Source: Mycobacteroides phage 8UZL. Taken from it: DNA of 47,806 bases. The notes below the pieces were generated by a model, which was not told where the DNA came from, ran no database searches, and saw only the letters and a program-made list of their open reading frames with translations. Position numbers and translations under genes: made by a program. Of the stretch, positions 1 through 47,806 are shown piece by piece. Location of the stretch: the sequence record OQ988004.1; one strand, written 5' to 3'. How positions within the stretch are numbered: the stretch's first letter is position 1; every line of letters starts with the position of its first letter.

Positions 1-621
1 GGATGGCTCGGGATGGGGTGCTCCCCCTAGGGGTGGGGTGCCCCGGCCAGCAAACTTCTCAGCAAACGACGGGTCCATCCATCGCGGCACGAGCGCGGCG
101 CCTGGAACAGGGCGGACGAAGGCATCGCAGTCACCACACTTCCTGTTCCCTGCCCCATCCAAGTAATGCACCATGTCATGTGGGCATCGCCGCATCCGCT
201 CCACCTTGTCCTGCACCTCTGCCTCCTCCACTACCTCGTCTCCCGTCGTCGTCGGAGTATCGCCTTGATGTTCCCGAGCACCACATCACTAGGCGTATGC
301 CTATGCGTGCCATCATCAACACATCGAATGATGTCACCGAGGGCGTCACGATCACGCTTGAGGCGTCGCAATAATGACCCCGTCACATACACACGATTGT
401 TACCTGTCATGGCACAACCACCTTGAATGTGATACCCCTTGTTCTGATGTGTGGTACGCATGCCCATAGGTGCACGCTATGTTCTACCCACCCATACACA
501 GGGGACCATGAGTGGATATATACCAGGCCTGCATAACGTGCCCGTATAGAGCGCCGTATATACGACACCCTATGTGGCTGGGTCATATCACGCGGATGCA
601 CATTGCGGTTTGTGTGGTATT

Positions 622-945
622 TCATTCCTTCTTCTCACGGGGGAAGATCAGGGAAAAGGTCACCTGCCCAGGCGCCATGTCACCACACACCGCCAGTGCA
701 TCACGAAGCTTCTGCACATCAACGTGATCCAGCTCCAGCGTGAGGCCTCCATCAACGACGATCTTGGCCCCGCCTCGCATACCACCCCCGTTCGGTGTGA
801 GCGTGAACGTCGAGCACGTGCCTTCGGCCATGAGAGCCCTTCCTTGGTGTGGTACGGAGCCGAGACCTAGCAGGTCCCAAAACTTGCTTCCTACGACAGG
901 AGGAGTGTTATACCACTCGCGCATGGGATCAGGGGGGCAATTCAC
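622..945 (-). CDS. hypothetical protein (107 aa)
   Basis: Minus-strand ORF at the end of the leftward early block. Protein-like composition but no recognisable motif. Confidence 0.3.
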   Translation of the reverse strand: MNCPPDPMREWYNTPPVVGSKFWDLLGLGSVPHQGRALMAEGTCSTFTLTPNGGGMRGGAKIVVDGGLTLELDHVDVQKLRDALAVCGDMAPGQVTFSLIFPREKKE

Positions 946-1358
946 TCGATGACCTTCCGCTGAGTGCCGACGATTGCCGCCTCTTTCGCCAACGAGGTCA
1001 AGCGGTAGTGGTTGTGATCCACCCGCTCGATCAGGCCGTATTCCTGGCCCTTGTACAGCGCATTGTGCGCAGTGGATGAAGAGACGTCCGGGTATTTCTC
1101 GAGCAGCAGCTCAGAGAGCAGATTCGTCGTCACCGTCTTGTTCCGGTGCTTCGACTTCTTCCACCAGTTGAGCACGAAGGCAACCTGCCATCCCGTCGTC
1201 TCTACGACTTGCTGCTCTTCGTCTTCCACTTCCTCGGCCGCCATCACAGGTCGAGGAATCACCCCAGTGTCCAACGCTGTCTTAAGACTGATCAGTTCCT
1301 CGAGGGTGTCGCAGTAAATGCCCTCATATGAATATGCCATCTTCCTTACCTTTCTCAT
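942..1358 (-). CDS. hypothetical protein, possible winged-helix DNA-binding fold
   Basis: 138-aa ORF. The true start is probably the internal Met (MAYSYEG, about 1340). The C-terminus resembles a wHTH. 4-nt overlap with neighbours typical of a phage operon. Confidence 0.45.
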   Translation of the reverse strand: MRKVRKMAYSYEGIYCDTLEELISLKTALDTGVIPRPVMAAEEVEDEEQQVVETTGWQVAFVLNWWKKSKHRNKTVTTNLLSELLLEKYPDVSSSTAHNALYKGQEYGLIERVDHNHYRLTSLAKEAAIVGTQRKVIE

Positions 1359-1654
1359 TCCCAGCGGTCCTTCCGACCGGGATGATTCTTTCTTCTGGCC
1401 TCTTCGGCCGCTTCCTTTCTCATCTTCGCACGTCGTGCCTTAGTCTCCTGTGTATGCCTCTCATGGCAGGGATGACAGAGGGCCCTGAGGTTGTCGTCAG
1501 CGTCTCCACCACCATCCACGCGATCAATGATGTGGTCGACAACCGTGGCACGTCCCAGGCAGCCCCAGGCGCCCATCTCACAGCGAGGATGAGTGCGTAG
1601 GTATCGCTTTTGGATCCGAGCCCACACCCAGCTGTTCGACTCGTTGGTGCGCAT
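1355..1654 (-). CDS. HNH endonuclease
   Basis: Motif VVDHIIDRVDGGGDADDNLRALCHPCHERH (HNH with Zn-binding Cys/His). Start ATG at 1654 overlaps the upstream stop as TGATG, verified in sequence. Confidence 0.75.
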   Translation of the reverse strand: MRTNESNSWVWARIQKRYLRTHPRCEMGAWGCLGRATVVDHIIDRVDGGGDADDNLRALCHPCHERHTQETKARRAKMRKEAAEEARRKNHPGRKDRWE

Positions 1655-2007
1655 CAGTCGAAAGTGATCGACGGCGGACCAGGTGACAGGTGCAGCGTGA
1701 GGTTGATCTTCTGGTAGCCACCTCGGTCGATGTGCTCCTTGCTGTGCCTGCCGCATGTGATCGGTGTGGGACGGATGACCTTCGTCTGACTGACGTACAT
1801 ACCAGTTGGGAAGAAGCCTGAGGACTCGTCATGCAAGTCCTTGTGGTAAAAGCGATAGACCTGACCCTTCTCCACCATTACCACCGACCTCTCATACCGC
1901 TCAGGTACTCGGGTGTAGTTGTAGGCGTGGATCAGGTCCTCAACTCTATGCTTTGCCACGTGCCAACTCCCGTGCCCAGGTGATGTGTGCATGGTCCTCG
2001 AGGTCAC
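1654..2007 (-). CDS. hypothetical protein (117 aa)
   Basis: Minus-strand ORF translationally coupled to the HNH gene. Confidence 0.45.
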   Translation of the reverse strand: MTSRTMHTSPGHGSWHVAKHRVEDLIHAYNYTRVPERYERSVVMVEKGQVYRFYHKDLHDESSGFFPTGMYVSQTKVIRPTPITCGRHSKEHIDRGGYQKINLTLHLSPGPPSITFD

Positions 2008-2191
2008 GACGCAGCTTCTGCTGTCCGCGCTTGGTGTTGCCCCAGAATGCCTTGAGGCCTCGCCAATTTTCGATGCGCCACGGCATGTTCAGACAGGCAT
2101 ACAGCATCTCACCGCGTGTGGGCATGAGCTCGAGAACGCTGAGCGTCATCTTGCCAATGCTCTGGTATGCGCGATCAATCGGTGACGGCAT
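1946..2191 (-). CDS. hypothetical protein (81 aa)
   Basis: Minus-strand ORF that bridges flanking genes with short overlaps. Confidence 0.3.
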   Translation of the reverse strand: MPSPIDRAYQSIGKMTLSVLELMPTRGEMLYACLNMPWRIENWRGLKAFWGNTKRGQQKLRRDLEDHAHITWARELARGKA

Positions 2192-2645
2192 CAGCGGGCT
2201 CCCACTTCTTCCCTGAGTGCGGATCGTGCAGCATCACTCCGTCGATCTTCAGCCACTCGTCCATCTCATGCAGCTCCATCGCACGGATACACTCCTGGAT
2301 CCAGTAGACCTGCTGCTTGAGTGGCCAATCGGCGATGCCATGCGGAATTGGGTGCATCATTTCCACACGGGCCATCTGCGTGTTGCCTGGGTGGTAGGAG
2401 TCGTGGACAGGTGCACTGACGATCTTCAGCGCTGGGTAACCCAGCATGTAGTTCTCCATCACTGTGAACCACCAGTCGATCTTGTACTGCACCCGATCAA
2501 CGATTGCCTGCACCGCTCGAGCTTCCGGCGTTGAATGCCGGTGCTCCAGGGTCTGGCCTCCGAATGGCTCGATGGTCGTGTCATCACCGGGGAGGGTAAT
2601 CTCGCCGATCAATCCCAATGGAACGAAGTCCTCAGCTGAGCTCAT
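2175..2645 (-). CDS. hypothetical protein (156 aa)
   Basis: Minus-strand ORF with protein-like composition. No motif recognised. Confidence 0.45.
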   Translation of the reverse strand: MSSAEDFVPLGLIGEITLPGDDTTIEPFGGQTLEHRHSTPEARAVQAIVDRVQYKIDWWFTVMENYMLGYPALKIVSAPVHDSYHPGNTQMARVEMMHPIPHGIADWPLKQQVYWIQECIRAMELHEMDEWLKIDGVMLHDPHSGKKWEPADAVTD

Positions 2646-2943
2646 CGGCCTGTGCCATTACCTCGTCGTAGTGCTCGGGGCACTCCGTCAGCGCGGCCAA
2701 GCCGATGGCTTCACCGGCATCCTCGGGGCCAATGTTGTACCTGATGACGAGGTCCATGCCGATGGTCAGAATGGTATCTCCTTCGTCCAGCATGTTACAG
2801 ATGAGCTCCGACTTGCTGAGGCCCGGCGAGGCGTCCGCGTGAGACGCGGCGGCGAGTCCCACACCGGCGAGCACCGCACCTGCGGCCATCACTCCGAGGG
2901 TACGGCGCACCTGGCGCTTGTGGTAGGTGGGGATACGGATCAT
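2632..2943 (-). CDS. secreted/membrane-anchored protein with an N-terminal signal or TM segment
   Basis: N-terminus MIRIPTYHKRQVRRTLGVMAAGAVLAGVGLAAASHADA has a basic n-region, a hydrophobic core and an AxA cleavage-like site. Short acidic mature domain. Confidence 0.5.
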   Translation of the reverse strand: MIRIPTYHKRQVRRTLGVMAAGAVLAGVGLAAASHADASPGLSKSELICNMLDEGDTILTIGMDLVIRYNIGPEDAGEAIGLAALTECPEHYDEVMAQADELS

Positions 2944-3137
2944 TTATTGGTCCTTTCGAGAGAGGGGTAGGGCACGGTGCCCGGGTTCACTTGGACTATA
3001 TACTGGGCTTCCCCCGACGGGATCTGACGGCCACAGTAACAGCACCGAGCGTTGGGTGTGACGTGGGGATGACCGACCTTGAGCTTCAGGCCATCCCAGC
3101 AGTGATTGCAGACTGGCTGCTTCCATGAGAACTTCAT
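2940..3137 (-). CDS. zinc-ribbon protein (65 aa)
   Basis: CNHC ... CCYCGRQ cysteine pairs. Confidence 0.45.
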   Translation of the reverse strand: MKFSWKQPVCNHCWDGLKLKVGHPHVTPNARCCYCGRQIPSGEAQYIVQVNPGTVPYPSLERTNK

Positions 3138-3322
3138 TGTGAATCCAGAAGATCCAGCAATCGAGCTCGGAAGACCTGGTAGTCGCCGATGATCTCGATC
3201 TTGTTGTTGACGGCCGTAGACACGAAGAACGAGTCCGTGCCGCTGACCACCGAAGTCACGGTGCAGAGATTGACGAGAACCGTTTCTCCGGCGCGAGTCT
3301 CACCCTCAAACCACATTTGCAT
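3134..3322 (-). CDS. hypothetical protein (62 aa)
   Basis: Small minus-strand ORF with a 4-nt overlap to neighbours. Confidence 0.4.
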   Translation of the reverse strand: MQMWFEGETRAGETVLVNLCTVTSVVSGTDSFFVSTAVNNKIEIIGDYQVFRARLLDLLDSQ

Positions 3323-3325
3323 TTC

Positions 3326-3634
3326 TTACTCCTCTTCTTCATCTGTGAGTAGGATCCTGGCTTTTGCCAGTTCCAGTTCATGCTTTGGGGATGATGGTGT
3401 CCGCATGATTGACAGCATCTTCACCATCCCCAAGATCTTGCCCTCGTTCTTCAGCCGCTCCTTCGCATCGGTGAGATTCCCACGTGCTAACAATTCCGCA
3501 TCCAGGGCATCTTGCATCTTCTCGATGAGCGTCTTTCCGCGTTTCCCTGGGAAGCTGTTGCTCTGCACCAGTTCCATGTGTCGCGCTAAGCGCCGCTGTC
3601 GCCTGCTCACCGCCATTGTCCAGCTCCTTTCCAC
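3326..3634 (-). CDS. hypothetical protein (102 aa; start uncertain)
   Basis: Protein-like ORF. It overlaps the 3-prime part of ORF 3378-4142 in another frame, so one of the two is mis-delimited or a frameshift exists. Confidence 0.3.
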   Translation of the reverse strand: MERSWTMAVSRRQRRLARHMELVQSNSFPGKRGKTLIEKMQDALDAELLARGNLTDAKERLKNEGKILGMVKMLSIMRTPSSPKHELELAKARILLTDEEEE

Positions 3635-4046
3635 ACCAGGAACAATAGAGCCATTGCCAGGAGACGTACTTCTCGCAGTACTTGCACTTCAGCTCAACTC
3701 CTTTTTCCATCTCCTTAGCAACTCTACGCGCAGCCCGCTTCTGACTCGGCGTCTCGAAGGTCCCGTGCTTCGCGTTCAGGTACACCTGCATGTCTCGACC
3801 GATCTCACGGAGACGGCGGTCGATCCAGGCCTTGAATCTGAGGGTGTTCTCATCCTTGAGTCCGCCCGCGTGCTCGTGGAAGCGCTTCTTCACCTGTGCC
3901 GCTACATGCTCGTCATACTTGGCGGCTTGAGAGCTGACGGCCATACCCGTGCGGACGATCTCGAGGTATGCGGTGATGAAGCGCTCGGGCATGAAACCCA
4001 AGGCCTCGAGTTCCTCGGCGATGTGAGAAGCATTCTTGCGCCTCAT
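3378..4046 (-). CDS. zinc-ribbon protein (start at internal Met MRRKNASH)
   Basis: CKYC ... CSWC zinc-ribbon motif. The Met start at 4046 gives an ATGA overlap with the upstream gene. The C-terminal 70 aa are low-complexity and overlap ORF 3326-3634, so the true end is doubtful. Confidence 0.4.
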   Translation of the reverse strand: MRRKNASHIAEELEALGFMPERFITAYLEIVRTGMAVSSQAAKYDEHVAAQVKKRFHEHAGGLKDENTLRFKAWIDRRLREIGRDMQVYLNAKHGTFETPSQKRAARRVAKEMEKGVELKCKYCEKYVSWQWLYCSWCGKELDNGGEQATAALSATHGTGAEQQLPRETRKDAHREDARCPGCGIVSTWESHRCEGAAEERGQDLGDGEDAVNHADTIIPKA

Positions 4047-4405
4047 CGGAAACGCTCCAATGCCTTGTGGTAGATGTAGTAGGAACCGTTCGAGAGTTCC
4101 CAGTCCGGGTGATCTCCCGGCACTACTCCTTGCACGTACCACACCAGGTCAAGCAGGGGGCCGACGAGCGGCGTCACGAACAGATAGCTGTGATCGAGGT
4201 GGCGCGGCAATCCCCCATACAGACGCAGCACCAAGGGGTGCATACGCCAAGTGATGACGGGCACGACGTTTCCAAGGGATCCGTAATGGGCCCTCAGATC
4301 GTCGATGAGCGCCTGAATCGCTCCCGACGACGGTTGATGTGCGGGCGGGAAGCCGAGGGGCGCATAGACGCCCTCACGGATCGGTCCTTGGATTACTGGG
4401 GCCAT
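4043..4405 (-). CDS. hypothetical protein (120 aa)
   Basis: Minus-strand ORF in an operon with 4-nt overlaps. Confidence 0.4.
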   Translation of the reverse strand: MAPVIQGPIREGVYAPLGFPPAHQPSSGAIQALIDDLRAHYGSLGNVVPVITWRMHPLVLRLYGGLPRHLDHSYLFVTPLVGPLLDLVWYVQGVVPGDHPDWELSNGSYYIYHKALERFR

Positions 4406-4522
4406 ACCGGCACCGCCTTGTGAGGCTTGCTGGTCCAGTGCTCACGCTTCTTGTGAGCCCAGCCATTGTTGGACTTGGTCGACTGGGTGAGCTTCTTGCC
4501 ACACCCAGCGCAGTTCGGCTGC

Positions 4523-4771
4523 TTAGGCATCCTGGGTCTCCTTCTTGCGGGCCGCATCACGCAGCATCTGCTTGGCATCGCGCTTGGCGGCGAACAGCGC
4601 TTGCTGAGCGATGCGACGAGCGAGACGCTGAGGGTCGTGCTCCTTCTGCCATTCCTGGAGCTTGCGGCGACGGATCAGCTCGACCTGCTTGAAGAACTGG
4701 CGATCACCGTTGCGCTTGGCGAGTCGCTTCCTCCGTCGGGAGTCGCGAGTGGAGTTCCGATTCTGGCTCAT
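4523..4771 (-). CDS. small highly basic protein (82 aa)
   Basis: Arg/Lys-rich helical protein, possibly nucleic-acid binding. Confidence 0.45.
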   Translation of the reverse strand: MSQNRNSTRDSRRRKRLAKRNGDRQFFKQVELIRRRKLQEWQKEHDPQRLARRIAQQALFAAKRDAKQMLRDAARKKETQDA

Positions 4772-5625
4772 TTCTGGGCAAGTCCTTTCAGCGTCCAGGT
4801 CTTTTGGTATTCAGTAGCAGTATACGAGACCGGGCTTGTTGGCATTTCTCGAGCGATGAAAGTCAGCCAGTGGTAGCGCTCGAGGATTCTCTGGCCGGTG
4901 ACGATCTCGAAGTAAGTCGGGGGTTCCTTTGGATCTGTCGATTGCACCACCATCTCTGTGTAGTCGAACGAAGTCACTGGGGGAATCCAGTAGGACTGAT
5001 CCCGCAGCAGCCATTGCCCATCAGCGAGTTGCCGGTAATCCACACCCCGCTCACGCAGCTCACGCATCGAGAAAGCCTCTCGGTGCTCCACCGTCATCGT
5101 CTGGCGAGTATGGATGGGGAACCGGCTGCGAGGGTACCGAGATTCCGCGAACTCGTGAGTCACGTCAACGGCGATGTCCCATTCATCCCAGCTCGGTGGC
5201 TGGAAGCGGTAGGTCTTGTAGTGCTTCTGCCGGTAGCGTCCCTCATTGCCGTAGTACTGGAGGCGATGGCGCTTGTCCCAGATCTGATCGGGAGGGTTAG
5301 GTCCTTGGACATCGGACCCCGGGCAGAAGACGTGAGAGTCGTCGGTGGCATAGGAGTAATCCTCCGGCATCACCCAGTGAGCATAATCTATCTCACCGGG
5401 CTCTCCCTCTCGATAACCGTCCAGGATCTCTTGCTGGTGCTCGAGGTACTCCTCGCGCATCTCCACCATTCGGCGGGTGATCGGAAGCCCATGCCACATC
5501 TGGTTGCAATGGGGACACGGATCCGGATTCGCTTGATGGGCCTCGTCCCTCTCGCCTCGCTCGAGGTCCTCGGAGATGAGCGAGTCGATGTCAGACATGA
5601 GAGAGTCGTAGTCGTCAGTGGGCAT
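4768..5625 (-). CDS. hypothetical protein (285 aa)
   Basis: Long minus-strand ORF with a CPHC pair. Its start lies directly downstream of the iteron-rich intergenic region. Confidence 0.55.
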   Translation of the reverse strand: MPTDDYDSLMSDIDSLISEDLERGERDEAHQANPDPCPHCNQMWHGLPITRRMVEMREEYLEHQQEILDGYREGEPGEIDYAHWVMPEDYSYATDDSHVFCPGSDVQGPNPPDQIWDKRHRLQYYGNEGRYRQKHYKTYRFQPPSWDEWDIAVDVTHEFAESRYPRSRFPIHTRQTMTVEHREAFSMRELRERGVDYRQLADGQWLLRDQSYWIPPVTSFDYTEMVVQSTDPKEPPTYFEIVTGQRILERYHWLTFIAREMPTSPVSYTATEYQKTWTLKGLAQK

Positions 5626-5659
5626 AGCAGTACTTTACCTTGCCTGTCTCTTCTCGTTC

Positions 5660-6000
5660 GACCCGGACACCCGGACCGCGGACATCCCCCGACAGGGGGA
5701 ATGGATGTCCGTGTCCGAGGTGTACGTGGTCGGGGTATCCAATTTCTCTTTTCCCTGTTGCGCGTTCTCGGTGCTGCTTGTGCCCGGTCATTTAGGGCGG
5801 ACATCGAGGAAGTGTGTATATACACACCTCGAACGCACAACGTGTCCGCCGCCGCCCTTTTCCCTCATTTCCGGACTCGTCGGACAGTGCGTTCGGTGAC
5901 CCCACAAGCAGCGGCTATTTCCGCCGTTGTCGCGTCCGGACATGACCGGACATATTGCTGTACCCGGACAGCCGCCGGTGCCTTATGTCCGGCGAGATCG
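5660..6000. repeat. iteron-like cluster of about 13 CGGACA / TGTCCGG(AC) copies
   Basis: Repeated CCGGACA, GTCCGGAC (a palindrome) and TGTCCG motifs. They lie in the 5626-5864 intergenic region and continue into the last ~45 codons of the primase gene. Confidence 0.6.
5812..5827. repeat. perfect 16-bp palindrome GTGTGTATATACACAC with AT-rich centre
   Basis: Read directly from the sequence. It sits inside the iteron cluster. Confidence 0.7.
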
Positions 6001-7790
6001 TCCTCTGTCAGCTCGTCGTCATCGGTGTACTTTCGGCCCTTGCTGGGTGTGGATTTGACGTATTCCTCGGGGTCCCAGCGATCAGGCAGGCCTGCCACAC
6101 GGAACGTGAGTTCGTTCGTCCCCGTGTACTTCGTCTCATGCGTGAAGTCGAGCTCTATCGTCGGGCCGTTCTCACGCTTCTCAGTCACGTAGATGCCGAA
6201 GTCAGCCCAGGCGTGAATCTGTCCCGATCCAGCCATGTTCTGAGCAGCACGCCCATTCGCCTGTGCCTTCGTGTTGTGATGCACGAACACCAGCGCACAG
6301 TTCTCCTGACGGGCAATCTCCTTCATCGGATTCAGCAGGTCACCTGTCACCGTCGAGGCGCTGTCCAAATCCACACCCGGCGCAGCGCGAGTGAGGGTGT
6401 CAACGATGACCAGCGACAGCTGTGACTCCTGGATGACATCAGACAGCCATGTCTGCCAGCCCTCATCGCTCAAATCAACCGCCAACATTGTTTCGACGTA
6501 CAACGCCCCCGGGTACTGCTCGAGCTCACGCTGTGGGCGATCTAGGGAGTACTTCGGATGCTTCGTGCTGGCGATCACGTTATGACGTGACCTGACCATG
6601 GTCGTCGGATCCTCTCGCTGCACGTAGAGGACGTTAATGGGCTGCTCGCACTCGTAGCTCAGGTACTCCTTGCCGAGCGCCGATGAGATGGCCAGATCCA
6701 TCGCCAGCCACGTCTTCATCGACTTCGGAATCCCCGAGATGAAGCCGCACCCTCCTTTTGGGATAAACTGGTCATAAAGCCATTCCGGCTCTGGCGCATT
6801 AAGATATTCCTCATTCCGCCAGAAAGGGACTAGCTTGTGTTTAACCTCAGTATCCTGATCAAGAGCAGCAGTCTCTTTGGGCTTCTTGAGAGCGAGCGCT
6901 TTGCCGCACTCCAGCGTCAATCGCTTGAGCTCGTCGGCGCGTCCCTCGAACTTGTTCCATGGAGTTGGTCGAATGATCGCTACCATCTCCAGCAGCGTGC
7001 AGCCAGCGTCCGCGAGTTCCCGCTCGACTTGCCACGCGATCTCCGACCTGTCCAGACCCGAGTCATCTTTGAGTCGCATGTACTGCCTGATAACGCCTCG
7101 AAGCTTGCGCTTGACGCGGGCGTAGGACTCATACGGGTCGATACTCTCAAGAAGCTGCTCAGTTACGAGGTCTCCCCCGACCACGTCCGCCTGGGGAATT
7201 TCTGGCAGACGGTCGATCTCGTCCCACGCGAGGCGGGAGCCTCCGCGCCACACGAGGCGTCCCCGAATACCTTCTACATATCCGGGCTTGTTGTTAGCAC
7301 TCCCCGGTACTCGTAGTAGCTGTGTGGTATCCCATCCACTGGGATCTGCACCGAGCGCAATGGACAGGCGATGATTCTCTCCGCCTCGTTCGGTTGTCTC
7401 AGGCCGCGACGAGTGCATGAACCAGATTGCAGCGAAGCGACCGGGCGAGGTTTCCCAGGCGAGAGTAGGCTTAAGTTCTTCCTTGATGTCATCAGGGTTG
7501 GCTTCATCGAGGTCGGCCCAAAGCCTATTCCCGATTGCCGCCCACTCTGAGATGCGCTTGGGCCCGGTGAACACCATTGGGGAGAAGTAGAGATCGTCCT
7601 CCCAGTGCTTCTCGAGGTGGTCACGCATCTTGTCGTAGTCCGCCGGAATGCGGAAAGCCGGACCCTCTCGCCAGTGGTGTTTCCGCTCGTCTGTCCGGGC
7701 CCATTTCTTTTCTATGTAGGGCAAGAAGACATACCCGTCAGCCTTGCGCCAGATGGCCCTGAGAATGCGAAGTTGTTTATCGACGTCCAT
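5865..7790 (-). CDS. bifunctional DNA primase-polymerase / helicase (AEP prim-pol N-domain plus D5/AAA_25-type NTPase, C-terminal HTH)
   Basis: N-terminal LWADLDEAN (DxD) and GRFAAIWFMH (hxH-like) prim-pol motifs. Walker A GIPKSMKT and a Walker B/RecA-like core (VIVDTL ... FVHH). C-terminal HTH TTAEIAAACGVTERTVRR. Confidence 0.85.
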   Translation of the reverse strand: MDVDKQLRILRAIWRKADGYVFLPYIEKKWARTDERKHHWREGPAFRIPADYDKMRDHLEKHWEDDLYFSPMVFTGPKRISEWAAIGNRLWADLDEANPDDIKEELKPTLAWETSPGRFAAIWFMHSSRPETTERGGENHRLSIALGADPSGWDTTQLLRVPGSANNKPGYVEGIRGRLVWRGGSRLAWDEIDRLPEIPQADVVGGDLVTEQLLESIDPYESYARVKRKLRGVIRQYMRLKDDSGLDRSEIAWQVERELADAGCTLLEMVAIIRPTPWNKFEGRADELKRLTLECGKALALKKPKETAALDQDTEVKHKLVPFWRNEEYLNAPEPEWLYDQFIPKGGCGFISGIPKSMKTWLAMDLAISSALGKEYLSYECEQPINVLYVQREDPTTMVRSRHNVIASTKHPKYSLDRPQRELEQYPGALYVETMLAVDLSDEGWQTWLSDVIQESQLSLVIVDTLTRAAPGVDLDSASTVTGDLLNPMKEIARQENCALVFVHHNTKAQANGRAAQNMAGSGQIHAWADFGIYVTEKRENGPTIELDFTHETKYTGTNELTFRVAGLPDRWDPEEYVKSTPSKGRKYTDDDELTEDDLAGHKAPAAVRVQQYVRSCPDATTAEIAAACGVTERTVRRVRK

Positions 7791-7811
7791 AAATCTTGGA
7801 GACCCCTTCGG

Positions 7812-7826
7812 TATGATTACTGCATG
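7812..7826 (+). promoter_or_regulatory. putative leaderless promoter: -10 TATGAT, 6-nt spacer, ATG
   Basis: A TANNNT hexamer lies 6 nt upstream of the ATG of gene 7824. This matches the architecture of the minus-strand promoters at 20388 and 46966. No convincing -35. Confidence 0.3.
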
Positions 7827-8282
7827 ACAACCGCACTAACATTACCCGCATTGCCCAGCTTGTTGCACAACGAGGGTTATGCTGAATACTTCAAACGGAA
7901 CATCCGTTGCTTCCGCTCGACCGATCCCAACAAGTGGCAGATCGCTGCTGTCACGCACGAAGGGAAATGGCGAAACGGCTTCCGTCCGGACTTCCGGACA
8001 TCGTGGGAAGCCACCAAGAAGTTGTGGCACTCGGGTGAGTATGCGGACATCGCCATCATTGCCCGCAATCGCGTCTTCAGTACTCCCCGTGATCTCGCCG
8101 AGGAACTCTGTGCACCGGGCCAGGAATGGTGCGGTCGTTGTCGCCGCCCGACGGAGTTCCGTCTATACCTGAAGACTCATCATGCCCTCAAGCACGCCCC
8201 CGTGATCGTTCCCGGGTTGATGCGTTGTTACTATTGCGGGATCAGCCGGGAGGCTGCCCTCAATACTTACGGGAAGGGATGA
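7824..8282 (+). CDS. Cys-rich hypothetical protein (start MTTALT)
   Basis: First gene of the rightward block. The internal Met is chosen because upstream codons overlap the primase gene on the other strand. CGRC and CYYC pairs. Confidence 0.5.
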   Translation: MTTALTLPALPSLLHNEGYAEYFKRNIRCFRSTDPNKWQIAAVTHEGKWRNGFRPDFRTSWEATKKLWHSGEYADIAIIARNRVFSTPRDLAEELCAPGQEWCGRCRRPTEFRLYLKTHHALKHAPVIVPGLMRCYYCGISREAALNTYGKG

Positions 8283-8285
8283 GTT

Positions 8286-8468
8286 ATGGACGATATGATG
8301 GAATCTCAGCGATTACAAGAACTGGAGGATACGGAGTTGCTACTTCAGGCACTACACGAACTCGCCAGTAGTAGCAATGATGCTGAGACCGTACGAGTGT
8401 CATTTGCTGTACTCACCTCCACTTCGCTTGGCCTCAACTACTTGAAGGGACACCCGATCACACTATGA
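8286..8468 (+). CDS. hypothetical protein (60 aa)
   Basis: Small plus-strand ORF packed tightly after the previous gene. Confidence 0.35.
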   Translation: MDDMMESQRLQELEDTELLLQALHELASSSNDAETVRVSFAVLTSTSLGLNYLKGHPITL

Positions 8469-8671
8469 CCGAACAGGATCAGCCCGACCGCAAACTCATC
8501 TGGCGGGCCTACAACTACAAATCCGGGGACAAGATCATGCTCCAATACCCGGACCTGATCCGATACCACACCGAGAGTGGCTACGTGCTGCAGAAGCAGG
8601 ACGAGGACGGCAACTGGGCGGATCACCTGGGCGAGAACACCGATGCCGCGGCCGACACAAGCGAGGGGTGA
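8465..8671 (+). CDS. hypothetical protein (68 aa)
   Basis: Small acidic ORF with a 4-nt overlap to the upstream gene. Confidence 0.4.
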   Translation: MTEQDQPDRKLIWRAYNYKSGDKIMLQYPDLIRYHTESGYVLQKQDEDGNWADHLGENTDAAADTSEG

Positions 8672-8835
8672 CCACTCCGGGTGTGACCACGTCTACCGAC
8701 TTCTTCCTACAACGGTAAGTCCTCTTCCTTGGCACCGACAGCGCTTGGTCTTCAAGTCGTATTGCTTCGTAGCCAATAGATGGATAAGAGTCAGCGTGAC
8801 CCGGTCATACTTCTGGGACGGCAATAGAGCAGCCG

Positions 8836-10347
8836 GTGAACCTCACGTCCAAACTGGAGAATTGGATCCCCTTGACCAAGTACAAATACCGGACTAAGCC
8901 GTACGTCCATCAAGTTCACGCTCTCAAGAAAGTCCTCTCCTCTGGTTGGGGAGGGGCTCTCTTGATGGAGCCTCGGACAGGTAAGACCAAGGTCGCTATC
9001 GACTACCTGTCTGTGCTTGCCACCGCCGGCAAGATCGACCGGGCAGTCATCATCGCGCCTGCTCGGATTCTCGATGTCTGGGTGGAACAGTTTCACGAGC
9101 ATTGCCCGCTGAGGTATCACACCATCATCTGGGACAAGCAGGCCCGTAAGAGCGCTTTACCGCCTGTCCAGAAGGTTCACCAGCTGACCGTCCTGTTGGT
9201 CAACTACGAGGCCTTTGGGACGCCAGGAAAGAAGCTTGCATCGGGACGACGCTCGAAGACAACCGGACGCTTCGCCAATCGTACGGCCATCATCAAATGG
9301 CTCGACGGGAAGCCTGCTGCCGGCGTGCTCGATGAGTCGCACAAGATCAAGTCACCGTCCGGGCGGGCGTCCAGCATGGTTGTGTCCATGCGTCCGCTGT
9401 TCGACTATCGCTTGATCCTGACAGGTACGCCAGTCACCAAGGCAAAGCGGGTCTTCGATGTCTATATGCAGTGGAAGTTCCTCAATCCCGAACGATTCGA
9501 GGAATGGCCGACAGTCGATGAGTTCAAGAACCACTTTGGCAGATGGACTCATCGGAATGGCTTCCCTCAATTCCTGAGGGCCAAGAATACCACACAGCTC
9601 AAGGAGTTGATGGATCAGGACGCCTTCATAGTCAAGCGCAGCGAGTGCTTCGACCTCCCGCCGGAAATGCCGCCGGTTATCAGACATATCGACCTGGAAC
9701 AGGAGACAGCTCATGTCTACGACAAGCTCGCTGAGGAGATGGTGGTCGAGCTGGAAAGGGGAGATGTCAAGCATCTACTCGAAGCATCAATACCGCTTGT
9801 ACTTACTCTCCGCCTTACACAAATTACAGGTGGGTTCACCAAGTCAGCAGAAGGAGAGCAGGTTGAGCTGGGCGGTGAGAAACTTGCCATCCTCGACGAG
9901 ATCTTTGATGAAGCCCTGGACAACGAAGATAAGCTTGTGGTCTGTGCTCGATTCCGCCCCGAGCTGGATGCGATTGAAGCTATGGCTACTCGGAAGGGGC
10001 TTCCTCATTTCTCGGTTCGTGGCGGACTTACTCGTCAGGAGTCTGCTCAGAACGTACGAGACTTCCGAGACGCTGAAGGCGCCGCAGTGGCTATCATCAA
10101 TCCGCAAGCAGGTGGAGAAGGAATTGACCTGAGCACTGCATCTCACATGGTCTGGTATTCCTTACCAGTCTCGTGGGTAAACTTCAAGCAGGCCAAGGAT
10201 CGAATTGCCCTCTCCAAGAAGTCGATCACCTACACATATCTCCTGGCCCGGCACACTGTAGACGAGTTCCTCTTCGATACACTTGCCCATGACGGTAACG
10301 TCGCTGAGGCTATTATGAAGAATCCGAGAAAGGTATTGCGGAAGTAG
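8836..10347 (+). CDS. SNF2/DEAD-like superfamily 2 helicase
   Basis: Walker A LMEPRTGKTKVAIDYL, DExH-like LDESHKIK, and a C-terminal helicase domain. Start codon uncertain (GTG). Confidence 0.8.
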   Translation: MNLTSKLENWIPLTKYKYRTKPYVHQVHALKKVLSSGWGGALLMEPRTGKTKVAIDYLSVLATAGKIDRAVIIAPARILDVWVEQFHEHCPLRYHTIIWDKQARKSALPPVQKVHQLTVLLVNYEAFGTPGKKLASGRRSKTTGRFANRTAIIKWLDGKPAAGVLDESHKIKSPSGRASSMVVSMRPLFDYRLILTGTPVTKAKRVFDVYMQWKFLNPERFEEWPTVDEFKNHFGRWTHRNGFPQFLRAKNTTQLKELMDQDAFIVKRSECFDLPPEMPPVIRHIDLEQETAHVYDKLAEEMVVELERGDVKHLLEASIPLVLTLRLTQITGGFTKSAEGEQVELGGEKLAILDEIFDEALDNEDKLVVCARFRPELDAIEAMATRKGLPHFSVRGGLTRQESAQNVRDFRDAEGAAVAIINPQAGGEGIDLSTASHMVWYSLPVSWVNFKQAKDRIALSKKSITYTYLLARHTVDEFLFDTLAHDGNVAEAIMKNPRKVLRK

Positions 10348-10896
10348 ATGTCAATCATCGTAGAAGGTCCCGACGGCGCCGGCAAAACGACGCTGATCCA
10401 GGAGCTGCAGTACCTCTTCCCAGGACTCGAGGTGCATCCTCGATTCTGTACCTCGACGGGAGGACCAATCGCCAACCTGTCAGAGGCAGTCTTCAAAGAC
10501 GTCCAGGCACGTCCTACGCACTTCATTTACGACCGCCACCCGGTTGTGTCGGAGTACGTGTATCGGACGTGCGTACCGCCCGCTGAGGGCCCATCAGGAG
10601 CCTTCCTGAGTGACTCGATGATGCGTATCCGGCAACGCATCGCTCGACACTCTCTGATGATCTGGTGCTTGCCATCACTCACCGCGGTGATGACGAACAT
10701 CATGGACGACGACCAGATGCCGGGGGTAAGGGAGAATATCACCAAGATCTACAACCTGTACCAACAGCATCGCGTATTCTGGCCTGGGCGCTCGGTAGTG
10801 TTCAACTACCAGCAGCACGACGCTTCGTGGGAAGGCCTTCGCTACGCTCTCACGGACTCACACGGAAAACTATGGAAGGAATCGGCAGCAGCATGA
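10348..10896 (+). CDS. thymidylate kinase-like (d)NMP kinase
   Basis: P-loop IIVEGPDGAGKTTL matches the Tmk ExxDGxGKST signature. Start directly follows the helicase stop. Confidence 0.7.
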   Translation: MSIIVEGPDGAGKTTLIQELQYLFPGLEVHPRFCTSTGGPIANLSEAVFKDVQARPTHFIYDRHPVVSEYVYRTCVPPAEGPSGAFLSDSMMRIRQRIARHSLMIWCLPSLTAVMTNIMDDDQMPGVRENITKIYNLYQQHRVFWPGRSVVFNYQQHDASWEGLRYALTDSHGKLWKESAAA

Positions 10897-11351
10897 CGAC
10901 GGTGGAATCCCAAATTCCCTGGACCCCATCAGATGACGAGTTCGACGGCTTGTGGGATTCCACACAGCCGGACAACGTCCCAGATATCCTGAGCACGATG
11001 TTTGCTCAGCAGCTCAAGCATATGCAGGCCTACGCCCAGATCAATGAGGACGCTCAGCTGCCGCCAGAAAAATGGGGCGACCTCGATTCTCGGCGGACGC
11101 AGGCCTCGCTGCGAGAGTTCGCCTCGTACACCGTGGAGGAACTGTACGAAGCAATCAATAACCTGAAGAACAAGCCCTGGAAGCAGACCATGCGGGAGAC
11201 CGACCGGGACAAGTTCTTCGAGGAACTCGCTGATGCCTGGCACTTCTTCATCGAGTTCCATATTCTCGCCGGCATCAATCCGACCGACGTGTTCAAGCAC
11301 TACTTCAGGAAGTCGCTCGTCAACGAACAGCGGCAGATCAACGGGTACTGA
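10893..11351 (+). CDS. MazG-like nucleoside triphosphate pyrophosphohydrolase
   Basis: All-alpha NTP-PPase motifs TVEELYEAI ... FFEELADAWHFFIEF (EExxE ... EELxD). Start ATG overlaps the kinase stop (ATGA). Confidence 0.7.
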   Translation: MTTVESQIPWTPSDDEFDGLWDSTQPDNVPDILSTMFAQQLKHMQAYAQINEDAQLPPEKWGDLDSRRTQASLREFASYTVEELYEAINNLKNKPWKQTMRETDRDKFFEELADAWHFFIEFHILAGINPTDVFKHYFRKSLVNEQRQINGY

Positions 11352-12244
11352 TGCACCACTACACGCGGGGAACGATGACGGAGCTTCACGAGGAGCTCTG
11401 TGCAGATATGCTGTACAGCCATGCCAAGGAGTATGACTGGATCAGCGGTACCGATGTCATCAAGACCAACGTGTTCGCTGAGGCCGAGACCATGGAGTGG
11501 GAGTGCGATCTCTCCCGCTTCTGGCTCGCCGGCACGCGATGGACGAAGATGATTAACCAGTACCTCGACCCTGACGCTGTACGGGAATGGCTCGACCTCA
11601 TCGAGGGCCGCACCAGCAAGAAGAACGCCAACCGGATGATCTTGCGCACCAACACCGTCCAGCCTCGACGAGGAGGACGAGTGACAACGCGAGCACTCGG
11701 CAGTTGCATGCTGTCCCTGTCGTTTGCCCTCGAGCCACACCCGCAGATCCTGCTGCACTCGAGGACGGGCTACATGGGCTATCTCAGCGTGCTCGACTGG
11801 TCAGTCGCGTATCACGTCGGTCGGCTCGCTGCGGAGCGTCTGGGCCTGGATATCGCTGCCTTCCGCTTCGTGTGGTTCGCTGAGTCGATCCAGTACCATT
11901 GCTTCCGCACAATTGCCTACCCCCTTGGTCTGGAAAGTGAGCGTAAGCTATTCACCTCGCGATGCCGCGAGCTTGTGAAGGAGGGTAAGCTCGAGGACTA
12001 TCCTGCCCTGCATAGAAACTGGAAGCAGTACACGAAGTGGCTGCAGGCGGACAAGGAAGGCCTGACATATGATGAGCTTTCTACTTACCGTTCGTCTCAA
12101 CGTCCGCGGAAGAGATTCCATAGTCAAGTACGAGGTATTGACTACGCGAGTCAGTTTACAGACCCTGGCGACAAACCATTCTCTGTACTTCCCTCCGTTG
12201 ACGTCAAATCCCTTACACTTGATAAACTGGGTCTGGAGGCTTAA
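11351..12244 (+). CDS. thymidylate synthase (ThyA)-fold protein, highly divergent paralog 1
   Basis: Segments align to the ThyA core by hand: NANRMILRTNTV vs DSRRIIVSAWNV, ALGSCM vs ALAPCH (Cys retained), GLDIAAF vs DLEVGDF. Confidence 0.55.
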   Translation: MHHYTRGTMTELHEELCADMLYSHAKEYDWISGTDVIKTNVFAEAETMEWECDLSRFWLAGTRWTKMINQYLDPDAVREWLDLIEGRTSKKNANRMILRTNTVQPRRGGRVTTRALGSCMLSLSFALEPHPQILLHSRTGYMGYLSVLDWSVAYHVGRLAAERLGLDIAAFRFVWFAESIQYHCFRTIAYPLGLESERKLFTSRCRELVKEGKLEDYPALHRNWKQYTKWLQADKEGLTYDELSTYRSSQRPRKRFHSQVRGIDYASQFTDPGDKPFSVLPSVDVKSLTLDKLGLEA

Positions 12245-12246
12245 TC

Positions 12247-13020
12247 GTGCTTCATCTGGTCAATCCCACTCGCGACGTTCTGGCCGAGCAATTGCTATCA
12301 CGGAGTATCACGTGCAGAGAGTCCTGGCAGAGCACGTCCGCCCCCTCTCCTGTCCGCGAGATCCCGAACGTGATTCTGGAACTACCCGATATCTCGAGTT
12401 CAGTACAGCACCTGATAGACCTGACTCAGCCCGACCTTCCATGGGCCGAGGAACACTTCCTCGAGCGGGTGTCGGGTATTCCGCACAATCCTCCCCCCTC
12501 CTATGCACGATGGCCGTGGCACAGCCAGAAATCCAGAGATACTTTCTTAACGAGTGGAGGGAATCAGAGATTTGACCATACCTATCCCGAACGGTTTTGG
12601 CCGCAAGAAGGCTGGTGGGCAGGACAAGACCAGAGCGGCTGGGGAGATCTACGAGACGTGGTGGAACTCCTACGAAAAGATCCATGGACCCGCCAAGCAT
12701 ACCTTCCTGTCTGGTTTCCGGAAGACACTGGCACGACTCTTGGGCAGAGAGTCCCGTGCACCCTCGGATACCACTTCATTCGCAACGGACTCAAGCTGGA
12801 TTGTAATTACTTCCTACGTAGTTGCGACTTCACCCGTCATCTGCACAACGACCTATATCTTGCCGGTCGCTTGCTCCAGTGGATGGTGGACCAGACTCGA
12901 AAGGAGGATTTTCCCTTTACCGGGTCACTCACGGTATTCATTTCTAACCTTCACCTATTCACCGCGGACGAATGGCGTTTTGGTGGGGGAGGACCTCATA
13001 ACGATGGAGGAGCTCGATGA
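12247..13020 (+). CDS. thymidylate synthase / dNMP hydroxymethylase-family protein, paralog 2
   Basis: Clear ThyA signature blocks: LRKDPWTRQAYLPVWFP, RVPCTLGYHF (catalytic Cys), LDCNYFLRSCDF, ISNLHLF. Confidence 0.7.
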   Translation: MLHLVNPTRDVLAEQLLSRSITCRESWQSTSAPSPVREIPNVILELPDISSSVQHLIDLTQPDLPWAEEHFLERVSGIPHNPPPSYARWPWHSQKSRDTFLTSGGNQRFDHTYPERFWPQEGWWAGQDQSGWGDLRDVVELLRKDPWTRQAYLPVWFPEDTGTTLGQRVPCTLGYHFIRNGLKLDCNYFLRSCDFTRHLHNDLYLAGRLLQWMVDQTRKEDFPFTGSLTVFISNLHLFTADEWRFGGGGPHNDGGAR

Positions 13021-13559
13021 CCGAACGTCCCACACGCCATGACATGCTGCTGAGCATGGCGTTCCTCGTAGCGCAACGAGCGACCTGTACGCGGCTCAGT
13101 GTGGGCGCTGTGGCGTCCATAGACGGCCGTATCTTGTCGACCGGGTACAACGGCGCGCCAATCGGTATGCAGCACTGCACGCATCCTCCTGGGGAGCCCT
13201 GCACGCGCTCGGTACATGCCGAGGCGAACGCCGTTGCCTTCGCGGCCCGTCACGGGGTCTCGCTGCTGAACTCTGACTTCTACTGCACTGACTCTCCCTG
13301 CTACACCTGCGCCTGCCTTCTGGTGAACGTGGGGATCAAGTCGCTGTTCTTCAATCGGGAATACCGAGACCCCGCCGGGGTCCGGCTACTCAATGATGTC
13401 GGCATTAATGTGTATCGTCTGCACAATGATGAGACGCCGGCAGACAACTACTGGAGCGCTCTAGCCGATGAAAATAGTGGTTCTTACCAAGTTCGTTCTC
13501 CGCGGTTCTTTACGGGAAGAAATGATCCGCCGCGTGAAGAGCCAGGGCTTCCGGGATGA
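13017..13559 (+). CDS. dCMP deaminase
   Basis: Zn-binding HAEANA and PCYTCA (PCxxC) motifs of the cytidine/deoxycytidylate deaminase family. Confidence 0.85.
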   Translation: MTERPTRHDMLLSMAFLVAQRATCTRLSVGAVASIDGRILSTGYNGAPIGMQHCTHPPGEPCTRSVHAEANAVAFAARHGVSLLNSDFYCTDSPCYTCACLLVNVGIKSLFFNREYRDPAGVRLLNDVGINVYRLHNDETPADNYWSALADENSGSYQVRSPRFFTGRNDPPREEPGLPG

Positions 13560-15879
13560 CGATCTGATCTTCATGGGCTGCGCGCCGTCGCAATACGACG
13601 GTGAGTTCTCTAAGGCAGACCTGAAAGAGTTGCGTGCCACTTTCCAGGAGAATGTCCTACAGCACCATGCAGACGCCATTCTCGCCCTTGGTAATGAGGC
13701 TCTCTTCATCACCACAGGACACAGCGGCATTATGAAGTGGCGCGGTCGAGCACAGGACCAGGTGATCCCGCTTCATCCTGACCTCCTCGTCATGCCGACC
13801 ATTGCCCTTGGTGCTATCGACCGCAACCCGTCACAGATTCAACTGCTGTACGCTGACATTCGAGCGCTCCACACCGAGCTATACGGCAGTGAAGACAAGC
13901 AGGTCAAGCCGAGCAAGGTCCACATCATCAAGGACGAGAAATCGCTCGAGCAGTTCGGTGTGGCAACGAAGACAGCGAAGGCGGTTGCATATGATCTGGA
14001 AACTTCTGGATTTAATGAGCTCGAGGATGGCGCGTTCATCGTCTCTGCAGCATTCTCTCTCCTCGATGAGGATGGCACGATGTCCTGCTGGGCTCTTCCA
14101 CTCTCCCATCCCCGGTCTCCATGTCGATCCAATTGGGACAGCATTCTTCGCCGTGCTACCGACGCTTGTAAGCGGGTACCTGTGCGGGTTGCTCACAATG
14201 CAAAGTTTGATTGTCGCTGGCTGGTTCAGTTTGGAGCACCTCTACCTTGCAACTTTGATACTATGCTGGCAGCTCATATCCTTGACGAGAACCGATTTAA
14301 GGGTCTTAAACCCCTATCACAGATGCTGCTGAACGCGCCGGCATGGGACATTGACATCAAGGGCGGCAAGAATGCTGAGCCCTGGTACATGCAGCATACT
14401 CTCCGGGAGATTCTTCAGTACAATGCACTGGACACCTGGCATACTCTTCGGCTATATCGTCTATTCAGTTCTGAGCTTCGCTCTGATCCTCGGCTGGAAC
14501 GACTCTTTGAAAAGCTCATCATGCCGGCTTCTCAGAGTCTCGTACACATTGAGCGAAGAGGCGTTTATGTGCATCGAGAGAAACTTGATGAAGGTGCTAA
14601 GCTGGTCGAGGAAAAGCTCCAGGAGATTCACGATGGCCTTATGGAGTATGTGCCGGAAGGGGTGACCGATGTCAACTTCAACCCTTCCAACTTCCTTCGC
14701 TGGTTCCTCTACGATCACCTCGATCTACCTGTGCTCAAGGAAGGCAAAACAGGTCCCAGCGTCGCTGAGACGGTCCTCACTCAACTCGCCGCGACAAATC
14801 CACACCCCGCTGTCGATCTACTGGTCGAGCGGGTCAAGTGGCAGAAGTTCCAGTCGTCCTTCTTCAACCCTTACCGGGAGCTGATTACCGATGATTCCCG
14901 TCTCCATACGACGTTCAAGCTGGCCGGGACAGTTACGGGTCGATTGTCTTCTGGGAAGGCAGACTCAGATAAAGTTACTGGTTCTAAAGCGTCATCTGTG
15001 CGAGGTATCAATCTACAACAGGTTCCTCGGGATCCACTTGTACGCAGCATATTCGGTGCTCCCCCGGGTTGGTCTTTTGTGGAGGCTGACTACTCGCAGA
15101 TCGAGTTACGGGTGGCAGCTGAGATCTCGGGCGAACCGACCCTCAAACAGCTCTACATAAACGGGGAAGACGTTCACATGGCTATGGCCATGAGGATGAC
15201 CGGGAAGCCTGCTTCTCAGGTGACCAAGGAAGAGCGCAAGAAAGCGAAGGCAGTGAACTTCGGATTCTTGTATGGGATGGGATGGAAGAAGTTCATTGAA
15301 ACTGCCTGGAATAATTACGGACTACGTGTCTCTCCTGAGGAAGCTCAAGCTGCTCGAGGAGCCTTCTTCGGACAGTTCCCCGAACTGCTCAAGTGGCATG
15401 CACGACAGCGACGACTCGCCCACCGGAACTCCCGAGTGCAATCCCCCTTGGGTCGCATCCGCCACCTGCCGGATATCAAATCTCCCGAGTCCGGTGTCGT
15501 CGCTGAAGCTGAACGTCAATCTATTAATTCCCCGGTCCAGGCGTTCGCGAGCGATCTGTGCCTTCTCAGTCTCGTCCTCCTCGACCGACGCTTCCGTCGA
15601 GATAAGCTCGCAGCCAGTCCTATTGGGACTGTCCACGACGCAATCAACTTCGAAGTCCGGAACGATCACCTCCCGATGGTCTTACCAACCATCAAACGAG
15701 TTATGGAGAATCCGCCACTCGGTCCACTCTTCGACTTCGTTCCCGGAATACCCATCGTTGCTGACATCAAGGTGGGTGACTCCTGGGGTGGAGCTGATGA
15801 GATTCCTGGACACCTGGTACACGAACCGGACGCGCTCGAAGCTTGGCTTAACGAGAGAGGACTCCTAGATGCCGCTTGA
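13468..15879 (+). CDS. DNA polymerase I (family A) with 3-5 exonuclease and an N-terminal UDG family-4-like domain
   Basis: Exo motifs YDLETSG and HNAKFD. Pol motifs RRLAHRNSRVQSPLGRI, KAVNFGFLYG and TVHDAINFEV. The N-terminal ~110 aa resemble family-4 UDG (FMGCAPS ... LALGNEAL ... HPD). The start may be 13522 instead, because 13468 overlaps the deaminase gene by 92 nt. Confidence 0.9.
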   Translation: MKIVVLTKFVLRGSLREEMIRRVKSQGFRDDDLIFMGCAPSQYDGEFSKADLKELRATFQENVLQHHADAILALGNEALFITTGHSGIMKWRGRAQDQVIPLHPDLLVMPTIALGAIDRNPSQIQLLYADIRALHTELYGSEDKQVKPSKVHIIKDEKSLEQFGVATKTAKAVAYDLETSGFNELEDGAFIVSAAFSLLDEDGTMSCWALPLSHPRSPCRSNWDSILRRATDACKRVPVRVAHNAKFDCRWLVQFGAPLPCNFDTMLAAHILDENRFKGLKPLSQMLLNAPAWDIDIKGGKNAEPWYMQHTLREILQYNALDTWHTLRLYRLFSSELRSDPRLERLFEKLIMPASQSLVHIERRGVYVHREKLDEGAKLVEEKLQEIHDGLMEYVPEGVTDVNFNPSNFLRWFLYDHLDLPVLKEGKTGPSVAETVLTQLAATNPHPAVDLLVERVKWQKFQSSFFNPYRELITDDSRLHTTFKLAGTVTGRLSSGKADSDKVTGSKASSVRGINLQQVPRDPLVRSIFGAPPGWSFVEADYSQIELRVAAEISGEPTLKQLYINGEDVHMAMAMRMTGKPASQVTKEERKKAKAVNFGFLYGMGWKKFIETAWNNYGLRVSPEEAQAARGAFFGQFPELLKWHARQRRLAHRNSRVQSPLGRIRHLPDIKSPESGVVAEAERQSINSPVQAFASDLCLLSLVLLDRRFRRDKLAASPIGTVHDAINFEVRNDHLPMVLPTIKRVMENPPLGPLFDFVPGIPIVADIKVGDSWGGADEIPGHLVHEPDALEAWLNERGLLDAA

Positions 15880-16885
15880 CACCGATAACCTGATCATTAC
15901 CAACAGCCTCCTGAAGTCATTCCGGAGCTGTCCTCGAAAAGCACTCTACAAGTACATCGAGTTGGTGACACCGAGGCAGAAGTACTCACAGCCTCTTGAG
16001 CGTGGGTCCTGGTTCCATGAACTGCTCGAGGCCCGGTACAAGGGTGAAGACGTGAAAGCGGTCCACACCGCGCTGTGCGAGAAGTATCACGACCTGACAG
16101 ACGAGGAGAAGGACACGCTCGGTGACCTGCCTCGTGAGATGCCTCGCCTGTACAACTCCTACAACTGGTACTATCGCGGCGACAAGTCGTGGGAAGTGCA
16201 CGAAGTAGAAATGAAGGTCGAAGCTGAACTGCCGAATGGCCTTCAATACCAAGGCAAGATCGACATGCTCATCGAGGACGAGTACGGACTCTGGGCCGTC
16301 GACCACAAGACCCACAAGCGACTGCCCTCGCTCGACTATCGCTACCGAGACACTCAGTCAGTCCTCTACATCTGGGCACTACGCGAGTGCGGTATCCCGG
16401 TCAAAGGCTTCATTTGGAACTACGTCGTCCCGACTGCCCCCGAGCCCTTGAAGATCAAGGTTCGCGGCGGGCTGTATGCGCGTCAGCCGATCACCGACTA
16501 CCCGACCGCACTCAAAGGACTGAAAGCTGAGGGACTTGAGAATGAGCCCGAGTACGCGGAAATCCTCAAGCAGCTGAAGACGATTCGGTACGAGTACGGG
16601 GCTACCCAGAACAGCCCTGTGTTTCGCCGTGACGTGCTCGAAAAGCACGACGACATGATTGCTCGCACACTCGCAGAAGCGACGTACACCGCCGACAGGT
16701 TCGTTGACTACGCTTGGGAGAATAAGAACGCAGTCGAGAGGCTGAATGATCGGTCTTGTGACTGGTGTGAGTACAAGTACTTGTGCATTGCCGAGCTCGT
16801 CGGAGTCAATTCCGATAACGTACGACGACAGATGTACAAGAAAGCAAATCCCTTGGCCTACTACGAGGAGAAGGACCGGAAGTGA
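15869..16885 (+). CDS. Cas4/RecB-family PD-(D/E)XK exonuclease
   Basis: Motif DMLIEDEYGLWAVDHKTHK (D..E.K). C-terminal Cys cluster CDWCEYKYLC, as in Cas4-type Fe-S nucleases. Confidence 0.75.
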   Translation: MPLDTDNLIITNSLLKSFRSCPRKALYKYIELVTPRQKYSQPLERGSWFHELLEARYKGEDVKAVHTALCEKYHDLTDEEKDTLGDLPREMPRLYNSYNWYYRGDKSWEVHEVEMKVEAELPNGLQYQGKIDMLIEDEYGLWAVDHKTHKRLPSLDYRYRDTQSVLYIWALRECGIPVKGFIWNYVVPTAPEPLKIKVRGGLYARQPITDYPTALKGLKAEGLENEPEYAEILKQLKTIRYEYGATQNSPVFRRDVLEKHDDMIARTLAEATYTADRFVDYAWENKNAVERLNDRSCDWCEYKYLCIAELVGVNSDNVRRQMYKKANPLAYYEEKDRK

Positions 16886-17727
16886 CCCGACCCATTCGCC
16901 GCAACGTGCGAGCACAGACGACACCGGGGAAGGATTACGCCGCGATTGCGGCCAGTAAGATCACGTCCCCGTCCAAGCTTGCCGAGAAGAACGGTCAGAT
17001 GAGACCCCCTCGGATCCTCGTCTATGCCCGCAACAAGAAGGGCAAGACACGCTTCACGATGTCTGCCGGCAAGGGCAAGATCCTGATCGTTGACCCAGAA
17101 CGCGGAACTGATCGCTTCATCAAGGCCGATCCTGCTGTGTGGCATTTTGAGGCCTGGGAAGAGATGGAGGATATCTACCAGTTCCTTCGCTCGGGCAAAC
17201 ACAACTACGAGTGGGTGGCGCTTGACGGTCTCACCAAGATCTCAACCATGGCGCTGCGATACATCACTCGGAATGCCGAAGAAGCCGACCTCACGCGCCG
17301 CCCAGGGCTCGTTAAGCTGCAGGACCGAGGCAACGCCGGCGAGCTGGTCAAGACGATGCTCGACAAATTCCACACGCTGGACATGGGCATCATCTACACC
17401 GCGCAGGAGCGGCAGGTAGAAGCGAACTTCGATGACGAAGAAGACGAGGAGTTCGAGGGCGGGTCCATCCAGTATGTCCCAGACTTGCCCAAGGGCATCC
17501 GTGCGGCCGTCAACGGTATTGTGGACGTTGTAGGCCGTCTGTACACCGTGAAAGTACCCGGAGAGGAAGGAACCGATGTAGTCCGACGCCGCCTGTGGCT
17601 GGCCCCATCCGTGTCCTATGACACCGGCGCCCGATCAGAATACAAACTCCCCGATTACCTGGAGAGCCCAACCGTTCCCCGACTGGTGGGACTAATGGAA
17701 GGAAAGAAAGTAAGTGGCAACAAGTAA
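16882..17727 (+). CDS. RecA-fold ATPase (Sak4/AAA_24-like recombination protein)
   Basis: Walker A-like ILVYARNKKGKTRF, Walker B WVALDGL, acidic internal stretch. It lies between a nuclease and an SSB-like gene. Confidence 0.55.
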   Translation: MTRPIRRNVRAQTTPGKDYAAIAASKITSPSKLAEKNGQMRPPRILVYARNKKGKTRFTMSAGKGKILIVDPERGTDRFIKADPAVWHFEAWEEMEDIYQFLRSGKHNYEWVALDGLTKISTMALRYITRNAEEADLTRRPGLVKLQDRGNAGELVKTMLDKFHTLDMGIIYTAQERQVEANFDDEEDEEFEGGSIQYVPDLPKGIRAAVNGIVDVVGRLYTVKVPGEEGTDVVRRRLWLAPSVSYDTGARSEYKLPDYLESPTVPRLVGLMEGKKVSGNK

Positions 17728-18361
17728 GGCAAAAGCCGAGATCATCGACTTCTCCAACGTCAAGGAGCGCGGGAACTACCAGCCCAAGCACGTGGCGGCC
17801 GGCGATTACCGGGGGAAGATCACCAAGGTGGTGGACGATCCGGCCAAGGACGGCACGAAGATGTGGACGTTCACCATCGAGTCCCCGGAGATTCCTCGTG
17901 CAACCTACCCGTACTACTGCAAGCTCGCCGAGAACCAGTTCTTCAAGTTGAAGTCCTTGTTCGAGGCTGCCGGCACGTCGGTGGGCAAGCGCAAGGTGAA
18001 GGTCGACCCCAACCGTCTGATCGGCAAGGAGATCGGCTTCGCGCTCGAAGACGACGAGTACGAGGGTCGGATGAAGTCCGTCATCGTTGAGGTGTTCCCG
18101 GCCAGCGAGGTCGGCGATGCGCCGGAGGACGACGAGGAAGAGGACGAGGACCTCGAGCCCGACGCGGACGACGAGGAAGAGGAAGAAGCCGAGGAGGAGC
18201 CGGAGGAAGACGCCGAGGAGGAAGAGGAAGAAGAGCCCGAGCCCCCGAAGCGTCGGAAGGCGCCGGCGAAGAAGGCTCCTACCAAGCGTGCTGCCAAGAA
18301 GGCGGCTGTCGAGGACGAGGAAGAAGAGAACCTCGAAGACCTCGACATTGACGAGCTGTAA
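17714..18361 (+). CDS. putative ssDNA-binding protein with a long acidic tail
   Basis: GTG start. ~130-aa globular N-domain, then a poly-Asp/Glu tract, a KAPAKKAPTKRAAKK stretch, and a terminal EDLDIDEL. Confidence 0.4.
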   Translation: MATSKAKAEIIDFSNVKERGNYQPKHVAAGDYRGKITKVVDDPAKDGTKMWTFTIESPEIPRATYPYYCKLAENQFFKLKSLFEAAGTSVGKRKVKVDPNRLIGKEIGFALEDDEYEGRMKSVIVEVFPASEVGDAPEDDEEEDEDLEPDADDEEEEEAEEEPEEDAEEEEEEEPEPPKRRKAPAKKAPTKRAAKKAAVEDEEEENLEDLDIDEL

Positions 18362-18511
18362 GGAGTAGTCACACGATGAATGGGAACCAGTCGAGGTACT
18401 TCTCCAACGCGGAGGGCTTCGGCTATCGGCTGGATTCCGGGGAGGTGGGAGCTTCCGGGCTCCCCACTCTTCGGGCTGCAATGGATCACTTCGAGAAGGG
18501 ATTGTTCGATC

Positions 18512-18769
18512 ATGGCGGAGCAGAAGAAGGACGCGGAGAAGAAGCCGCGGAAGACGGTGGCAGCAGTGTCAGCGGAGCTGAACGACCTGCAGGACGTGGC
18601 GAAGACGCGCCAGACGAGGATCAGGGATCTGGAGATTCAGATCCAGAAGATCCGGGACTTGGTGAAGACGCAGCCAGCCCCGAACTCGACCCTGCAACAG
18701 GATCACTACCGGCTGAGTAACGTCGTGAAGGACATCCGCAAGCTCGTGGGGCTCCCGGTCGATGGGTAA
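18512..18769 (+). CDS. small coiled-coil protein (start MAEQKKD)
   Basis: Internal Met chosen. The upstream part of ORF 18380 overlaps the previous gene and has no RBS context. Confidence 0.35.
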   Translation: MAEQKKDAEKKPRKTVAAVSAELNDLQDVAKTRQTRIRDLEIQIQKIRDLVKTQPAPNSTLQQDHYRLSNVVKDIRKLVGLPVDG

Positions 18770-19157
18770 GAAGCAGGTCTCCAAGAAGGAGGCCAAGATC
18801 CTCGAGCTGAAGGCCCAGAAGGCTCACCTTCAGGCGGCGAACTACCACCTCCAAGGACAGCTCGAGCAGGTGGACGAATTGCTTCGGAAGGCTGAGTTCA
18901 CCGGCACCAGTGAGCGGGCCTGGCTGCAGTCGTTCCAGGCACTCGTTCTGCACCTGGCGCGGATCCGAGGTATCGGGCCTACCCCATTCCTCGACTTCTC
19001 GCCGCAGCCGCTGCCGATGTCAACGCACGATCCGCGAACGGGGCAGCCGCTCGTGAACGTCCCAGAACAGGGTCTGATTGACCGCCTCGTCGCCGAAGAC
19101 AGCGCCGCCGGTACACATACCCTGATGAGCACCGACGAGGTCTCAGATGCAACCTGA
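18762..19157 (+). CDS. hypothetical protein (131 aa)
   Basis: N-terminal coiled coil. 8-nt overlap with the upstream gene. Confidence 0.4.
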   Translation: MGKKQVSKKEAKILELKAQKAHLQAANYHLQGQLEQVDELLRKAEFTGTSERAWLQSFQALVLHLARIRGIGPTPFLDFSPQPLPMSTHDPRTGQPLVNVPEQGLIDRLVAEDSAAGTHTLMSTDEVSDAT

Positions 19158-19431
19158 GGCCCGGATAGGACAGAAGATCAGGAAGTACCTCGAGGACGAC
19201 CTCGGCGCGTTCGTCTTCAAGGTGCATGGCGGCCCGCAGATGATGGCAGGCCTTCCCGACCTGATCGCGTGTTATCGCGGTACGTTCTGGGGCATCGAGG
19301 TCAAGCAGCCAGGGCAACGTCCCACACCGAGGCAGGAGTGGGTGCACTCGATGATTAAGCGCGCCGGCGGGTCCGTCATCGTTGCCACGTGCGTCGAGGA
19401 CGTCTCGAGTGTGATCTACGATCCGGTCTAG
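19147..19431 (+). CDS. VRR-NUC domain nuclease
   Basis: PD-(D/E)XK variant motif GLPDLIACYRGTFWGIEVK. Last gene of the rightward block. Confidence 0.65.
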   Translation: MQPEARIGQKIRKYLEDDLGAFVFKVHGGPQMMAGLPDLIACYRGTFWGIEVKQPGQRPTPRQEWVHSMIKRAGGSVIVATCVEDVSSVIYDPV

Positions 19432-19446
19432 CACGTCCACCAAGAA

Positions 19447-19479
19447 GGGGCGCCCAGTTCATCCTGAGTGCCCCTTTTT
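19447..19479. terminator. intrinsic terminator hairpin at the convergence of the plus and minus blocks
   Basis: GGGGCGCCC ... GUGCCCC stem followed by TTTTT on the plus strand. It sits between the stop at 19431 (+) and the stop at 19490 (-). The U-tract on the minus strand is weak. Confidence 0.6.
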
Positions 19480-19489
19480 GGCGGGTGGG

Positions 19490-19723
19490 TTAGATCAGCG
19501 GACGGACGATGTCGAGCATCTGGACGTTACCGCGGCGGATCAGCGAAGCGACCTGCGGATGGGGGTAGTTTTCGACCTCCTTGGCAGCGGCAATCGCCTT
19601 GGTGACCTCAGCGTCATCGAAGCGGTCAACGATGGCGTGAGCGATGCGAGCAGCGTCACGGGAGAGATCGTTGCGGCGGTTGATGAGGGAGTGCTTCACG
19701 TGGGCGGGGGTGATGATGGTCAT
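19490..19723 (-). CDS. hypothetical protein (start MTIITPAH)
   Basis: Internal Met chosen because a promoter-like element lies inside the longer ORF. SD GAAAGG lies 7-12 nt upstream. Confidence 0.4.
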   Translation of the reverse strand: MTIITPAHVKHSLINRRNDLSRDAARIAHAIVDRFDDAEVTKAIAAAKEVENYPHPQVASLIRRGNVQMLDIVRPLI

Positions 19724-19753
19724 TGGTGGGCCTTTCGTCGTCGTTGTGCTTAG

Positions 19754-19783
19754 AGTGTACCACCCCCACGCCAGTGATGTCAA
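19754..19783 (-). promoter_or_regulatory. putative sigma-A-type promoter (-35 TTGACA, 18 nt spacer, -10 TACACT)
   Basis: Minus-sense TTGACAtcactggcgtgggggtggTACACTctaagca. The leader contains the TCTAAGCA and ACGACGACGAAAGG elements. Confidence 0.4.
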
Positions 19784-20193
19784 GGGTTCACGTCAAGATT
19801 CTTGAGAGCGATAAAGAAGGCCTCTCCTTCGTCGGGTTGCACGCGAGCACGCATACCGAAGTCCGAAGCGCCGAGCCAGGTGATCTCGCCGGTGATGCCC
19901 TTCGGGATCTTGCGTCCCCGCGCAACGATGACCTTCTGCCCAACGATCAGCTCGCCGGCAGCGATGCTTCGCGCCTTGGCATCCTGGTACAGCTCGATGT
20001 CCTTCTCGTCGCAGCGATGCTGCGGGAACCAGCAGGAGTACACGTGGCGCGGGTTGCCTGCCTCGGTGTAGTAGTCGCGGGTGTCGAACACCTTGCCGTC
20101 AGCGCGTCGTGCGACCTTGCGCCCGCAACGCTTGCAGTTCTGTTCCTTCGCTTCGTCGGAGTGATTGACGCCGTTGCAGAAGATGAGAGACAT
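19780..20193 (-). CDS. hypothetical protein (137 aa) with CxxC ... C ... C
   Basis: Minus-strand ORF. CKRCGRK suggests a Zn-ribbon at the N-terminus. Confidence 0.45.
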   Translation of the reverse strand: MSLIFCNGVNHSDEAKEQNCKRCGRKVARRADGKVFDTRDYYTEAGNPRHVYSCWFPQHRCDEKDIELYQDAKARSIAAGELIVGQKVIVARGRKIPKGITGEITWLGASDFGMRARVQPDEGEAFFIALKNLDVNP

Positions 20194-20381
20194 CAGATTG
20201 CCTCGATCTGAATGCTCAGGACGGACGGCATGTAGATCGTTGCGTCATCCCAACGGACCTCGACGTTGACCTTGCCCGAAGGCAGGGGCTTGTAGTAATG
20301 GACGAAGGTGCCAGTCAGGCGAGGAGCGCCGATCATGCGGACGCGGTCGTTGGCGGAGAAGGTGTTCGTCGTCATGTTCAT
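20193..20381 (-). CDS. hypothetical protein (62 aa, starts MNMTTNT)
   Basis: Leaderless context. Its N-terminus and upstream 15 nt are nearly identical to those of gene 46636-46959. Confidence 0.45.
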   Translation of the reverse strand: MNMTTNTFSANDRVRMIGAPRLTGTFVHYYKPLPSGKVNVEVRWDDATIYMPSVLSIQIEAI

Positions 20382-20387
20382 GCTTAG

Positions 20388-20416
20388 ATCTTACCAAAGA
20401 GCCCCGAGCTTTGCAA
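20388..20416 (-). promoter_or_regulatory. putative leaderless promoter (-35 TTGCAA, 17 nt spacer, -10 TAAGAT, 6 nt, ATG)
   Basis: Minus-sense TTGCAAagctcggggctctttggTAAGATctaagcATG. Confidence 0.45.
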
Positions 20417-20440
20417 CCCGGGGACTCAGAGGTTTTGGGA

Positions 20441-20830
20441 TCAGGCGTTGATCTCCTCGACACGCATGGCGCGCCCATTGACCTTGAGCTCCTTGTCAGT
20501 CATGTGTGGCACGTCCAGCTTGACTTCACGGAGGCGGGCGTTCAGGCGCTCGAGGCGGGCACGCTGTTCAGCAGCGAAGGCAGCCTTCTTGCTCGGATCA
20601 TTGAGCCACTGCAGCGGCAAGCCCTTCGAGCCCTCGCCCAGCCCGTCGCCGTCGTCCTTCGCGTTCGGCTTCGCGAGTGCCTCCCAGTAGGCATCCTTCA
20701 TCGCCATAACTTCGTCGTGCGAGAAGTCGTAGCGGGAGCCCGATCCCACACCCGACTTCGACTTGCGGAGGAAGGTGCGCAGAGCCTTGGGCTTGATCCC
20801 GATAACGCGAGCGGCTTCGGTGGTGTTCAT
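20441..20830 (-). CDS. helix-turn-helix DNA-binding protein
   Basis: N-terminal MNTTEAARVIGIKPKALRTFLRKS is a classic HTH. It shares an RYDFS motif with gene 20973-21353. Confidence 0.55.
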   Translation of the reverse strand: MNTTEAARVIGIKPKALRTFLRKSKSGVGSGSRYDFSHDEVMAMKDAYWEALAKPNAKDDGDGLGEGSKGLPLQWLNDPSKKAAFAAEQRARLERLNARLREVKLDVPHMTDKELKVNGRAMRVEEINA

Positions 20831-20871
20831 GTCGTCGTCCTTTCGAGAGGGTTTCGTCGTCGTGCAAGTAC

Positions 20872-20913
20872 AGTCTAAGAGACGGTCGTCGTCGTGTCAA
20901 CCGGGCGTGTCAA
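20872..20913 (-). promoter_or_regulatory. putative promoter with tandem -35 TTGACA boxes and -10 TAGACT
   Basis: Minus-sense TTGACAcgcccggTTGACAcgacgacgaccgtctcTTAGACT. 17-nt spacing from the proximal -35. The leader carries ACGACGACGAAA and an SD GAAAGGA. Confidence 0.45.
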
Positions 20914-20927
20914 GCTCAAGAAGCTAC

Positions 20928-20957
20928 AAAAAAAGGGCCCTCCCGGAGGAGGGCACC
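20928..20957 (-). terminator. intrinsic terminator for minus-strand transcription
   Basis: Minus-sense GGUGCCCUCC-UCCG-GGAGGGCCC followed by a U7 run, 15 nt after the stop of gene 20973-21353. Confidence 0.65.
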
Positions 20958-20972
20958 TTCTTTCGCACCGGA

Positions 20973-21353
20973 TCAGTCGAGGTCCAGGTCTTCGACCTCT
21001 TCCTCCACCTCTTCGATGGTTTCGACCTCGGCCTTCGCAGCCTTCGGCTTGCGGCCCCGCTTGGTGGGGGTCTTGGCCTCGGCCTTCAGCGCGGCGATGA
21101 CAGCCTTCACGATGGGATCACGCGGACCCGAGAAGTCGTAGCGACCTCCCTCGCGGGCCTCGATCTCACCATCGGCGACGAGCTTCCGCAGCACGGCGCG
21201 GATCCGAGTCGACTCGTGAGTCGTTCCCAGCGTCTCGTTGACGTGATCGCGCAGCCATGCGGAGCCCTTGACCTCGGCGGCCGGCTTCTCAGCCGCTTCC
21301 TTGGGAGCAGCCTTCTTGGCGGGGGCCTTGCGGGTACGGGTGGCAGTAGCCAT
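20973..21353 (-). CDS. basic histone-like / AT-hook DNA-binding protein with an acidic tail
   Basis: N-terminal TRKAPAKKAAPKEAAEKPAA (H1/HupB-like PAKK repeats), KRGRKPK AT-hook-like, C-terminal EEVEEEVEDLDLD. Confidence 0.5.
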   Translation of the reverse strand: MATATRTRKAPAKKAAPKEAAEKPAAEVKGSAWLRDHVNETLGTTHESTRIRAVLRKLVADGEIEAREGGRYDFSGPRDPIVKAVIAALKAEAKTPTKRGRKPKAAKAEVETIEEVEEEVEDLDLD

Positions 21354-21466
21354 GATGTAGAACCTTTCTGGCGGGGTGTAGGTAACAGGGGAAGTCCTGG
21401 TTGCCTTGCCCAGTCAGTGTATCACAGGTCTACGTTCACCCCTGAGCGCCTGGGGAGATCCGCAGG

Positions 21467-22687
21467 TCAGCGCCGGAAAGCCGCCATGATGTCACAACCA
21501 ACCTGGATGCCGGTTCGCCCGCCGAACTCGGGCTTGGGCAGGTGGTACTCTCCATGTGTCTGCACGCCCGAGATCTGAGTGAGCAAGCGGATCAGCTGAG
21601 GCAGGTTGGTGAGCACACCTTGGATGGACAGCAGCTCGATGAGCTTTGGGTTGGGCTTCTTGTTTGTGCCGGCAACACCACTGATGAGCGATCCGATCAG
21701 CGACATAGGCAGCCCTGTGGCTCCTGCTAACACGCCAGCAGCCAGCGGGTTGGTGATACCGCCCAGGCCCGACAGAAAAGGCGCCACAAGGTTCAGCAGC
21801 GCCGGGATGATGATCTGCGCGGTGTAGATGACGAAGGGAAGCTCTGTCTCAGCTTCCACGAACCACTCATAGAACAGTGGACGGATCTCGTCGTCACAGG
21901 CAGCGTAGAAGTCAGGAGCACCGGGACTCGTCGCCACGATGTCCGTCACAAGCTCTCGAAGCCACACAGGACGTGTTTTGCGAGCGATGCCCCAACCGGG
22001 CGCAGGACCGCTGTTCTTCTGACGTGAAGGATTGCCGAACTGGATGAGCCCGTTGATCCGCTCGCGGATGTCTCGGTACTTGCCCGCCTCGTCACCAAAC
22101 AGTCGTTGGACCGCGTCCTCCATCCCGTCCGCTGACTGGGAGTAGCCTGAGAACCACAGCTCCAGGTCCGGGTCGTTGATGTCTGGGTTATGGTCGAGGC
22201 AGTACTCGAGCGACAACCCCTGATCCCAGATAACGTCCTGATACGAGAACGCCGGATCCCCGCCGAGCAGGCCAAGGTATCCGCCCTTCTGGAAGTACAG
22301 CGGCTGGTGATTGATCTTCAGCACGTTCTTGGCGAACTCACCCACCTCGAACGACGGGCCTACCCACCAGTCAGCTCCTGATCCCGGTGCGGTGTAAATC
22401 CAGATCTTCCGTCGCTCGACGACGACACCGCCCGCCCATGGGCCCTTGTTGTATCCCACACGGGAGGCTGTCGCGTCATCGAACCGACCGGTGACGGGCA
22501 GACCCAGGCGACTCTGCATGATCTTGACGGCAGCTTCATCGGGAGCGCCATAGTACCCATCGACTGGGGGCGCATACGACGAGGCATAGCGGTTGAACCA
22601 CTCCTGCCACTGGGTTACATCAGATCCGGAGGATCCGACTTTGAACTCTGGCATTCTTTCTTCCTGTCCCTGCGTTGGTGCTGCCAT
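21467..22687 (-). CDS. lysin B (mycolylarabinogalactan esterase) with N-terminal peptidoglycan-binding domain and a C-terminal hydrophobic extension
   Basis: PG_binding_1-like segment VTQWQEWFNRY ... LGLPVTGRFDDATASRV. Serine esterase pentapeptide GYSQS. The last ~110 aa are hydrophobic or amphipathic. Confidence 0.7.
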   Translation of the reverse strand: MAAPTQGQEERMPEFKVGSSGSDVTQWQEWFNRYASSYAPPVDGYYGAPDEAAVKIMQSRLGLPVTGRFDDATASRVGYNKGPWAGGVVVERRKIWIYTAPGSGADWWVGPSFEVGEFAKNVLKINHQPLYFQKGGYLGLLGGDPAFSYQDVIWDQGLSLEYCLDHNPDINDPDLELWFSGYSQSADGMEDAVQRLFGDEAGKYRDIRERINGLIQFGNPSRQKNSGPAPGWGIARKTRPVWLRELVTDIVATSPGAPDFYAACDDEIRPLFYEWFVEAETELPFVIYTAQIIIPALLNLVAPFLSGLGGITNPLAAGVLAGATGLPMSLIGSLISGVAGTNKKPNPKLIELLSIQGVLTNLPQLIRLLTQISGVQTHGEYHLPKPEFGGRTGIQVGCDIMAAFRR

Positions 22688-23076
22688 AGCGAGAGGAGCA
22701 TGCCGAGCATACCCAACACGCCACCCGAGTAGATGACAAACCGCACATACTCACGTCCCGGGTAATCAGACTGGGTCCATACCGAGAAGCAGGCCTGGAT
22801 CAGCGTAAGCGTGAGTAGTACCGAAAAGAGTGCGAAGATCTGGCCAATCTTGTTGGCCCTCCAGTTTGCCCACCCGATATACCTGATGGTAAAGCAAGTA
22901 GACAAGAAGGCAAGGTAAATCAGACTGAGGTTCGCGCCGAGCTTATAGTCTTCGTTGTCCATCCAGGGATCTGCCGCGAGGGTACCGACAATTCCCAGTA
23001 CGCCCACTAGATAAACCCAACGCATCAGTGAACCTCTCCTCGGCCGTGGAAGGCCTCGCTGAACAACTCCGACCAA
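22615..23076 (-). CDS. membrane protein (about 4 TM segments)
   Basis: Hydrophobic helices (LVGVLGIVGTLAA, LSLIYLAFLSTCF, LFSVLLTLTLIQACF, VLGMLGMLLSLW). Located inside the lysis cassette. Confidence 0.5.
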   Translation of the reverse strand: MVGVVQRGLPRPRRGSLMRWVYLVGVLGIVGTLAADPWMDNEDYKLGANLSLIYLAFLSTCFTIRYIGWANWRANKIGQIFALFSVLLTLTLIQACFSVWTQSDYPGREYVRFVIYSGGVLGMLGMLLSLWQHQRRDRKKECQSSKSDPPDLM

Positions 23077-23228
23077 CTGTTCTTGTTGATCTCAGCGAGC
23101 TTGGCACTTGAGGCTTCACGGGATCGAGCAAGAAGCTGATTTACCGACTTGCGCCGTTCGTCAGCTTCCCGCTCAGCTGCTTCTGCCCGCTCCACCTGTC
23201 GCTTCCCCCAGTTCCACGGCCACATCAC
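23025..23228 (-). CDS. hypothetical protein (67 aa)
   Basis: Small ORF that overlaps the neighbouring gene by ~50 nt. Weak. Confidence 0.3.
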   Translation of the reverse strand: MMWPWNWGKRQVERAEAAEREADERRKSVNQLLARSREASSAKLAEINKNSWSELFSEAFHGRGEVH

Positions 23229-23509
23229 GTCGCCCCCTCTTTAGACGACGTCCACAGATCCCGGATAGCAGTGAGAATCCGTGTGGTCGCTTGGTCCTCT
23301 GCCACCTTTTCGGTGATAGTTCGGCTCAGGACGTCGATAGTTTCAGCATCTTTCTGGGCTCGCGCATCCAGTCGCTCAACTGTCTCTCGATGATACCGAC
23401 CGATCACCAGCCACCCTCGAACAAGGGCGACGACGAAGAACACACAAGCAAGCACCGAGAGGCCGACAGGGCCGATGTTATTCCAGAAGTCTGCTGACCA
23501 CCATGTCAC
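23225..23509 (-). CDS. membrane protein (1 N-terminal TM)
   Basis: N-terminal LSVLACVFFVVALVRGWLVIG TM helix, then a charged helical domain. Holin-associated position. Confidence 0.4.
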   Translation of the reverse strand: MTWWSADFWNNIGPVGLSVLACVFFVVALVRGWLVIGRYHRETVERLDARAQKDAETIDVLSRTITEKVAEDQATTRILTAIRDLWTSSKEGAT

Positions 23510-23724
23510 TCCTCCCCGCCCTTCTGCCTCATCTGGCTACCCAGATTGGCGGCAGCAGTTGCATTGCCCACCATCCCGATGGCTCCCAGCAGTGTCAGCC
23601 AGTACGGGACTGCCTCGGCCTCAACGATGCCGTAGTACACGAGCAGACCCATGACGGCCACACAGACCGAGTAGAAGTAGAGACGGAACTTGTCACTTTT
23701 GACAAACTCCCAGAACTTGGTCAC
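23506..23724 (-). CDS. holin-like protein (2 TM)
   Basis: 72 aa with two hydrophobic helices and a charged C-terminus. Immediately downstream of lysin A. Confidence 0.5.
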   Translation of the reverse strand: MTKFWEFVKSDKFRLYFYSVCVAVMGLLVYYGIVEAEAVPYWLTLLGAIGMVGNATAAANLGSQMRQKGGEE

Positions 23725-24668
23725 GCTTCCTCCTTGGCGATAAGTGACGCTACCCCATCAACGAGGTAGCGATTCTTTCCTTCGGGAGTCTGGCCGAGCT
23801 GTGGCCAGCCTTCTGCCTTCGGGCCGAAGTGCTGCTCCCAAACCTGCTTGACCATCTCGTCGGTCGACGGATAGACGAACGAGGGGACAACAGGAGGAGG
23901 CGGTGAGGTCGGCTCAGTCGCCCCATCGAGGATGATTCCGTACGTCGCCAAGCGCTGCTTCGTCTCGGGCCCGACGATACCGTCCACACCGATCAGCGAA
24001 CGCCGTTGGAACTCCTTGACCGCCGACTCAGTGAAGGCACCGAAGATGCCGTCTTCGTCGAGAGGCATGGCCTTGTAGTTCCGGAAGACCTTGTTCATCC
24101 CGGCCTGGAGCTTGCGCACCTGATCGCCCTCGGAGCCGAGCTGCAAGTAGCCCTCAGGGATCACGACAGGCGGCGGCGCAGTGCCATCCGCGTAGATACC
24201 CCAGAGGCCGTTGCGCAAGTCCGTAGCGAGCTGCTCAGTGCCGGCATGGCCCTCCGCGAAGTGGAGCTCAAAGTGCATCTCGTCACGCGGTGAGGTCCAG
24301 TCGCCGCCGAACTCGACAATGCCCCGGAAGTCCTTGATGACCTGATCCACTGCGGGGCGCTTGCTACCCCACGTTCCCCACTTCTGGTAGGGATGAAGGT
24401 TCCAGTTGTAGTCGATGGCAGTAGCAGAGTTGTGATTGCTGTTCGCCATCGAGTTCGACGAGGTGTAGCAGCCGATCTGTGTGGTAATCATCGGTTCGAT
24501 CCGATGCAGGCGCCAGATGAGCGCCTTGAGGATCACCGACGGGGCACCCTTGCGAACACCGAGCTTGAAGTCTGTTCCGGGGATCGCTGAGTAATCCAGC
24601 TCGGCGGTGTCGCACATTCGCCAACCATTCTCAGAGATCCAATACCCCTGCTTCTGAATAAAGGCCAT
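23721..24668 (-). CDS. lysin A (endolysin): M15/VanY-like peptidase domain plus peptidoglycan-binding domain
   Basis: SNHNSATAID matches the SxHxxGxAxD zinc-peptidase motif, followed by DEMHFELH. Central PG-binding-like repeat LQLGSEGDQVRKLQAGMNKV ... DGIFGAFTESAVKEFQ. Confidence 0.8.
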   Translation of the reverse strand: MAFIQKQGYWISENGWRMCDTAELDYSAIPGTDFKLGVRKGAPSVILKALIWRLHRIEPMITTQIGCYTSSNSMANSNHNSATAIDYNWNLHPYQKWGTWGSKRPAVDQVIKDFRGIVEFGGDWTSPRDEMHFELHFAEGHAGTEQLATDLRNGLWGIYADGTAPPPVVIPEGYLQLGSEGDQVRKLQAGMNKVFRNYKAMPLDEDGIFGAFTESAVKEFQRRSLIGVDGIVGPETKQRLATYGIILDGATEPTSPPPPVVPSFVYPSTDEMVKQVWEQHFGPKAEGWPQLGQTPEGKNRYLVDGVASLIAKEEA

Positions 24669-24682
24669 TCTGGCTGTCCTTC

Positions 24683-25045
24683 CTATTCCCCCCGATACTT
24701 GAACTGCGGTGTCACGTCCACCTTGAACTCCTGGGACCCGTCGTTGACGGTGAGCGACACCGGCAGCGCTTCGGTACGCAACAGCGTTGACCCGTTGAAG
24801 ATCCCGTAGCGATTGATGACAGCCCCATTGCTGACCGTTCCGCCCGGCACTGTAATGGTCACTGTGGAGCCGGTAGAGACAGCCTTGTCAACTCCCCCTT
24901 CCGTGACCTTCGCAGCACCACCCCACGTGGTATCGGCATACACCGTTCCCACCCGGGTAGTGTCCATGTAGAGCCCGATCCGATTGCCGAGCGCCACGAT
25001 GGCATTGGCGCAGGCATTCCGGTGAGCATCTTGATAAACTGCCAT
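24683..25045 (-). CDS. minor tail protein (120 aa)
   Basis: Position at the distal end of the tail module. Beta-rich composition. Confidence 0.45.
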   Translation of the reverse strand: MAVYQDAHRNACANAIVALGNRIGLYMDTTRVGTVYADTTWGGAAKVTEGGVDKAVSTGSTVTITVPGGTVSNGAVINRYGIFNGSTLLRTEALPVSLTVNDGSQEFKVDVTPQFKYRGE

Positions 25046-25054
25046 TTACCTCTC

Positions 25055-26080
25055 CTATTGACTCGCCCGGATCCATGCTTGACCTCGAGCACCTGCACCA
25101 CCTGCTGCTAGCGTCACAGTCGCTGCTGCACCGCCACCACCAGGAATTTTGCCGGCAGCACCGGCTGAACCTTGCTGAGCGCCACCGTTGTAAGACTGTC
25201 CCTGGAAAGTGATGTTCCCAGGAGACTTACCAGCAGTATCCAAGTTACTTTGGGTACCACCAGCACCGCCGGCCCCAGTCAGTGTGCCCCACCCGGAAAT
25301 GGTGATAGTCGTTGCACCGCCGGCAGATCCACCGCCGCCACCAGTACCGCCGTTACCTCCATTGCCAATGACGATGGTAATGGTGATCGCAGTCCATGGA
25401 ATATCGACGCCTCGCTCGAGACGAACGTAGTTCCACGAACCGGCAAAGCCACCCTGTCCCCAAACACCGAACAGCGGCATGCCCTTACCGCCACCGCCGC
25501 CACCGAGAACGATGAGGTCAATATAGCGGCACTGCACGGGAATGGCGTAGGTACCAGACGCAGTGATGACTGTAGTAGTCGCAGTCATCGGCGAAAAGCC
25601 GCCCGTTGCTACGTCCTGTCCCACACCCGAGTCAGCGACATTCGCCTTCGCGGTGAAGCCAGCTAGATCAGTACCGACCGCCGAGTCGAAGATCCCGTAG
25701 GAGGGCTTGAACGAACTCAACAGGTCTGTACCGATACCGCTGTCAGCAATCCTCAGGCTAAGACTCAACAAGTCATCAGCACCGACGCCAGAGTCTGCTG
25801 CAAGCAGACCCAGACGCGCTAGATCTTCACCCACGCCCGTGTCACTTGTACTGATCAGGTGATGCGCAAGCGCGAGGTCCGACCCGAGGCCTGCATCCGA
25901 CCCGAGTAGCATAGGAACCATTGAAGCTACATCTTCGCCGATACCTTCATCTCTGAGCTTCCTCGAGATACGAACTTCCCACTCAGTCAAGACATTTGAC
26001 GGAAGAACCGGCGGACGCGAGGTCGACCACTCTGGCTTGATGATGGGATCAGTTGGTGTAGTAGTCCACCCCTGCTCCAT
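25055..26080 (-). CDS. glycine-rich minor tail protein
   Basis: Gly-rich repeats (GGGGGKG, GNGGNGGTGGGGGSAGG, GAGGAGG). Typical of actinophage tail fibres. Confidence 0.65.
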   Translation of the reverse strand: MEQGWTTTPTDPIIKPEWSTSRPPVLPSNVLTEWEVRISRKLRDEGIGEDVASMVPMLLGSDAGLGSDLALAHHLISTSDTGVGEDLARLGLLAADSGVGADDLLSLSLRIADSGIGTDLLSSFKPSYGIFDSAVGTDLAGFTAKANVADSGVGQDVATGGFSPMTATTTVITASGTYAIPVQCRYIDLIVLGGGGGGKGMPLFGVWGQGGFAGSWNYVRLERGVDIPWTAITITIVIGNGGNGGTGGGGGSAGGATTITISGWGTLTGAGGAGGTQSNLDTAGKSPGNITFQGQSYNGGAQQGSAGAAGKIPGGGGAAATVTLAAGGAGARGQAWIRASQ

Positions 26081-26089
26081 CCTGGTCTC

Positions 26090-28408
26090 CTAGCTGATCT
26101 TGGTCAGTGTGACGTTGGTGTAAGCTCCTGTGCTCTCGCCCTTGATCGCCGTACTTCCGTTCGAGCCCATACCCAGTCGGATGACATCACCCGGCGCAAG
26201 GTAGTAGATGAACGGGTCACCGCCGATACCCGAGTCTGCCGAAGTCGCCGGCACACCAACACCATTCACAGTCACGGACTTGACTGGCTTGCCATATCCC
26301 TTAATCACGCCGTTGACGTACCAGACGTGGTACCAGTTCGTCAGGCCCATGCCCGCTACGTTGTTATACTCGATGCGCGCAGTAGCCATGTAGGTGCCAG
26401 CTGTGTTCACGGTGATCTCGTTGGTGGTCGGGTCCCAAGTCAGATCCTGAGACTTGTAATCGACCACGTCGAATACGCCGGAGGGCAAAGGAACTTCGCC
26501 AACCGGCACAGTGACCGTTGCAGTCAGGCTTCGGTATGCGCGGAACGTCGTACCGGTGACCTCAACCGGCACGTTGTCGTTCATCGTCCAGATAGAGACG
26601 TTGCCAGGGGTCGACTGTCCGCCGAACCGAGCTCGTGCATAGAATCCCACACCGCACCGGCGATAGAGGTCACCGAGCTGACTGACGTTCCCGGTGTCGG
26701 TCGCTGTCGCCCGGACCTGGTTGTTCACCAAGACCTGGAAGATACGAATACCGCCGATAGTACCGCCGCGGAACGTCACGTAAGCGCCTGGCGGTGTACC
26801 GTATGAGACATCACCCGAGCCGAAGAGCGTTTCTGCACCGGAGACGTGGCATCCCATACGCATCCGCGAGTAGCCGACACGAGCGAAGCACTTGGTGTCA
26901 CCAGCGGCGTTCGACCTACCGAAAAGGTAAGTGAAGCAAGGATCCGACCCAAGCAATTCGTTCTCTGGACGACGAGGCATCACCATGGACACCTCGAAGT
27001 AATCGGTCATCAGCTCAACAGGCTGGAAGATGTAAAACCTTGTGGCATCAGCGTTTCCGCTGTCTTGCCACTCCAGCATGCCGTCTTGTACGACTACATC
27101 ACCTGCGCCAGTACTTTGGACAAGGTCAAACGAAGCCGGGACTGGTCCGTCCGCGTACTCGTTGAACTTGACGACAACCGAGTTACCGCTGTTCTGCTGT
27201 CCCCCGAGGTCAGCTTGCAGCGCTGCCAGACCTTCGTTAAGCTCGGTGATCTGTCGCTGCTGATCCCGAAACACCTCGAACAGGTCGCCGAAACCGAAGC
27301 CGCTACCAGCGAGGTTACCCGCGCCATTCACCGCGTTATTGATGATGCCCGCGAGCGCCTCGCCCAGGTTCTGAGCGTTGTCAATACCCTCCACGATGAT
27401 ATTCGGGATCTCCCCGAGCACCGATCCTGGGTTGGTCAGTAGAGCTTGGACAAGCCCATTGAACTCGTCGATCCGCGCCTGCAGTGCTGCACCCAATCCG
27501 CCGGCGAGGATGCCGAGTAGCGGCTTAGTCAGCGAAGGGGTGTTCTTCCAGAACACTGTGCCCTCAGTTACCAGGTCCTCAACGATCAGCACAGGCCTGA
27601 TTGACTGCACCCCGGCCGGTGTCTCCCAACCGACTACTGAGAGCGCCACAGGAGTGCTCAACGTCCCAGACGGGTTGTCTATGCCGCCGATGTCGACCAA
27701 CGTCGCAGTGCCCGAGCCATCCTCGGTCTCATACGTCTCGAAAGCGTACTTGATGAGCTTGGCCCCGGCACCGGCAACGATGTCCGAATACTTGACGCTG
27801 ATAGACGAGTTGACCGCTTGGTCTTCCTCCACCTTGATCGGAGTACCTCGTACCCACAGGGTCTTTCGCTCACCATCGCAGATGACCTGTGCAGCATCCT
27901 CAGTCTCGTTGTACGACCAGCCGTCCTGGTTGGGAACAGTGAGCGCGGTGAACGGGCCCAGCTCATTGGCCACCGACGTGGTAAGAGCATTCAGGGGGAC
28001 CCCGCCCCCGAACTGCGGAAGCTGGATCCGACCGAACAAATTGGCGGCAGGCAGCGGAGAGTTCTGCGTCAGAAGATCAAGAAGCCAGTTGTCGATATCC
28101 GTTGGTGTGGAATTGACGATACCGGTCAGCTGATCCTTCAGCTGTTGCACTGCTTGATCCATGAGGTTGGGCAGGTTCTCTACCCAGTCCCGGAGCTCGT
28201 CAATCATCTCATTAGGATCAGTGATAGTCCCGATGAGCGTGTCGACTACTTCTTTGATGCGTTCCTTTGCTGCCTCGAAGACCAGATCTACGAGGTCGAA
28301 CAGTCCGCTGCCCAGCTCCTTGACCGCCTTGTCCAGCGCGAACTGGAGCTGCTTCTGAGGGTCATACTCGGCGACTGGCTGTTTCTGCCCGTCGTAGGCT
28401 CTGCTCAT
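26090..28408 (-). CDS. minor tail protein (772 aa)
   Basis: Large ORF in the tail module. N-terminal coiled-coil, beta-rich C-terminus. Confidence 0.6.
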   Translation of the reverse strand: MSRAYDGQKQPVAEYDPQKQLQFALDKAVKELGSGLFDLVDLVFEAAKERIKEVVDTLIGTITDPNEMIDELRDWVENLPNLMDQAVQQLKDQLTGIVNSTPTDIDNWLLDLLTQNSPLPAANLFGRIQLPQFGGGVPLNALTTSVANELGPFTALTVPNQDGWSYNETEDAAQVICDGERKTLWVRGTPIKVEEDQAVNSSISVKYSDIVAGAGAKLIKYAFETYETEDGSGTATLVDIGGIDNPSGTLSTPVALSVVGWETPAGVQSIRPVLIVEDLVTEGTVFWKNTPSLTKPLLGILAGGLGAALQARIDEFNGLVQALLTNPGSVLGEIPNIIVEGIDNAQNLGEALAGIINNAVNGAGNLAGSGFGFGDLFEVFRDQQRQITELNEGLAALQADLGGQQNSGNSVVVKFNEYADGPVPASFDLVQSTGAGDVVVQDGMLEWQDSGNADATRFYIFQPVELMTDYFEVSMVMPRRPENELLGSDPCFTYLFGRSNAAGDTKCFARVGYSRMRMGCHVSGAETLFGSGDVSYGTPPGAYVTFRGGTIGGIRIFQVLVNNQVRATATDTGNVSQLGDLYRRCGVGFYARARFGGQSTPGNVSIWTMNDNVPVEVTGTTFRAYRSLTATVTVPVGEVPLPSGVFDVVDYKSQDLTWDPTTNEITVNTAGTYMATARIEYNNVAGMGLTNWYHVWYVNGVIKGYGKPVKSVTVNGVGVPATSADSGIGGDPFIYYLAPGDVIRLGMGSNGSTAIKGESTGAYTNVTLTKIS

Positions 28409-28411
28409 TAC

Positions 28412-29512
28412 CTACCCCACTGGAATGACGAGGATACCCACCTGGGCTCCTGCCTTGTTGAAGTTGTAGATGCCGAAGAGACCATCGTTGTAGAGGTTCA
28501 CATAGATGGTTCCCTCGTTGCCCGTGTGATCCGCCGGCACGACCGCGATCTCAGAGTCCGGAGAAACGCCGATGGATGCGGTGCTGGCCGTCGAAAAGTG
28601 AGGCGTGAACGTCGACCACCCGGTGCTGTTACCGAAGCCTCGAGCGACGAGCTGACCGGTGTTCATATCACCGATCCGGATCTCTGAGCCGATGGTCAGC
28701 GGATCGCTATCGACTTCCAAGCCAACTGCCTTGATGTGCCCAACGATGAACGGCACCCACGGAAAAGGCATGGGAGGCAACGGAAATGCGCAGATATTCT
28801 GCCTCTGTGCCACACCCGAGAAGTTCGTGAACGCGCCTTCCGGGATCGAGTAGAATCGCGGCAGAACGGTGGTCAGTGCTCGAGGCTCGTACTTCCCGGT
28901 TGCATTGTTCCAGGAGGGAACATCGCCGTCATTGATCCCGTTCGGCTCGTCGTAGTCGTCCGACTCACGGATGCGTCCCGCAGGACCCACTGGGCCTTGG
29001 GGGGCGGCAATTTTGAAGTGGATATGACGATTGGTTGCCGGACCCGTGATCTCCGCCGACGACTCGACGCCCAGATCCTGATCTTCGAGCGAGATCAGCT
29101 CGGCGGATACGGATAGCGTTGGCGTGACTCCGGGAGGACCGGCGGGACCCGGTCGCTTCGGGATCCATTGATCTCCTGTCCAGATGTAGACGAGGTCTTC
29201 GATCCAGTAGCCGTGGTTCACGTGCTCAGGACCAGTACCCCAGTCATTCGGGAGGTCACCGATCTCCACAATTTCCGGATCCCAGAGGACTGTGATGATG
29301 GGCGCATCTTCGCCCTTATCACCCTTGGGTCCGCGGATCACGTCCATTGTGACTACTGCTTCGTCACCGACCTGCTCCATGGAGGCATACGTGCCGGCAG
29401 GAGTGTCGAGGTCGATAACGTGACCGTAGTAGGTCATATTGACCAGCATCTGTGCAATCGGGACGAGGTCCCCCACATCTGCCGGGTCCAGGTAAGGCGG
29501 GACGACGGTCAC
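28412..29512 (-). CDS. minor tail protein (366 aa)
   Basis: Tail module position. Collagen-like GPAGPPG and GPKGDKGED stretches. Confidence 0.5.
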   Translation of the reverse strand: MTVVPPYLDPADVGDLVPIAQMLVNMTYYGHVIDLDTPAGTYASMEQVGDEAVVTMDVIRGPKGDKGEDAPIITVLWDPEIVEIGDLPNDWGTGPEHVNHGYWIEDLVYIWTGDQWIPKRPGPAGPPGVTPTLSVSAELISLEDQDLGVESSAEITGPATNRHIHFKIAAPQGPVGPAGRIRESDDYDEPNGINDGDVPSWNNATGKYEPRALTTVLPRFYSIPEGAFTNFSGVAQRQNICAFPLPPMPFPWVPFIVGHIKAVGLEVDSDPLTIGSEIRIGDMNTGQLVARGFGNSTGWSTFTPHFSTASTASIGVSPDSEIAVVPADHTGNEGTIYVNLYNDGLFGIYNFNKAGAQVGILVIPVG

Positions 29513-29952
29513 CGGTTGCCTCCTCGGATCGTTTCACCGTCAAGAGTGATGTGTGGCTTGATCTTCCACCCGTCCGTGTTCGGTCGTTCGGGTGTTCCCT
29601 CGGGGGGCTTGACGAACGCGCTCGGCACGGACCCGGGAGCATCGACTGGCACGTACTTAACAGCATCCTCGACCACACCCGCAGTGGGTGGGACGGGGAC
29701 CTGCTTAATCACGGCTTCGTCTTCATGCTTCCGGTATCCGCACCGAGCTAGGTGATAGCTGAGGAAGGGGATCAGCTCGTGAACGCGCATGACGTTGCCA
29801 TCTTCATCGACCGGGTAGGTCAAGTCATTGGCGAGGTCATACATGGCTTTCGCCATATCCTTCGCGAGCTTCTCCCGCTTCTCCTGGCTTTCCGTTTGGC
29901 GGTACTTAATTTCTTCCCGCCGCCGATTGAACTCTTCCTCAGCCTTACCCAT
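29509..29952 (-). CDS. hypothetical tail-module protein (147 aa)
   Basis: 4-nt overlap with both neighbours inside the tail operon. Confidence 0.4.
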   Translation of the reverse strand: MGKAEEEFNRRREEIKYRQTESQEKREKLAKDMAKAMYDLANDLTYPVDEDGNVMRVHELIPFLSYHLARCGYRKHEDEAVIKQVPVPPTAGVVEDAVKYVPVDAPGSVPSAFVKPPEGTPERPNTDGWKIKPHITLDGETIRGGNR

Positions 29953-31838
29953 TAGAACGTACTCCCGCCATCACCGAGAACCATGCCGACCACGCCCCAG
30001 ACTGTCTGGATAGCGCGGAGGGCCCTTGCAAACGGGTCTTCCTCGTCGTCGTCAGTGCCGATGGCAAGTTCACACTTCATCGCCTGACTGGCCGAGTAGG
30101 ACCACTTGATACCGCTTACTTGATCTGTGAAGATCACCTGAGCCAGCTCGAAGCCGACCCGATCCCCGAGCTCATAGTCCTCGTAGACAAGCCACGGATA
30201 GCCGTTGACTACGGAGACCTTGCAGACGGTGCGCGGGCGAGTCTTCCAGTGACCCATGCGCAACGTGACAGTGCCAGACACCGTCCACGCTGTGCCTGAT
30301 CCCTGCTCCATGTGCTCGAGCAACGCCATGGCGCCCATGTCGAGAACACGCTTGGGATCTGTGTACTTTTGGAAGGCTAAGAACGTATCGTCCAGCTGGC
30401 CTTGATAGAGGTTATCCAGACCTTCCGTGCCCGGTTGCTGGTACGCACCAAGGCCATAGTTGATGACCTGGGCAAGTTGAGATAGTGCGTACCGAATACC
30501 GAACGTGATGGCCTGGTTAACCCAGCCGGGACTTTTACCGCCAGTGGCGATCGTTCGGGCCTTAGCCTTGTAATTGATCCGATCCGATTCGATGATGCCC
30601 GAATACTCACCGTCTCGGAATACGACCTTCGGTTTGGCTGGTGCCACCCCCAACCACTTCCGGAACAAGGGATCAGTAATCCCGTCGCTGTCCCGGTCGA
30701 TGGGGAACACCATCTCGGTAATTCCGTCATCGAGGGTGGATGCAACCAAGTCAATGATGCCGTCCAGCAAGGTGCCTGTCGGCCCTGTGTGACCCGATTT
30801 GTTGAGCACCGCGAGTACAACACAGTTGCGGTTCGGTCGGGCCGCACGTTCGCCAATGAGGTCTGCCAGCTCCCTGTGTGGCGACGTTTCATCCTCGGTA
30901 AGGAATGTGTACGCTCGCAAGAAGCAACCAGCGTCACGGAACAACGGGTCCGTGGCCACATCTGCCATTGTCCACCGAGCGGTGACAAAGGAGAAGCGGG
31001 ACTGGTCAATCACAGGATTGACGAACGCCATCTGTACCGGCCAATCGAGCATGCTGAAGTTACCCAGCAGGCCCGGATTCTGAGACGTTGGTAGTGCCGG
31101 ATCAATGATCGGCACCAACCAGTGCCCAGGATTGAACAGGTTGGTCGGAATGGACAGCAGCGGCACGTAGTTCCGTGCCAGGTTCAGAATGGCCGTGTAT
31201 GTCGCCGAGGTCCGGATATTCATCGGGAAGATGAAGATCTTTGGCAGCTGAATCTCAGGCGGCAGTACCGGGTTGGCTTGGAAGATCAGGTGCTGCCAGT
31301 GCGTCCAGTTCGAGATGCACTCCAGCTCAATTTCATGTGCACCATCGGACGTACGTCGAATATGCGCAGCAGTGACCTTGCCGCCCCATCGTGTCTCCCA
31401 GGACCGCTTCGTGGGCCTCGGATCAATCGTGATGTGTAGATCCTCGTCGGCACGAACGTCCTTGATCAGGAAGTCACTCAGCCAGTTGTTCCGGCGCAGC
31501 AGAATCTTCGCTGAACCGGGCGAGTACATCAACTCTTGCCAGTCCACCGATTTCTCGGCGGTAATGCGGCCGATGTAATCGTGGTTCTTGTCCCACACCC
31601 GGATCAGCGGGCGTTGTTTGTAGGACTTGACGATTACGTTCCGTCGCGTACGTGCGTAGCGCAATGCACGGAGCGGATTGTTGCGGGGATCTGGGGGCCC
31701 ACTCTCTTCCTTCGCAGCCTCCATTGCTGCAAAGAGGCTGTTGCCTTTCAGGCGCTCGAAGGTGAGGTCGGCATGTGTTACCCACCCACCTGCGTCTGAC
31801 ATCTCACCCCCAAGCCGAGTCGAACCGCTGGGGGACAA
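29952..31838 (-). CDS. minor tail protein (628 aa; Tal/baseplate-hub-like by position)
   Basis: Second gene after the tape measure protein in the tail operon. Confidence 0.55.
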   Translation of the reverse strand: MSPSGSTRLGGEMSDAGGWVTHADLTFERLKGNSLFAAMEAAKEESGPPDPRNNPLRALRYARTRRNVIVKSYKQRPLIRVWDKNHDYIGRITAEKSVDWQELMYSPGSAKILLRRNNWLSDFLIKDVRADEDLHITIDPRPTKRSWETRWGGKVTAAHIRRTSDGAHEIELECISNWTHWQHLIFQANPVLPPEIQLPKIFIFPMNIRTSATYTAILNLARNYVPLLSIPTNLFNPGHWLVPIIDPALPTSQNPGLLGNFSMLDWPVQMAFVNPVIDQSRFSFVTARWTMADVATDPLFRDAGCFLRAYTFLTEDETSPHRELADLIGERAARPNRNCVVLAVLNKSGHTGPTGTLLDGIIDLVASTLDDGITEMVFPIDRDSDGITDPLFRKWLGVAPAKPKVVFRDGEYSGIIESDRINYKAKARTIATGGKSPGWVNQAITFGIRYALSQLAQVINYGLGAYQQPGTEGLDNLYQGQLDDTFLAFQKYTDPKRVLDMGAMALLEHMEQGSGTAWTVSGTVTLRMGHWKTRPRTVCKVSVVNGYPWLVYEDYELGDRVGFELAQVIFTDQVSGIKWSYSASQAMKCELAIGTDDDEEDPFARALRAIQTVWGVVGMVLGDGGSTF

Positions 31839-32916
31839 TCATGGTGACCTGTCCGCCCGGGTAGTTGTGTTGGACCTTCGTTGTTCCGGACTCCTCAGGC
31901 CCGATTGCGTACTCGAACAGCTGTGGATCCTCCCACCGTCGCCACAGGGGCAATCCTTGAGCAGTCAGGTCATGCAGGAAGTAATTCAGCAGACCTGCCT
32001 GGCGCAGGAAACGGTAGAAGGCATTGTCGACTGGGTCTTCCGACCCCTGGATCGTCATTGCGTTCTCGGCGGTGTCAATCAGGTACCACTTGTCCGCTTC
32101 AGACGTCTCAGGCATCTCGAGCAACCGGTCAGGACCATCGCCGATCTTGGCCTGTCCCGGGCACGTCACGATGTAGATGGGCGGCGATGCGATAGTGCCG
32201 CGATTCGCCAACGTGATAAACCCGGTGCCAAATCCGTCTTCGTCCTTGTGACCGGTGATCGGATTCTTCCACGTCTTCACGAAGGGACGCTTGTAGAAGT
32301 ACGGATCAACCGCCACCAGCTTCATGTCGTACTTCGCGGAGTTGTTCCCGAACGCTGTGGGCTCCAGCGAAATGGTGTCATTCGGTGAAGCCTCGAGCAC
32401 GCACTTTAGCCAGCGCCACCCAGTCGGTCGAGTGTAGAAGCCGAGGAATCCATACTCGGTCTTGCTGAACGACCGCCACCACTCCCGCTCAATTCCGTAG
32501 TACGCCAAGCTGTTATAAGCCTTAGGCCGGACAATGTTGTTATTGGGGTTGATGATTGCGCCAAACGATAGCAGACGCTTCTTGTCGTCGGTGCGGTCGA
32601 TCTCAGCACCGGGAAGATAGGGCCCCTCTGAGTATTTGTGCTCAAAGGGGGTCATCCCTATCCCGGTCAACTCGTTGGTCATACCGACGCCTTGGCGCCC
32701 CCTGAACGGGCCGGCAAGATCCCACCACTTCCCATTGGGTCCGACCCACACGATCCGCATGGAGGTCCCTTTGAGGCCGTTGGTCAGCCAGTTGAAGTTG
32801 GTGTTCTTTTGCCAGCCCGGCCAGCGGGCATTCTGCGGCCAGTAGATCGGCTTTCCGCCGGATCCCATCCAATCGTCCCGAGGCGGGACATATTCATCAG
32901 ATGCAAGATCTGTCAT
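31804..32916 (-). CDS. minor tail protein (370 aa; Dit-like by position)
   Basis: Immediately downstream of the tape measure protein, with an ATGA overlap. Confidence 0.5.
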   Translation of the reverse strand: MTDLASDEYVPPRDDWMGSGGKPIYWPQNARWPGWQKNTNFNWLTNGLKGTSMRIVWVGPNGKWWDLAGPFRGRQGVGMTNELTGIGMTPFEHKYSEGPYLPGAEIDRTDDKKRLLSFGAIINPNNNIVRPKAYNSLAYYGIEREWWRSFSKTEYGFLGFYTRPTGWRWLKCVLEASPNDTISLEPTAFGNNSAKYDMKLVAVDPYFYKRPFVKTWKNPITGHKDEDGFGTGFITLANRGTIASPPIYIVTCPGQAKIGDGPDRLLEMPETSEADKWYLIDTAENAMTIQGSEDPVDNAFYRFLRQAGLLNYFLHDLTAQGLPLWRRWEDPQLFEYAIGPEESGTTKVQHNYPGGQVTMIVPQRFDSAWG

Positions 32917-32918
32917 TC

Positions 32919-35900
32919 CTATGCTCCCGGTCCCGGTAGATTGGTGAAGCGCCGCTTCGACGCCGAGAACTGTTCGACCTTGTCCATGGTCTGCTGCGGG
33001 TCCCAGCCAAGCTGAGCGCCACGCATATCGACCACTGGCGACCCGCCGCCAAGAGCGGACTGATCACCTTGTGCAGTGCCGAGCGACTGCTGGTCAAAGG
33101 CATTGACGCCAAAGGCATCACCGACACCCGCGATCAAGCCACCCGTCGGATCTCCCGATCCCACACCCATGAAGCCGTCGCTGCTGCCCCCGCCCAGGAG
33201 GTTGGAGATCACCGGGGCAAAGGCGTTCACGCCAGCAATGGCCGACTTGACGTTGGGCGACTCGAAGAGGTTGTCAAAGAGTGATCCGTCGAAGCCGAAC
33301 GACTCGAGGATGCCCCCAACGAACATCTTCCCGAGTTCCTTGCCGTCTAGCCCCGAAGACTCTCCGGCGGCTTGTCCAGCTTTCTTAGACCCTTCTTTAT
33401 ATTTCCCTTGCCGGGCCTCTTCGAGATCTGCTCGAGCTTGTTCGGTTTCACGCTTGAGTTTTTCAACGCGATCTCGCGCCGCTTGGAGAGTGGACTGCTT
33501 GACATTCTCTTGCTTCTCCACTTCGCTCAGTCGCTGTTCAGCGACAGCCAGTGCGGCCTCCTTGTCGGTGACCTTGTCCTCAGCTTCCCGAACCTTCTTC
33601 GGGTCAACCTCGTAGTAGCTTCCGCCGCCACCAGCACCAGACGTGCTGCCCTTCAGAATCGAGGGAGCACCCGAGGCGGCAATGCTGCCATTGACACCGC
33701 CCGTGATGAGCGGCACCGACGGCGCAGACACTGCCTGAGCACCAGCACCTCGACCCTTGCCGAGCATGACGTGCAAGTGATCCATGTGGTTCTGGGTCGG
33801 CGACCCGCGATCACCCATCTTCTTGCCGTCACCCGTCAGCGACCCGCCGTAGCCAAAGCTGCGCTGTTGCCAGATCAACCCGTCGAGACCCAACGCTTCC
33901 GCGTTCTTCACGATGAAGGCCTTCACCGAGTCACCGAGCGCCTTACCCTGAGGCGTCTGCCAGTTCGGGATCATAATGTCGATAGCATTGCCCGAGCTGT
34001 GCTCGCCATAGCCATCTTCCGAACGTCGACCACCAATCGAGGTGATCTGAGGCCACAGCTTCATCACGACCGAACGCAGGTAATCTGCTCCCGGATTCAG
34101 GCCTTCGGCGAAGCCCGGCAACATACCGCGCAGGTAGTTGGCCGAGGGCACCCAGCCGGCGTTCAGCATGGCGACGAGGGCAGAGCCCCCGTTCTTCATC
34201 GCCGACTCCTTGACAATGCCCTCACCAGCGCTCACACGGACAACTGGGACACCGAACTCATTCACCCCGAAGATACTGTCGGAGGTGCCGGTCCCAGGAC
34301 CGTACAGACGACCTGAGGACGTCCTACCGGCCGGATGACCGCCGGCAAAGCCGGGCACCGACGGCACTGTGCCGCCTCCCGAGTTACCGAAGGGGTTGAA
34401 GTTGTTCAGAGTGTCGCGGACGCTGTTGAACTTGTCAATGAGCCATTCGAGCTTGGGCTTGATCCAATCCCACACCGAGCCGAACACCTTCTTGATGGCC
34501 TCGAAGCCGGTCACGAAGATGTCCTTGAACTTGGTGATGCCTTCCACCAGCTTATCGAAAGCTGCTTTCCAGAGATCCCAGATTGGGCGGACGAACTCCC
34601 AGACGACTCCGATGACCTTCTTCACCGCGTTAAAGGCCGGAACAGTGACGTTATTCCACCACCACTCGATGACGCCGCCGAGTACACGGAGCGCTGCACC
34701 GAAGGCAGCGAAGATGACCTCAAGAGCGGCCCAGACGACTTGTGCCACAGTCTTGATAACGTCCCATGCTGGCTGCCAGACGTTCTGGTACAACCACATC
34801 AGCGCCTGACCAATGGCCTTGAAAGCGTTCTGCAGCGCCGGCCATGCCGTCGTCGTGAACCACGAGACGACTGCCTGAGTGGCTGTCTTGATCGCTCCCC
34901 AAACGGTCTGCCAGATCTTCTGCCCGAGTTCCGTCTTCGTGAAGAAGAGAACCAGGGCAGCAACCACCGCAGCGATAGCGGCAATGATCAGGCCGATGGG
35001 GTTGGCCAAAAGCGAAGCGTTCCAAAGCCATTGAGCCGCAGTGGCGATCTTGGTTGCCGCTGTGATCGCAGTGAGTACAGTCTTAGCAATGGCCAGCCGT
35101 GCGTAGTGCGCAGCCGCTGCAGCGATGCCCGGCAAGAACAGCGTCGTGATGACCGCTGCCGCGATCTTGAACTGTGTGGCATTGTCTTTGATGAACTGCC
35201 CGGACGTGGACAATGCTTCCATGAAAGTCTTGAAGCCCGCGCTCAATCGCTCGAACATAGGCTTAACTTGCTCTTCCACCTTGTCGAGCCACTCGATGAC
35301 CTTCGGCGCCCACTCAATTACCTTGTTGAACAAGGGAGTTAGAATGGTGGCGCCCAGGCGGCCAAGCGCTGCGCCGATGTTCGACACGGCCCCGGTGAAC
35401 GAGTTCCCCATGTTCTTCGCAGCACCGCCCATGCCCTTTTCCATGGCGTTCTGGAAGGTAGCGAAGTCGATCTTGCCATCTTCAGACATCTTGGCGATCT
35501 CGGCAGTCGTAACGCCGATCTCATCAGCCAACAGCTTCACGATGGGGATACCGCGCTCACCCAACTGCTGCATGATCTCGCCTTGGACCTTGTTGGTCGT
35601 CGCCGCCTTGTTGAAGATAGCGCCCATCGAGGCCATATCAGTCTTGGCAATTGCGGCGGCATCAGCGACCAGCGACAGTGTCCGGGTCAATTCCTCGCCC
35701 GGCTTGACACCCGCAGCGACTGCTGAGGCAGCAACGGTAGCGGCATCACCGAGACCGAACGCGGTGCCCTTCACGGCAGCGAGAGCAGAGTCCATGATCT
35801 TGGTCACCGACTCAGCATCATGGCCCAGGCCTTGCAGCGTGGATCGGGCGTTGTCAATGTCCTTCAGTCGAGTAAAGCCCTTGGCGATAGCACCGGTGAA

Positions 35901-36368
35901 GATAGTAGCGATACCCGCCGCACCGACAAGGGCTGTCTTCTTCAGACCGCCAATCAGCTTGCTGCCGAACGTAGATCCAGCAGCTTCCGCCTTGGGGCTC
36001 TTCTTCTTGACTTCGTCGGCGACCGCATCACCGGCCTCTTGACCCGCTTGCTTTGCCTTGGTGACGACACCCTTTCGGATCCCTTCGCCGGCGTTCGTCG
36101 CAGCGGTGGATACCTTCCCCTGACTCGATGCCACACCCGAGACGATGGCGTCGCCGGCTTCCTTGCCCGCCTGCTTGGTCTCAGTGACAATGCCTGTCCG
36201 GATCTCTCGACCCGCCTGCTTCCCGCCCTTGACAGCGCTCGCAGACTCCAGCTTCACTGGAACAGTGATCGGCGGGGGCTCAAAGTTCTTGAGCTCCTTC
36301 ACCAAAGCTGCGGTCTCGGGCAGGATGGTTACCCACTCGGCGGCGAGTTCCACGCCAGCACTGGTCAC
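32919..36368 (-). CDS. tape measure protein with embedded M15-like peptidase motif
   Basis: 1149 aa. Long Ala-rich helical/TM central region. GEHSSGNAIDIM and HMDHLHV zinc-peptidase motif near 33770-34010. C-terminal coiled-coil and Gly-rich region. Confidence 0.9.
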   Translation of the reverse strand: MTSAGVELAAEWVTILPETAALVKELKNFEPPPITVPVKLESASAVKGGKQAGREIRTGIVTETKQAGKEAGDAIVSGVASSQGKVSTAATNAGEGIRKGVVTKAKQAGQEAGDAVADEVKKKSPKAEAAGSTFGSKLIGGLKKTALVGAAGIATIFTGAIAKGFTRLKDIDNARSTLQGLGHDAESVTKIMDSALAAVKGTAFGLGDAATVAASAVAAGVKPGEELTRTLSLVADAAAIAKTDMASMGAIFNKAATTNKVQGEIMQQLGERGIPIVKLLADEIGVTTAEIAKMSEDGKIDFATFQNAMEKGMGGAAKNMGNSFTGAVSNIGAALGRLGATILTPLFNKVIEWAPKVIEWLDKVEEQVKPMFERLSAGFKTFMEALSTSGQFIKDNATQFKIAAAVITTLFLPGIAAAAAHYARLAIAKTVLTAITAATKIATAAQWLWNASLLANPIGLIIAAIAAVVAALVLFFTKTELGQKIWQTVWGAIKTATQAVVSWFTTTAWPALQNAFKAIGQALMWLYQNVWQPAWDVIKTVAQVVWAALEVIFAAFGAALRVLGGVIEWWWNNVTVPAFNAVKKVIGVVWEFVRPIWDLWKAAFDKLVEGITKFKDIFVTGFEAIKKVFGSVWDWIKPKLEWLIDKFNSVRDTLNNFNPFGNSGGGTVPSVPGFAGGHPAGRTSSGRLYGPGTGTSDSIFGVNEFGVPVVRVSAGEGIVKESAMKNGGSALVAMLNAGWVPSANYLRGMLPGFAEGLNPGADYLRSVVMKLWPQITSIGGRRSEDGYGEHSSGNAIDIMIPNWQTPQGKALGDSVKAFIVKNAEALGLDGLIWQQRSFGYGGSLTGDGKKMGDRGSPTQNHMDHLHVMLGKGRGAGAQAVSAPSVPLITGGVNGSIAASGAPSILKGSTSGAGGGGSYYEVDPKKVREAEDKVTDKEAALAVAEQRLSEVEKQENVKQSTLQAARDRVEKLKRETEQARADLEEARQGKYKEGSKKAGQAAGESSGLDGKELGKMFVGGILESFGFDGSLFDNLFESPNVKSAIAGVNAFAPVISNLLGGGSSDGFMGVGSGDPTGGLIAGVGDAFGVNAFDQQSLGTAQGDQSALGGGSPVVDMRGAQLGWDPQQTMDKVEQFSASKRRFTNLPGPGA

Positions 36369-44351: not shown

Positions 44352-46012
44352 GATATGAGAACCTTTCCAGAGTGGGCTTTCTCTTCCCGGGTCTTCCCGT
44401 AGCCCTGACTGAGTGCATCCATGCGCGCTTTCCACGCAAGAACGAAGGCATATGCCGCGTCTATCTTGTCTGGGGACATCGGATAGGCCTTGTAGAGCAG
44501 ATATCCTCGCGGGGTATCGCGCTTTCGAGCATTGATCAGGTGGCGGCAGAGGTTCGGACTTCCGTCGTGCACCATTTCTCGGGTGGCAATGGCGTCGTGA
44601 GCAGCTTTCACCGCGTCATACACCGACTGGGTCTTCCCACGAGGCCACAACGAGATCGGGTGATTGGTCGTAGCCTTCACTTTGAGCTTGCGGCGGTATC
44701 GAGCTTCCCATTTTGAGACCCATTCCGTCCATCCGGACGGGTCTGCGTAGAAACCGATGACCTTGCAACGCTCAAACCAGAGGTCCACTTCCTCGTCAAC
44801 TTCCAGAACCGGCGGAATCCAGTCCTTTTCGTTGAGCTTTGCCTCCCAGACCTTGCATTCCCACGTGAAACCGTCAGAGACACGGACACCCACGAGCGCC
44901 GTGGCGTCAGGCTTGCCCTTGACACGGCCGCGAGACCCGTCGAAACCGAGAACGATCTCGTCTCGAGGATCCAGCGTCCGGTGCTCGTCGTCGCGGGTAG
45001 CCTTGATGTCCAAGTGAGAGATCCAGGCATCCGCCGACTCAGTGATCTGGTTCAGGAAGTCAGTACGTGAGTCCTCTTCCTCCTGTGTGGGATCATGGAT
45101 CGTCTCGAGGATACGCGGTAGATCGACGTGTCCGGGCGGGCAGGGCGGATCGTGGATCACGCAGCCGTCCGGGTGACCCGAGCTGTCGCCATATGCCACA
45201 CGGAGCCCAGCCATGAGTGAGTCGTCGGAGTCAAAGTCCGTCTCAGGCGGAGCCTCGCGATGGTTGTAGTACAGCCCTTCCGACTTTGCCCGGCCGCGCT
45301 TGATGTCGTCCCAGAACTTCGCTGAGGCCTCCGCAACCGACCCCTCACCGGGAGTGTAGGCGTTCGGCGACTCCAGCGTCGTCCCACCGACCTTCGCGGC
45401 GTTGACTCGCATGGTCCTGGCAAGACGAGGCCCACCGTTAGACGGCACCCACTCCTCCGTCTGATCGAGCACAGCGAAGTGAGCGCGTGCACCCTTGATG
45501 GATCGAGACGAAGCAGTACGGCACTCCATGCGGCCGCGGTTGGGCAGGGCGACGAAGGTCTCCATCGGGTTGACGGAGTACTCGGAGTGGATCGGCGCTT
45601 CCTCACGCAGCATCTCGAGGACGGGGCCCCACGTGTTGGCGGTCTGTTTCTCATCCACTGCGGTGATCTGCACGAGCGGCGTCCGCACCGTCGACCAAGG
45701 ACGGCCGACTGGTTGCCCGTTGGCGTCCCAGCCGTCGAACTTGATCGGCCCAAGGGCCTCCAGGCACGAGATCGCTGCGAGAAAGGGCGACTTGCCCCAT
45801 CCGCGTGATCGGCCGACCACACCGCGGTTGAATCGTCGCGTACCGTCGGGCCAGAGGGCATACCACTCGAGGAGAATGTCTTCCTGCTCGAGGTATGGAA
45901 CGAAAGGCTCGTACTCAGCGCAATCGGGAGCTGCCAGATACTCCTTCATCCACTCAATAGCGATGTACCCCATGGTTGGAATCTCACCGGGTACAGTAGG
46001 CTTCCAGGGCAT
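44348..46012 (-). CDS. terminase large subunit
   Basis: Walker A GVVGRSRGWGKSPF. Acidic nuclease-domain residues in the C-terminal half. 554 aa. Confidence 0.9.
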   Translation of the reverse strand: MPWKPTVPGEIPTMGYIAIEWMKEYLAAPDCAEYEPFVPYLEQEDILLEWYALWPDGTRRFNRGVVGRSRGWGKSPFLAAISCLEALGPIKFDGWDANGQPVGRPWSTVRTPLVQITAVDEKQTANTWGPVLEMLREEAPIHSEYSVNPMETFVALPNRGRMECRTASSRSIKGARAHFAVLDQTEEWVPSNGGPRLARTMRVNAAKVGGTTLESPNAYTPGEGSVAEASAKFWDDIKRGRAKSEGLYYNHREAPPETDFDSDDSLMAGLRVAYGDSSGHPDGCVIHDPPCPPGHVDLPRILETIHDPTQEEEDSRTDFLNQITESADAWISHLDIKATRDDEHRTLDPRDEIVLGFDGSRGRVKGKPDATALVGVRVSDGFTWECKVWEAKLNEKDWIPPVLEVDEEVDLWFERCKVIGFYADPSGWTEWVSKWEARYRRKLKVKATTNHPISLWPRGKTQSVYDAVKAAHDAIATREMVHDGSPNLCRHLINARKRDTPRGYLLYKAYPMSPDKIDAAYAFVLAWKARMDALSQGYGKTREEKAHSGKVLIS

Positions 46013-46533
46013 TACCCGACGTCTGCTGACAATCCGGTCAAGCGTCGGCGATTACCGCGCATAGCGATCTTCTGGTTGAGACGATCCGCCTCTTCCCGAA
46101 CTCGCTTCGCTTCCTCGGCGTTATCGGCCGAGACAACGATGATGCGCAGGCGAGCCCGGTCTTCTGGCGTGACACCGAACTTCGCTTGTCGCTGACGGAG
46201 CTCTCCTGCTGCCTTCGCATCCAGCCCCAGCCAGTGCTTAGCGTGCAGAATCGCTGTATCCAGCAGGTAATCCCAATCGTGCTGCAAGAAGCCCTCGTTG
46301 AGCGCTGAGTCCCTCCAGTGATCCCACCAGTCAACAGTCTGCTGAGGCCACTTGAGCTTCTTGCCTTCCCATGGGAAGTACGCCGGCAACGGGGGCTGAG
46401 GAACAGCCTCGAGCTCCATCACCTTGAAGGGGACTCGCTCGGGGTTCTTGCGGGCACGTGCCGCTGGGTCTTTCCGTGCTACCACTGAGCTGCTCCTTCC
46501 TGCGCGATTGACGACGACCGATTGGCCTGACAC
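46012..46533 (-). CDS. putative terminase small subunit
   Basis: Basic helical protein immediately upstream of the large terminase gene, overlapping it by 1 nt. Start possibly the internal MELEAVPQ. Confidence 0.45.
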   Translation of the reverse strand: MSGQSVVVNRAGRSSSVVARKDPAARARKNPERVPFKVMELEAVPQPPLPAYFPWEGKKLKWPQQTVDWWDHWRDSALNEGFLQHDWDYLLDTAILHAKHWLGLDAKAAGELRQRQAKFGVTPEDRARLRIIVVSADNAEEAKRVREEADRLNQKIAMRGNRRRLTGLSADVG

Positions 46534-46635
46534 TACTGTGACACGTCAAAAATTCGAAGGCAACCTATCGGGCATAACTGCACGTCAGCCCGGGTGTCGC
46601 GGTGCGACAAACCCAGGCGGACGAGTATGTAGCTG

Positions 46636-46959
46636 TCAGGCGATTGCCTTACGGATCGAAGCCTCGGACAGTTTGGCGATAGAGGTCTTCTGCTTGCGGG
46701 TGAGGTCAACGATGGCGATGATCTGATCGTTGGTGTAATCCACACCCAGGTCCTGCAGGCGAGCAATCGCCGCGGGGGCCTGCTTAGGCAGGGGAGCAGG
46801 CAGGAGGTTCGAGCGGTTGATGCCCAGCTCCTCGATGATCTGCTCCTTCTTGGCCTCCACGCGGGCGGCACGCGCCTTGCGGCATTCCTTACGTGCAGCG
46901 GGCGTGAGCGGGTGGCCGCAGTGCTTGTGGGAGAGGCGGGTGTTCGTGTTCGTCGTCAT
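46636..46959 (-). CDS. hypothetical protein (107 aa, starts MTTNTNT)
   Basis: Leaderless context identical to gene 20193-20381. Basic N-terminus. Confidence 0.45.
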   Translation of the reverse strand: MTTNTNTRLSHKHCGHPLTPAARKECRKARAARVEAKKEQIIEELGINRSNLLPAPLPKQAPAAIARLQDLGVDYTNDQIIAIVDLTRKQKTSIAKLSEASIRKAIA

Positions 46960-46965
46960 GCTTAG

Positions 46966-46995
46966 ATCTTAACAGAAGCCTTGGGGGTTGCGCAA
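46966..46995 (-). promoter_or_regulatory. putative leaderless promoter (-35 TTGCGC, 18 nt spacer, -10 TAAGAT, 6 nt, ATG)
   Basis: Minus-sense TTGCGCaacccccaaggcttctgtTAAGATctaagcATG. 15 nt are identical to the element at 20379-20393. Confidence 0.4.
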
Positions 46996-46999
46996 CAGG

Positions 47000-47269
47000 T
47001 TACGTCAGAAGACTTTCGATGATGTCAGGCGTGAAGCGTGGGTCATTGACCTCGTCTCGGTAGATCTCCACGTCTTCGTTGCCGGCGAAGGTGAACTTGC
47101 CGCTGATGTACGTCTTGCCCTTCCAGCCCATGGGCTCGCCGATCACCGGGAGATGCTTCGGGCAGACGACGACGATCCGGACAGTGCCGTTCGGGTGTCG
47201 CGTGAGCGTGAAGATCTTGCGACCGCGGTAGTAGTCACCAGGTACGAGCTCAATGGCTTTGACTTTCAT
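47000..47269 (-). CDS. hypothetical protein (start MKVKAIELV)
   Basis: Internal Met chosen. Upstream codons are Arg-rich and overlap the next gene. Confidence 0.4.
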   Translation of the reverse strand: MKVKAIELVPGDYYRGRKIFTLTRHPNGTVRIVVVCPKHLPVIGEPMGWKGKTYISGKFTFAGNEDVEIYRDEVNDPRFTPDIIESLLT

Positions 47270-47592
47270 CGGGTCACCTGATCCTCGGGCAGCGCGTCCT
47301 GTGCGACGGCCACGAGCACACCAATCTCTTCGTCGGTGTCGTTGTGATGCCACACCACCCGGTAGTAGTGATCGCCGGTGACGGCGCCCGGGTTGAGTTC
47401 GTCGGCGGGTACGAGGGAAAAGTCCTTCATCGAGAGCCCAAGTGGGGAGGTAAGGAAGAGCTTGATGCAGCGGGCCTCGCCCGGGAAGGTGTAGGGGTCA
47501 GGATCAGAGTCTTCGGCTTGGCTAGCAAAGTAGAGCTCGAAGAGCGTGTTGCCAGCGGGTACGTTGTCGGGGGTCCATCCGTTCGTCGTCAT
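47266..47592 (-). CDS. hypothetical protein (start MTTNGWTPD)
   Basis: Starts ATGACGACGAAC, the same opening as three other leftward genes. Confidence 0.4.
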   Translation of the reverse strand: MTTNGWTPDNVPAGNTLFELYFASQAEDSDPDPYTFPGEARCIKLFLTSPLGLSMKDFSLVPADELNPGAVTGDHYYRVVWHHNDTDEEIGVLVAVAQDALPEDQVTR

Positions 47593-47693
47593 GCCATCAG
47601 TATATCGGACCTCGCCCAAGCGCCGCAAGGGTGGGCGCCGTCAGCAAAGAATCTGGCTAGCCCAGCAAACAAACCCCAGCGCCGCAGATCAAG

Positions 47694-47806
47694 CCAGGTG
47701 CGGCACCGGGGCCTGTCATCGCCCCAGGTCAGAGAGCAAACCCCCAGGTCAAAGCTCTGACGAGACCGTAGCCAGGTTTAGCGCGTAGCGGCTTTGGCGC
47801 TAAACC
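47694..47806. repeat. CCAGGT(C) direct repeats (x4) plus a terminal 10-bp inverted repeat GGTTTAGCGC / GCGCTAAACC
   Basis: Read directly. CCCCAGGTCA.AG repeats at ~47722 and ~47742 with a 20-bp period. The inverted repeat lies at 47775-47784 and 47797-47806. Confidence 0.55.

Follow-up and report, generated by a model that had tools for sequence, protein, structure and literature searches.

The region between gp54 and gp56 of Mycobacteroides phage 8UZL is probably an iteron-type replication origin, or at least the place where the gp54 protein binds and is loaded: a cluster of short repeats, an alternating purine–pyrimidine palindrome and a GC hairpin lie together around the 3' end of gp54, and we base this reading on their sequence and on comparison with related phages. 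The window analysed (sequence record OQ988004.1; 47,806 nt) is a complete Muddy-like (cluster AB) mycobacteriophage genome. The repeats, the palindrome and the hairpin are highly non-random and conserved in position; the hairpin co-varies, and the repeats co-vary with the class of the helix–turn–helix (HTH) domain of gp54. An origin had already been proposed here in a sequence-only reading, and comparative evidence now supports each core element of that proposal (selection at the DNA level, the tracking of the repeats with the HTH and the position of the palindrome). The features are as follows.

5865–7790, minus strand: gp54, primase-helicase with a C-terminal DNA-binding domain, the presumed initiator (Pfam, PDB match, identity to Muddy)
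5868–5975, minus strand: codons of the three-helix HTH, gp54 aa 606–641 (AlphaFold, translation, HTH neighbours)
5872–5991: repeats within the gp54 coding sequence, exact at 5881, 5937, 5947 and 5965 (CGGACA, plus strand) and at 5986 (TGTCCG, plus strand), degenerate at 5872 and 5933
5843–5848: repeat TGTCCG (plus strand) on the gene side of the palindrome, inverted relative to the copy at 5798 (motif enumeration; same pattern in relatives)
5804–5832: imperfect 29-bp palindrome TCGAGGaaGTGTGTATATACACACCTCGA with a perfect 16-bp core (5812–5827) of alternating purines and pyrimidines
5798–5803: repeat CGGACA (plus strand) on the far side of the palindrome (motif enumeration)
5742–5760, minus strand (gene-sense): purine-rich, relatively A+T-rich stretch caacagggaaaagagaaat (similar stretches in relatives)
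5700–5741, minus strand (gene-sense): C-rich, G-poor tract directly 5' of the hairpin (14-locus composition, alignment)
5686–5699: GC hairpin with a 5-bp stem and a 4-nt loop, sense strand CCCCC-TGTC-GGGGG (conserved, compensatory changes)
5664–5717: repeats around the hairpin, direct at 5664, 5672 (degenerate) and 5679 on one side, inverted at 5706 and 5712 on the other
5623–5637, minus strand: gp56 start (ATG 5625–5623) and possible -10 element TAAAGT (5637–5632) (read from the sequence)

The protein encoded by gp54 is 100% identical to Muddy gp54. Its residues 91–171 match the Pfam family RepB_primase (PF16793; E=4.7e-11) and residues 332–510 match AAA_25 (PF13481; E=1.6e-26), and the sole match in a PDB sequence search is the RepA helicase of RSF1010 (1g8y; E=1.8e-5). 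Judging from these matches, gp54 has primase and helicase domains with homology to RepB' and RepA of RSF1010, and it is a fusion of a RepB'-like primase, a RepA-like hexameric helicase and a DNA-binding domain. The three functions belong to separate proteins in RSF1010, and we propose that the HTH of gp54 takes the role that RepC has there. This C-terminal HTH, pointed out earlier, is real: the Pfam match to HTH_23 has a sub-threshold score (E=2.4e-4), AlphaFold predicts three helices (model residues 35–45, 51–58 and 62–69, i.e. gp54 aa 606–616, 622–629 and 633–640; pLDDT 82–90), and the Foldseek neighbours of the model are all DNA-binding HTH domains. The linker of ~30 aa ahead of it is modelled with low confidence (pLDDT 52–58) and is probably flexible. 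Similarity of the HTH to Z-alpha (Z-DNA-binding) domains (profile E ~0.004; Foldseek ranks 10, 27 and 30, E ~1) was judged to be generic HTH likeness, as the gp54 domain has no wing. A search for plasmid-borne gp54 homologues (a possible autonomous replicon) gave distant partial matches only, and a scan of viral contigs with the single gp54 protein returned Muddy itself only.

The hexamer CGGACA/TGTCCG has 11 exact copies in the 328 bp between 5664 and 5991, and 27 in the remaining 47.5 kb. On the plus strand CGGACA is found at 5664, 5679, 5798, 5881, 5937, 5947 and 5965, and TGTCCG at 5706, 5712, 5843 and 5986; three more copies have one mismatch and an intact CGGAC core (CGGACC at 5672, CGGACT at 5872 and, on the minus strand, CGGACG at 5933). 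The earlier figure of about 13 copies was thus a fair one, and the span given with it also agrees with our enumeration of both strands: six exact copies are in the 239-bp gap (5626–5864) and five in the last 45 codons of gp54. Three TGTCCGG copies had been placed within 40 nt of coding sequence, and CCGGACA at 5936, 5946 and 5964 indeed gives three coding-strand copies inside 35 nt; the palindromic form GTCCGGAC, however, said to occur several times, is found once in the region (5934). The direct copies beside the hairpin (5664, 5672 and 5679) are spaced by 8 and 7 nt, and the inverted repeat I1 around the hairpin has its arms at 5664–5687 and 5703–5726. HTH sites that share one helix face are seldom spaced by 6–8 bp, and the repeat spacing here counts against the origin reading.

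Chance is excluded as the source of the cluster. Genome-wide the hexamer occurs 38 times, as expected from a Markov model (36.8), and its clustering is therefore no artefact of composition or codons; 300 simulated genomes had at most four copies per 350-bp window (versus the 11 observed). In an unbiased scan of the genome with all 6-mers, CGGACA/TGTCCG forms the top cluster (Poisson 1.5e-14, as compared with ~3e-7 for the next independent locus). For the last 45 codons of gp54, back-translation of the peptide with the codon usage of the phage gives an expectation of 0.56 copies, whereas five are observed (P=5e-5); the other 596 codons contain one copy only. The codon-usage artefact, a doubt raised together with the origin proposal, is rejected by both the Markov count and the back-translation. 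The in-gene copies use two reading frames and both orientations, and the recognition helix ERTVRRVRK is itself built from repeat copies (acTGTCCGa encodes TVR and aGTCCGG encodes VR). Selection on the repeats acts at the level of the DNA, as had been suggested for the coding copies, with synonymous codons used to form copies within the HTH-coding sequence.

We compared 17 loci: Muddy, NoShow and 15 metagenomic relatives (55–89% protein identity). Muddy, FF47 and Maco2/6/7 were too similar to one another for footprinting, because the whole gap is nearly invariant among them. The 17 loci have a common layout, in the order: repeats in the HTH codons, stop codon, alternating purine–pyrimidine palindrome flanked by inverted repeats, C-rich tract, GC hairpin (with compensatory substitutions) and tandem repeats. 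Relatives also show the pattern of inverted repeat, palindrome and repeat, and two to four tandem class-specific repeats lie past their hairpins.

The enriched motif differs among the HTH classes of these loci: TGTCCG, CCGGGT/GGCCGG, GGCCGG or GGCGAG. TGTCCG has 11 copies in the region and five in the flanks of Muddy; GGCCGG has 7–8 copies in the region and 1–7 outside in the GIG[LI]RT[VI]RR class; and GGCGAG has 5–6 in the region and 2–10 outside in the [IV]GER[ST]V[ST]RARK class. No repeat is enriched across classes, except that the GV[AS]ERTVR[KG] class has GGCCGG besides CCGGGT. Two comparisons separate the HTH from the rest of the protein: over the first 560 aa NoShow has 89% identity to locus L011, but the two HTHs match at 35% and the repeats are not the same, whereas NoShow and locus L014 have 63% identity over those 560 aa, with HTHs that are 90% identical and the same repeats. 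In these alignments the repeat sequence follows the HTH class independently of the rest of the protein, and the HTH and its repeats have travelled as a module apart from the primase-helicase body in at least three lineages; this co-inheritance could partly reflect physical linkage, since the HTH and the repeats are contiguous. The distant relatives from Gordonia have a different C-terminal domain and show no clear repeat enrichment, with GC-rich inverted repeats instead; the lack of such repeats in them weighs against the origin reading.

The perfect palindrome GTGTGTATATACACAC is exactly where it had been reported (5812–5827), and it is both the longest perfect palindrome and the longest purine–pyrimidine alternation in the genome. 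In 14 of 14 close loci an alternating palindrome lies 2–52 nt past the stop codon; its position is kept while its sequence varies. Alternating runs of at least 11 nt occur within 140 nt of the stop codon in 15 of 17 close and 16 of 32 distant relatives (versus 2–3.6% of control windows), and the tract is kept even in relatives that are 28–55% identical and have a different C-terminal domain. It had been called a plausible unwinding element. This description holds in the sense of a deformable or cruciform-capable sequence, and only in that sense, because the region is not AT-rich: only a TATATA core is found at the centre, the best 30-bp window has 57% A+T, and a scan for AT-richness and duplex-stability minima did not place the region among the AT-rich windows of the genome. 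The lack of an AT-rich unwinding element weighs against the origin reading. The palindrome (5804–5832) is listed as a candidate site of melting, cruciform formation or helicase entry.

The stem-loop CCCCCGACAGGGGG was also correctly located (5686–5699), and it turns out to be a conserved component, found 127–171 nt past the stop codon in 14 loci. In the 13 loci whose hairpins could be aligned, all 65 cells (100%) are paired, and none of 500 shuffles was as good. Three of the five stem pairs have changed on both sides (CCGCC/GGCGG, CCACC/GGTGG, CCCTC/GAGGG, GCCCC/GGGGC and CCTCC/GGAGG). All the replacements are Watson–Crick, with no G-U intermediates among the aligned loci, a pattern no less consistent with a DNA element than with an RNA one; the hairpin may be a structural element or a single-strand initiation signal. 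Pooled over 14 loci, the 32-nt stretch that precedes the hairpin contains 193 C and 75 G, and A/G-rich stretches are found ~35–60 nt upstream of it in most relatives. By eye, a GTG priming triplet stands beside the hairpin in about half of the aligned loci, which is suggestive only. A search of Rfam with 5400–6200 gave no match at E<=1 on either strand.

Could the element instead control transcription between gp54 and the downstream operon (gp56–gp71)? Transcription of gp54 would then be terminated or attenuated, intrinsically or by Rho at a rut-like site, at the palindrome, at the hairpin and its C-rich tract, or at both, and the repeats would be operators for the gp54 HTH or another phage HTH protein (e.g. 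Muddy gp68) at the promoter of the next gene. The element does lie at a gene boundary, and its 32-nt pre-hairpin tract is C-rich and G-poor as rut sites are. TAAAGT, 6 nt ahead of the gp56 ATG, has the TANNNT form of a -10 element and is a possible one, which would imply a leaderless transcript (we list it because the neighbouring repeats could also serve as an operator); locus L015 has TACAGT-tctgct-ATG in the same place, abutting a repeat, and several relatives have promoter-plus-RBS-like motifs ('tgaTACGAT/TATGAT ... gaaaggaa') 30–50 nt past the tandem repeats. With such -10-like elements just downstream of the repeats in some relatives, a role in transcription is possible, and the region could have this role besides that of an origin, as iteron initiators are in many cases transcriptional regulators too. 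As the explanation of the element, however, we consider it unlikely. A consensus scan found neither promoter nor terminator in the gap, and no T-run, which an intrinsic terminator calls for, follows the palindrome or the hairpin in this genome or in any relative. The 11–14 sites spread over 330 bp, five of them in codons more than 100 bp upstream, are excessive for an operator, and the distance from the repeats to the putative -10 element varies (~29–47 nt by eye in relatives, abutting in L015). The purine–pyrimidine tract is kept in distant relatives regardless of the downstream gene, and the strictly Watson–Crick changes in the hairpin fit DNA at least equally.

It is far less likely that the pattern is a by-product of coding or annotation, with the gap encoding a small protein (Muddy gp55, 37 aa) and the gp54 copies resulting from a Val-Arg-rich peptide and GC-rich codons; we give this very little credence. 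Muddy gp55 is annotated in the gap with a TTG start at the end of the purine-rich stretch (5742–5760), the Maco phages and FF47 have other small ORFs annotated there, a purine-rich stretch followed by a start codon precedes the hairpin in nine of 14 relatives, and the gp54 HTH does contain four V-R dipeptides. But the annotations of Muddy, FF47 and Maco are mutually inconsistent, the ORFs over the hairpin use all three frames among relatives and encode unrelated peptides (some loci have no ORF), and gp55 is rejected as a gene because neither frames nor peptides are conserved. Six exact copies are outside any credible gene, and the in-gene excess given above, spread over two frames and both orientations, also speaks against a peptide effect. 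Some other kind of cis-acting site, for example one for packaging or recognition by terminase, one with a partition-like role or a hotspot of recombination at a mosaic boundary, is also quite improbable. Short repeats and palindromes are typical of pac/cosB and parS as well, and the block of HTH and repeats clearly acts as a recombination module. The element, however, maps ~5.8 kb from the genome end, with replication genes as neighbours and the terminase end far away; among the nearby genes examined, none is of the ParA/ParB type; and a recombination boundary fails to explain the codon-level selection, the hairpin covariation and the class-specific repeats.

The cumulative GC skew, proposed earlier as a check, has no inflection at 5.8 kb and has local extremes at ~16 and 22 kb. 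Skew in this phage genome tracks the direction of transcription and gene orientation, and the result, being uninformative for this reason, neither supports nor refutes an origin; as an origin feature, GC skew carries little weight for phages.

If the region is an origin, we propose that it works as follows. The HTHs of several gp54 subunits would bind the 6–7-bp repeats (TGTCCG(G) in Muddy), which form three groups: one inside the codons of the HTH, one flanking the palindrome and one flanking the hairpin, with copies of opposite orientation within each of the two flanking groups. Binding would gather the helicase and orient it over the alternating palindrome, proposed here to be the most deformable and cruciform-prone sequence of the genome, and negative supercoiling together with the assembling helicase would melt the DNA at that point. 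The C-rich leader and the GC hairpin, now single-stranded, may then be recognised by the primase domain in the way that RepB' recognises the ssiA/ssiB hairpins, so that DNA synthesis would be primed at the hairpin and replication would start in this region.

The organisation of the region resembles the origins of SaPIs, of the plasmid pRN1 and of IncQ plasmids, and the region is a member of none of these groups. SaPIs and pRN1 are precedents for an origin that directly follows the 3' end of a primase-helicase gene and is recognised by the C-terminal DNA-binding domain of the encoded protein. SaPI/PICI origins have 6–12 penta- or hexanucleotide iterons directly downstream of rep, oriented oppositely on the two sides of a central AT region (PMC9371898; citing Ubeda et al. 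2007, 2012); the C-terminal DNA-binding domain of the helicase reads the iterons, specificity varies among related elements, and in SaPI5 primase and helicase are fused (PMC9371898). Here as well at least six short iterons lie just past the gp54 ORF (11 exact and three near copies, six exact ones in the 239 bp after the stop codon), with opposite orientations around the palindrome (5798 versus 5843) and the hairpin (5664–5684 versus 5706–5717), and gp54 has a C-terminal domain whose class co-varies with the repeat motif; that gp54 reads the repeats is predicted. However, the Rep of SaPIs belongs to the AAA+ (MCM/SF3-like) helicases and ends in a winged-helix domain, whereas gp54 is of the RecA-fold RepA/DnaB type with a wingless three-helix HTH; as its helicase domain is PF13481 with the match to RSF1010 RepA, the system is an analogue of the SaPI type and not a member. 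The SaPI centre is AT-rich where the Muddy-type centre is an alternating purine–pyrimidine palindrome, and Muddy-type repeats reach into the HTH codons and are accompanied by an extra, conserved GC hairpin.

At the oriV of RSF1010, initiator-bound iterons are followed by helicase unwinding and by recognition of a hairpin single-strand initiation signal by the RepB' primase, which needs such signals (PMC8567376). The primase and helicase of gp54 are homologous to RepB' and RepA, and the origin logic is the one that we propose for the gp54 region. The differences are considerable: RSF1010 uses three separate proteins and 20-bp direct iterons, whereas the Muddy type uses one fused protein, has no separate RepC homologue and has 6–7-bp repeats in both directions; and the two 40-nt ssi sites of RSF1010, on opposite strands in a large inverted repeat, have 9-bp stems, whereas Muddy has one conserved 14-nt GC hairpin with a 5-bp stem, plus a palindrome that would give a hairpin on each strand. 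The sequence that we take to be ssiA (5'-CCTTTC-CCCCTACCCGAAGGGTGGGGG-CGCGTG...) is found at 100% identity in IncQ-type plasmids. It resembles the hairpin unit of the Muddy family in shape and composition only: a pyrimidine-rich leader, a C-run in the 5' arm and a G-run in the 3' arm.

In pRN1, a stem-loop 54 bp past orf904 is required for replication, and the same arrangement has been noted in some bacteriophages (PMC4234260). ORF904 (prim-pol, SF3 helicase, winged helix) is, like gp54, a multifunctional primase, helicase and DNA-binding protein with a structured element tens of bp past its own stop codon; the structure is conserved and the sequence variable, and the element is essential in pRN1. 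But pRN1 is an archaeal plasmid with a ~100-nt stem-loop, no reported iterons and a helicase of another superfamily. Repeats within the coding sequence of the initiator, as proposed for gp54, are also a feature of phage lambda: the binding repeats of O lie inside gene O itself, where 19-bp iterons in the linker-coding region are followed by an AT-rich region, and O is not a helicase. The alpha protein of phage P4 has a build like that of gp54, being a single chain that carries primase, helicase and, at its C-terminus, an origin-binding domain and that recognises short repeats (ori/crr); its sites are not adjacent to the 3' end of the alpha gene, and its helicase belongs to SF3.

More tentatively, the actinobacteriophage family with RepB'-primase/RepA-helicase fusions may, though we hold it to be doubtful, share an unrecognised origin design made of a universal core in the form of a short alternating purine–pyrimidine tract, an ssi-like hairpin and, in the Muddy lineage, a specificity cassette. 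The core may be a cruciform- or Z-DNA-prone sequence with many weakly stacked pyrimidine–purine steps, not AT-rich, just past the initiator stop codon; the ssi-like GC hairpin may be read by the primase domain; and the cassette of the Muddy lineage may be exchangeable, with the same nucleotides encoding the HTH and its own binding sites. In such a design, protein and target share nucleotides and therefore would be inherited and swapped as one unit.

Muddy is one of few phages in therapeutic use against Mycobacterium abscessus and is being engineered and synthesised; a full-text literature search found no description of an origin or a transcriptome for Muddy/FF47. A defined origin and initiator would show which cis element a recoded or minimised genome has to keep, would lead one to expect incompatibility or specificity of replication among related phages in cocktails, and, as origin plus gp54, could yield a compact one-protein replicon for mycobacterial vectors. 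The matched cassettes of HTH and repeats are a natural series for studying how initiator specificity evolves, and the data point to a deeply conserved alternating purine–pyrimidine element whose possible part in opening the origin is amenable to experiment.

The window is the complete genome of a Muddy-like mycobacteriophage (cluster AB, Mapvirus), in reverse-complement orientation to the Muddy record; between 4700 and 8000, identity is 98.8% with Maco7 and 97% with both Muddy and FF47. Gene orientation is - for 1-7790, + for ~7.86-18.4 kb and - again from ~21.5 kb. The features discussed are:

4768-5625, - strand: gp56, the next gene downstream of gp54
5626-5864: gap between gp54 and gp56
5628-5742, - strand: Muddy gp55 (37 aa, TTG start), annotated across the C-rich tract, hairpin and tandem repeats
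5804-5832: imperfect palindrome of 29 bp, enclosing GTGTGTATATACACAC
5865-7790, - strand: gp54
7791-7861: intergenic region from which gp54 (-) and the + strand operon diverge

The gp54 protein is 100% identical to Muddy gp54 and appears in databases as 'RecA-like DNA recombinase', 'RepA' or 'DNA primase/helicase'. Pfam assigns it a primase domain of the RepB' type (PF16793, E=4.7e-11) and a P-loop domain of the RepA/DnaB type (PF13481, E=1.6e-26), and its sole match in a sequence search of solved structures is the RSF1010 RepA helicase (1g8y, E=1.8e-5). The Pfam HTH_23 match to the C-terminus is below its threshold. AlphaFold, run on the C-terminal 70 residues together with 12 homologues, models three helices (pLDDT 82-90) preceded by a low-confidence linker of roughly 30 residues. 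The structural neighbours of this domain are all DNA-binding HTH domains (Lrp/AsnC, FapR, SETMAR/Mos1, MarR and others), with unspecific matches (E of at least 0.4 for every neighbour), as expected for a domain of only 36 residues. Profile matches to Z-alpha domains were weak and were taken to be generic. The three domains and the RSF1010 RepA match indicate a putative primase-helicase/initiator, not the 'RecA-like DNA recombinase' of many records.

The hexamer CGGACA (TGTCCG on the other strand) occurs 38 times in the window against a first-order Markov expectation of 36.8 +/- 5.9, and therefore is not generally favoured. Eleven of these copies fall within 5664-5991 (six in the gap, five in the 45 C-terminal codons of gp54), and another three, each with a single mismatch, retain the CGGAC core. 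Simulated genomes never had more than 4 copies per 350 bp, and when all 6-mers are scanned without bias, the cluster comes out on top (Poisson 1.5e-14), followed by CCGGAC and ATGTCC, related words at the same locus. The sequence-only reading, which took the repeats and palindrome for a putative replication origin, thus passes the genome-wide background count decisively. Its one inaccuracy of observation is that GTCCGGAC, said to occur several times, occurs once. There is no CGGACA in the divergent region 7791-7861, so the repeats are not positioned for classical autoregulation of the gp54 promoter; a TATGAT there (7814-7819) is a likely -10 for rightward transcription.

Two other repetitive places were seen. 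The second most clustered 6-mer set (GAGGAA, AGGAAG, GGAAGA; 7 copies in 350 bp) lies at 17890-18480, where AT and GC skew are both strongly positive, and probably reflects repetitive coding sequence for an acidic or Glu-rich segment. Near the right end of the window (the left end of the Muddy genome by coordinate mapping), 47500-47760 holds local short repeats (GGCTAGC/CAGCAAA-type words at ~47519-47530, 47643-47672 and 47735-47741, and CCCCAGGTCA twice at ~47723-47752) that might be terminase (cos) recognition repeats.

The last 45 residues of gp54 are DDLAGHKAPAAVRVQQYVRSCPDATTAEIAAACGVTERTVRRVRK. Over 20,000 back-translations that followed the codon usage of the phage, this peptide gave a mean of 0.56 hexamer copies versus 5 observed (P=5e-5 for 5 or more), which bears out the earlier suggestion that the coding copies are under DNA-level selection; the remaining 596 codons contain one copy. 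The coding copies lie in two reading frames (GTC-CGG, Val-Arg; TGT-CCG-GAC, Cys-Pro-Asp) and both orientations, and the recognition-helix codons (ERTVRRVRK) contain two, one exact and one degenerate. In Maco6 (OM793623.1, locus L021), a 151-bp tandem duplication (locus 1166-1316, window 5865-6015) spans the gp54 3' end, taking in the stop codon and the HTH codons. With it the coding-region repeat set is roughly doubled and the gap measures 390 instead of 239 bp; the duplication may be a naturally occurring variant of the origin or result from misassembly.

Many full-length homologues of gp54 (55-85% identity) turned up in a protein search. We compared the DNA around 12 of them, NoShow and four loci from a metagenome scan; what follows the gene in each locus is either a gap or small ORFs, which are not the same from one locus to the next.

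Successive parts common to all compared loci, on the gene-sense strand
1. Short repeats in about the final 40 codons
2. Stop codon
3. Usually a single inverted copy of the repeat
4. Alternating purine-pyrimidine palindrome, 2-52 nt past the stop
5. One or two repeats
6. Purine-rich, A+T-richer stretch
7. C-rich, G-poor tract of roughly 30 nt (193 C versus 75 G over 14 loci)
8. GC hairpin with a 5-bp stem, 127-171 nt past the stop
9. Tandem repeats (two to four) immediately 3' of the hairpin
10. Next gene

The repeat sequence varies with the class of the HTH.

Motif counts in the 420-bp region around the stop and in roughly 5.7-7.6 kb of flanking sequence, by HTH class
Muddy class (GVTERTVRR): TGTCCG; region 11, flanks 5
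GV[AS]ERTVR[KG] class: CCGGGT and GGCCGG; region 1-7 and 4-6, flanks 1-10 and 3-10
G[IV]G[LI]RT[VI]RR class: GGCCGG(T); region 7-8, flanks 1-7
[IV]GER[ST]V[ST]RARK class: (T)GGCGAG; region 5-6, flanks 2-10

In each class the motifs of the others have counts near zero, except that GGCCGG is common to the GV[AS]ERTVR[KG] and G[IV]G[LI]RT[VI]RR classes. The Muddy tandem GTCCGGGT-GTCCGGGT has a CCGGGT core, as do the repeats of the class with the HTH closest to that of Muddy. Three further loci (L024-L026) repeat the pattern, and L027 has a different motif, ATCTAGA. The association is independent of the phylogeny of the remaining protein:

Protein identity and repeats in pairs of loci
NoShow and L011: first 560 aa 89%, last 40 aa 35%; repeats different
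Window and L015: first 560 aa 87%, last 40 aa 48%; repeats different
NoShow and L014: first 560 aa 63%, last 40 aa 90%; repeats same

Because the association ignores the phylogeny of the first 560 aa, HTH and repeats are exchanged together as a cassette. Such joint exchange would be expected if the HTH reads the repeats, since swapped sites would no longer function if the protein reading them were encoded elsewhere, with the caveat that HTH and repeats are physically contiguous.

The palindrome and stem-loop described from the sequence are both present. GTGTGTATATACACAC (5812-5827) is the genome's longest perfect palindrome and longest purine-pyrimidine alternation, and its sequence differs between loci (e.g. 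GTGTGTATATACACAC, GGGGGTGTATACACACCC, CCGTATGTATACACATACGG, ATTGTATGTATATACATACAAT, (AT)n(CG)n and TACGTACGCGCGCGTATG). Within 140 nt of the stop, 11 or more alternating bases in a row are found in 15 of 17 close relatives versus 2.0% of control windows from the same loci (Mann-Whitney 8e-13), and in 16 of 32 distant relatives (28-55% identity) versus 3.6% of controls (Mann-Whitney 6e-8). The distant relatives have unrelated winged-helix-like C-termini, and their tract is often (CG)n-like, 3-25 nt past the stop. By this comparison, the alternating tract is the most deeply conserved part of the element. What is kept is alternation, not sequence, and this points to a physical property of the DNA rather than a protein recognition sequence, perhaps cruciform or Z-DNA potential, or dense weakly stacked pyrimidine-purine steps. 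Across distant loci L029-L066, alternating tracts lie 3-125 nt past the primase-helicase stop (e.g. CGCGCGCACGCG, TACGCGCGTGCGCGCG and TATATACGTGTATACGCAT), even where no short repeats are evident.

The window's hairpin is CCCCCGACAGGGGG (5686-5699). In 13 aligned loci all 65 of 65 stem positions pair, three of the five stem pairs have changed on both sides (CCGCC/GGCGG, CCACC/GGTGG, CCCTC/GAGGG, GCCCC/GGGGC, CCTCC/GGAGG), and one-sided changes are absent. None of 500 shuffles reached the observed pairing, which was lost when partner columns were slid. ORFs across the hairpin use all three frames in relatives and encode unrelated peptides; the conservation is therefore structural, not protein-coding. 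Other small ORFs are annotated at the equivalent of 5628-5742 in FF47 and the Maco phages, and the gp55 gene call is probably spurious. The alignment contains no G-U intermediates, an absence that does not tell RNA from DNA and is compatible with a structure forming in DNA. The RSF1010 ssiA 40-mer has a 100% identity match in IncQ-type plasmids; it is like the Muddy-family hairpin unit in composition and shape (pyrimidine-rich leader, C-run arm, G-run arm), but the Muddy-family stem is much shorter.

In RSF1010, RepC binds iterons and RepA unwinds the DNA; priming is by RepB', at two single-strand initiation signals that each contain a hairpin, where it contacts the six nucleotides 5' of the hairpin and starts at T32, just 3' of the hairpin (PMC8567376; PMC13037366). 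In SaPIs the C-terminal winged helix of Rep reads 6-12 penta- or hexanucleotide iterons, which flank a central AT region and are oppositely oriented on its two sides (PMC9371898), and pRN1 requires for replication a conserved stem-loop 54 bp past orf904 (PMC4234260). As in SaPIs and pRN1, the element lies directly 3' of a gene for a primase-helicase with a C-terminal DNA-binding domain. Given these precedents and the homology of gp54 to both RepB' and RepA, we propose that gp54 HTHs would bind the repeats, that the helicase would assemble over the palindrome, where the DNA would open, and that the exposed hairpin unit would be used by the primase domain for priming. The repeat region is not AT-rich. 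The GC-skew test suggested for the origin gave no inflection at 5.8 kb (local extremes at ~16 and 22 kb); AT and GC skew change at the transcription-direction switches (~7.8 and 19-21 kb), so for this phage skew is a poor guide to replication.

The serious rival, which may coexist with origin function, is that the element is a transcription control region. A -10-like TAAAGT lies 6 nt upstream of the gp56 start (TACAGT at the same position in L015), several relatives have -10-like and RBS motifs past the tandem repeats, and the C-rich tract is similar to a rut site. However, no T-runs follow the hairpin or palindrome, a consensus promoter/terminator scan gave no match, the sites are too many and too widely spread (some inside codons), their spacing to the putative promoters is not constant, and the purine/pyrimidine tract is conserved among relatives with different downstream genes. 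A coding or codon artefact is rejected on the ORF-frame and peptide comparison over the hairpin together with the back-translation, and a packaging or partition site finds no support. In seven loci (L010, L014, L016-L019 and L027), 'tgaTACGAT' or 'TATGAT' recurs ~30-350 nt past the tandem repeats, with 'acgaacgaaaggaa' and a start codon ~10-25 nt further on; this looks like a shared promoter (-10 TANNNT with TG), leader and RBS for genes downstream of the element.

It is almost certain that the repeats, palindrome and hairpin form a selected cis-acting DNA element, and fairly likely that this element is a replication origin or gp54 loading site. A full-text literature search found no description of a Muddy or FF47 origin, nor of the element. 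An iteron origin adjoining its initiator gene is a kind of element already known; distinctive here are the single RepB'/RepA/HTH fusion protein that would serve the candidate origin, the repeats written into the HTH codons, the alternating purine-pyrimidine palindrome in place of an AT-rich unwinding element, and the ssi-like hairpin with covariation.

Follow-up and report, generated by a model that had tools for sequence, protein, structure and literature searches.

The region directly 5' of the DNA polymerase gene in Mycobacteroides phage 8UZL (sequence record OQ988004.1) raises the question why two proteins with a thymidylate synthase (ThyA) fold are encoded side by side, and on which nucleotide they act. 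The window, i.e. the complete stretch of 47,806 nucleotides that was analysed, is a cluster AB mycobacteriophage with 99% identity to FF47 and Maco7 and 97% to Muddy, whose gene numbering is used here. A first-pass annotation had described five genes as a T4-style pyrimidine cassette acting before replication and as a candidate base-modification system. All five open reading frames were found exactly where it had placed them, closely packed at 10348-13559, 5' of PolA:

gp49, 10348-10896, plus strand: 182 aa, TMPK-like P-loop nucleotide kinase
gp48, 10893-11351, plus strand: 152 aa, all-alpha NTP pyrophosphatase of the dimeric dUTPase/dCTPase family
gp47, 11351-12244, plus strand: 297 aa, second ThyA-fold enzyme (phrog_13667), ALGSCM at residues 115-120
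gp46, 12247-13020, plus strand: 257 aa, ThyA homolog, predicted dCMP-type C5-modifying enzyme, RVPCTLGYHF at residues 168-177
gp45, 13017-13559, plus strand: 180 aa, zinc-dependent dCMP deaminase, HAE and PCxxC motifs
PolA, 13468 or 13534 to 15879, plus strand: family A DNA polymerase, 3'-5' exonuclease, UDG-superfamily-like domain at the N-terminus

The cassette genes overlap by 4, 1 and 4 nt, with a 2-nt gap at the remaining junction, and this points to a translationally coupled operon. Comparison with Muddy showed purifying selection on all five genes (synonymous to non-synonymous codon changes 10:0, 10:0, 22:3, 22:1 and 22:6, from gp49 to gp45). PolA, the presumed consumer of the cassette product, matched PF00476 (E 4.6e-80) and PF01612 (E 8.6e-17). 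Its N-terminal 150 aa (approximately) showed 30% identity to the PolA N-terminus in L006; the product there is recorded with a PF03167 UDG match.

In GenBank gp46 is annotated as 'thymidylate synthase' in both Muddy and FF47, and the first-pass annotation also counted such an enzyme in the set. We found none in the cassette. The protein passed the Pfam cutoff for PF00303 (28.2 bits, cutoff 24.3), but scored 16-23 bits against all NCBIfam TS equivalogs, where cutoffs are 108-405 (five- to twenty-fold below). Residue equivalences were taken from the alignment with E. coli ThyA and T4 gp42. C171, R191/S192, D194, D202, T172, R168 and H198 of gp46 correspond to C146, R166/S167, D169, N177, H147, L143 and G173 of ThyA, respectively; D202, T172 and R168 correspond to D179, T149 and D145 of T4 gp42, and N201-D202 aligns with N178-D179 of T4. 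The catalytic Cys and the phosphate-binding Arg of ThyA are present in both gp46 (C171, R191) and gp47 (C119, R138), in agreement with the earlier claim that both had kept the Cys.

The uracil-recognising Asn177 is replaced in gp46 by D202, which is invariant in 46 sequences. Replacement of Asn177 by Asp is the established determinant of dCMP over dUMP specificity, and cytosine-modified and unmodified contigs of metagenomes are told apart best by positions 177 and 147 (PMC8670742; PMC13326640). At these positions gp46 has Asp and Thr, the same pair as T4 gp42. The first-pass annotation had asked for this residue to be inspected, and it proved to be Asp in gp46 as well as in gp47 (D149). The top PDB match of the gp46 family profile was the dCMP-methylating N229D mutant of L. 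casei. In TS a C-terminal tail closes the active site for the transfer of hydride. T4 dCH has no such tail (PMC6400193), and neither has gp46 in the alignments, where the protein ends about 20 residues past the His207 equivalent. Taken together, Asp at position 177, Arg168 at position 143, the missing tail and the low NCBIfam scores led us to reject gp46 as a ThyA, and more than a hundred phage records probably carry the name 'thymidylate synthase' in error.

The proposed hydroxymethylase signature consists of Asp or Glu at Cys-3 and a Ser/Thr-x-Tyr partner (PMC6400193). The D145N mutant of T4 gp42 is inactive. At Cys-3, gp46 has R168, an Arg that is invariant in 46 actinophage sequences and is also found in the Serratia, Pseudomonas, Yersinia and Clostridium homologs; its partner motif is His111-Thr-Tyr113 instead of Ser-x-Tyr. 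Because this Arg breaks the signature, the product of gp46 cannot be deduced from T4, and the proposed equivalence of a ThyA-fold protein to gp42 found no support. The folate-binding residues, whose inspection had also been proposed, gave a split result. In gp46, D169 (D194), Y94 (Y113) and probably W80 (W89) of ThyA are retained, which is consistent with folate use; the position equivalent to D194 is Glu in L006, the most distant homolog examined. For gp47, secondary-structure mapping suggests a stripped-down ThyA fold without the folate-binding insert, with Tyr141 at the mapped Asp169 position.

Family profile searches, including Pfam and NCBIfam, gave no sequence-family match for gp47, a 297-aa 'hypothetical' protein. 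Nor do gp46 and gp47 show significant sequence similarity to one another, so that the 'paralogs' of the first-pass annotation are paralogs at the fold level only. In BFVD the PMBT14 protein came up as a structural match (E 2e-7). C119, R138 and D149 map onto C146, R166 and N177 of ThyA, a mapping based on the predicted structure, the secondary-structure register and a weak, non-significant hhalign (E 0.017). The gp47 family comprises about 226 representative clusters. The putative active-site residues are Cys119, Ser137-Arg138 and Asp149; in an alignment of 126 sequences Y71, G117, C119 and R138 were 100% conserved, and S137 and D149 97%. The pattern G-x-C-M ... R ... (+11) D is common to gp47 and the position-equivalent proteins of proteobacterial and clostridial phages. 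Conservation of Cys, Arg and Asp at 97-100% across 126 diverse family members speaks against a degenerate or inactive ThyA duplicate, the simpler option considered earlier. gp47 defines an uncharacterised ThyA-fold enzyme family with the Cys/Arg/Asp active site intact.

Synteny of the cassette extends over 84 actinophage records, and Serratia, Pseudomonas, Yersinia and Clostridium phages have the cassette too. Gene order is kept down to 34% identity and in phages of three bacterial phyla, which is more than would be expected by chance. In all loci examined PolA comes next after the cassette, and a kinase occupies the gp49-equivalent position in every cassette examined. In actinophages and proteobacterial phages the ThyA-fold pair comes with the deaminase. 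This gene is missing from the Clostridium phage cassette, where kinase, pyrophosphatase and both ThyA-fold genes are present. In Microbacterium phage Triscuit a single cassette contains a gp47-type protein (E 4e-99), a gp46-type protein and a canonical ThyA (gp67, 466 bits, cutoff 327, Asn at the 177 position), and the two types therefore do not duplicate dTMP synthesis. This pairing beside a bona fide ThyA, together with Asp at 177 in both folds, bears out the earlier view that the cassette is not a plain dTMP booster.

The remaining three proteins could be assigned to enzyme classes. gp49 has a P-loop (GPDGAGKTT) and a DRH motif and matched phrog_761 'thymidylate kinase' (E 2e-22); it stayed below the cutoffs of TIGR00041 (20.8 bits, cutoff 83) and PF02223 (15.9 bits, cutoff 27) and had no sequence match in PDB. 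We propose that it is a kinase for a modified dNMP. gp48 matched PF08761 dUTPase_2 (31.4 bits, cutoff 22.9) and phrog_12184 (E 1.8e-77), and shares 40% identity with the T4 gp56 dCTPase-dUTPase over the C-terminal 42 residues, including the RQxNGY end. T4 gp56 itself matches PF08761, so the likeness to gp56 that had been suggested for the pyrophosphatase was well founded; the family includes plain dUTPases as well. We propose that gp48 removes dCTP and/or dUTP (or dTTP) and delivers the monophosphate. gp45 has the HAE and PCYTC motifs of the zinc site and matched PF00383 (E 3.7e-18, 65.7 bits, cutoff 25) and phrog_174 (E 1e-51). It also matched ComEB TIGR02571 (E 8.6e-27), below the cutoff of that model, and the anti-phage dCTP deaminases of NF041025 distantly (E 1.7e-17, far below cutoff).

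The T4 hydroxymethylcytosine pathway consists of gp56 (dCTPase-dUTPase), gp42 (dCMP hydroxymethylase), gp1 (dNMP kinase), cd (dCMP deaminase) and td (thymidylate synthase). The cassette shares its enzyme classes and logic, and the presence of an extra canonical ThyA in Triscuit parallels td plus gene 42. gp46 resembles gp42 in the Cys, the Arg-Ser, the Asp at the folate position, the Asn-Asp at 178-179, the Thr after the Cys and the lack of a C-terminal tail, but has Arg for the water-activating Asp145 and His for Ser94. Furthermore, gp47 has no T4 counterpart, and homology of the TMPK-like gp49 to gp1, as claimed before, found no support. The phage genes are contiguous and coupled to PolA, in a siphovirus of Actinobacteria without glucosyltransferases. 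The idea of a pre-replicative pyrimidine cassette was thus strengthened, while its one-for-one mapping onto T4 was not supported.

Three other systems were compared. The 5-methylcytosine system of Xanthomonas phage Xp12 (MT664984), in whose virion DNA cytosine is completely replaced (PMC7653180), contains a TS homolog, a DHFR (labelled as such in the note of the record) and a dCMP deaminase. As in our cassette, the deaminase has a ThyA homolog beside it whose residue at the 177 position is Asp. However, the Xp12 TS homolog, a putative methylase judging from the genome, keeps a long TS-like C-terminal tail and a DHFR neighbour, which fit the expected hydride transfer. gp46 has neither, and in spite of its Asp it does not fit an Xp12-type dCMP methyltransferase; Muddy has no annotated DHFR, and a Pfam scan of non-structural ORFs revealed none. 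Over the 50 kb examined, Xp12 also shows a single ThyA-fold gene, with no PF08761-type pyrophosphatase or kinase annotated alongside it. For the flavin-dependent 5-hydroxy-dCMP synthases (RB69 gp48, DLP3 gp80, the HY126 enzyme, PDB 9iqc), sequence identity is 9-16%. Their diagnostic Asp169-to-Asn replacement is absent, gp46 having Asp194 and gp47 Tyr141, which speaks against this assignment; arabinosyl- or glycosyl-transferase genes were not detected here. MilA, the CMP 5-hydroxymethylase of mildiomycin biosynthesis (PDB 5jnh/5b6d), differs in having Asp at both 177 and 143, in using a ribonucleotide and in being part of antibiotic biosynthesis in bacteria, not of a phage replication module.

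Since both ThyA folds seem to be built for cytosine and not for uracil nucleotides, a modified DNA base in this phage is probable. The best explanation, to which we give about even odds, is that the five genes form a pre-replicative pathway which provides phage DNA synthesis with a deoxycytidine nucleotide substituted at C5. We infer its substrates, products and incorporation into DNA as follows. gp48 would hydrolyse dCTP (and dUTP) to the monophosphate, by which the canonical triphosphate would be depleted and dCMP supplied. gp46 would then add a one-carbon unit at C5 of dCMP. As it cannot finish the hydride transfer of TS, the exocyclic methylene would be captured by water or another nucleophile, giving a hydroxymethyl-type product; with Arg168 and His198 lining the C5 pocket, a different product is possible. 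gp47 would react at C5 of a cytosine nucleotide as well, in a second or a parallel step, and gp49 would phosphorylate the 5-substituted dNMP, which host kinases would handle poorly. The triphosphate would come from host NDK and be incorporated by the adjacent PolA. Finally, gp45 would turn dCMP into dUMP, so that host ThyA or ThyX can sustain the dTTP supply; it could act on the modified nucleotide instead. The literature searched contained no measurements of virion DNA composition for any cassette-carrying phage, despite the intensive use of Muddy, and mentioned neither resistance to restriction nor difficulties in sequencing. Genes for downstream hypermodification, e.g. glycosyltransferases, were not detected by Pfam in the non-structural ORFs of the window that were scanned.

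The deaminase allows a different reading, in which a thymine-type base is reached by way of cytosine. Here gp46 and/or gp47 would make 5-methyl- or 5-hydroxymethyl-dCMP, gp45 would convert this to dTMP or 5-hydroxymethyl-dUMP and gp49 would phosphorylate it, yielding extra dTTP without a dUMP/dUTP intermediate, or hmU in place of T. Such a route would suit the translational coupling of gp45 to gp46 (4-nt overlap), the company the deaminase keeps with the pair in actinophages and proteobacterial phages, and a kinase nearer to dTMP kinases than to CMP kinases. Xp12 reportedly induces a 5-methyl-dCTP deaminase. The G + C content of the window and of the carriers checked is about 58-61% (partly from tables in papers), below that of mycobacterial and Gordonia hosts (~67%), which makes an extra demand for T plausible. 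The Clostridium cassette, however, has both ThyA folds and no deaminase, Triscuit keeps both proteins despite a canonical ThyA for dTMP, and gp46 is without the tail and DHFR partner of the methylase-type homolog of Xp12. The need for two Cys/Asp enzymes is also left unexplained, and we consider this route unlikely.

Less likely still is ordinary thymidylate boosting, with gp45 making dUMP, gp46 as a divergent but genuine dTMP synthase, gp49 as dTMP kinase, gp48 as a plain dUTPase and gp47 as an accessory or degenerate duplicate. The GenBank annotations of Muddy and FF47, the gp46 score above the PF00303 gathering score, the true dUTPases within PF08761 and the lack of any report found of unusual DNA agree with it. 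It is contradicted by gp46 itself (invariant Asp at 177, Thr at 147, Arg at 143, no tail, scores far under the TS cutoffs), by a DHFR neither annotated nor detected, by the conserved Cys, Arg and Asp of gp47 and its 22:3 ratio, and by the real ThyA that Triscuit has on top of both proteins. Very improbable, in our opinion, is a role in nucleotide pools only, in which pyrimidine pools are rebalanced or shielded (e.g. against host dCTP-depleting defences) or the host is starved, and the modified nucleotide never enters DNA. The distant similarity of gp45 to anti-phage dCTP deaminases would fit, as would the failure to detect genes for DNA-level modification or exclusion. Against it, tight linkage of the cassette to PolA and replication genes is universal, and a dedicated kinase is always present, which makes sense only if the product goes towards the triphosphate. 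We know of no precedent for such manipulation without incorporation.

A more specific form of the preferred cytosine pathway is conceivable, and we put it forward tentatively. Muddy-like mycobacteriophages, and with them a broadly distributed group of PolA-encoding siphophages of Actinobacteria, Proteobacteria and Clostridia, may swap cytosine for an undescribed C5-modified base, made at the nucleotide level by two ThyA-fold enzymes acting in sequence or as a heterodimer. Of these, gp46 would be the folate-type enzyme with an Arg/His-lined C5 pocket, and gp47 a minimal, probably folate-independent member of a new enzyme family (phrog_13667 / phrog_34294).

No characterised precedent was found for a conserved pair of cytosine-type ThyA folds. 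Such a pair would add to the chemistry known for the superfamily, as the flavin-dependent 5-hydroxy-dCMP synthases did recently. Muddy is among the main phages with which Mycobacterium abscessus infections are treated on a compassionate-use basis. A modified pyrimidine, if present in its DNA, would bear on evasion of restriction and other DNA-targeting defences, on host range among clinical isolates, on sequencing, cloning and Cas9-based engineering, and on quality control of therapeutic lots.

The sequenced DNA (47,806 bp) comprises all or nearly all of the genome of a mycobacteriophage in cluster AB, genus Mapvirus. Across 10348-13559 (+) it shares 99.4% nucleotide identity with Maco7 and 99.2% with both FF47 and Maco2; for Muddy, which is used in therapy, the figure is 97.0%. 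All four records are reversed in orientation relative to the window. The five genes of this cassette are genes 49 to 45 of Muddy, annotated there as thymidylate kinase, dUTPase, hypothetical protein, thymidylate synthase and hypothetical protein, respectively, and the FF47 equivalent of Muddy gp45 is annotated as a dCMP deaminase. An ORF check reproduced exactly the positions that the first-pass annotation had claimed for the five ORFs, and family checks confirmed four of the five genes directly.

Genes of the cassette, in Muddy numbering
10348-10896 (+), gp49: TMPK-like P-loop kinase (phrog_761, E 2e-22)
10893-11351 (+), gp48: dimeric-dUTPase-family pyrophosphatase (PF08761)
11351-12244 (+), gp47: second ThyA-fold protein, 297 aa (phrog_13667)
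12247-13020 (+), gp46: ThyA homolog, 257 aa (PF00303)
13017-13559 (+), gp45: dCMP deaminase (PF00383, zinc motifs intact)

The cassette adjoins a SNF2 helicase gene upstream and its downstream end enters PolA. Adjacent genes share 4, 1 and 4 nt or are separated by a 2-nt gap, as in operons with coupled translation. The pyrophosphatase had been described as MazG-like and matched to T4 gp56. The match holds, as gp48 is in the same Pfam family as the gp56 dCTPase-dUTPase and is 40% identical to the C-terminal 42 gp56 residues; 'MazG-like' is too loose a label for a PF08761 protein. The start of PolA differs between records: in FF47 the protein has 803 aa and overlaps the deaminase gene by 92 nt (start at 13468), in Muddy 781 aa with a 26-nt overlap (start at 13534). 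The last ~50 residues of the deaminase, past the deaminase domain, fall inside this overlap.

gp46 and its family were aligned with E. coli ThyA, T4 gp42, the Xp12 homolog and one canonical phage ThyA.

Residues of gp46 and their equivalents
C171: E. coli ThyA Cys146
R191-S192: E. coli ThyA Arg166-Ser167
D194: E. coli ThyA Asp169
Y113: E. coli ThyA Tyr94
D202: E. coli ThyA Asn177, T4 gp42 Asp179
T172: E. coli ThyA His147, T4 gp42 Thr149
R168: E. coli ThyA Leu143, T4 gp42 Asp145
H198: E. coli ThyA Gly173

D202, R168 and H198 were invariant among 46 family members. Replacing Asn177 by Asp is known to change the substrate from dUMP to dCMP (PMC8670742, PMC13326640), and in a metagenomic association positions 177 and 147 best split cytosine-modified from unmodified phage contigs (PMC8670742; also PMC13326640). 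The top PDB match of the gp46 family profile was the L. casei N229D mutant, an engineered dCMP methylase, with the wild type behind it. Because the chain stops ~20 residues past the His207 equivalent, gp46 lacks the C-terminal tail of thymidylate synthases, and it scored 16-23 bits against the NCBIfam thymidylate synthase equivalogs (cutoffs 108-405). Judged by sequence, neither gp46 nor gp47 is a thymidylate synthase. In the most distant actinophage-type cassette, a metagenomic locus (L006, 8911-9756), Glu takes the place of Asp169 (folate position) in the gp46 homolog (YLRSCEAYRHFTND), which retains the Asn-Asp pair as well as the catalytic Cys.

Neither the single gp47 sequence nor its family profile had matches in Pfam, NCBIfam or the PDB. 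Its ThyA fold, earlier guessed from the motif ALGSCM, was seen by structure prediction only, which bore the guess out. An exhaustive profile search placed 226 representative clusters in the family, and in a 126-sequence alignment Tyr71, Gly117, Cys119 and Arg138 were conserved in 100%, Ser137 and Asp149 in 97%. The predicted secondary structure is ThyA-like: the Cys opens a strand, a hairpin strand ends in Ser-Arg and the Asp is fifth in the next helix. Profile-profile comparison of the gp46 and gp47 families was non-significant, and a broader hhalign alignment was still weak (E 0.017), leaving the term 'paralogs' unsupported on sequence grounds; its register was consistent, pairing C119 with C171, R138 with R191 and D149 with D202 (gp47 and gp46, respectively). 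Since the predicted secondary structure and this weak register agree, gp47 would retain the nucleophile, the phosphate Arg and the cytosine-type Asp. At the mapped Asp169 position, which depends on the predicted structure, it has Tyr, and by the same mapping it would lack the entire ThyA insert (~residues 66-109) bearing the folate-binding tryptophans. At its C-terminus gp47 carries an additional helical stretch, in which a cluster of Arg residues is conserved. Codon changes relative to Muddy were 22 synonymous and 3 non-synonymous, a pattern that argues firmly against a decaying duplicate and hence against the degenerate ThyA copy that had been offered as an alternative.

Homologs of gp47 were found by tblastn in 84 phage records (Gordonia 68, Mycobacterium 9, Streptomyces 4, Microbacterium 2, Curtobacterium 1), and in nearly all of 60 among the matches listed the adjoining gene was annotated "thymidylate synthase". 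Those of gp46 occurred in phages of these five host genera with the same count for each, and also in Pseudomonas, Serratia, Brevundimonas, Yersinia and Clostridium phages. The gene order kinase, PF08761 pyrophosphatase, gp47-type, gp46-type, deaminase, PolA and PD-(D/E)XK nuclease was conserved, also in the most distant gp47 homologs (34-43% identity). Serratia phage Serbin, Pseudomonas phage PMBT14 and Yersinia phage P744 share it, as does Clostridium phage CPAS-15 with the deaminase absent. The unannotated genes at the gp47 position of these four phages carry a G-x-C-M ... R ... (+11) D pattern and their proteins all match phrog_34294; that of PMBT14 is a structural match to the gp47 model (BFVD, E 2e-7). 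Names given to the cassette genes are not consistent between records. In P744 the gene at this position (ORF027, L012 4019-4852) is named 'pyrimidine hmase synthase'. In CPAS-15 (L011 2793-4759) the gp47 equivalent is named 'colanic acid biosynthesis glycosyltransferase' and the kinase 'shikimate kinase', both probably misannotations. Host GC is roughly 7-10 points above that of the cassette-carrying actinophages. The latter lie at ~58-61%: the window at ~58-59% overall (54-64% in 2-kb windows) and, as given in published tables, Triscuit at 58.3% and Gordonia CT phages at 60-61%.

The cassette of Microbacterium phage Triscuit (L015 5530-8607) contains three ThyA-fold genes.

ThyA-fold proteins of Triscuit
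gp47-type protein: profile match E 4e-99
gp46-type protein: Arg at Cys-3 (three residues before the catalytic Cys), Asp at 177, tail absent
Bona fide ThyA: NF002497, 466 bits against a cutoff of 327; Leu143, His147, Asn177, full tail

GenBank names both the gp46-type protein and the canonical ThyA 'thymidylate synthase'. Triscuit is the most telling case, retaining gp46-type and gp47-type proteins despite its own dTMP synthase, much as td and gene 42 coexist in T4. A canonical thymidylate synthase was rejected for gp46 in view of Asp177, the absent tail and this additional ThyA, and we consider plain dTMP boosting by the cassette quite unlikely.

The signature of T4-type hydroxymethylases is an acidic residue, Asp or Glu, at Cys-3 that is partnered by Ser/Thr-x-Tyr; mutation D145N abolishes activity (PMC6400193). 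gp46 fails this signature because it has Arg at Cys-3 and His-Thr-Tyr as partner, and the proposed match of a ThyA-fold hydroxymethylase to gp42 is not supported. Flavin-dependent 5-hydroxy-dCMP synthases have Asp169-to-Asn as their hallmark; this class was rejected for both proteins, gp46 having Asp and gp47, by the mapping above, Tyr. The thymidylate synthase homolog of the 5mC phage Xp12 shares Asp177 with gp46; unlike gp46, it keeps the long tail, and its neighbours are annotated as DHFR and dCMP deaminase. Tail and DHFR are what hydride transfer with DHF release needs. No DHFR is annotated in Muddy and none was detected among the window ORFs scanned, and an Xp12-type methylase was rejected on the missing tail and DHFR. 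The mapping to "one thymidylate synthase plus one hydroxymethylase" falls, while the reading as a candidate modification cassette stands.

The literature on Muddy, FF47, the Gordonia CT phages, Triscuit and Yersinia P744 yielded no report, for any cassette-carrying phage, on the nucleosides of its DNA, on resistance to restriction or on sequencing that takes modified bases into account. Ten further non-structural ORFs of the window were scanned with Pfam for glycosyltransferases, DNA kinases and related genes; apart from weak matches, the scan gave only HNH and AAA_24, and no PurZ of a Z-genome system was seen among the annotated genes. Two further features were recorded.

1355-1756 (-): HNH endonuclease ORF near one genome end (PF01844, E 1.6e-08)
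13468-13950 (+): extra N-terminal domain of PolA, its first ~150 residues

The HNH ORF scanned has 133 aa; Muddy gp67 is annotated HNH as a shorter ORF. It is probably a component of the terminase/cos system, unconnected with the cassette. The PolA domain had no match in Pfam, NCBIfam or the PDB and shares 30% identity (E 3e-15) with the N-terminal end of a related metagenomic PolA (L006 10192-12696), whose product has a recorded Pfam UDG match (PF03167). Fusion of a UDG-like sensor to the polymerase, beside a pyrimidine-modifying cassette, may be relevant.

We propose that gp46 would catalyse a folate-dependent one-carbon addition to dCMP without reduction, the methylene intermediate being captured by water or some other nucleophile; Arg168 and His198 would line the pocket in which this happens. 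gp47 might catalyse another C5 reaction, as a second step or in parallel, using a different cofactor. Alternatively, a 5-substituted dCMP could be deaminated to dTMP or hmdUMP, giving a thymine-type base by a cytosine route. Both the coupling of the deaminase and the TMPK-like nature of the kinase agree with this, but the Clostridium cassette has no deaminase and Triscuit has its own ThyA, and we regard it as rather improbable. Manipulation of the nucleotide pool without incorporation into DNA is a long shot. For the candidate modification cassette, operation like the pre-replicative cytosine-replacement pathways of T4 or Xp12 is suggested by analogy. Taken at the level of residues, it fails the defining tests of every characterised enzyme class, and we tentatively entertain the possibility that it hides a new base or new ThyA-fold chemistry.

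Follow-up and report, generated by a model that had tools for sequence, protein, structure and literature searches.

The window analysed, a stretch of 47,806 nt, derives from the genome of a Mapvirus mycobacteriophage of the Muddy/FF47 type and encodes a DNA polymerase (PolA) 99.5% identical to the PolA of FF47/Maco2. The polymerase gene, the deaminase gene that it overlaps and the domains of the polymerase were located as follows.

13017..13559, plus strand: dCMP deaminase gene (Pfam PF00383, E 3.7e-18; PHROG dCMP deaminase)
13468..15879, plus strand: PolA gene from the list of open reading frames, 803 aa and stop, with UDG4-like N-domain, 3'-5' exonuclease and family A polymerase
13468..13470, plus strand: true PolA start, ATG; an in-frame TAG precedes it by two codons and GGAG by 11 nt
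13468..13887, plus strand: degenerate UDG-family-4-like N-domain, residues 1-140 (hhalign, AF2, Foldseek and PF03167 homologues)
13921..14478, plus strand: 3'-5' proofreading exonuclease, residues 152-337 (Pfam PF01612, E 8.6e-17; DxE at D176/E178)
14578..15789, plus strand: family A polymerase domain, residues 371-774 (Pfam PF00476, E 4.6e-80)

All of the PolA motifs were found, namely DxE (D176/E178), DYSQIELR (541), KAVNFGFLYG (594) and VHDA (722), and the best structural matches of the polymerase domain were Klenow and Bst. A UDG-fold domain lies N-terminal to exonuclease and family A polymerase within one polypeptide, followed by a low-confidence linker at residues ~141-150. Among UDG-PolA enzymes, the PolA of this Mapvirus phage falls in a separate actinophage lineage. 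A literature search on the FF47/Muddy polymerase gave nothing specific.

The start codon was assessed since the preliminary description had left it ambiguous between 13468, 13522 and 13573, the last of which would have left its motif-A region untranslated. As it had stated, the earliest start overlaps the deaminase reading frame (13017-13559) by 92 nt; the last 30 codons of the deaminase overlap PolA codons 1-31 in a different frame. In the PolA frame, codons 2-22 carried 11 synonymous and four non-synonymous changes relative to phage NoShow, while the deaminase frame over the 92 nt overlap carried one and 19, respectively. The deaminase tail is unconserved, with one synonymous against 19-22 non-synonymous codon changes. 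Met1 was invariant in the clade alignment, and in Gordonia phages the equivalent Met is annotated as the PolA start, with an ATGA overlap with the deaminase. The in-frame upstream stop and the purifying selection from codon 2 onwards show that PolA is translated from ATG 13468. The candidates at 13522 (ATG, with GGGAAG just upstream), 13534 (GTG, as in the Muddy record) and 13573 were ruled out by the codon-position evidence and the conservation of residues 1-22. GenBank records conflict on this point, the annotated start lying at codon 23 in Muddy, codon 11 in NoShow and codon 19 in JacoRen57; all three remove the first beta-strand of the N-domain, and in none of these records is the UDG-like domain annotated.

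PolA lies directly downstream of a cassette encoding dCMP deaminase, a thymidylate synthase (TS)-like protein, a MazG-type dUTPase and TMP kinase. The proximity to pyrimidine genes described previously was borne out, and the same synteny was found in relatives from Gordonia, Streptomyces, Microbacterium and Curtobacterium phages. Throughout the lineage PolA always follows directly on a dCMP deaminase and a rare TS-like gene. The TS-like gene encodes a strongly divergent protein (Pfam E 1.3e-6, with PCT replacing PCH), and one distant relative is annotated 'pyrimidine hmase'. A 'QueC-like' label among the tail genes of FF47 looks dubious.

Relationship of the N-domain to UDG4 was not detectable by direct sequence searches. 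Residues 1-160 gave no UDG match in Pfam (E<=1) or NCBIfam (E<=10) and only chance matches (E>=0.1) in the PDB by phmmer. An HMM built from the clade alone placed UDG4 chains among its top six PDB sequences at a non-significant E of 0.27-0.3. The check for a UDG-family match was therefore negative at this level and positive by profile-profile comparison, in which the clade-only profile matched the canonical UDG4 profile with a probability of 97.6% and E 2.7e-12 (hhalign); a wider profile matched the UDG4 structures 1L9G, 1VK2, 1UI0 and 4ZBX at ~1e-22. A phmmer search of 1.84 billion representatives with residues 1-160 returned 32 matches, mostly proteins combining UDG (PF03167), exonuclease and PolA. 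Recovery of homologues required an alignment query or an exhaustive HMMER scan, as a word-indexed search with the single domain yielded two proteins only.

Structure prediction gave the same answer. The AF2 model of the N-domain (pLDDT 89, pTM 0.81) has the alpha/beta/alpha UDG fold with a predicted four-stranded parallel beta-sheet (strands 3-9, 33-39, 70-74 and 107-111), and its best 36 Foldseek matches in the PDB were all UDG4/UdgX, with TMq ~0.7. The alignment used for this domain-only model included canonical UDG4s, which may have biased the fold; a full-length model for which only PolA homologues were supplied reproduced the secondary structure of the N-domain. The kinship to UDG4 draws its significance from the profile-profile, transitive (through graded homologues) and structural evidence. 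From alignment and modelling, the ~140 residues preceding the exonuclease and polymerase are identified as a shrunken relic apparently derived from UDG family 4.

The UDG motifs were mapped onto the N-domain and the mapping was checked by three independent alignments. The relevant positions are listed below.

13483..13503, plus strand: motif-A equivalent LTKFVLR, residues 6-12 (alignments), GEAPG replaced and the next 10 residues deleted
13570..13590, plus strand: FMGCAPS, residues 35-41, beta-2 strand (alignments), equivalent to UDG4 'TNxVKCRPP', which carries the Asn and one Fe-S Cys
13681..13746, plus strand: conserved core LALGNEALFITTGHSGIMKWRG, residues 72-93, beta-3, helix and loop (conservation over 38 homologues)
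13765..13782, plus strand: clade-specific insertion IPLHPD, residues 100-105, holding HPD at 103-105 (insert in hhalign)
13798..13830, plus strand: motif-B equivalent TIALGAIDRNP, residues 111-121, with His replaced by Ala113, Pro by Leu114, and Arg119-Asn120-Pro121 kept

The preliminary description had proposed a UDG4-like domain with substituted catalytic motifs, reading FMGCAPS as motif A and HPD as motif B. The UDG4 derivation and the loss of the canonical catalytic Glu stood, and both motif assignments proved wrong. Motif A, GE(A/G)PG, aligns to L6-T-K-F9 followed by the 10-residue deletion, placing Lys8 at the position of the catalytic Glu. FMGCAPS corresponds instead to the strand that bears the Asn and an Fe-S Cys; the uracil-contacting Asn of 'TN(A/V)V' is Gly37 here and Gly or Ser in the lineage, and Cys38 is unconserved within the clade. 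HPD falls in an insertion of 5-6 residues that is missing in the close relatives NoShow and P0001 and in Gordonia phages. The true motif B, HPS(S/A)(L/V)(L/V)R, read as T-Y-H-P-A-A-V-L-R-N-P, aligns with T111-I-A-L-G-A-I-D-R-N-P121, in which the uracil-contacting His is Ala113 and the Arg is retained as Arg119. UdgX residues E52, N91, H178 and R184 accordingly correspond to PolA K8, G37, A113 and R119; in UdgX, N91 contacts uracil and R184 binds the DNA backbone (PMC10359453). The PFVG segment of the UDG4/UdgX pocket is shortened. The four Cys ligands of the [4Fe-4S] cluster have all been lost: the CxxC segment is absent and residues 1-150 contain one Cys only (C38), so the cluster cannot form. 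The Glu, stacking segment, Asn and His of the canonical pocket were missing in all 118 of the 118 PolA homologues examined. By alignment, the N-domain lacks every residue predicted to be needed for recognising or excising uracil.

These losses bear on whether the domain might still act as a glycosylase by means of unusual catalytic residues such as E77 or a His of the clade. UDG families do allow some motif variation, a type-II-like domain of YerA41 (GYVN/MYSLM) is reported to be active, and N76-E77 is conserved; against this, the Asn, the His, the motif-A loop and the Fe-S cluster have all been lost together, and the HPD lies within a non-conserved insertion. Retained glycosylase activity is thus considered extremely unlikely.

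Homologues of intermediate similarity were ordered by identity. Those of 820-870 aa, which are 47-54% identical over the full length and carry Pfam PF03167, keep all four Cys residues together with the Pfam UDG match and have already lost GEAPG and the His. Homologues of at most 813 aa at 55-100% identity, Mapvirus PolA included, have neither the CxxC segment nor the remaining Fe-S Cys, with the exception of one aligned Cys in two sequences of the motif table. The series is compatible with a stepwise decay of a fused UDG4 in which catalysis would have been lost first and the Fe-S cluster and N-terminal segment later, with the few residues of the DNA face (GNE, RG and RNP) staying invariant, and these graded relatives show in what order the UDG features disappeared.

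What has been kept is confined to a few blocks. The conserved core (residues 72-93) aligns to the UDG4 'LG..A....I..RG' region, and the LALGNEAL block within it (residues 72-79, nt 13681-13704), pointed out previously, is real; no other block of the domain is as well conserved among >100 homologues. Over 38 full-length homologues G75, E77 and P121 were invariant, and N76, L79, G84, S86, G87, I88, R92, G93, R119, N120 and D130 were at least 90% conserved. Purifying selection acts on the alpha/beta core, on the DNA-backbone Arg of motif B (R119-N-P) and on the G75-N-E...G-I-M-K-W-R92-G block. The strongly conserved N76-E77 pair could hint at unrecognised chemistry, which would speak against a non-catalytic role.

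The domain might alternatively be a structural vestige, kept only for the folding or stability of the exonuclease and polymerase and with no DNA role of its own. It evolves faster than the rest of PolA (27-66% identity to relatives, against 49-73% for the full-length protein), and the progressive loss of the Fe-S cluster and the N-terminal segment along the lineage is in keeping with this explanation. However, even among relatives with as little as 49% full-length identity, GNE...RG and the R-N-P of the DNA-intercalation loop vary little or not at all, which exceeds what packing alone predicts, and a pure vestige is therefore unlikely.

Comparison was made with three groups of UDG-fold proteins and with the closest relatives. 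The stand-alone UDG4/UdgX enzymes (1UI0, 1L9G, 4ZBX and 6AJO) share the alpha/beta fold of the modelled N-domain (TMq ~0.7), and the motif-B Arg (UdgX R184, here R119), the 'LG..A' strand-helix junction and the '..RG' loop have been kept from them. Unlike these enzymes, the Mapvirus N-domain is fused to a polymerase, is ~45-60 residues shorter and lacks GE(A/G)PG, the Asn, the His and the [4Fe-4S] cluster. The closest detectable UDG-bearing relatives are degenerate UDG-PolAs from Microbacterium, Streptomyces and Curtobacterium phages and from metagenomes (among them Triscuit gp70, P0005 and P0221). The metagenomic proteins are 47-54% identical to Mapvirus PolA over the full length, and the Triscuit-type model is ~40% identical. 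These relatives share the GNEAL...GIMKxRG and RNP motifs with Mapvirus PolA, have likewise lost GEAPG and the His, and also have a dCMP deaminase immediately upstream; they differ in keeping an N-terminal CxxC segment of ~40-50 residues and the other two Cys, so that an Fe-S cluster is probably still bound, and their UDG domain is still recognised by Pfam.

In N4-like PolA an inactive UDG domain lies between the exonuclease and polymerase domains, and a role in processivity has been proposed (PMC10201439, PMC3201878). Like Mapvirus PolA, the N4-like UDG-PolAs (cluster #17; Czernecki et al. 2023, NAR, PMC10201439) have a UDG4-derived N-domain with catalytic residues replaced or deleted. Both have an intact 3'-5' exonuclease and a UDG domain for which a built-in structural or processivity role is proposed, and in both Pfam misses the UDG domain. 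Membership of Mapvirus PolA in cluster #17 was ruled out, as the BLASTP match to N4 gp39 (22% identity) was restricted to the polymerase domain and left the N-domain unaligned. The Mapvirus lineage, unlike the N4-like cluster, infects Actinobacteria, and its decay differs: the Mapvirus clade has lost the CxxC segment and Fe-S cluster, whereas in the N4-like domain a short helix and a beta-hairpin are reported to be missing. Thermus phage G20c PolI (7R0K) gave a long Foldseek alignment and was rejected as a UDG-PolA comparator, as its paper mentions no UDG domain.

The SP15-like polymerases (SPO1 gp31) have the same UDG-exonuclease-polymerase architecture as Mapvirus PolA, and their genomes likewise encode a deaminase, a dUTPase and a TS homologue. 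Their UDG domain contacts the 5' template single strand ahead of the polymerase site (bioRxiv 10.1101/2025.03.26.645540). By analogy with that location at the template entry, the Mapvirus N-domain probably occupies the same place. In the SP15-like enzymes motifs A and B are intact and template dU is excised, whereas the Mapvirus N-domain lacks the catalytic and pocket residues; the SP15-like proteins are also larger (1175-1306 aa, with large inserts and a C-terminal domain, against 803 aa), and several SP15-like phages have hypermodified thymidine. The cryo-EM entries of these enzymes (9QHS and related) were found neither by the PDB sequence searches nor among the 50 Foldseek PDB matches listed.

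The full-length model had a pTM of 0.86, in keeping with a rigid connection of the N-domain to the remainder of the enzyme, and a pLDDT of ~90 in the N-domain. It matched an 890 aa Triscuit-type UDG-PolA model from BFVD (40% identical) with TMq 0.87 over the whole length, and Klenow, which has no UDG domain, with TMq only ~0.65. From the pTM and the whole-length TM-scores we infer a modelled position of the N-domain relative to the fingers and exonuclease. These data, with the analogy to the N4-like and SP15-like polymerases and the identity of the conserved residues, suggest that the N-domain is a non-catalytic structural or template-DNA-handling module, a reading to which a probability of ~0.6 is given. 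Such a domain would neither excise nor specifically read uracil. It would pack against the exonuclease and fingers as a built-in module and may keep the incoming 5' single-stranded template in place, or direct it, before it reaches the active site, which could aid processivity or strand displacement.

The domain could instead be a protein-docking platform for a replisome partner, in the manner of the poxvirus UDG (D4/E4) that bridges polymerase and processivity factor. The poxvirus protein is a non-catalytic subunit of the processivity complex (as cited in PMC3201878 and bioRxiv 10.1101/2025.03.26.645540), and an SP15-like UDG-PolA serves as a recruitment platform for PolX. Possible partners encoded downstream include a helicase, a Cas4/RecB-like exonuclease, a Sak4-type annealase and a 215 aa SSB-like protein with a long acidic C-terminal tail (17714-18361). 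The conserved residues, however, lie on the face that binds DNA in UDG4 (the Arg of motif B and the loop that follows beta-3), and no novel conserved surface was identified, making docking an unlikely function.

The preliminary description had suggested a modified-base reader or, alternatively, a domain that prevents excision of a U-derived base, and a dead UDG might still flip out and sense a template uracil or modified pyrimidine so as to stall, signal or protect the base. The adjacent deaminase, TS-like, dUTPase and TMP kinase genes with their conserved synteny, the 'pyrimidine hmase' label on a relative of the divergent TS-like protein, and the reading of dU ahead of the fork by active UDG-PolAs, several from phages with modified thymidine, are consistent with this. 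The idea was left without a structural basis, because Lys8, a shortened PFVG segment, Gly37 and Ala113 replace the pocket, every UDG4/UdgX element of which is substituted or deleted. Moreover, a search of the FF47 and Muddy annotation found no hypermodification enzymes, the cassette is equally explicable as raising dTTP supply, and modified DNA in these phages was not met in a limited literature search that was not aimed at that question. Base reading is accordingly judged distinctly improbable.

Less probable again is that this mini-UDG serves as a silent template-strand sensor or clamp with a functional link to some unrecognised pathway of pyrimidine metabolism, such as one in which the divergent TS-like enzyme and an unknown 297 aa partner would produce a non-canonical thymidine. 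If that were true, the Muddy-type therapeutic phages would replicate chemically unusual DNA.

Muddy-type phages have been used therapeutically against Mycobacterium abscessus, and getting the gene model and the domains of their replicase right is therefore of practical value. A UDG-PolA with an inactive UDG has already been published for the N4-like phages (PMC10201439), and the Mapvirus lineage is an independent further example; as such polymerases are known from other phages, it represents a new example and not a new mechanism. The small Fe-S-free version found here would be convenient for testing a non-enzymatic role, and the retention of a dead UDG in a second lineage strengthens the view that the UDG fold may have a non-enzymatic role in phage replisomes.

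The 47.8-kb window holds essentially the entire genome of a cluster AB mycobacteriophage (Mapvirus). Its 803-residue PolA shared 99.5% identity with DNA polymerase I of FF47 and of Maco2 and 98.4% with the Muddy enzyme, with 100% identity to Maco7 across residues 1–160. Both the DxE motif of the exonuclease and motifs A, B and C of the polymerase are preserved in full, while residues 1–150 received no Pfam assignment. The motif 'TGRLSS-(x)-PNLQNIP' is usually contiguous in family A polymerases; here it is split by an insertion of ∼14 residues, SGKADSDKVTGSKASSVRG, which is conserved in sequence throughout the PolA lineage, yet is predicted to be disordered (pLDDT < 50).

Features of PolA and its neighbourhood (nucleotide coordinates, strand, description)
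11351–12244, +, 297-aa ORF flanked by the MazG-type dUTPase and TS-like genes
12247–13020, +, TS-like gene
13017–13559, +, dCMP deaminase
13468–15879, +, PolA
PolA residues 152–337, 3′-5′ exonuclease (Pfam)
PolA residues 371–774, family A polymerase (Pfam)
14926–14988, +, PolA residues 487–507, region of the insertion
17714–18361, +, 215-aa protein with an acidic C-terminus

Four lines of evidence, a phmmer scan, a gradient among homologues, profile–profile comparison and the predicted fold, establish that the N-terminal domain of PolA (N-domain, residues 1–140) is related to UDG family 4 (UDG4). Searched alone, the N-domain returned no matches in Pfam (E ≤ 1) or NCBIfam and only chance matches among PDB sequences, and an HMM from the close clade alone placed two UDG4 chains in the top six PDB matches with E of only ∼0.3. 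When 1.84 billion representatives were scanned exhaustively with phmmer, 32 proteins were recovered, and the majority of the non-repetitive ones combined PF03167 (UDG) with exonuclease and PolA. Full-length PolA homologues at 55–100% identity (about 780–813 aa) had no Pfam UDG match; those at 47–54% identity were ∼40–50 residues longer and had one. Alignment by hhalign of the clade-only profile with a profile of ten stand-alone UDG4s gave a probability of 97.6% (E 2.7e-12, residues 13–147), and a wider profile matched the UDG4 structures 1L9G, 1VK2, 1UI0 and 4ZBX at ∼1e-22 and UdgX at ∼1e-15. An AlphaFold2 model of residues 1–160, made from an alignment that included canonical UDG4s, has a four-stranded alpha/beta core (pLDDT 89, pTM 0.81), and all 36 significant Foldseek matches in the PDB were UDG4 or UdgX (TMq ∼0.7). 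The secondary structure of the N-domain was unchanged (pLDDT ∼90) in a full-length model whose alignment was limited to PolA homologues (overall pLDDT 89.6, pTM 0.86). The UDG-like domain of the preliminary description, including its central block, is real, its significance coming from profile–profile alignment, transitive matches and structure prediction where direct searches were negative.

The motifs lie elsewhere than first described. Three mutually consistent alignments placed motif A (GEAPG) at residues 6–12 (LTKFVLR, nt 13483–13503), where Glu is replaced by Lys8 and the 10 residues after the motif ('..xxEDxxGx') are deleted. FMGCAPS (residues 35–41), previously read as motif A, falls on the UDG4 strand 'TNxVKCRPP', with the uracil-contacting Asn replaced by Gly37; Cys38 is unconserved, even among Mapvirus relatives. 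HPD (residues 103–105), earlier taken for motif B, sits inside a short insertion, IPLHPD, which is absent from NoShow, P0001 and all Gordonia phages, and motif B (T-Y-H-P-A-A-V-L-R-N-P) corresponds to T111-I-A-L-G-A-I-D-R-N-P121, with Ala113 at the His position. Mutational and structural work on UdgX assigned E52, N91 and H178 to the catalytic/uracil pocket and R184 to DNA backbone binding (PMC10359453). Their counterparts here are K8, G37, A113 and R119, which means that the pocket has been lost and the backbone-binding Arg retained. The family 4 [4Fe-4S] cluster cannot form, because residues 1–150 hold a single Cys. Neither the canonical uracil pocket nor the Fe-S cluster is usable by the N-domain, and with pocket, motif-A loop and cluster all gone, a cryptic glycosylase is scarcely credible. 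Of the earlier interpretation, the UDG4 origin of the domain and the loss of its catalytic Glu stand; a non-excising base reader is very unlikely, since every pocket residue is lost and no modification genes are annotated in FF47 or Muddy.

GEAPG and the motif-B His were found in 0 of 118 full-length PolA homologues, and two Streptomyces-phage-type sequences carry a His one position further on. All four Cys are kept in the 820–870-aa relatives. Homologues of ≤813 aa, including that of the window, have no CxxC segment and have lost the other Fe-S Cys positions, with the exception of one aligned Cys in two sequences. This motif table therefore gives an order of decay in which catalysis was lost before the Fe-S cluster and N-terminal segment; the N-domain is a UDG4 relic. 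Across 38 homologues G75, E77 and P121 are invariant and N76, L79, G84, S86, G87, I88, R92, G93, R119, N120 and D130 are ≥90% conserved. That the N-domain persists as a pure structural vestige is quite unlikely, as DNA-face residues are conserved.

The start codon had been considered ambiguous but is not, and two observations identify it as ATG 13468: a TAG two codons upstream rules out any earlier start, and there is a synonymous excess in codons 2–22. Against NoShow, these codons contain 4, 3 and 14 differences at codon positions 1, 2 and 3 (11 synonymous and 4 non-synonymous codon changes); against JacoRen57 there were 12 synonymous and 6 non-synonymous changes. The 92-nt overlap read in the deaminase frame has 1 synonymous versus 19–22 non-synonymous changes. 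A GTG preceded by GAGGAG occupies the position of ATG 13468 in NoShow and JacoRen57, and the equivalent Met is annotated in Gordonia relatives, in an ATGA overlap with the deaminase stop. The N-domain is translated and under purifying selection. The first, central beta-strand of the AlphaFold2 fold comprises residues 3–9; the GenBank PolA start of FF47 is equivalent to 13468, and those of Muddy (GTG codon 23), NoShow (codon 11) and JacoRen57 (codon 19) would, according to the model, remove this strand. Gene models are inconsistent across GenBank records KF024728.2, ON108645.1 and MK279840.1, and the dCMP deaminase is labelled 'hypothetical protein' in Muddy and the Maco phages. Its last 30 codons, which overlap PolA, have no protein-level conservation and are apparently a read-through tail under no selection.

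The TS-like gene upstream is very divergent (Pfam PF00303, E 1.3e-6; best PDB ThyA match, E 5e-5), and its catalytic Cys is present in PCT, where ThyA has PCH. The family comprises 177 phage records only, largely from actinophage groups carrying this PolA lineage but also from some Pseudomonas, Xanthomonas, Serratia and Clostridium phages; one distant match is annotated 'pyrimidine hmase'. Among the loci compared, from Gordonia, Streptomyces, Microbacterium and Curtobacterium phages, several of the Gordonia ones have a lysin B gene separating the TS-like gene from the deaminase. The 297-aa ORF matched solely phrog_13667 (unknown function), with no match in Pfam or PDB searches; NoShow and Gordonia phage Gibbous have a similar-sized hypothetical protein at this position, and the ORF may belong to the pyrimidine cassette as a partner not yet characterised. 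Downstream, the 215-aa protein has a C-terminal third that is extremely acidic and ends in DLDIDEL, a tail resembling that of T7 gp2.5-type ssDNA-binding proteins; the RefSeq label of its orthologue FF47_40, 'DNA polymerase', looks wrong, and the Muddy label is hypothetical. FF47_16 (FF47 locus L015, 9920–10525), a 201-aa ORF labelled 'QueC-like queuosine biosynthesis' in RefSeq, is flanked by the genes for the major tail protein and the tail assembly chaperones, so this label is probably a mis-annotation; the window equivalent is also among tail genes, in the opposite strand orientation.

N-terminal UDG domains have been noted in the SPO1 and T5 PolAs, where they were suggested to act as intrinsic processivity factors (PMC3201878). 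Czernecki et al. 2023 (PMC10201439) described N4-like PolAs (cluster #17) as fusions to a UDG4 domain in which the catalytic residues are not conserved; in all UDG-PolA models they placed the UDG domain between the exonuclease and polymerase domains, and for its inactive versions they suggested a function in processivity. In cryo-EM structures of SP15-like PolAs an active UDG domain touches the 5′ template strand and dU is excised five nucleotides ahead of the polymerase site; these phages also carry deaminase, dUTPase and TS-homologue genes (Missoury et al. 2025). Membership of the N4-like group was rejected for the window PolA, whose identity to N4 gp39 is just 22% and restricted to the polymerase domain. 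Its full-length model matched Klenow and Bst over residues ∼150–803 only (TMq ∼0.65). With a BFVD model of a phage PolA of 890 aa the match was end to end (TMq 0.87, 40% identity); 890 aa is also the length of the PolA of Microbacterium phage Triscuit, an enzyme with a Pfam UDG match at its N-terminus. From the model, the N-domain is predicted to form one rigid unit with the remainder of PolA. Its use as a platform for docking other proteins is unlikely. We favour, with a probability of roughly 0.6, a non-catalytic role for the N-domain, structural or in DNA handling, at the template entry, a position that we infer; it would act there through the backbone-binding loop that it has kept (R119-N-P) and through the GNE...RG loops. 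The window PolA is a previously unannotated member of the UDG-PolAs, a known kind, and its relic is Fe-S-free and more reduced than in the relatives examined here.

Follow-up and report, generated by a model that had tools for sequence, protein, structure and literature searches.

In mycobacteria, a 5′ ATG or GTG is both required and enough for an mRNA to be translated without a leader, and about one quarter of the transcripts are leaderless (Shell et al. 2015, PMC4633059). Early mycobacteriophage promoters are frequently SigA-like (PMC9262239). In Cluster K mycobacteriophages, short asymmetric repeats (SAS and ESAS) are located at the 5′ ends of some non-structural genes, and the authors propose that they may be targets of an RNA or protein from the host or the phage (Pope et al. 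2011, PMC3203893). The translation of leadered as well as leaderless mRNAs is reported to be enhanced by CA repeats that follow the start codon (Martin-Farmer and Janssen 1999, as cited in PMC9031893). ACA motifs are also translation enhancers, and these are silenced by the G/U-rich sRNA GcvB (Yang et al. 2014, PMC3879156).

The DNA analysed here (the window, 47,806 nucleotides of Mycobacteroides phage 8UZL from record OQ988004.1) is a reverse-complemented Mapvirus phage with about 99% identity to FF47. FF47 and Muddy are its close relatives, and Muddy is therapeutically useful according to the cited literature. Two copies of a 15-mer in the window are probably the cores of two host sigma-A promoters in a small family, in which the promoters are joined to a portable, U-poor (ACR)n expression cassette.

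Promoter modules and leaderless starts

The 15-mer CATGCTTAGATCTTA is located at 20379–20393 and 46957–46971, and the whole window has no other match to it, also with up to two mismatches (expectation 0.03; 0 of 100 shuffles). Read in sense, on the minus strand, both copies have the arrangement that had been predicted for them, with a −35 hexamer, a spacer of 17–18 nt, a TANNNT −10 hexamer, 6 nt and the ATG. The first copy belongs to module P35 (20364–20416), with −35 TTGCAA (20416–20411), a 17-nt spacer, −10 TAAGAT (20393–20388), the discriminator CTAAGC (20387–20382) and the predicted leaderless ATG (20381), followed by a second in-frame ATG (20375) and the element ACGACGAAC (20372–20364). 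The second copy belongs to module P3 (46948–46995), with −35 TTGCGC (46995–46990), an 18-nt spacer, −10 TAAGAT (46971–46966), CTAAGC, the predicted leaderless ATG (46959) and the element ACGACGAAC (46956–46948). P35 precedes gene 35 (20193–20381, minus strand, 62 amino acids, phrog_6718), and P3 precedes gene 3 (46636–46959, minus strand, 107 amino acids), which is upstream of the terminase genes. The encoded proteins share their opening, MNMTTNT for gene 35 and MTTNTNT for gene 3. A Pfam search with the small proteins gave no matches. Gene 35 is a divergent allele, and its body has a homolog in gene 57 of GreaseLightnin, a Fishburnevirus mycobacteriophage.

The description of the two copies as a duplicated module is misleading, however. 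The spacers of P35 and P3 are unrelated, and the exact 15-nt identity is peculiar to 8UZL, as the gene 35 discriminator is CTACGT in Muddy and CTTCAC in FF47 and the Maco phages. A recent duplication of one promoter is therefore ruled out, and the two are members of a promoter family with a common core.

Five sigma-A-type promoters are found on the sense strand, P1, P3 and P35 being predicted to be leaderless and P34 and P37 to have short leaders. P1 (47581–47628, minus strand), which the original prediction had missed, consists of −35 TTGCGG (47628–47623), an 18-nt spacer, −10 TATACT (47604–47599), GATGGC and the ATG (47592) of gene 1 (47592–47266, minus strand), with the element ACGACGAAC at 47589–47581. 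P37 (19724–19783, minus strand) has −35 TTGACA (19783–19778), 18 nt, −10 TACACT (19759–19754), CTAAGC and a predicted +1 at A 19747, and its ACGACGACGAA (19744–19734) runs into the SD sequence GAAAGG before the ATG (19723). This promoter had been predicted to share a string with the other two, and TCTAAGCA is indeed present at its predicted start (19754–19747). A search of the window finds three matches to TCTAAGCA where 0.57 are expected, every one at the P35, P3 and P37 promoters.

P34 (20831–20900, minus strand), which is annotated as a promoter in FF47, would drive gene 34 (20441–20830, minus strand), encoding an HTH DNA-binding protein (phrog_15118, E = 1e-63; MerR-like annotation in relatives). 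It has −35 TTGACA (20900–20895), 17 nt, −10 TAGACT (20877–20872), a predicted +1 at G 20865 and ACGACGACGAA at 20863–20853. A second copy of the element, ACGACGACG (20895–20887), is within the spacer, 32 nt upstream, and a third, GACGACGAC (20839–20831), is immediately before the ATG (20830). A sixth, leaderless candidate (P53) is on the plus strand, where the predicted architecture TATGAT-TACTGC-ATGACAACC is found at 7812–7826, with the −10 at 7812–7817, a poor −35 and the ATG (7824) of the long form of gene 53 (7824–8282, plus strand); the PHROG profile spans this long form. Finally, candidate P8 (42256–42285, minus strand; TTGACA-18-CATAAT) overlaps the stop codon of gene 7.

P8 is the best consensus match in the window (11/12), and P37 matches at 10/12. 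An independent scan of the whole window finds only P34, P37 and P8 at 10/12 or above. The −35 hexamers of P1, P3 and P35 (TTGCGG, TTGCGC and TTGCAA) are moderate, with 3–4 of 6 matches and a spacing of 17–18 nt, and are below the threshold of the stringent scan. There are two terminator-like hairpins near gene 34, both on the minus strand. The weak one (20402–20423) directly follows the gene 34 stop and has the P35 −35 hexamer in its loop; the strong one (20937–20954, GCCCTCC...GGAGGGC and then a T-run) is located a short distance before P34, at the end of the long left-arm operon.

The arrangement of the leaderless promoters is supported as far as sequence goes. The −10 hexamers TAAGAT (P35 and P3), TATACT (P1) and TATGAT (P53) all conform to TANNNT, and all end exactly 6 nt before the ATG, which places the predicted +1 on the ATG at 20381, 46959, 47592 and 7824. 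Transcription by host RNA polymerase would thus be expected to begin with the A of the ATG. The pattern TTGNNN-16..19-TANNNT-N6-ATG is found 3 times in the window versus 0.34 expected from shuffles, and -10-N6-ATGACRAC is found 3 times versus 0.02 expected. The Shine-Dalgarno contexts of these genes are mostly poor, with scores of −4.5 kcal/mol for gene 3, −4.7 for the long form of gene 53 and −6.4 for gene 35, compared to −8 to −13 for typical genes. Of the 72 starts scored, few have a weaker context than genes 3 and 53 (long form), and gene 35 is in the weakest quarter; the score of gene 1 stems from a GAGGT too far upstream to serve as an SD sequence. The literature search found no transcription studies of Muddy, FF47 or Cluster AB, including mapped start sites and expression data.

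In the Muddy annotation, the starts of genes 3 and 35 are on these same ATGs, and the annotated TTG start of gene 1 is at the position of the P1 −35 hexamer. The leaderless reading would correct the starts of Muddy gene 1, FF47 gene 3 and gene 53 (long form), and would supply the gene 35 that is missing from the FF47 and Maco annotation.

P35 is kept in Muddy, FF47, Maco2, Maco6 and Maco7 as TTGCAA-17-TAAGAT-N6-ATGACGACGAA. P3 is kept in Muddy, FF47, Maco2 and Maco7, and its upstream part is homologous to the promoter of NoShow gene 40. NoShow and JacoRen57 keep the leaderless geometry despite heavy sequence divergence, with the element variant ACAACGAA, and Emalyn keeps TATGAT-N6-ATG at the gene positionally homologous to gene 53. 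The module is located at mosaic junctions, where it is joined to unrelated proteins that all start with MTTN. In Muddy gp3 and 8UZL gp35, the divergence from their counterparts begins right after the module, and in the GreaseLightnin homolog of gp35 both the promoter and the N-terminus are different and a leader is present. The position of the module exactly at these junctions illustrates the exchange of promoter-plus-start cassettes between phage genes.

The 5′ element, its variants and its spread

All five sense-strand promoters carry AC(G/A)ACGAA(A/C) from about +3/+4 of the predicted start, except that the element is at +10 in 8UZL P35 because of a 6-nt ATGAAC insertion that is absent from the relatives. 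The composite of promoter and element is found 5 times versus 0.003 expected, and the five sense-strand copies of ACRACGAA[AC] are all at these promoters. The motif search gave the positional enrichment that the original prediction called for, with 10 of 28 sense-strand ACGACGA matches within −40 to +15 of a gene start (8.1% expected, p = 4e-5) and 5 of 10 ACRACGAA matches (p = 6e-4). A conserved 5′ element is thus present, and its anchor is the predicted transcription start rather than the start codon.

Two more of the recurring strings had been described. ACGACGACGAA is present as described in the leaders of genes 37 and 34 and, on the opposite strand, in the loop of the inverted repeat at 42150–42212 (3 matches versus 0.06 expected in the window search). 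On the other hand, the start string that was assigned to four leftward genes, ATGACGACGAAC, is found exactly three times (47592, 46959 and 20375). In gene 35 it begins at codon 3 (20375) and not at 20381, and the start of gene 34 (20830, ATGAACACCACC) does not have it.

The tract is A/C-rich and U-poor, ATGACGACGAACACGAACACC and ACAACGACGACGAAAGG having no U after the ATG or the +1. The copies in the leadered transcripts lie in non-coding RNA. Selection for the peptide MTTN can be ruled out, as the element is also in untranslated leaders and the Thr codons are strongly skewed to ACG/ACA against an ACC-rich background. Protection from RNase E is rejected because the mycobacterial enzyme cuts 5′ of cytidines (PMC10641625), several of which are in the tract. 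The variant of the element switches in concert across all the promoters of a lineage (ACGACGAA versus ACAACGAA).

The promoter with the ATGAC(G/A)ACGAAC module also occurs outside this phage group, in the Gordonia phage GodonK and in about 20 further viral contigs of high GC content. In the viral contigs there are 73 matches to the pattern, 6 of them with a perfect TTGACA −35, which was not in the query. GodonK and three contigs (L064, L042 and L010) use the module 2–4 times each; L064 has no match among GenBank phages. At the leaderless starts of the viral contigs, the second Thr codon is ACG in 19 of 24 cases, compared to a background usage of 35%. At high-GC leaderless starts, the following codon is ACG or ACA in 25 of 64 and AAC in 7 of 64, giving an (ACR)n extension. 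As these viral-contig surveys started from the motif itself, they control only in part for how frequent the tract is among leaderless starts in general. The codon bias shows a nucleotide-level constraint on the tract, and together with the (ACR)n extension in these contigs it points to a generic 5′ tract tuned to the host machinery. Bacterial genomes gave more than 120 composite matches, but two orthologous host genes (a Streptomyces protein of about 250 residues and a Gordonia flavin monooxygenase) account for all of them, and they are not independent evidence.

A family of co-regulated genes with a conserved operator or RNA element had been suggested. The conserved 5′ element stands, and the notion of a private operator is weakened by the reuse in GodonK and about 20 contigs. 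The recurrence of the tract in unrelated phage-like DNA that is GC-rich (probably actinobacterial) argues for a real but mostly ordinary expression module.

Proposed mechanism and alternative explanations

The setting is a lytic Mapvirus mycobacteriophage, the promoters of which would use sigma-A, the housekeeping sigma factor of the host. At the leaderless promoters (P1, P3, P35 and probably P53), host RNA polymerase would initiate on the start codon and 70S ribosomes would translate the leaderless mRNA, and P34 and P37 would give short leaders; promoter activity and its timing, like the start sites, are predictions here. The tract in the leaderless genes would be read as Thr-Thr-Asn, forcing unrelated proteins to begin with MTTN. 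We infer that it acts at the nucleic-acid level, as a portable 5′ cassette analogous to the CA/ACA translation enhancers. It may keep the 5′ end unstructured and A/C-rich, and may thereby favour promoter escape and/or ribosome loading. As a 5′ ATG alone is sufficient (PMC4633059), this putative enhancer would not be required for leaderless translation. Promoter and cassette together would be a mobile unit, and a recombination junction for grafting different gene bodies. Such a set of host-polymerase promoters could provide starting points for the engineering of Muddy-type phages (payload expression and attenuation). Moreover, the presence of the (ACR)n tract, with its codon bias, in unrelated phage contigs of high GC content is a hint that efficient leaderless expression in Actinobacteria may follow a sequence rule, which would go beyond the sufficiency of a 5′ AUG.

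A conserved hairpin (42150–42212, minus strand) bears on the alternatives. It lies between the protease and scaffold genes, in the leader that precedes the latter, and a transcript from P8 would carry it at about +38 to +100. The stem arms are GAAGGCACACC (42212–42202) and GGTGTGCCTTC (42160–42150). In the 41-nt loop the sense RNA UUUCGUCGUCGU is the reverse complement of the 5′ element, the plus strand reading ACGACGACGAA at 42173–42183. Between the 3 lineages the stem sequences vary at 3 compensatory pairs, and pairing is 100%; 12 of 500 shuffles reach the observed covariation, a thin statistic because there are three lineages only. The fold has a z score of −4.1 in the window and the second hairpin −3.6, with the element in the apical region. 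Rfam gave no match at the gathering thresholds over the entire window, and the 49-nt protease-scaffold gap of Emalyn has no comparable hairpin. The antisense copy covaries with the element, which makes a role as an operator or in RNA pairing possible. A purely host-tuned cassette predicts neither the concerted lineage variant nor this covarying copy.

Genes 3 and 35 might not be leaderless at all, being expressed by read-through transcription with a weak internal RBS or by coupling, in which case the hexamers and the start string would be recombination relics with no promoter function. The gaps to the upstream genes are just 40 nt (gene 3) and 59 nt (gene 35), no terminator separates genes 2 and 3, the −35 hexamers are of moderate quality, a marginal GGTAAG (−6.4 kcal/mol) lies upstream of gene 35, and the FF47 annotators chose other starts. 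Nevertheless, we consider this very improbable. The exact 6-nt spacing is observed at three or four 8UZL genes and is repeated in NoShow, JacoRen57, Emalyn, GodonK and many contigs, along with perfect −35 hexamers that the query did not ask for, and the counts are far above chance expectation. The composite is also conserved upstream of host genes in about 100 Streptomyces genomes (one per species) and about 10 Gordonia genomes, and the terminator-like hairpin after gene 34 implies that gene 35 needs its own promoter. It is also unlikely, though less so, that the element is a DNA operator, with a phage protein, most likely the HTH protein gp34, binding ACGACGACGAA-type sites at +3 to +14 of the promoters and in the P34 spacer and shutting the promoters together, including its own. 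If the element is an operator, the gene 34 product is the candidate trans-factor: it is an HTH protein transcribed from P34, which has CACGACGACGA twice, 32 nt apart (three helical turns), as well as GACGACGAC before the ATG. The sites overlap the predicted transcription start, like repressor sites, and the variant changes in concert in each lineage, the HTH protein being only 58% identical between lineages. DNA sites work in either orientation, which would fit the inverted copy at 42173–42183. However, the element lacks dyad symmetry, a site in duplex DNA leaves the compensatory stem that flanks the inverted copy unaccounted for, and the tract is a generic (ACR)n run in many unrelated contigs. 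The module is reused in GodonK and other high-GC contigs, the examined parts of which have no gp34 homolog except for the contig of Muddy and a weak partial match in L023. Searches with gp34 found only Muddy among the viral contigs, no matches among the genome contigs, and JacoRen57 and Gordonia phages by tblastn against GenBank phages.

The element could instead be an RNA target, the G/U-rich loop of the scaffold/capsid leader hairpin pairing with (ACR)n at the 5′ ends of early mRNAs. Pairing would silence their translation or trigger decay, as with GcvB, and would help to time the early-to-late switch. We assign a low probability to this reading, which is compatible with the sigma-A promoter and cassette explanation and does not exclude it. 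The 8UZL loop UCGAGAAGGGAUUUCGUCGUCGUC is almost fully complementary, in reverse, to the leader of P34, ACGACGACGAAACCCUCUCGA. The loops of NoShow and JacoRen57 carry the reverse complement of their own variant (GUUCGUUGU) and also that of the GAAAGGUUGACA SD module, and the NoShow loop has exact matches of 15 and 14 nt to the leaders of genes 36 and 41, respectively. A genome-wide duplex scan, which is noisy at this high GC content, places P34 8th among about 32,000 windows and NoShow genes 36, 41 and 44 at ranks 3, 7 and 12. The compensatory pairs, the two z scores, the 11/12 promoter just upstream of the hairpin and the silencing of ACA enhancers by a G/U-rich sRNA (PMC3879156) are also in its favour. 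However, besides the noise of the scan and the three-lineage covariation that 12 of 500 shuffles equal, the element is partly weakly paired in the predicted fold, no requirement for an RNA chaperone is known, and the reverse complementarity is equally expected from an inverted protein-binding site or an inverted leader relic. It is correspondingly doubtful that the hairpin is a built-in antisense regulator, the late leader RNA pairing with and silencing early mRNAs, including that of gp34. Such a phage-encoded "anti-enhancer" within an mRNA would set the time of the early-to-late switch in these lytic mycobacteriophages and, if functional, would represent a novel form of temporal control.

Comparison with known systems

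Like the leaderless units of actinobacteria (PMC4633059), the 8UZL units have a TANNNT −10 located 6 nt before the ATG, an ORF conserved from that ATG and a Mycobacterium host. In comparison, they are carried by a phage, form a small family with predicted starts, and have a common tract at +4 to +12 that forces MTTN. With the SigA-like early lytic promoters (PMC9262239) they share host-polymerase −35 and −10 hexamers upstream of small non-structural genes. The early promoters described are usually paired with repressor operators, in temperate phages, and the Muddy and FF47 records have no repressor or integrase annotation. Moreover, one 8UZL member, P3, is upstream of terminase and structural genes.

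The orientation of the element follows transcription, as in the Cluster A stoperators, which are asymmetric 13-bp repressor sites (PMC9262239); this would fit the binding of a protein. However, there are dozens of stoperators, distributed over the operons, and they act with a lysogenic repressor, whereas the 8UZL copies are few and the sense copies of the full form, ACRACGAA[A/C], are all at promoters. The tract is similar to the CA/ACA enhancers in being A/C-rich and U-poor, on either side of the start codon, in leaderless and leadered mRNAs. It differs in being based on ACG/ACA in a high-GC actinobacterial setting, with a putative enhancer role, and the precedents are enteric. As with GcvB, a G/U-rich RNA loop complementary to the tract is encoded in the same genome, but this putative antisense partner is a hairpin within an mRNA leader and not a free sRNA.

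The element also resembles SAS of the Cluster K mycobacteriophages, which is likewise found in essentially one orientation, with a single opposite-strand copy in several SAS genomes, and is conserved across subclusters before unrelated genes. SAS has the 13-bp consensus GGGATAGGAGCCC, located 3–7 bp upstream of start codons and overlapping the RBS, with no tie to promoters and many copies per genome (PMC3203893). The 8UZL element, AC(G/A)ACGAA, is instead downstream of the predicted transcription start and inside the leaderless coding sequences, with five sense copies, all of them at promoters. It is an analogue of SAS and not a member.

A promoter-proximal element at predicted leaderless and leadered starts

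Sequence comparison identifies the window as a Mapvirus mycobacteriophage genome in reverse-complement orientation. In the regions tested, it shares about 99% identity with FF47, and it is 92-95% identical to Muddy; Maco2, Maco6 and Maco7 are also near relatives. We take this group to be SEA-PHAGES Cluster AB. The Muddy and FF47 annotations, mapped across, supply the gene numbering: genes 1-37 occupy the minus strand from 47592 to 19490, the replication genes 53-38 the plus strand (7824-19431), and genes 54-71 again the minus strand, from 7790 to 1.

The 15-nt string on which the original prediction was built is found at 20379-20393 and 46957-46971 only, even with two mismatches (0.03 expected). 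It covers the -10, discriminator and ATG of the predicted leaderless promoters of genes 35 and 3 (P35 and P3). In sense, the first copy is TTGCAA-17-TAAGAT-CTAAGC-ATGAACATGACGACGAAC, between the HTH gene 34 and gene 35, and the second is TTGCGC-18-TAAGAT-CTAAGC-ATGACGACGAAC, between genes 2 and 3 and upstream of the terminase genes. The claimed recurrences of TCTAAGCA (3 occurrences against 0.57 expected) and ACGACGACGAA (3 against 0.06) are confirmed. The codon string ATGACGACGAAC, said to begin four leftward genes, does recur, but exactly three times; it begins at codon 3 of gene 35, and gene 34 does not begin with it. Gene 1 (47592) has its own promoter (P1, TTGCGG-18-TATACT-GATGGC-ATG), which had been missed. 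The proposed link to gene starts is seen for ACGACGA, with 10 of 28 sense copies near them (8.1% expected, p = 4e-5) and a strand bias of 28 sense to 11 antisense; a lack of positional enrichment, which would have counted against the prediction, is thus not what is seen.

A scan for TANNNT-N5-7-RTG, made without the motif, returned three annotated starts with a TTGNNN -35, those of genes 1, 3 and 35. Two predicted promoters with short leaders, P34 (TTGACA-17-TAGACT) and P37 (TTGACA-18-TACACT), were called independently by a consensus scan; these and 42285..42256 are the only sites of at least 10/12 in the whole window. All five sense-strand copies of ACRACGAA[A/C] (the element) are located just downstream of the predicted starts of P1, P3, P34, P35 and P37. 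In four of these promoters the element begins at about +3/+4; the P35 of the window phage, which has a 6-nt ATGAAC insertion absent from relatives, has it at +10. Relative to 300 dinucleotide shuffles, promoter plus element is observed 5 times (0.003 expected), the leaderless geometry 3 times (0.34 expected), and -10-N6-ATGACRAC 3 times (0.02 expected). Because the element follows the predicted transcription start in leaderless and leadered promoters alike, its position ties it to the RNA 5' end or to promoter-proximal DNA, and not to the start codon.

Further gene-start-associated ACG repeats are located away from promoters: ACGACGACG directly before the gene 71 SD (231-252, minus strand; GTG start at 231), and ATGACGACG opening gene 48 (10893, plus strand) behind a normal SD. 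Sigma-70-like matches are depleted in the structural genes (21600-41500; 0 against 5.6 +/- 2.5 expected) and in the replication and right-arm genes (1-19300; 3 against 7.2 +/- 3.1), which suggests selection against spurious promoters in coding regions.

Several observations support leaderless status. Anti-SD pairing is among the weakest of 72 starts scored for genes 3 and 53 (long form), and in the lowest quarter for gene 35. The Muddy annotation places the starts of genes 3 and 35 on the leaderless-candidate ATGs, and the PHROG profile of gene 53 spans the long form from 7824. Downstream of gene 34 is a terminator-like hairpin whose loop contains the P35 -35, and a strong terminator lies upstream of P34; the genome centre would therefore consist of successive short transcription units. 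The necessary and sufficient signal for leaderless translation in mycobacteria is an ATG or GTG at the 5' end, and roughly one quarter of transcripts are leaderless (PMC4633059). SigA-like promoters are frequent among early mycobacteriophage promoters (PMC9262239). A literature search found no transcript mapping for this phage group. With start sites as predicted, the genes have the -10 type and the -10-to-ATG spacing of actinobacterial leaderless transcription units; the -35 hexamers of P1, P3 and P35 are only moderate matches.

The annotated starts of relatives clash with the leaderless reading at several positions (47628, 46860, 20478-20332 and 7863). In Muddy, the TTG annotated as the gene 1 start belongs to the P1 -35 hexamer (47628); FF47 gene 3 is annotated from 99 nt downstream of the leaderless ATG, and an overlapping 'gene 34A' is annotated in FF47 in place of gene 35. 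Gene 35 is missing from the Maco records, whose linear ends fall inside it. Gene 53 of Muddy and FF47 is annotated from a TTG without SD (+0.9 kcal/mol) instead of ATG 7824. Gene 56 (285 aa), directly after the gene 55 stop, has a -10-like hexamer 6 nt before its ATG (TAAAGT-ACTGCT-ATG; 5625-5645, minus strand) and a poor -35; it may be another internal leaderless start, or chance.

Conservation, exchange and spread of the module

P35 in every close relative is TTGCAA-17-TAAGAT-N6-ATGACGACGAA. The exact 15-nt identity is specific to the window phage, because the P35 discriminators of relatives differ (CTACGT in Muddy, CTTCAC in FF47 and the Maco phages). P3 is retained in Muddy, FF47, Maco2 and Maco7. 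In the distant phages NoShow and JacoRen57, the architecture is kept and the sequence has diverged, with the element variant ACAACGAA, in leaderless forms (TATAGT-N6-ATGACAACGAAC; TTGACA-17-TAGGAT-N6-ATGACAACGAAC) and leadered forms such as ACAACGAACGCACAACGAAAGG. Gordonia phage Emalyn retains TATGAT-N6-ATG at the positional homologue of gene 53.

The predicted leaderless genes encode unrelated proteins that all open MTTN. The gp3 proteins of Muddy and the window diverge right after MTTN, and window gp35 diverges from its relatives right after the module. The window gene 35 allele (20193-20381) differs from the one in FF47, Muddy and the Maco phages; its DNA is about 72% identical to Fishburnevirus gene 57, for example that of GreaseLightnin. 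The body of gp35 is homologous to the GreaseLightnin gene, which has another promoter, a normal leader and another N-terminus. This allele reads as a clear mosaic exchange. Since unrelated proteins share MTTN and the breaks fall right after the module, the promoter, ATG and three or four codons behave, in these comparisons, as a cassette fused to various gene bodies.

A Fishburnevirus homologue (L082, 660-866) lies behind a palindromic operator-like sequence, GGTTGGTATATACC...GGTATATACCAACC. Two JacoRen57 promoters (~48500-48580 and 49130-49200) have TATGAT followed by ATGACAACGAA(A/C), a GAAAGG SD and a downstream ATG, in one case in frame and in the other out of frame with a 5'-terminal uAUG on the leadered mRNA. 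These uAUGs suggest that leaderless and leadered versions of the module interconvert.

Viral contigs scanned for TANNNT-N6-ATGACRACGAACA, with no -35 specified, gave 73 matches in 70 contigs. A perfect TTGACA is present at 17-18 nt in 6 of the 73 and matches at 5 of 6 positions in two more; all of these come from high-GC contigs and precede ORFs of 65-108 aa. Several contigs use the module two to four times, including Gordonia phage GodonK (122-kb genome). The full composite pattern has 20 matches in 18 viral contigs, upstream of mostly unrelated proteins, where a rough estimate of chance is well below one. ACG serves as the second Thr codon in 19 of 24 high-GC leaderless MTTN starts (35% background usage), and ACC-ACC occurs once (~18% expected). 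Of 64 codons that follow ATG-ACN-ACG, 25 are ACG or ACA and 7 are AAC. Because of this second-Thr bias and next-codon preference, the constraint is judged to act on nucleotides, and the window element would be a local version of a more general 5' (ACR)n tract.

In bacterial genomes, the more than 120 matches are just two orthologous host genes, in Streptomyces and Gordonia, and they indicate only that hosts use and conserve the arrangement. The host composite, TTGACA-16..18-TANNNT-N6-ATGACRACGAAC, is conserved upstream of both (L083-L202). The Streptomyces gene (~250 aa, MTTNP.ITSSVRLDDLI...) is present in about 100 Streptomyces genomes, in a collection of one genome per species, and the Gordonia gene encodes a flavin monooxygenase (MTTNDVEIAIIGAGFSG...). 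Each is apparently a conserved, leaderless gene of the host.

An antisense copy in the protease-scaffold leader

The protease-scaffold intergenic region (42256..41999, minus strand, 258 nt) is nearly invariant among Muddy, FF47 and the Maco phages. At its head, overlapping the gene 7 stop codon, is the best sigma-70-type promoter match of the window (42285..42256; TTGACA-18-CATAAT, 11/12). The region folds unusually well (z = -4.06) into several hairpins, has no Rfam match, and has the appearance of a structured, conserved leader or of a small RNA. One of its hairpins, CAGAGA-GCGGUAA-UCUCUG, is CCAGA-GCGGUAA-UCUGG in JacoRen57.

The main hairpin (42212..42150) carries UUUCGUCGUCGU in its apical region, and about 22 nt of its loop come close to the reverse complement of the P34 leader. 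Homologous hairpins occur in NoShow and JacoRen57, with loops that carry the reverse complement of those phages' own element variant and of their own GAAAGGTTGACA leader module; the NoShow loop has exact 15-nt and 14-nt matches to the gene 36 and gene 41 leaders. In the stems, 100% of cells are paired, with three compensatory pairs across three lineages, a level of covariation reached in 12 of 500 shuffles and in none of the slid controls. A genome-wide duplex scan, which is noisy, places the promoter leaders in the extreme tail. These observations support a genuine link between hairpin and element.

In NoShow (4743-4907), the hairpin is directly followed by a small, very basic 54-aa ORF (MGKKGGGKKGGSRKSLK...) with a strong SD. 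The window has no such ORF; its leader instead goes on as non-coding, structured sequence.

Possible mechanisms and relation to known systems

In the best-supported model, host sigma-A RNA polymerase would start at or near the predicted leaderless ATGs, and the portable, U-poor, A/C-rich 5' tract would favour initiation or ribosome loading. As precedents, CA repeats enhance both leadered and leaderless translation (PMC9031893), and ACA motifs are enhancers (PMC3879156). This model leaves unexplained the concerted lineage-specific variant and the antisense copy. The hairpin-element relation could be one of RNA pairing, by analogy with GcvB silencing of ACA enhancers. The hairpin copy could also be an inverted protein-binding site, possibly for gp34; two copies of CACGACGACGA, 32 nt apart, lie in the promoter of gene 34 (P34).

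The predicted leaderless promoters are ordinary in themselves. What is worth following is the (ACR)n cassette, with its conservation, its spread and its role as a mosaic junction, and the covarying antisense hairpin. The closest described analogue is the SAS of Cluster K, an asymmetric repeat associated with gene starts, of unknown function, that has one opposite-strand copy (PMC3203893). The SAS differs from the window element in both sequence and position, however, and the element is not an SAS.
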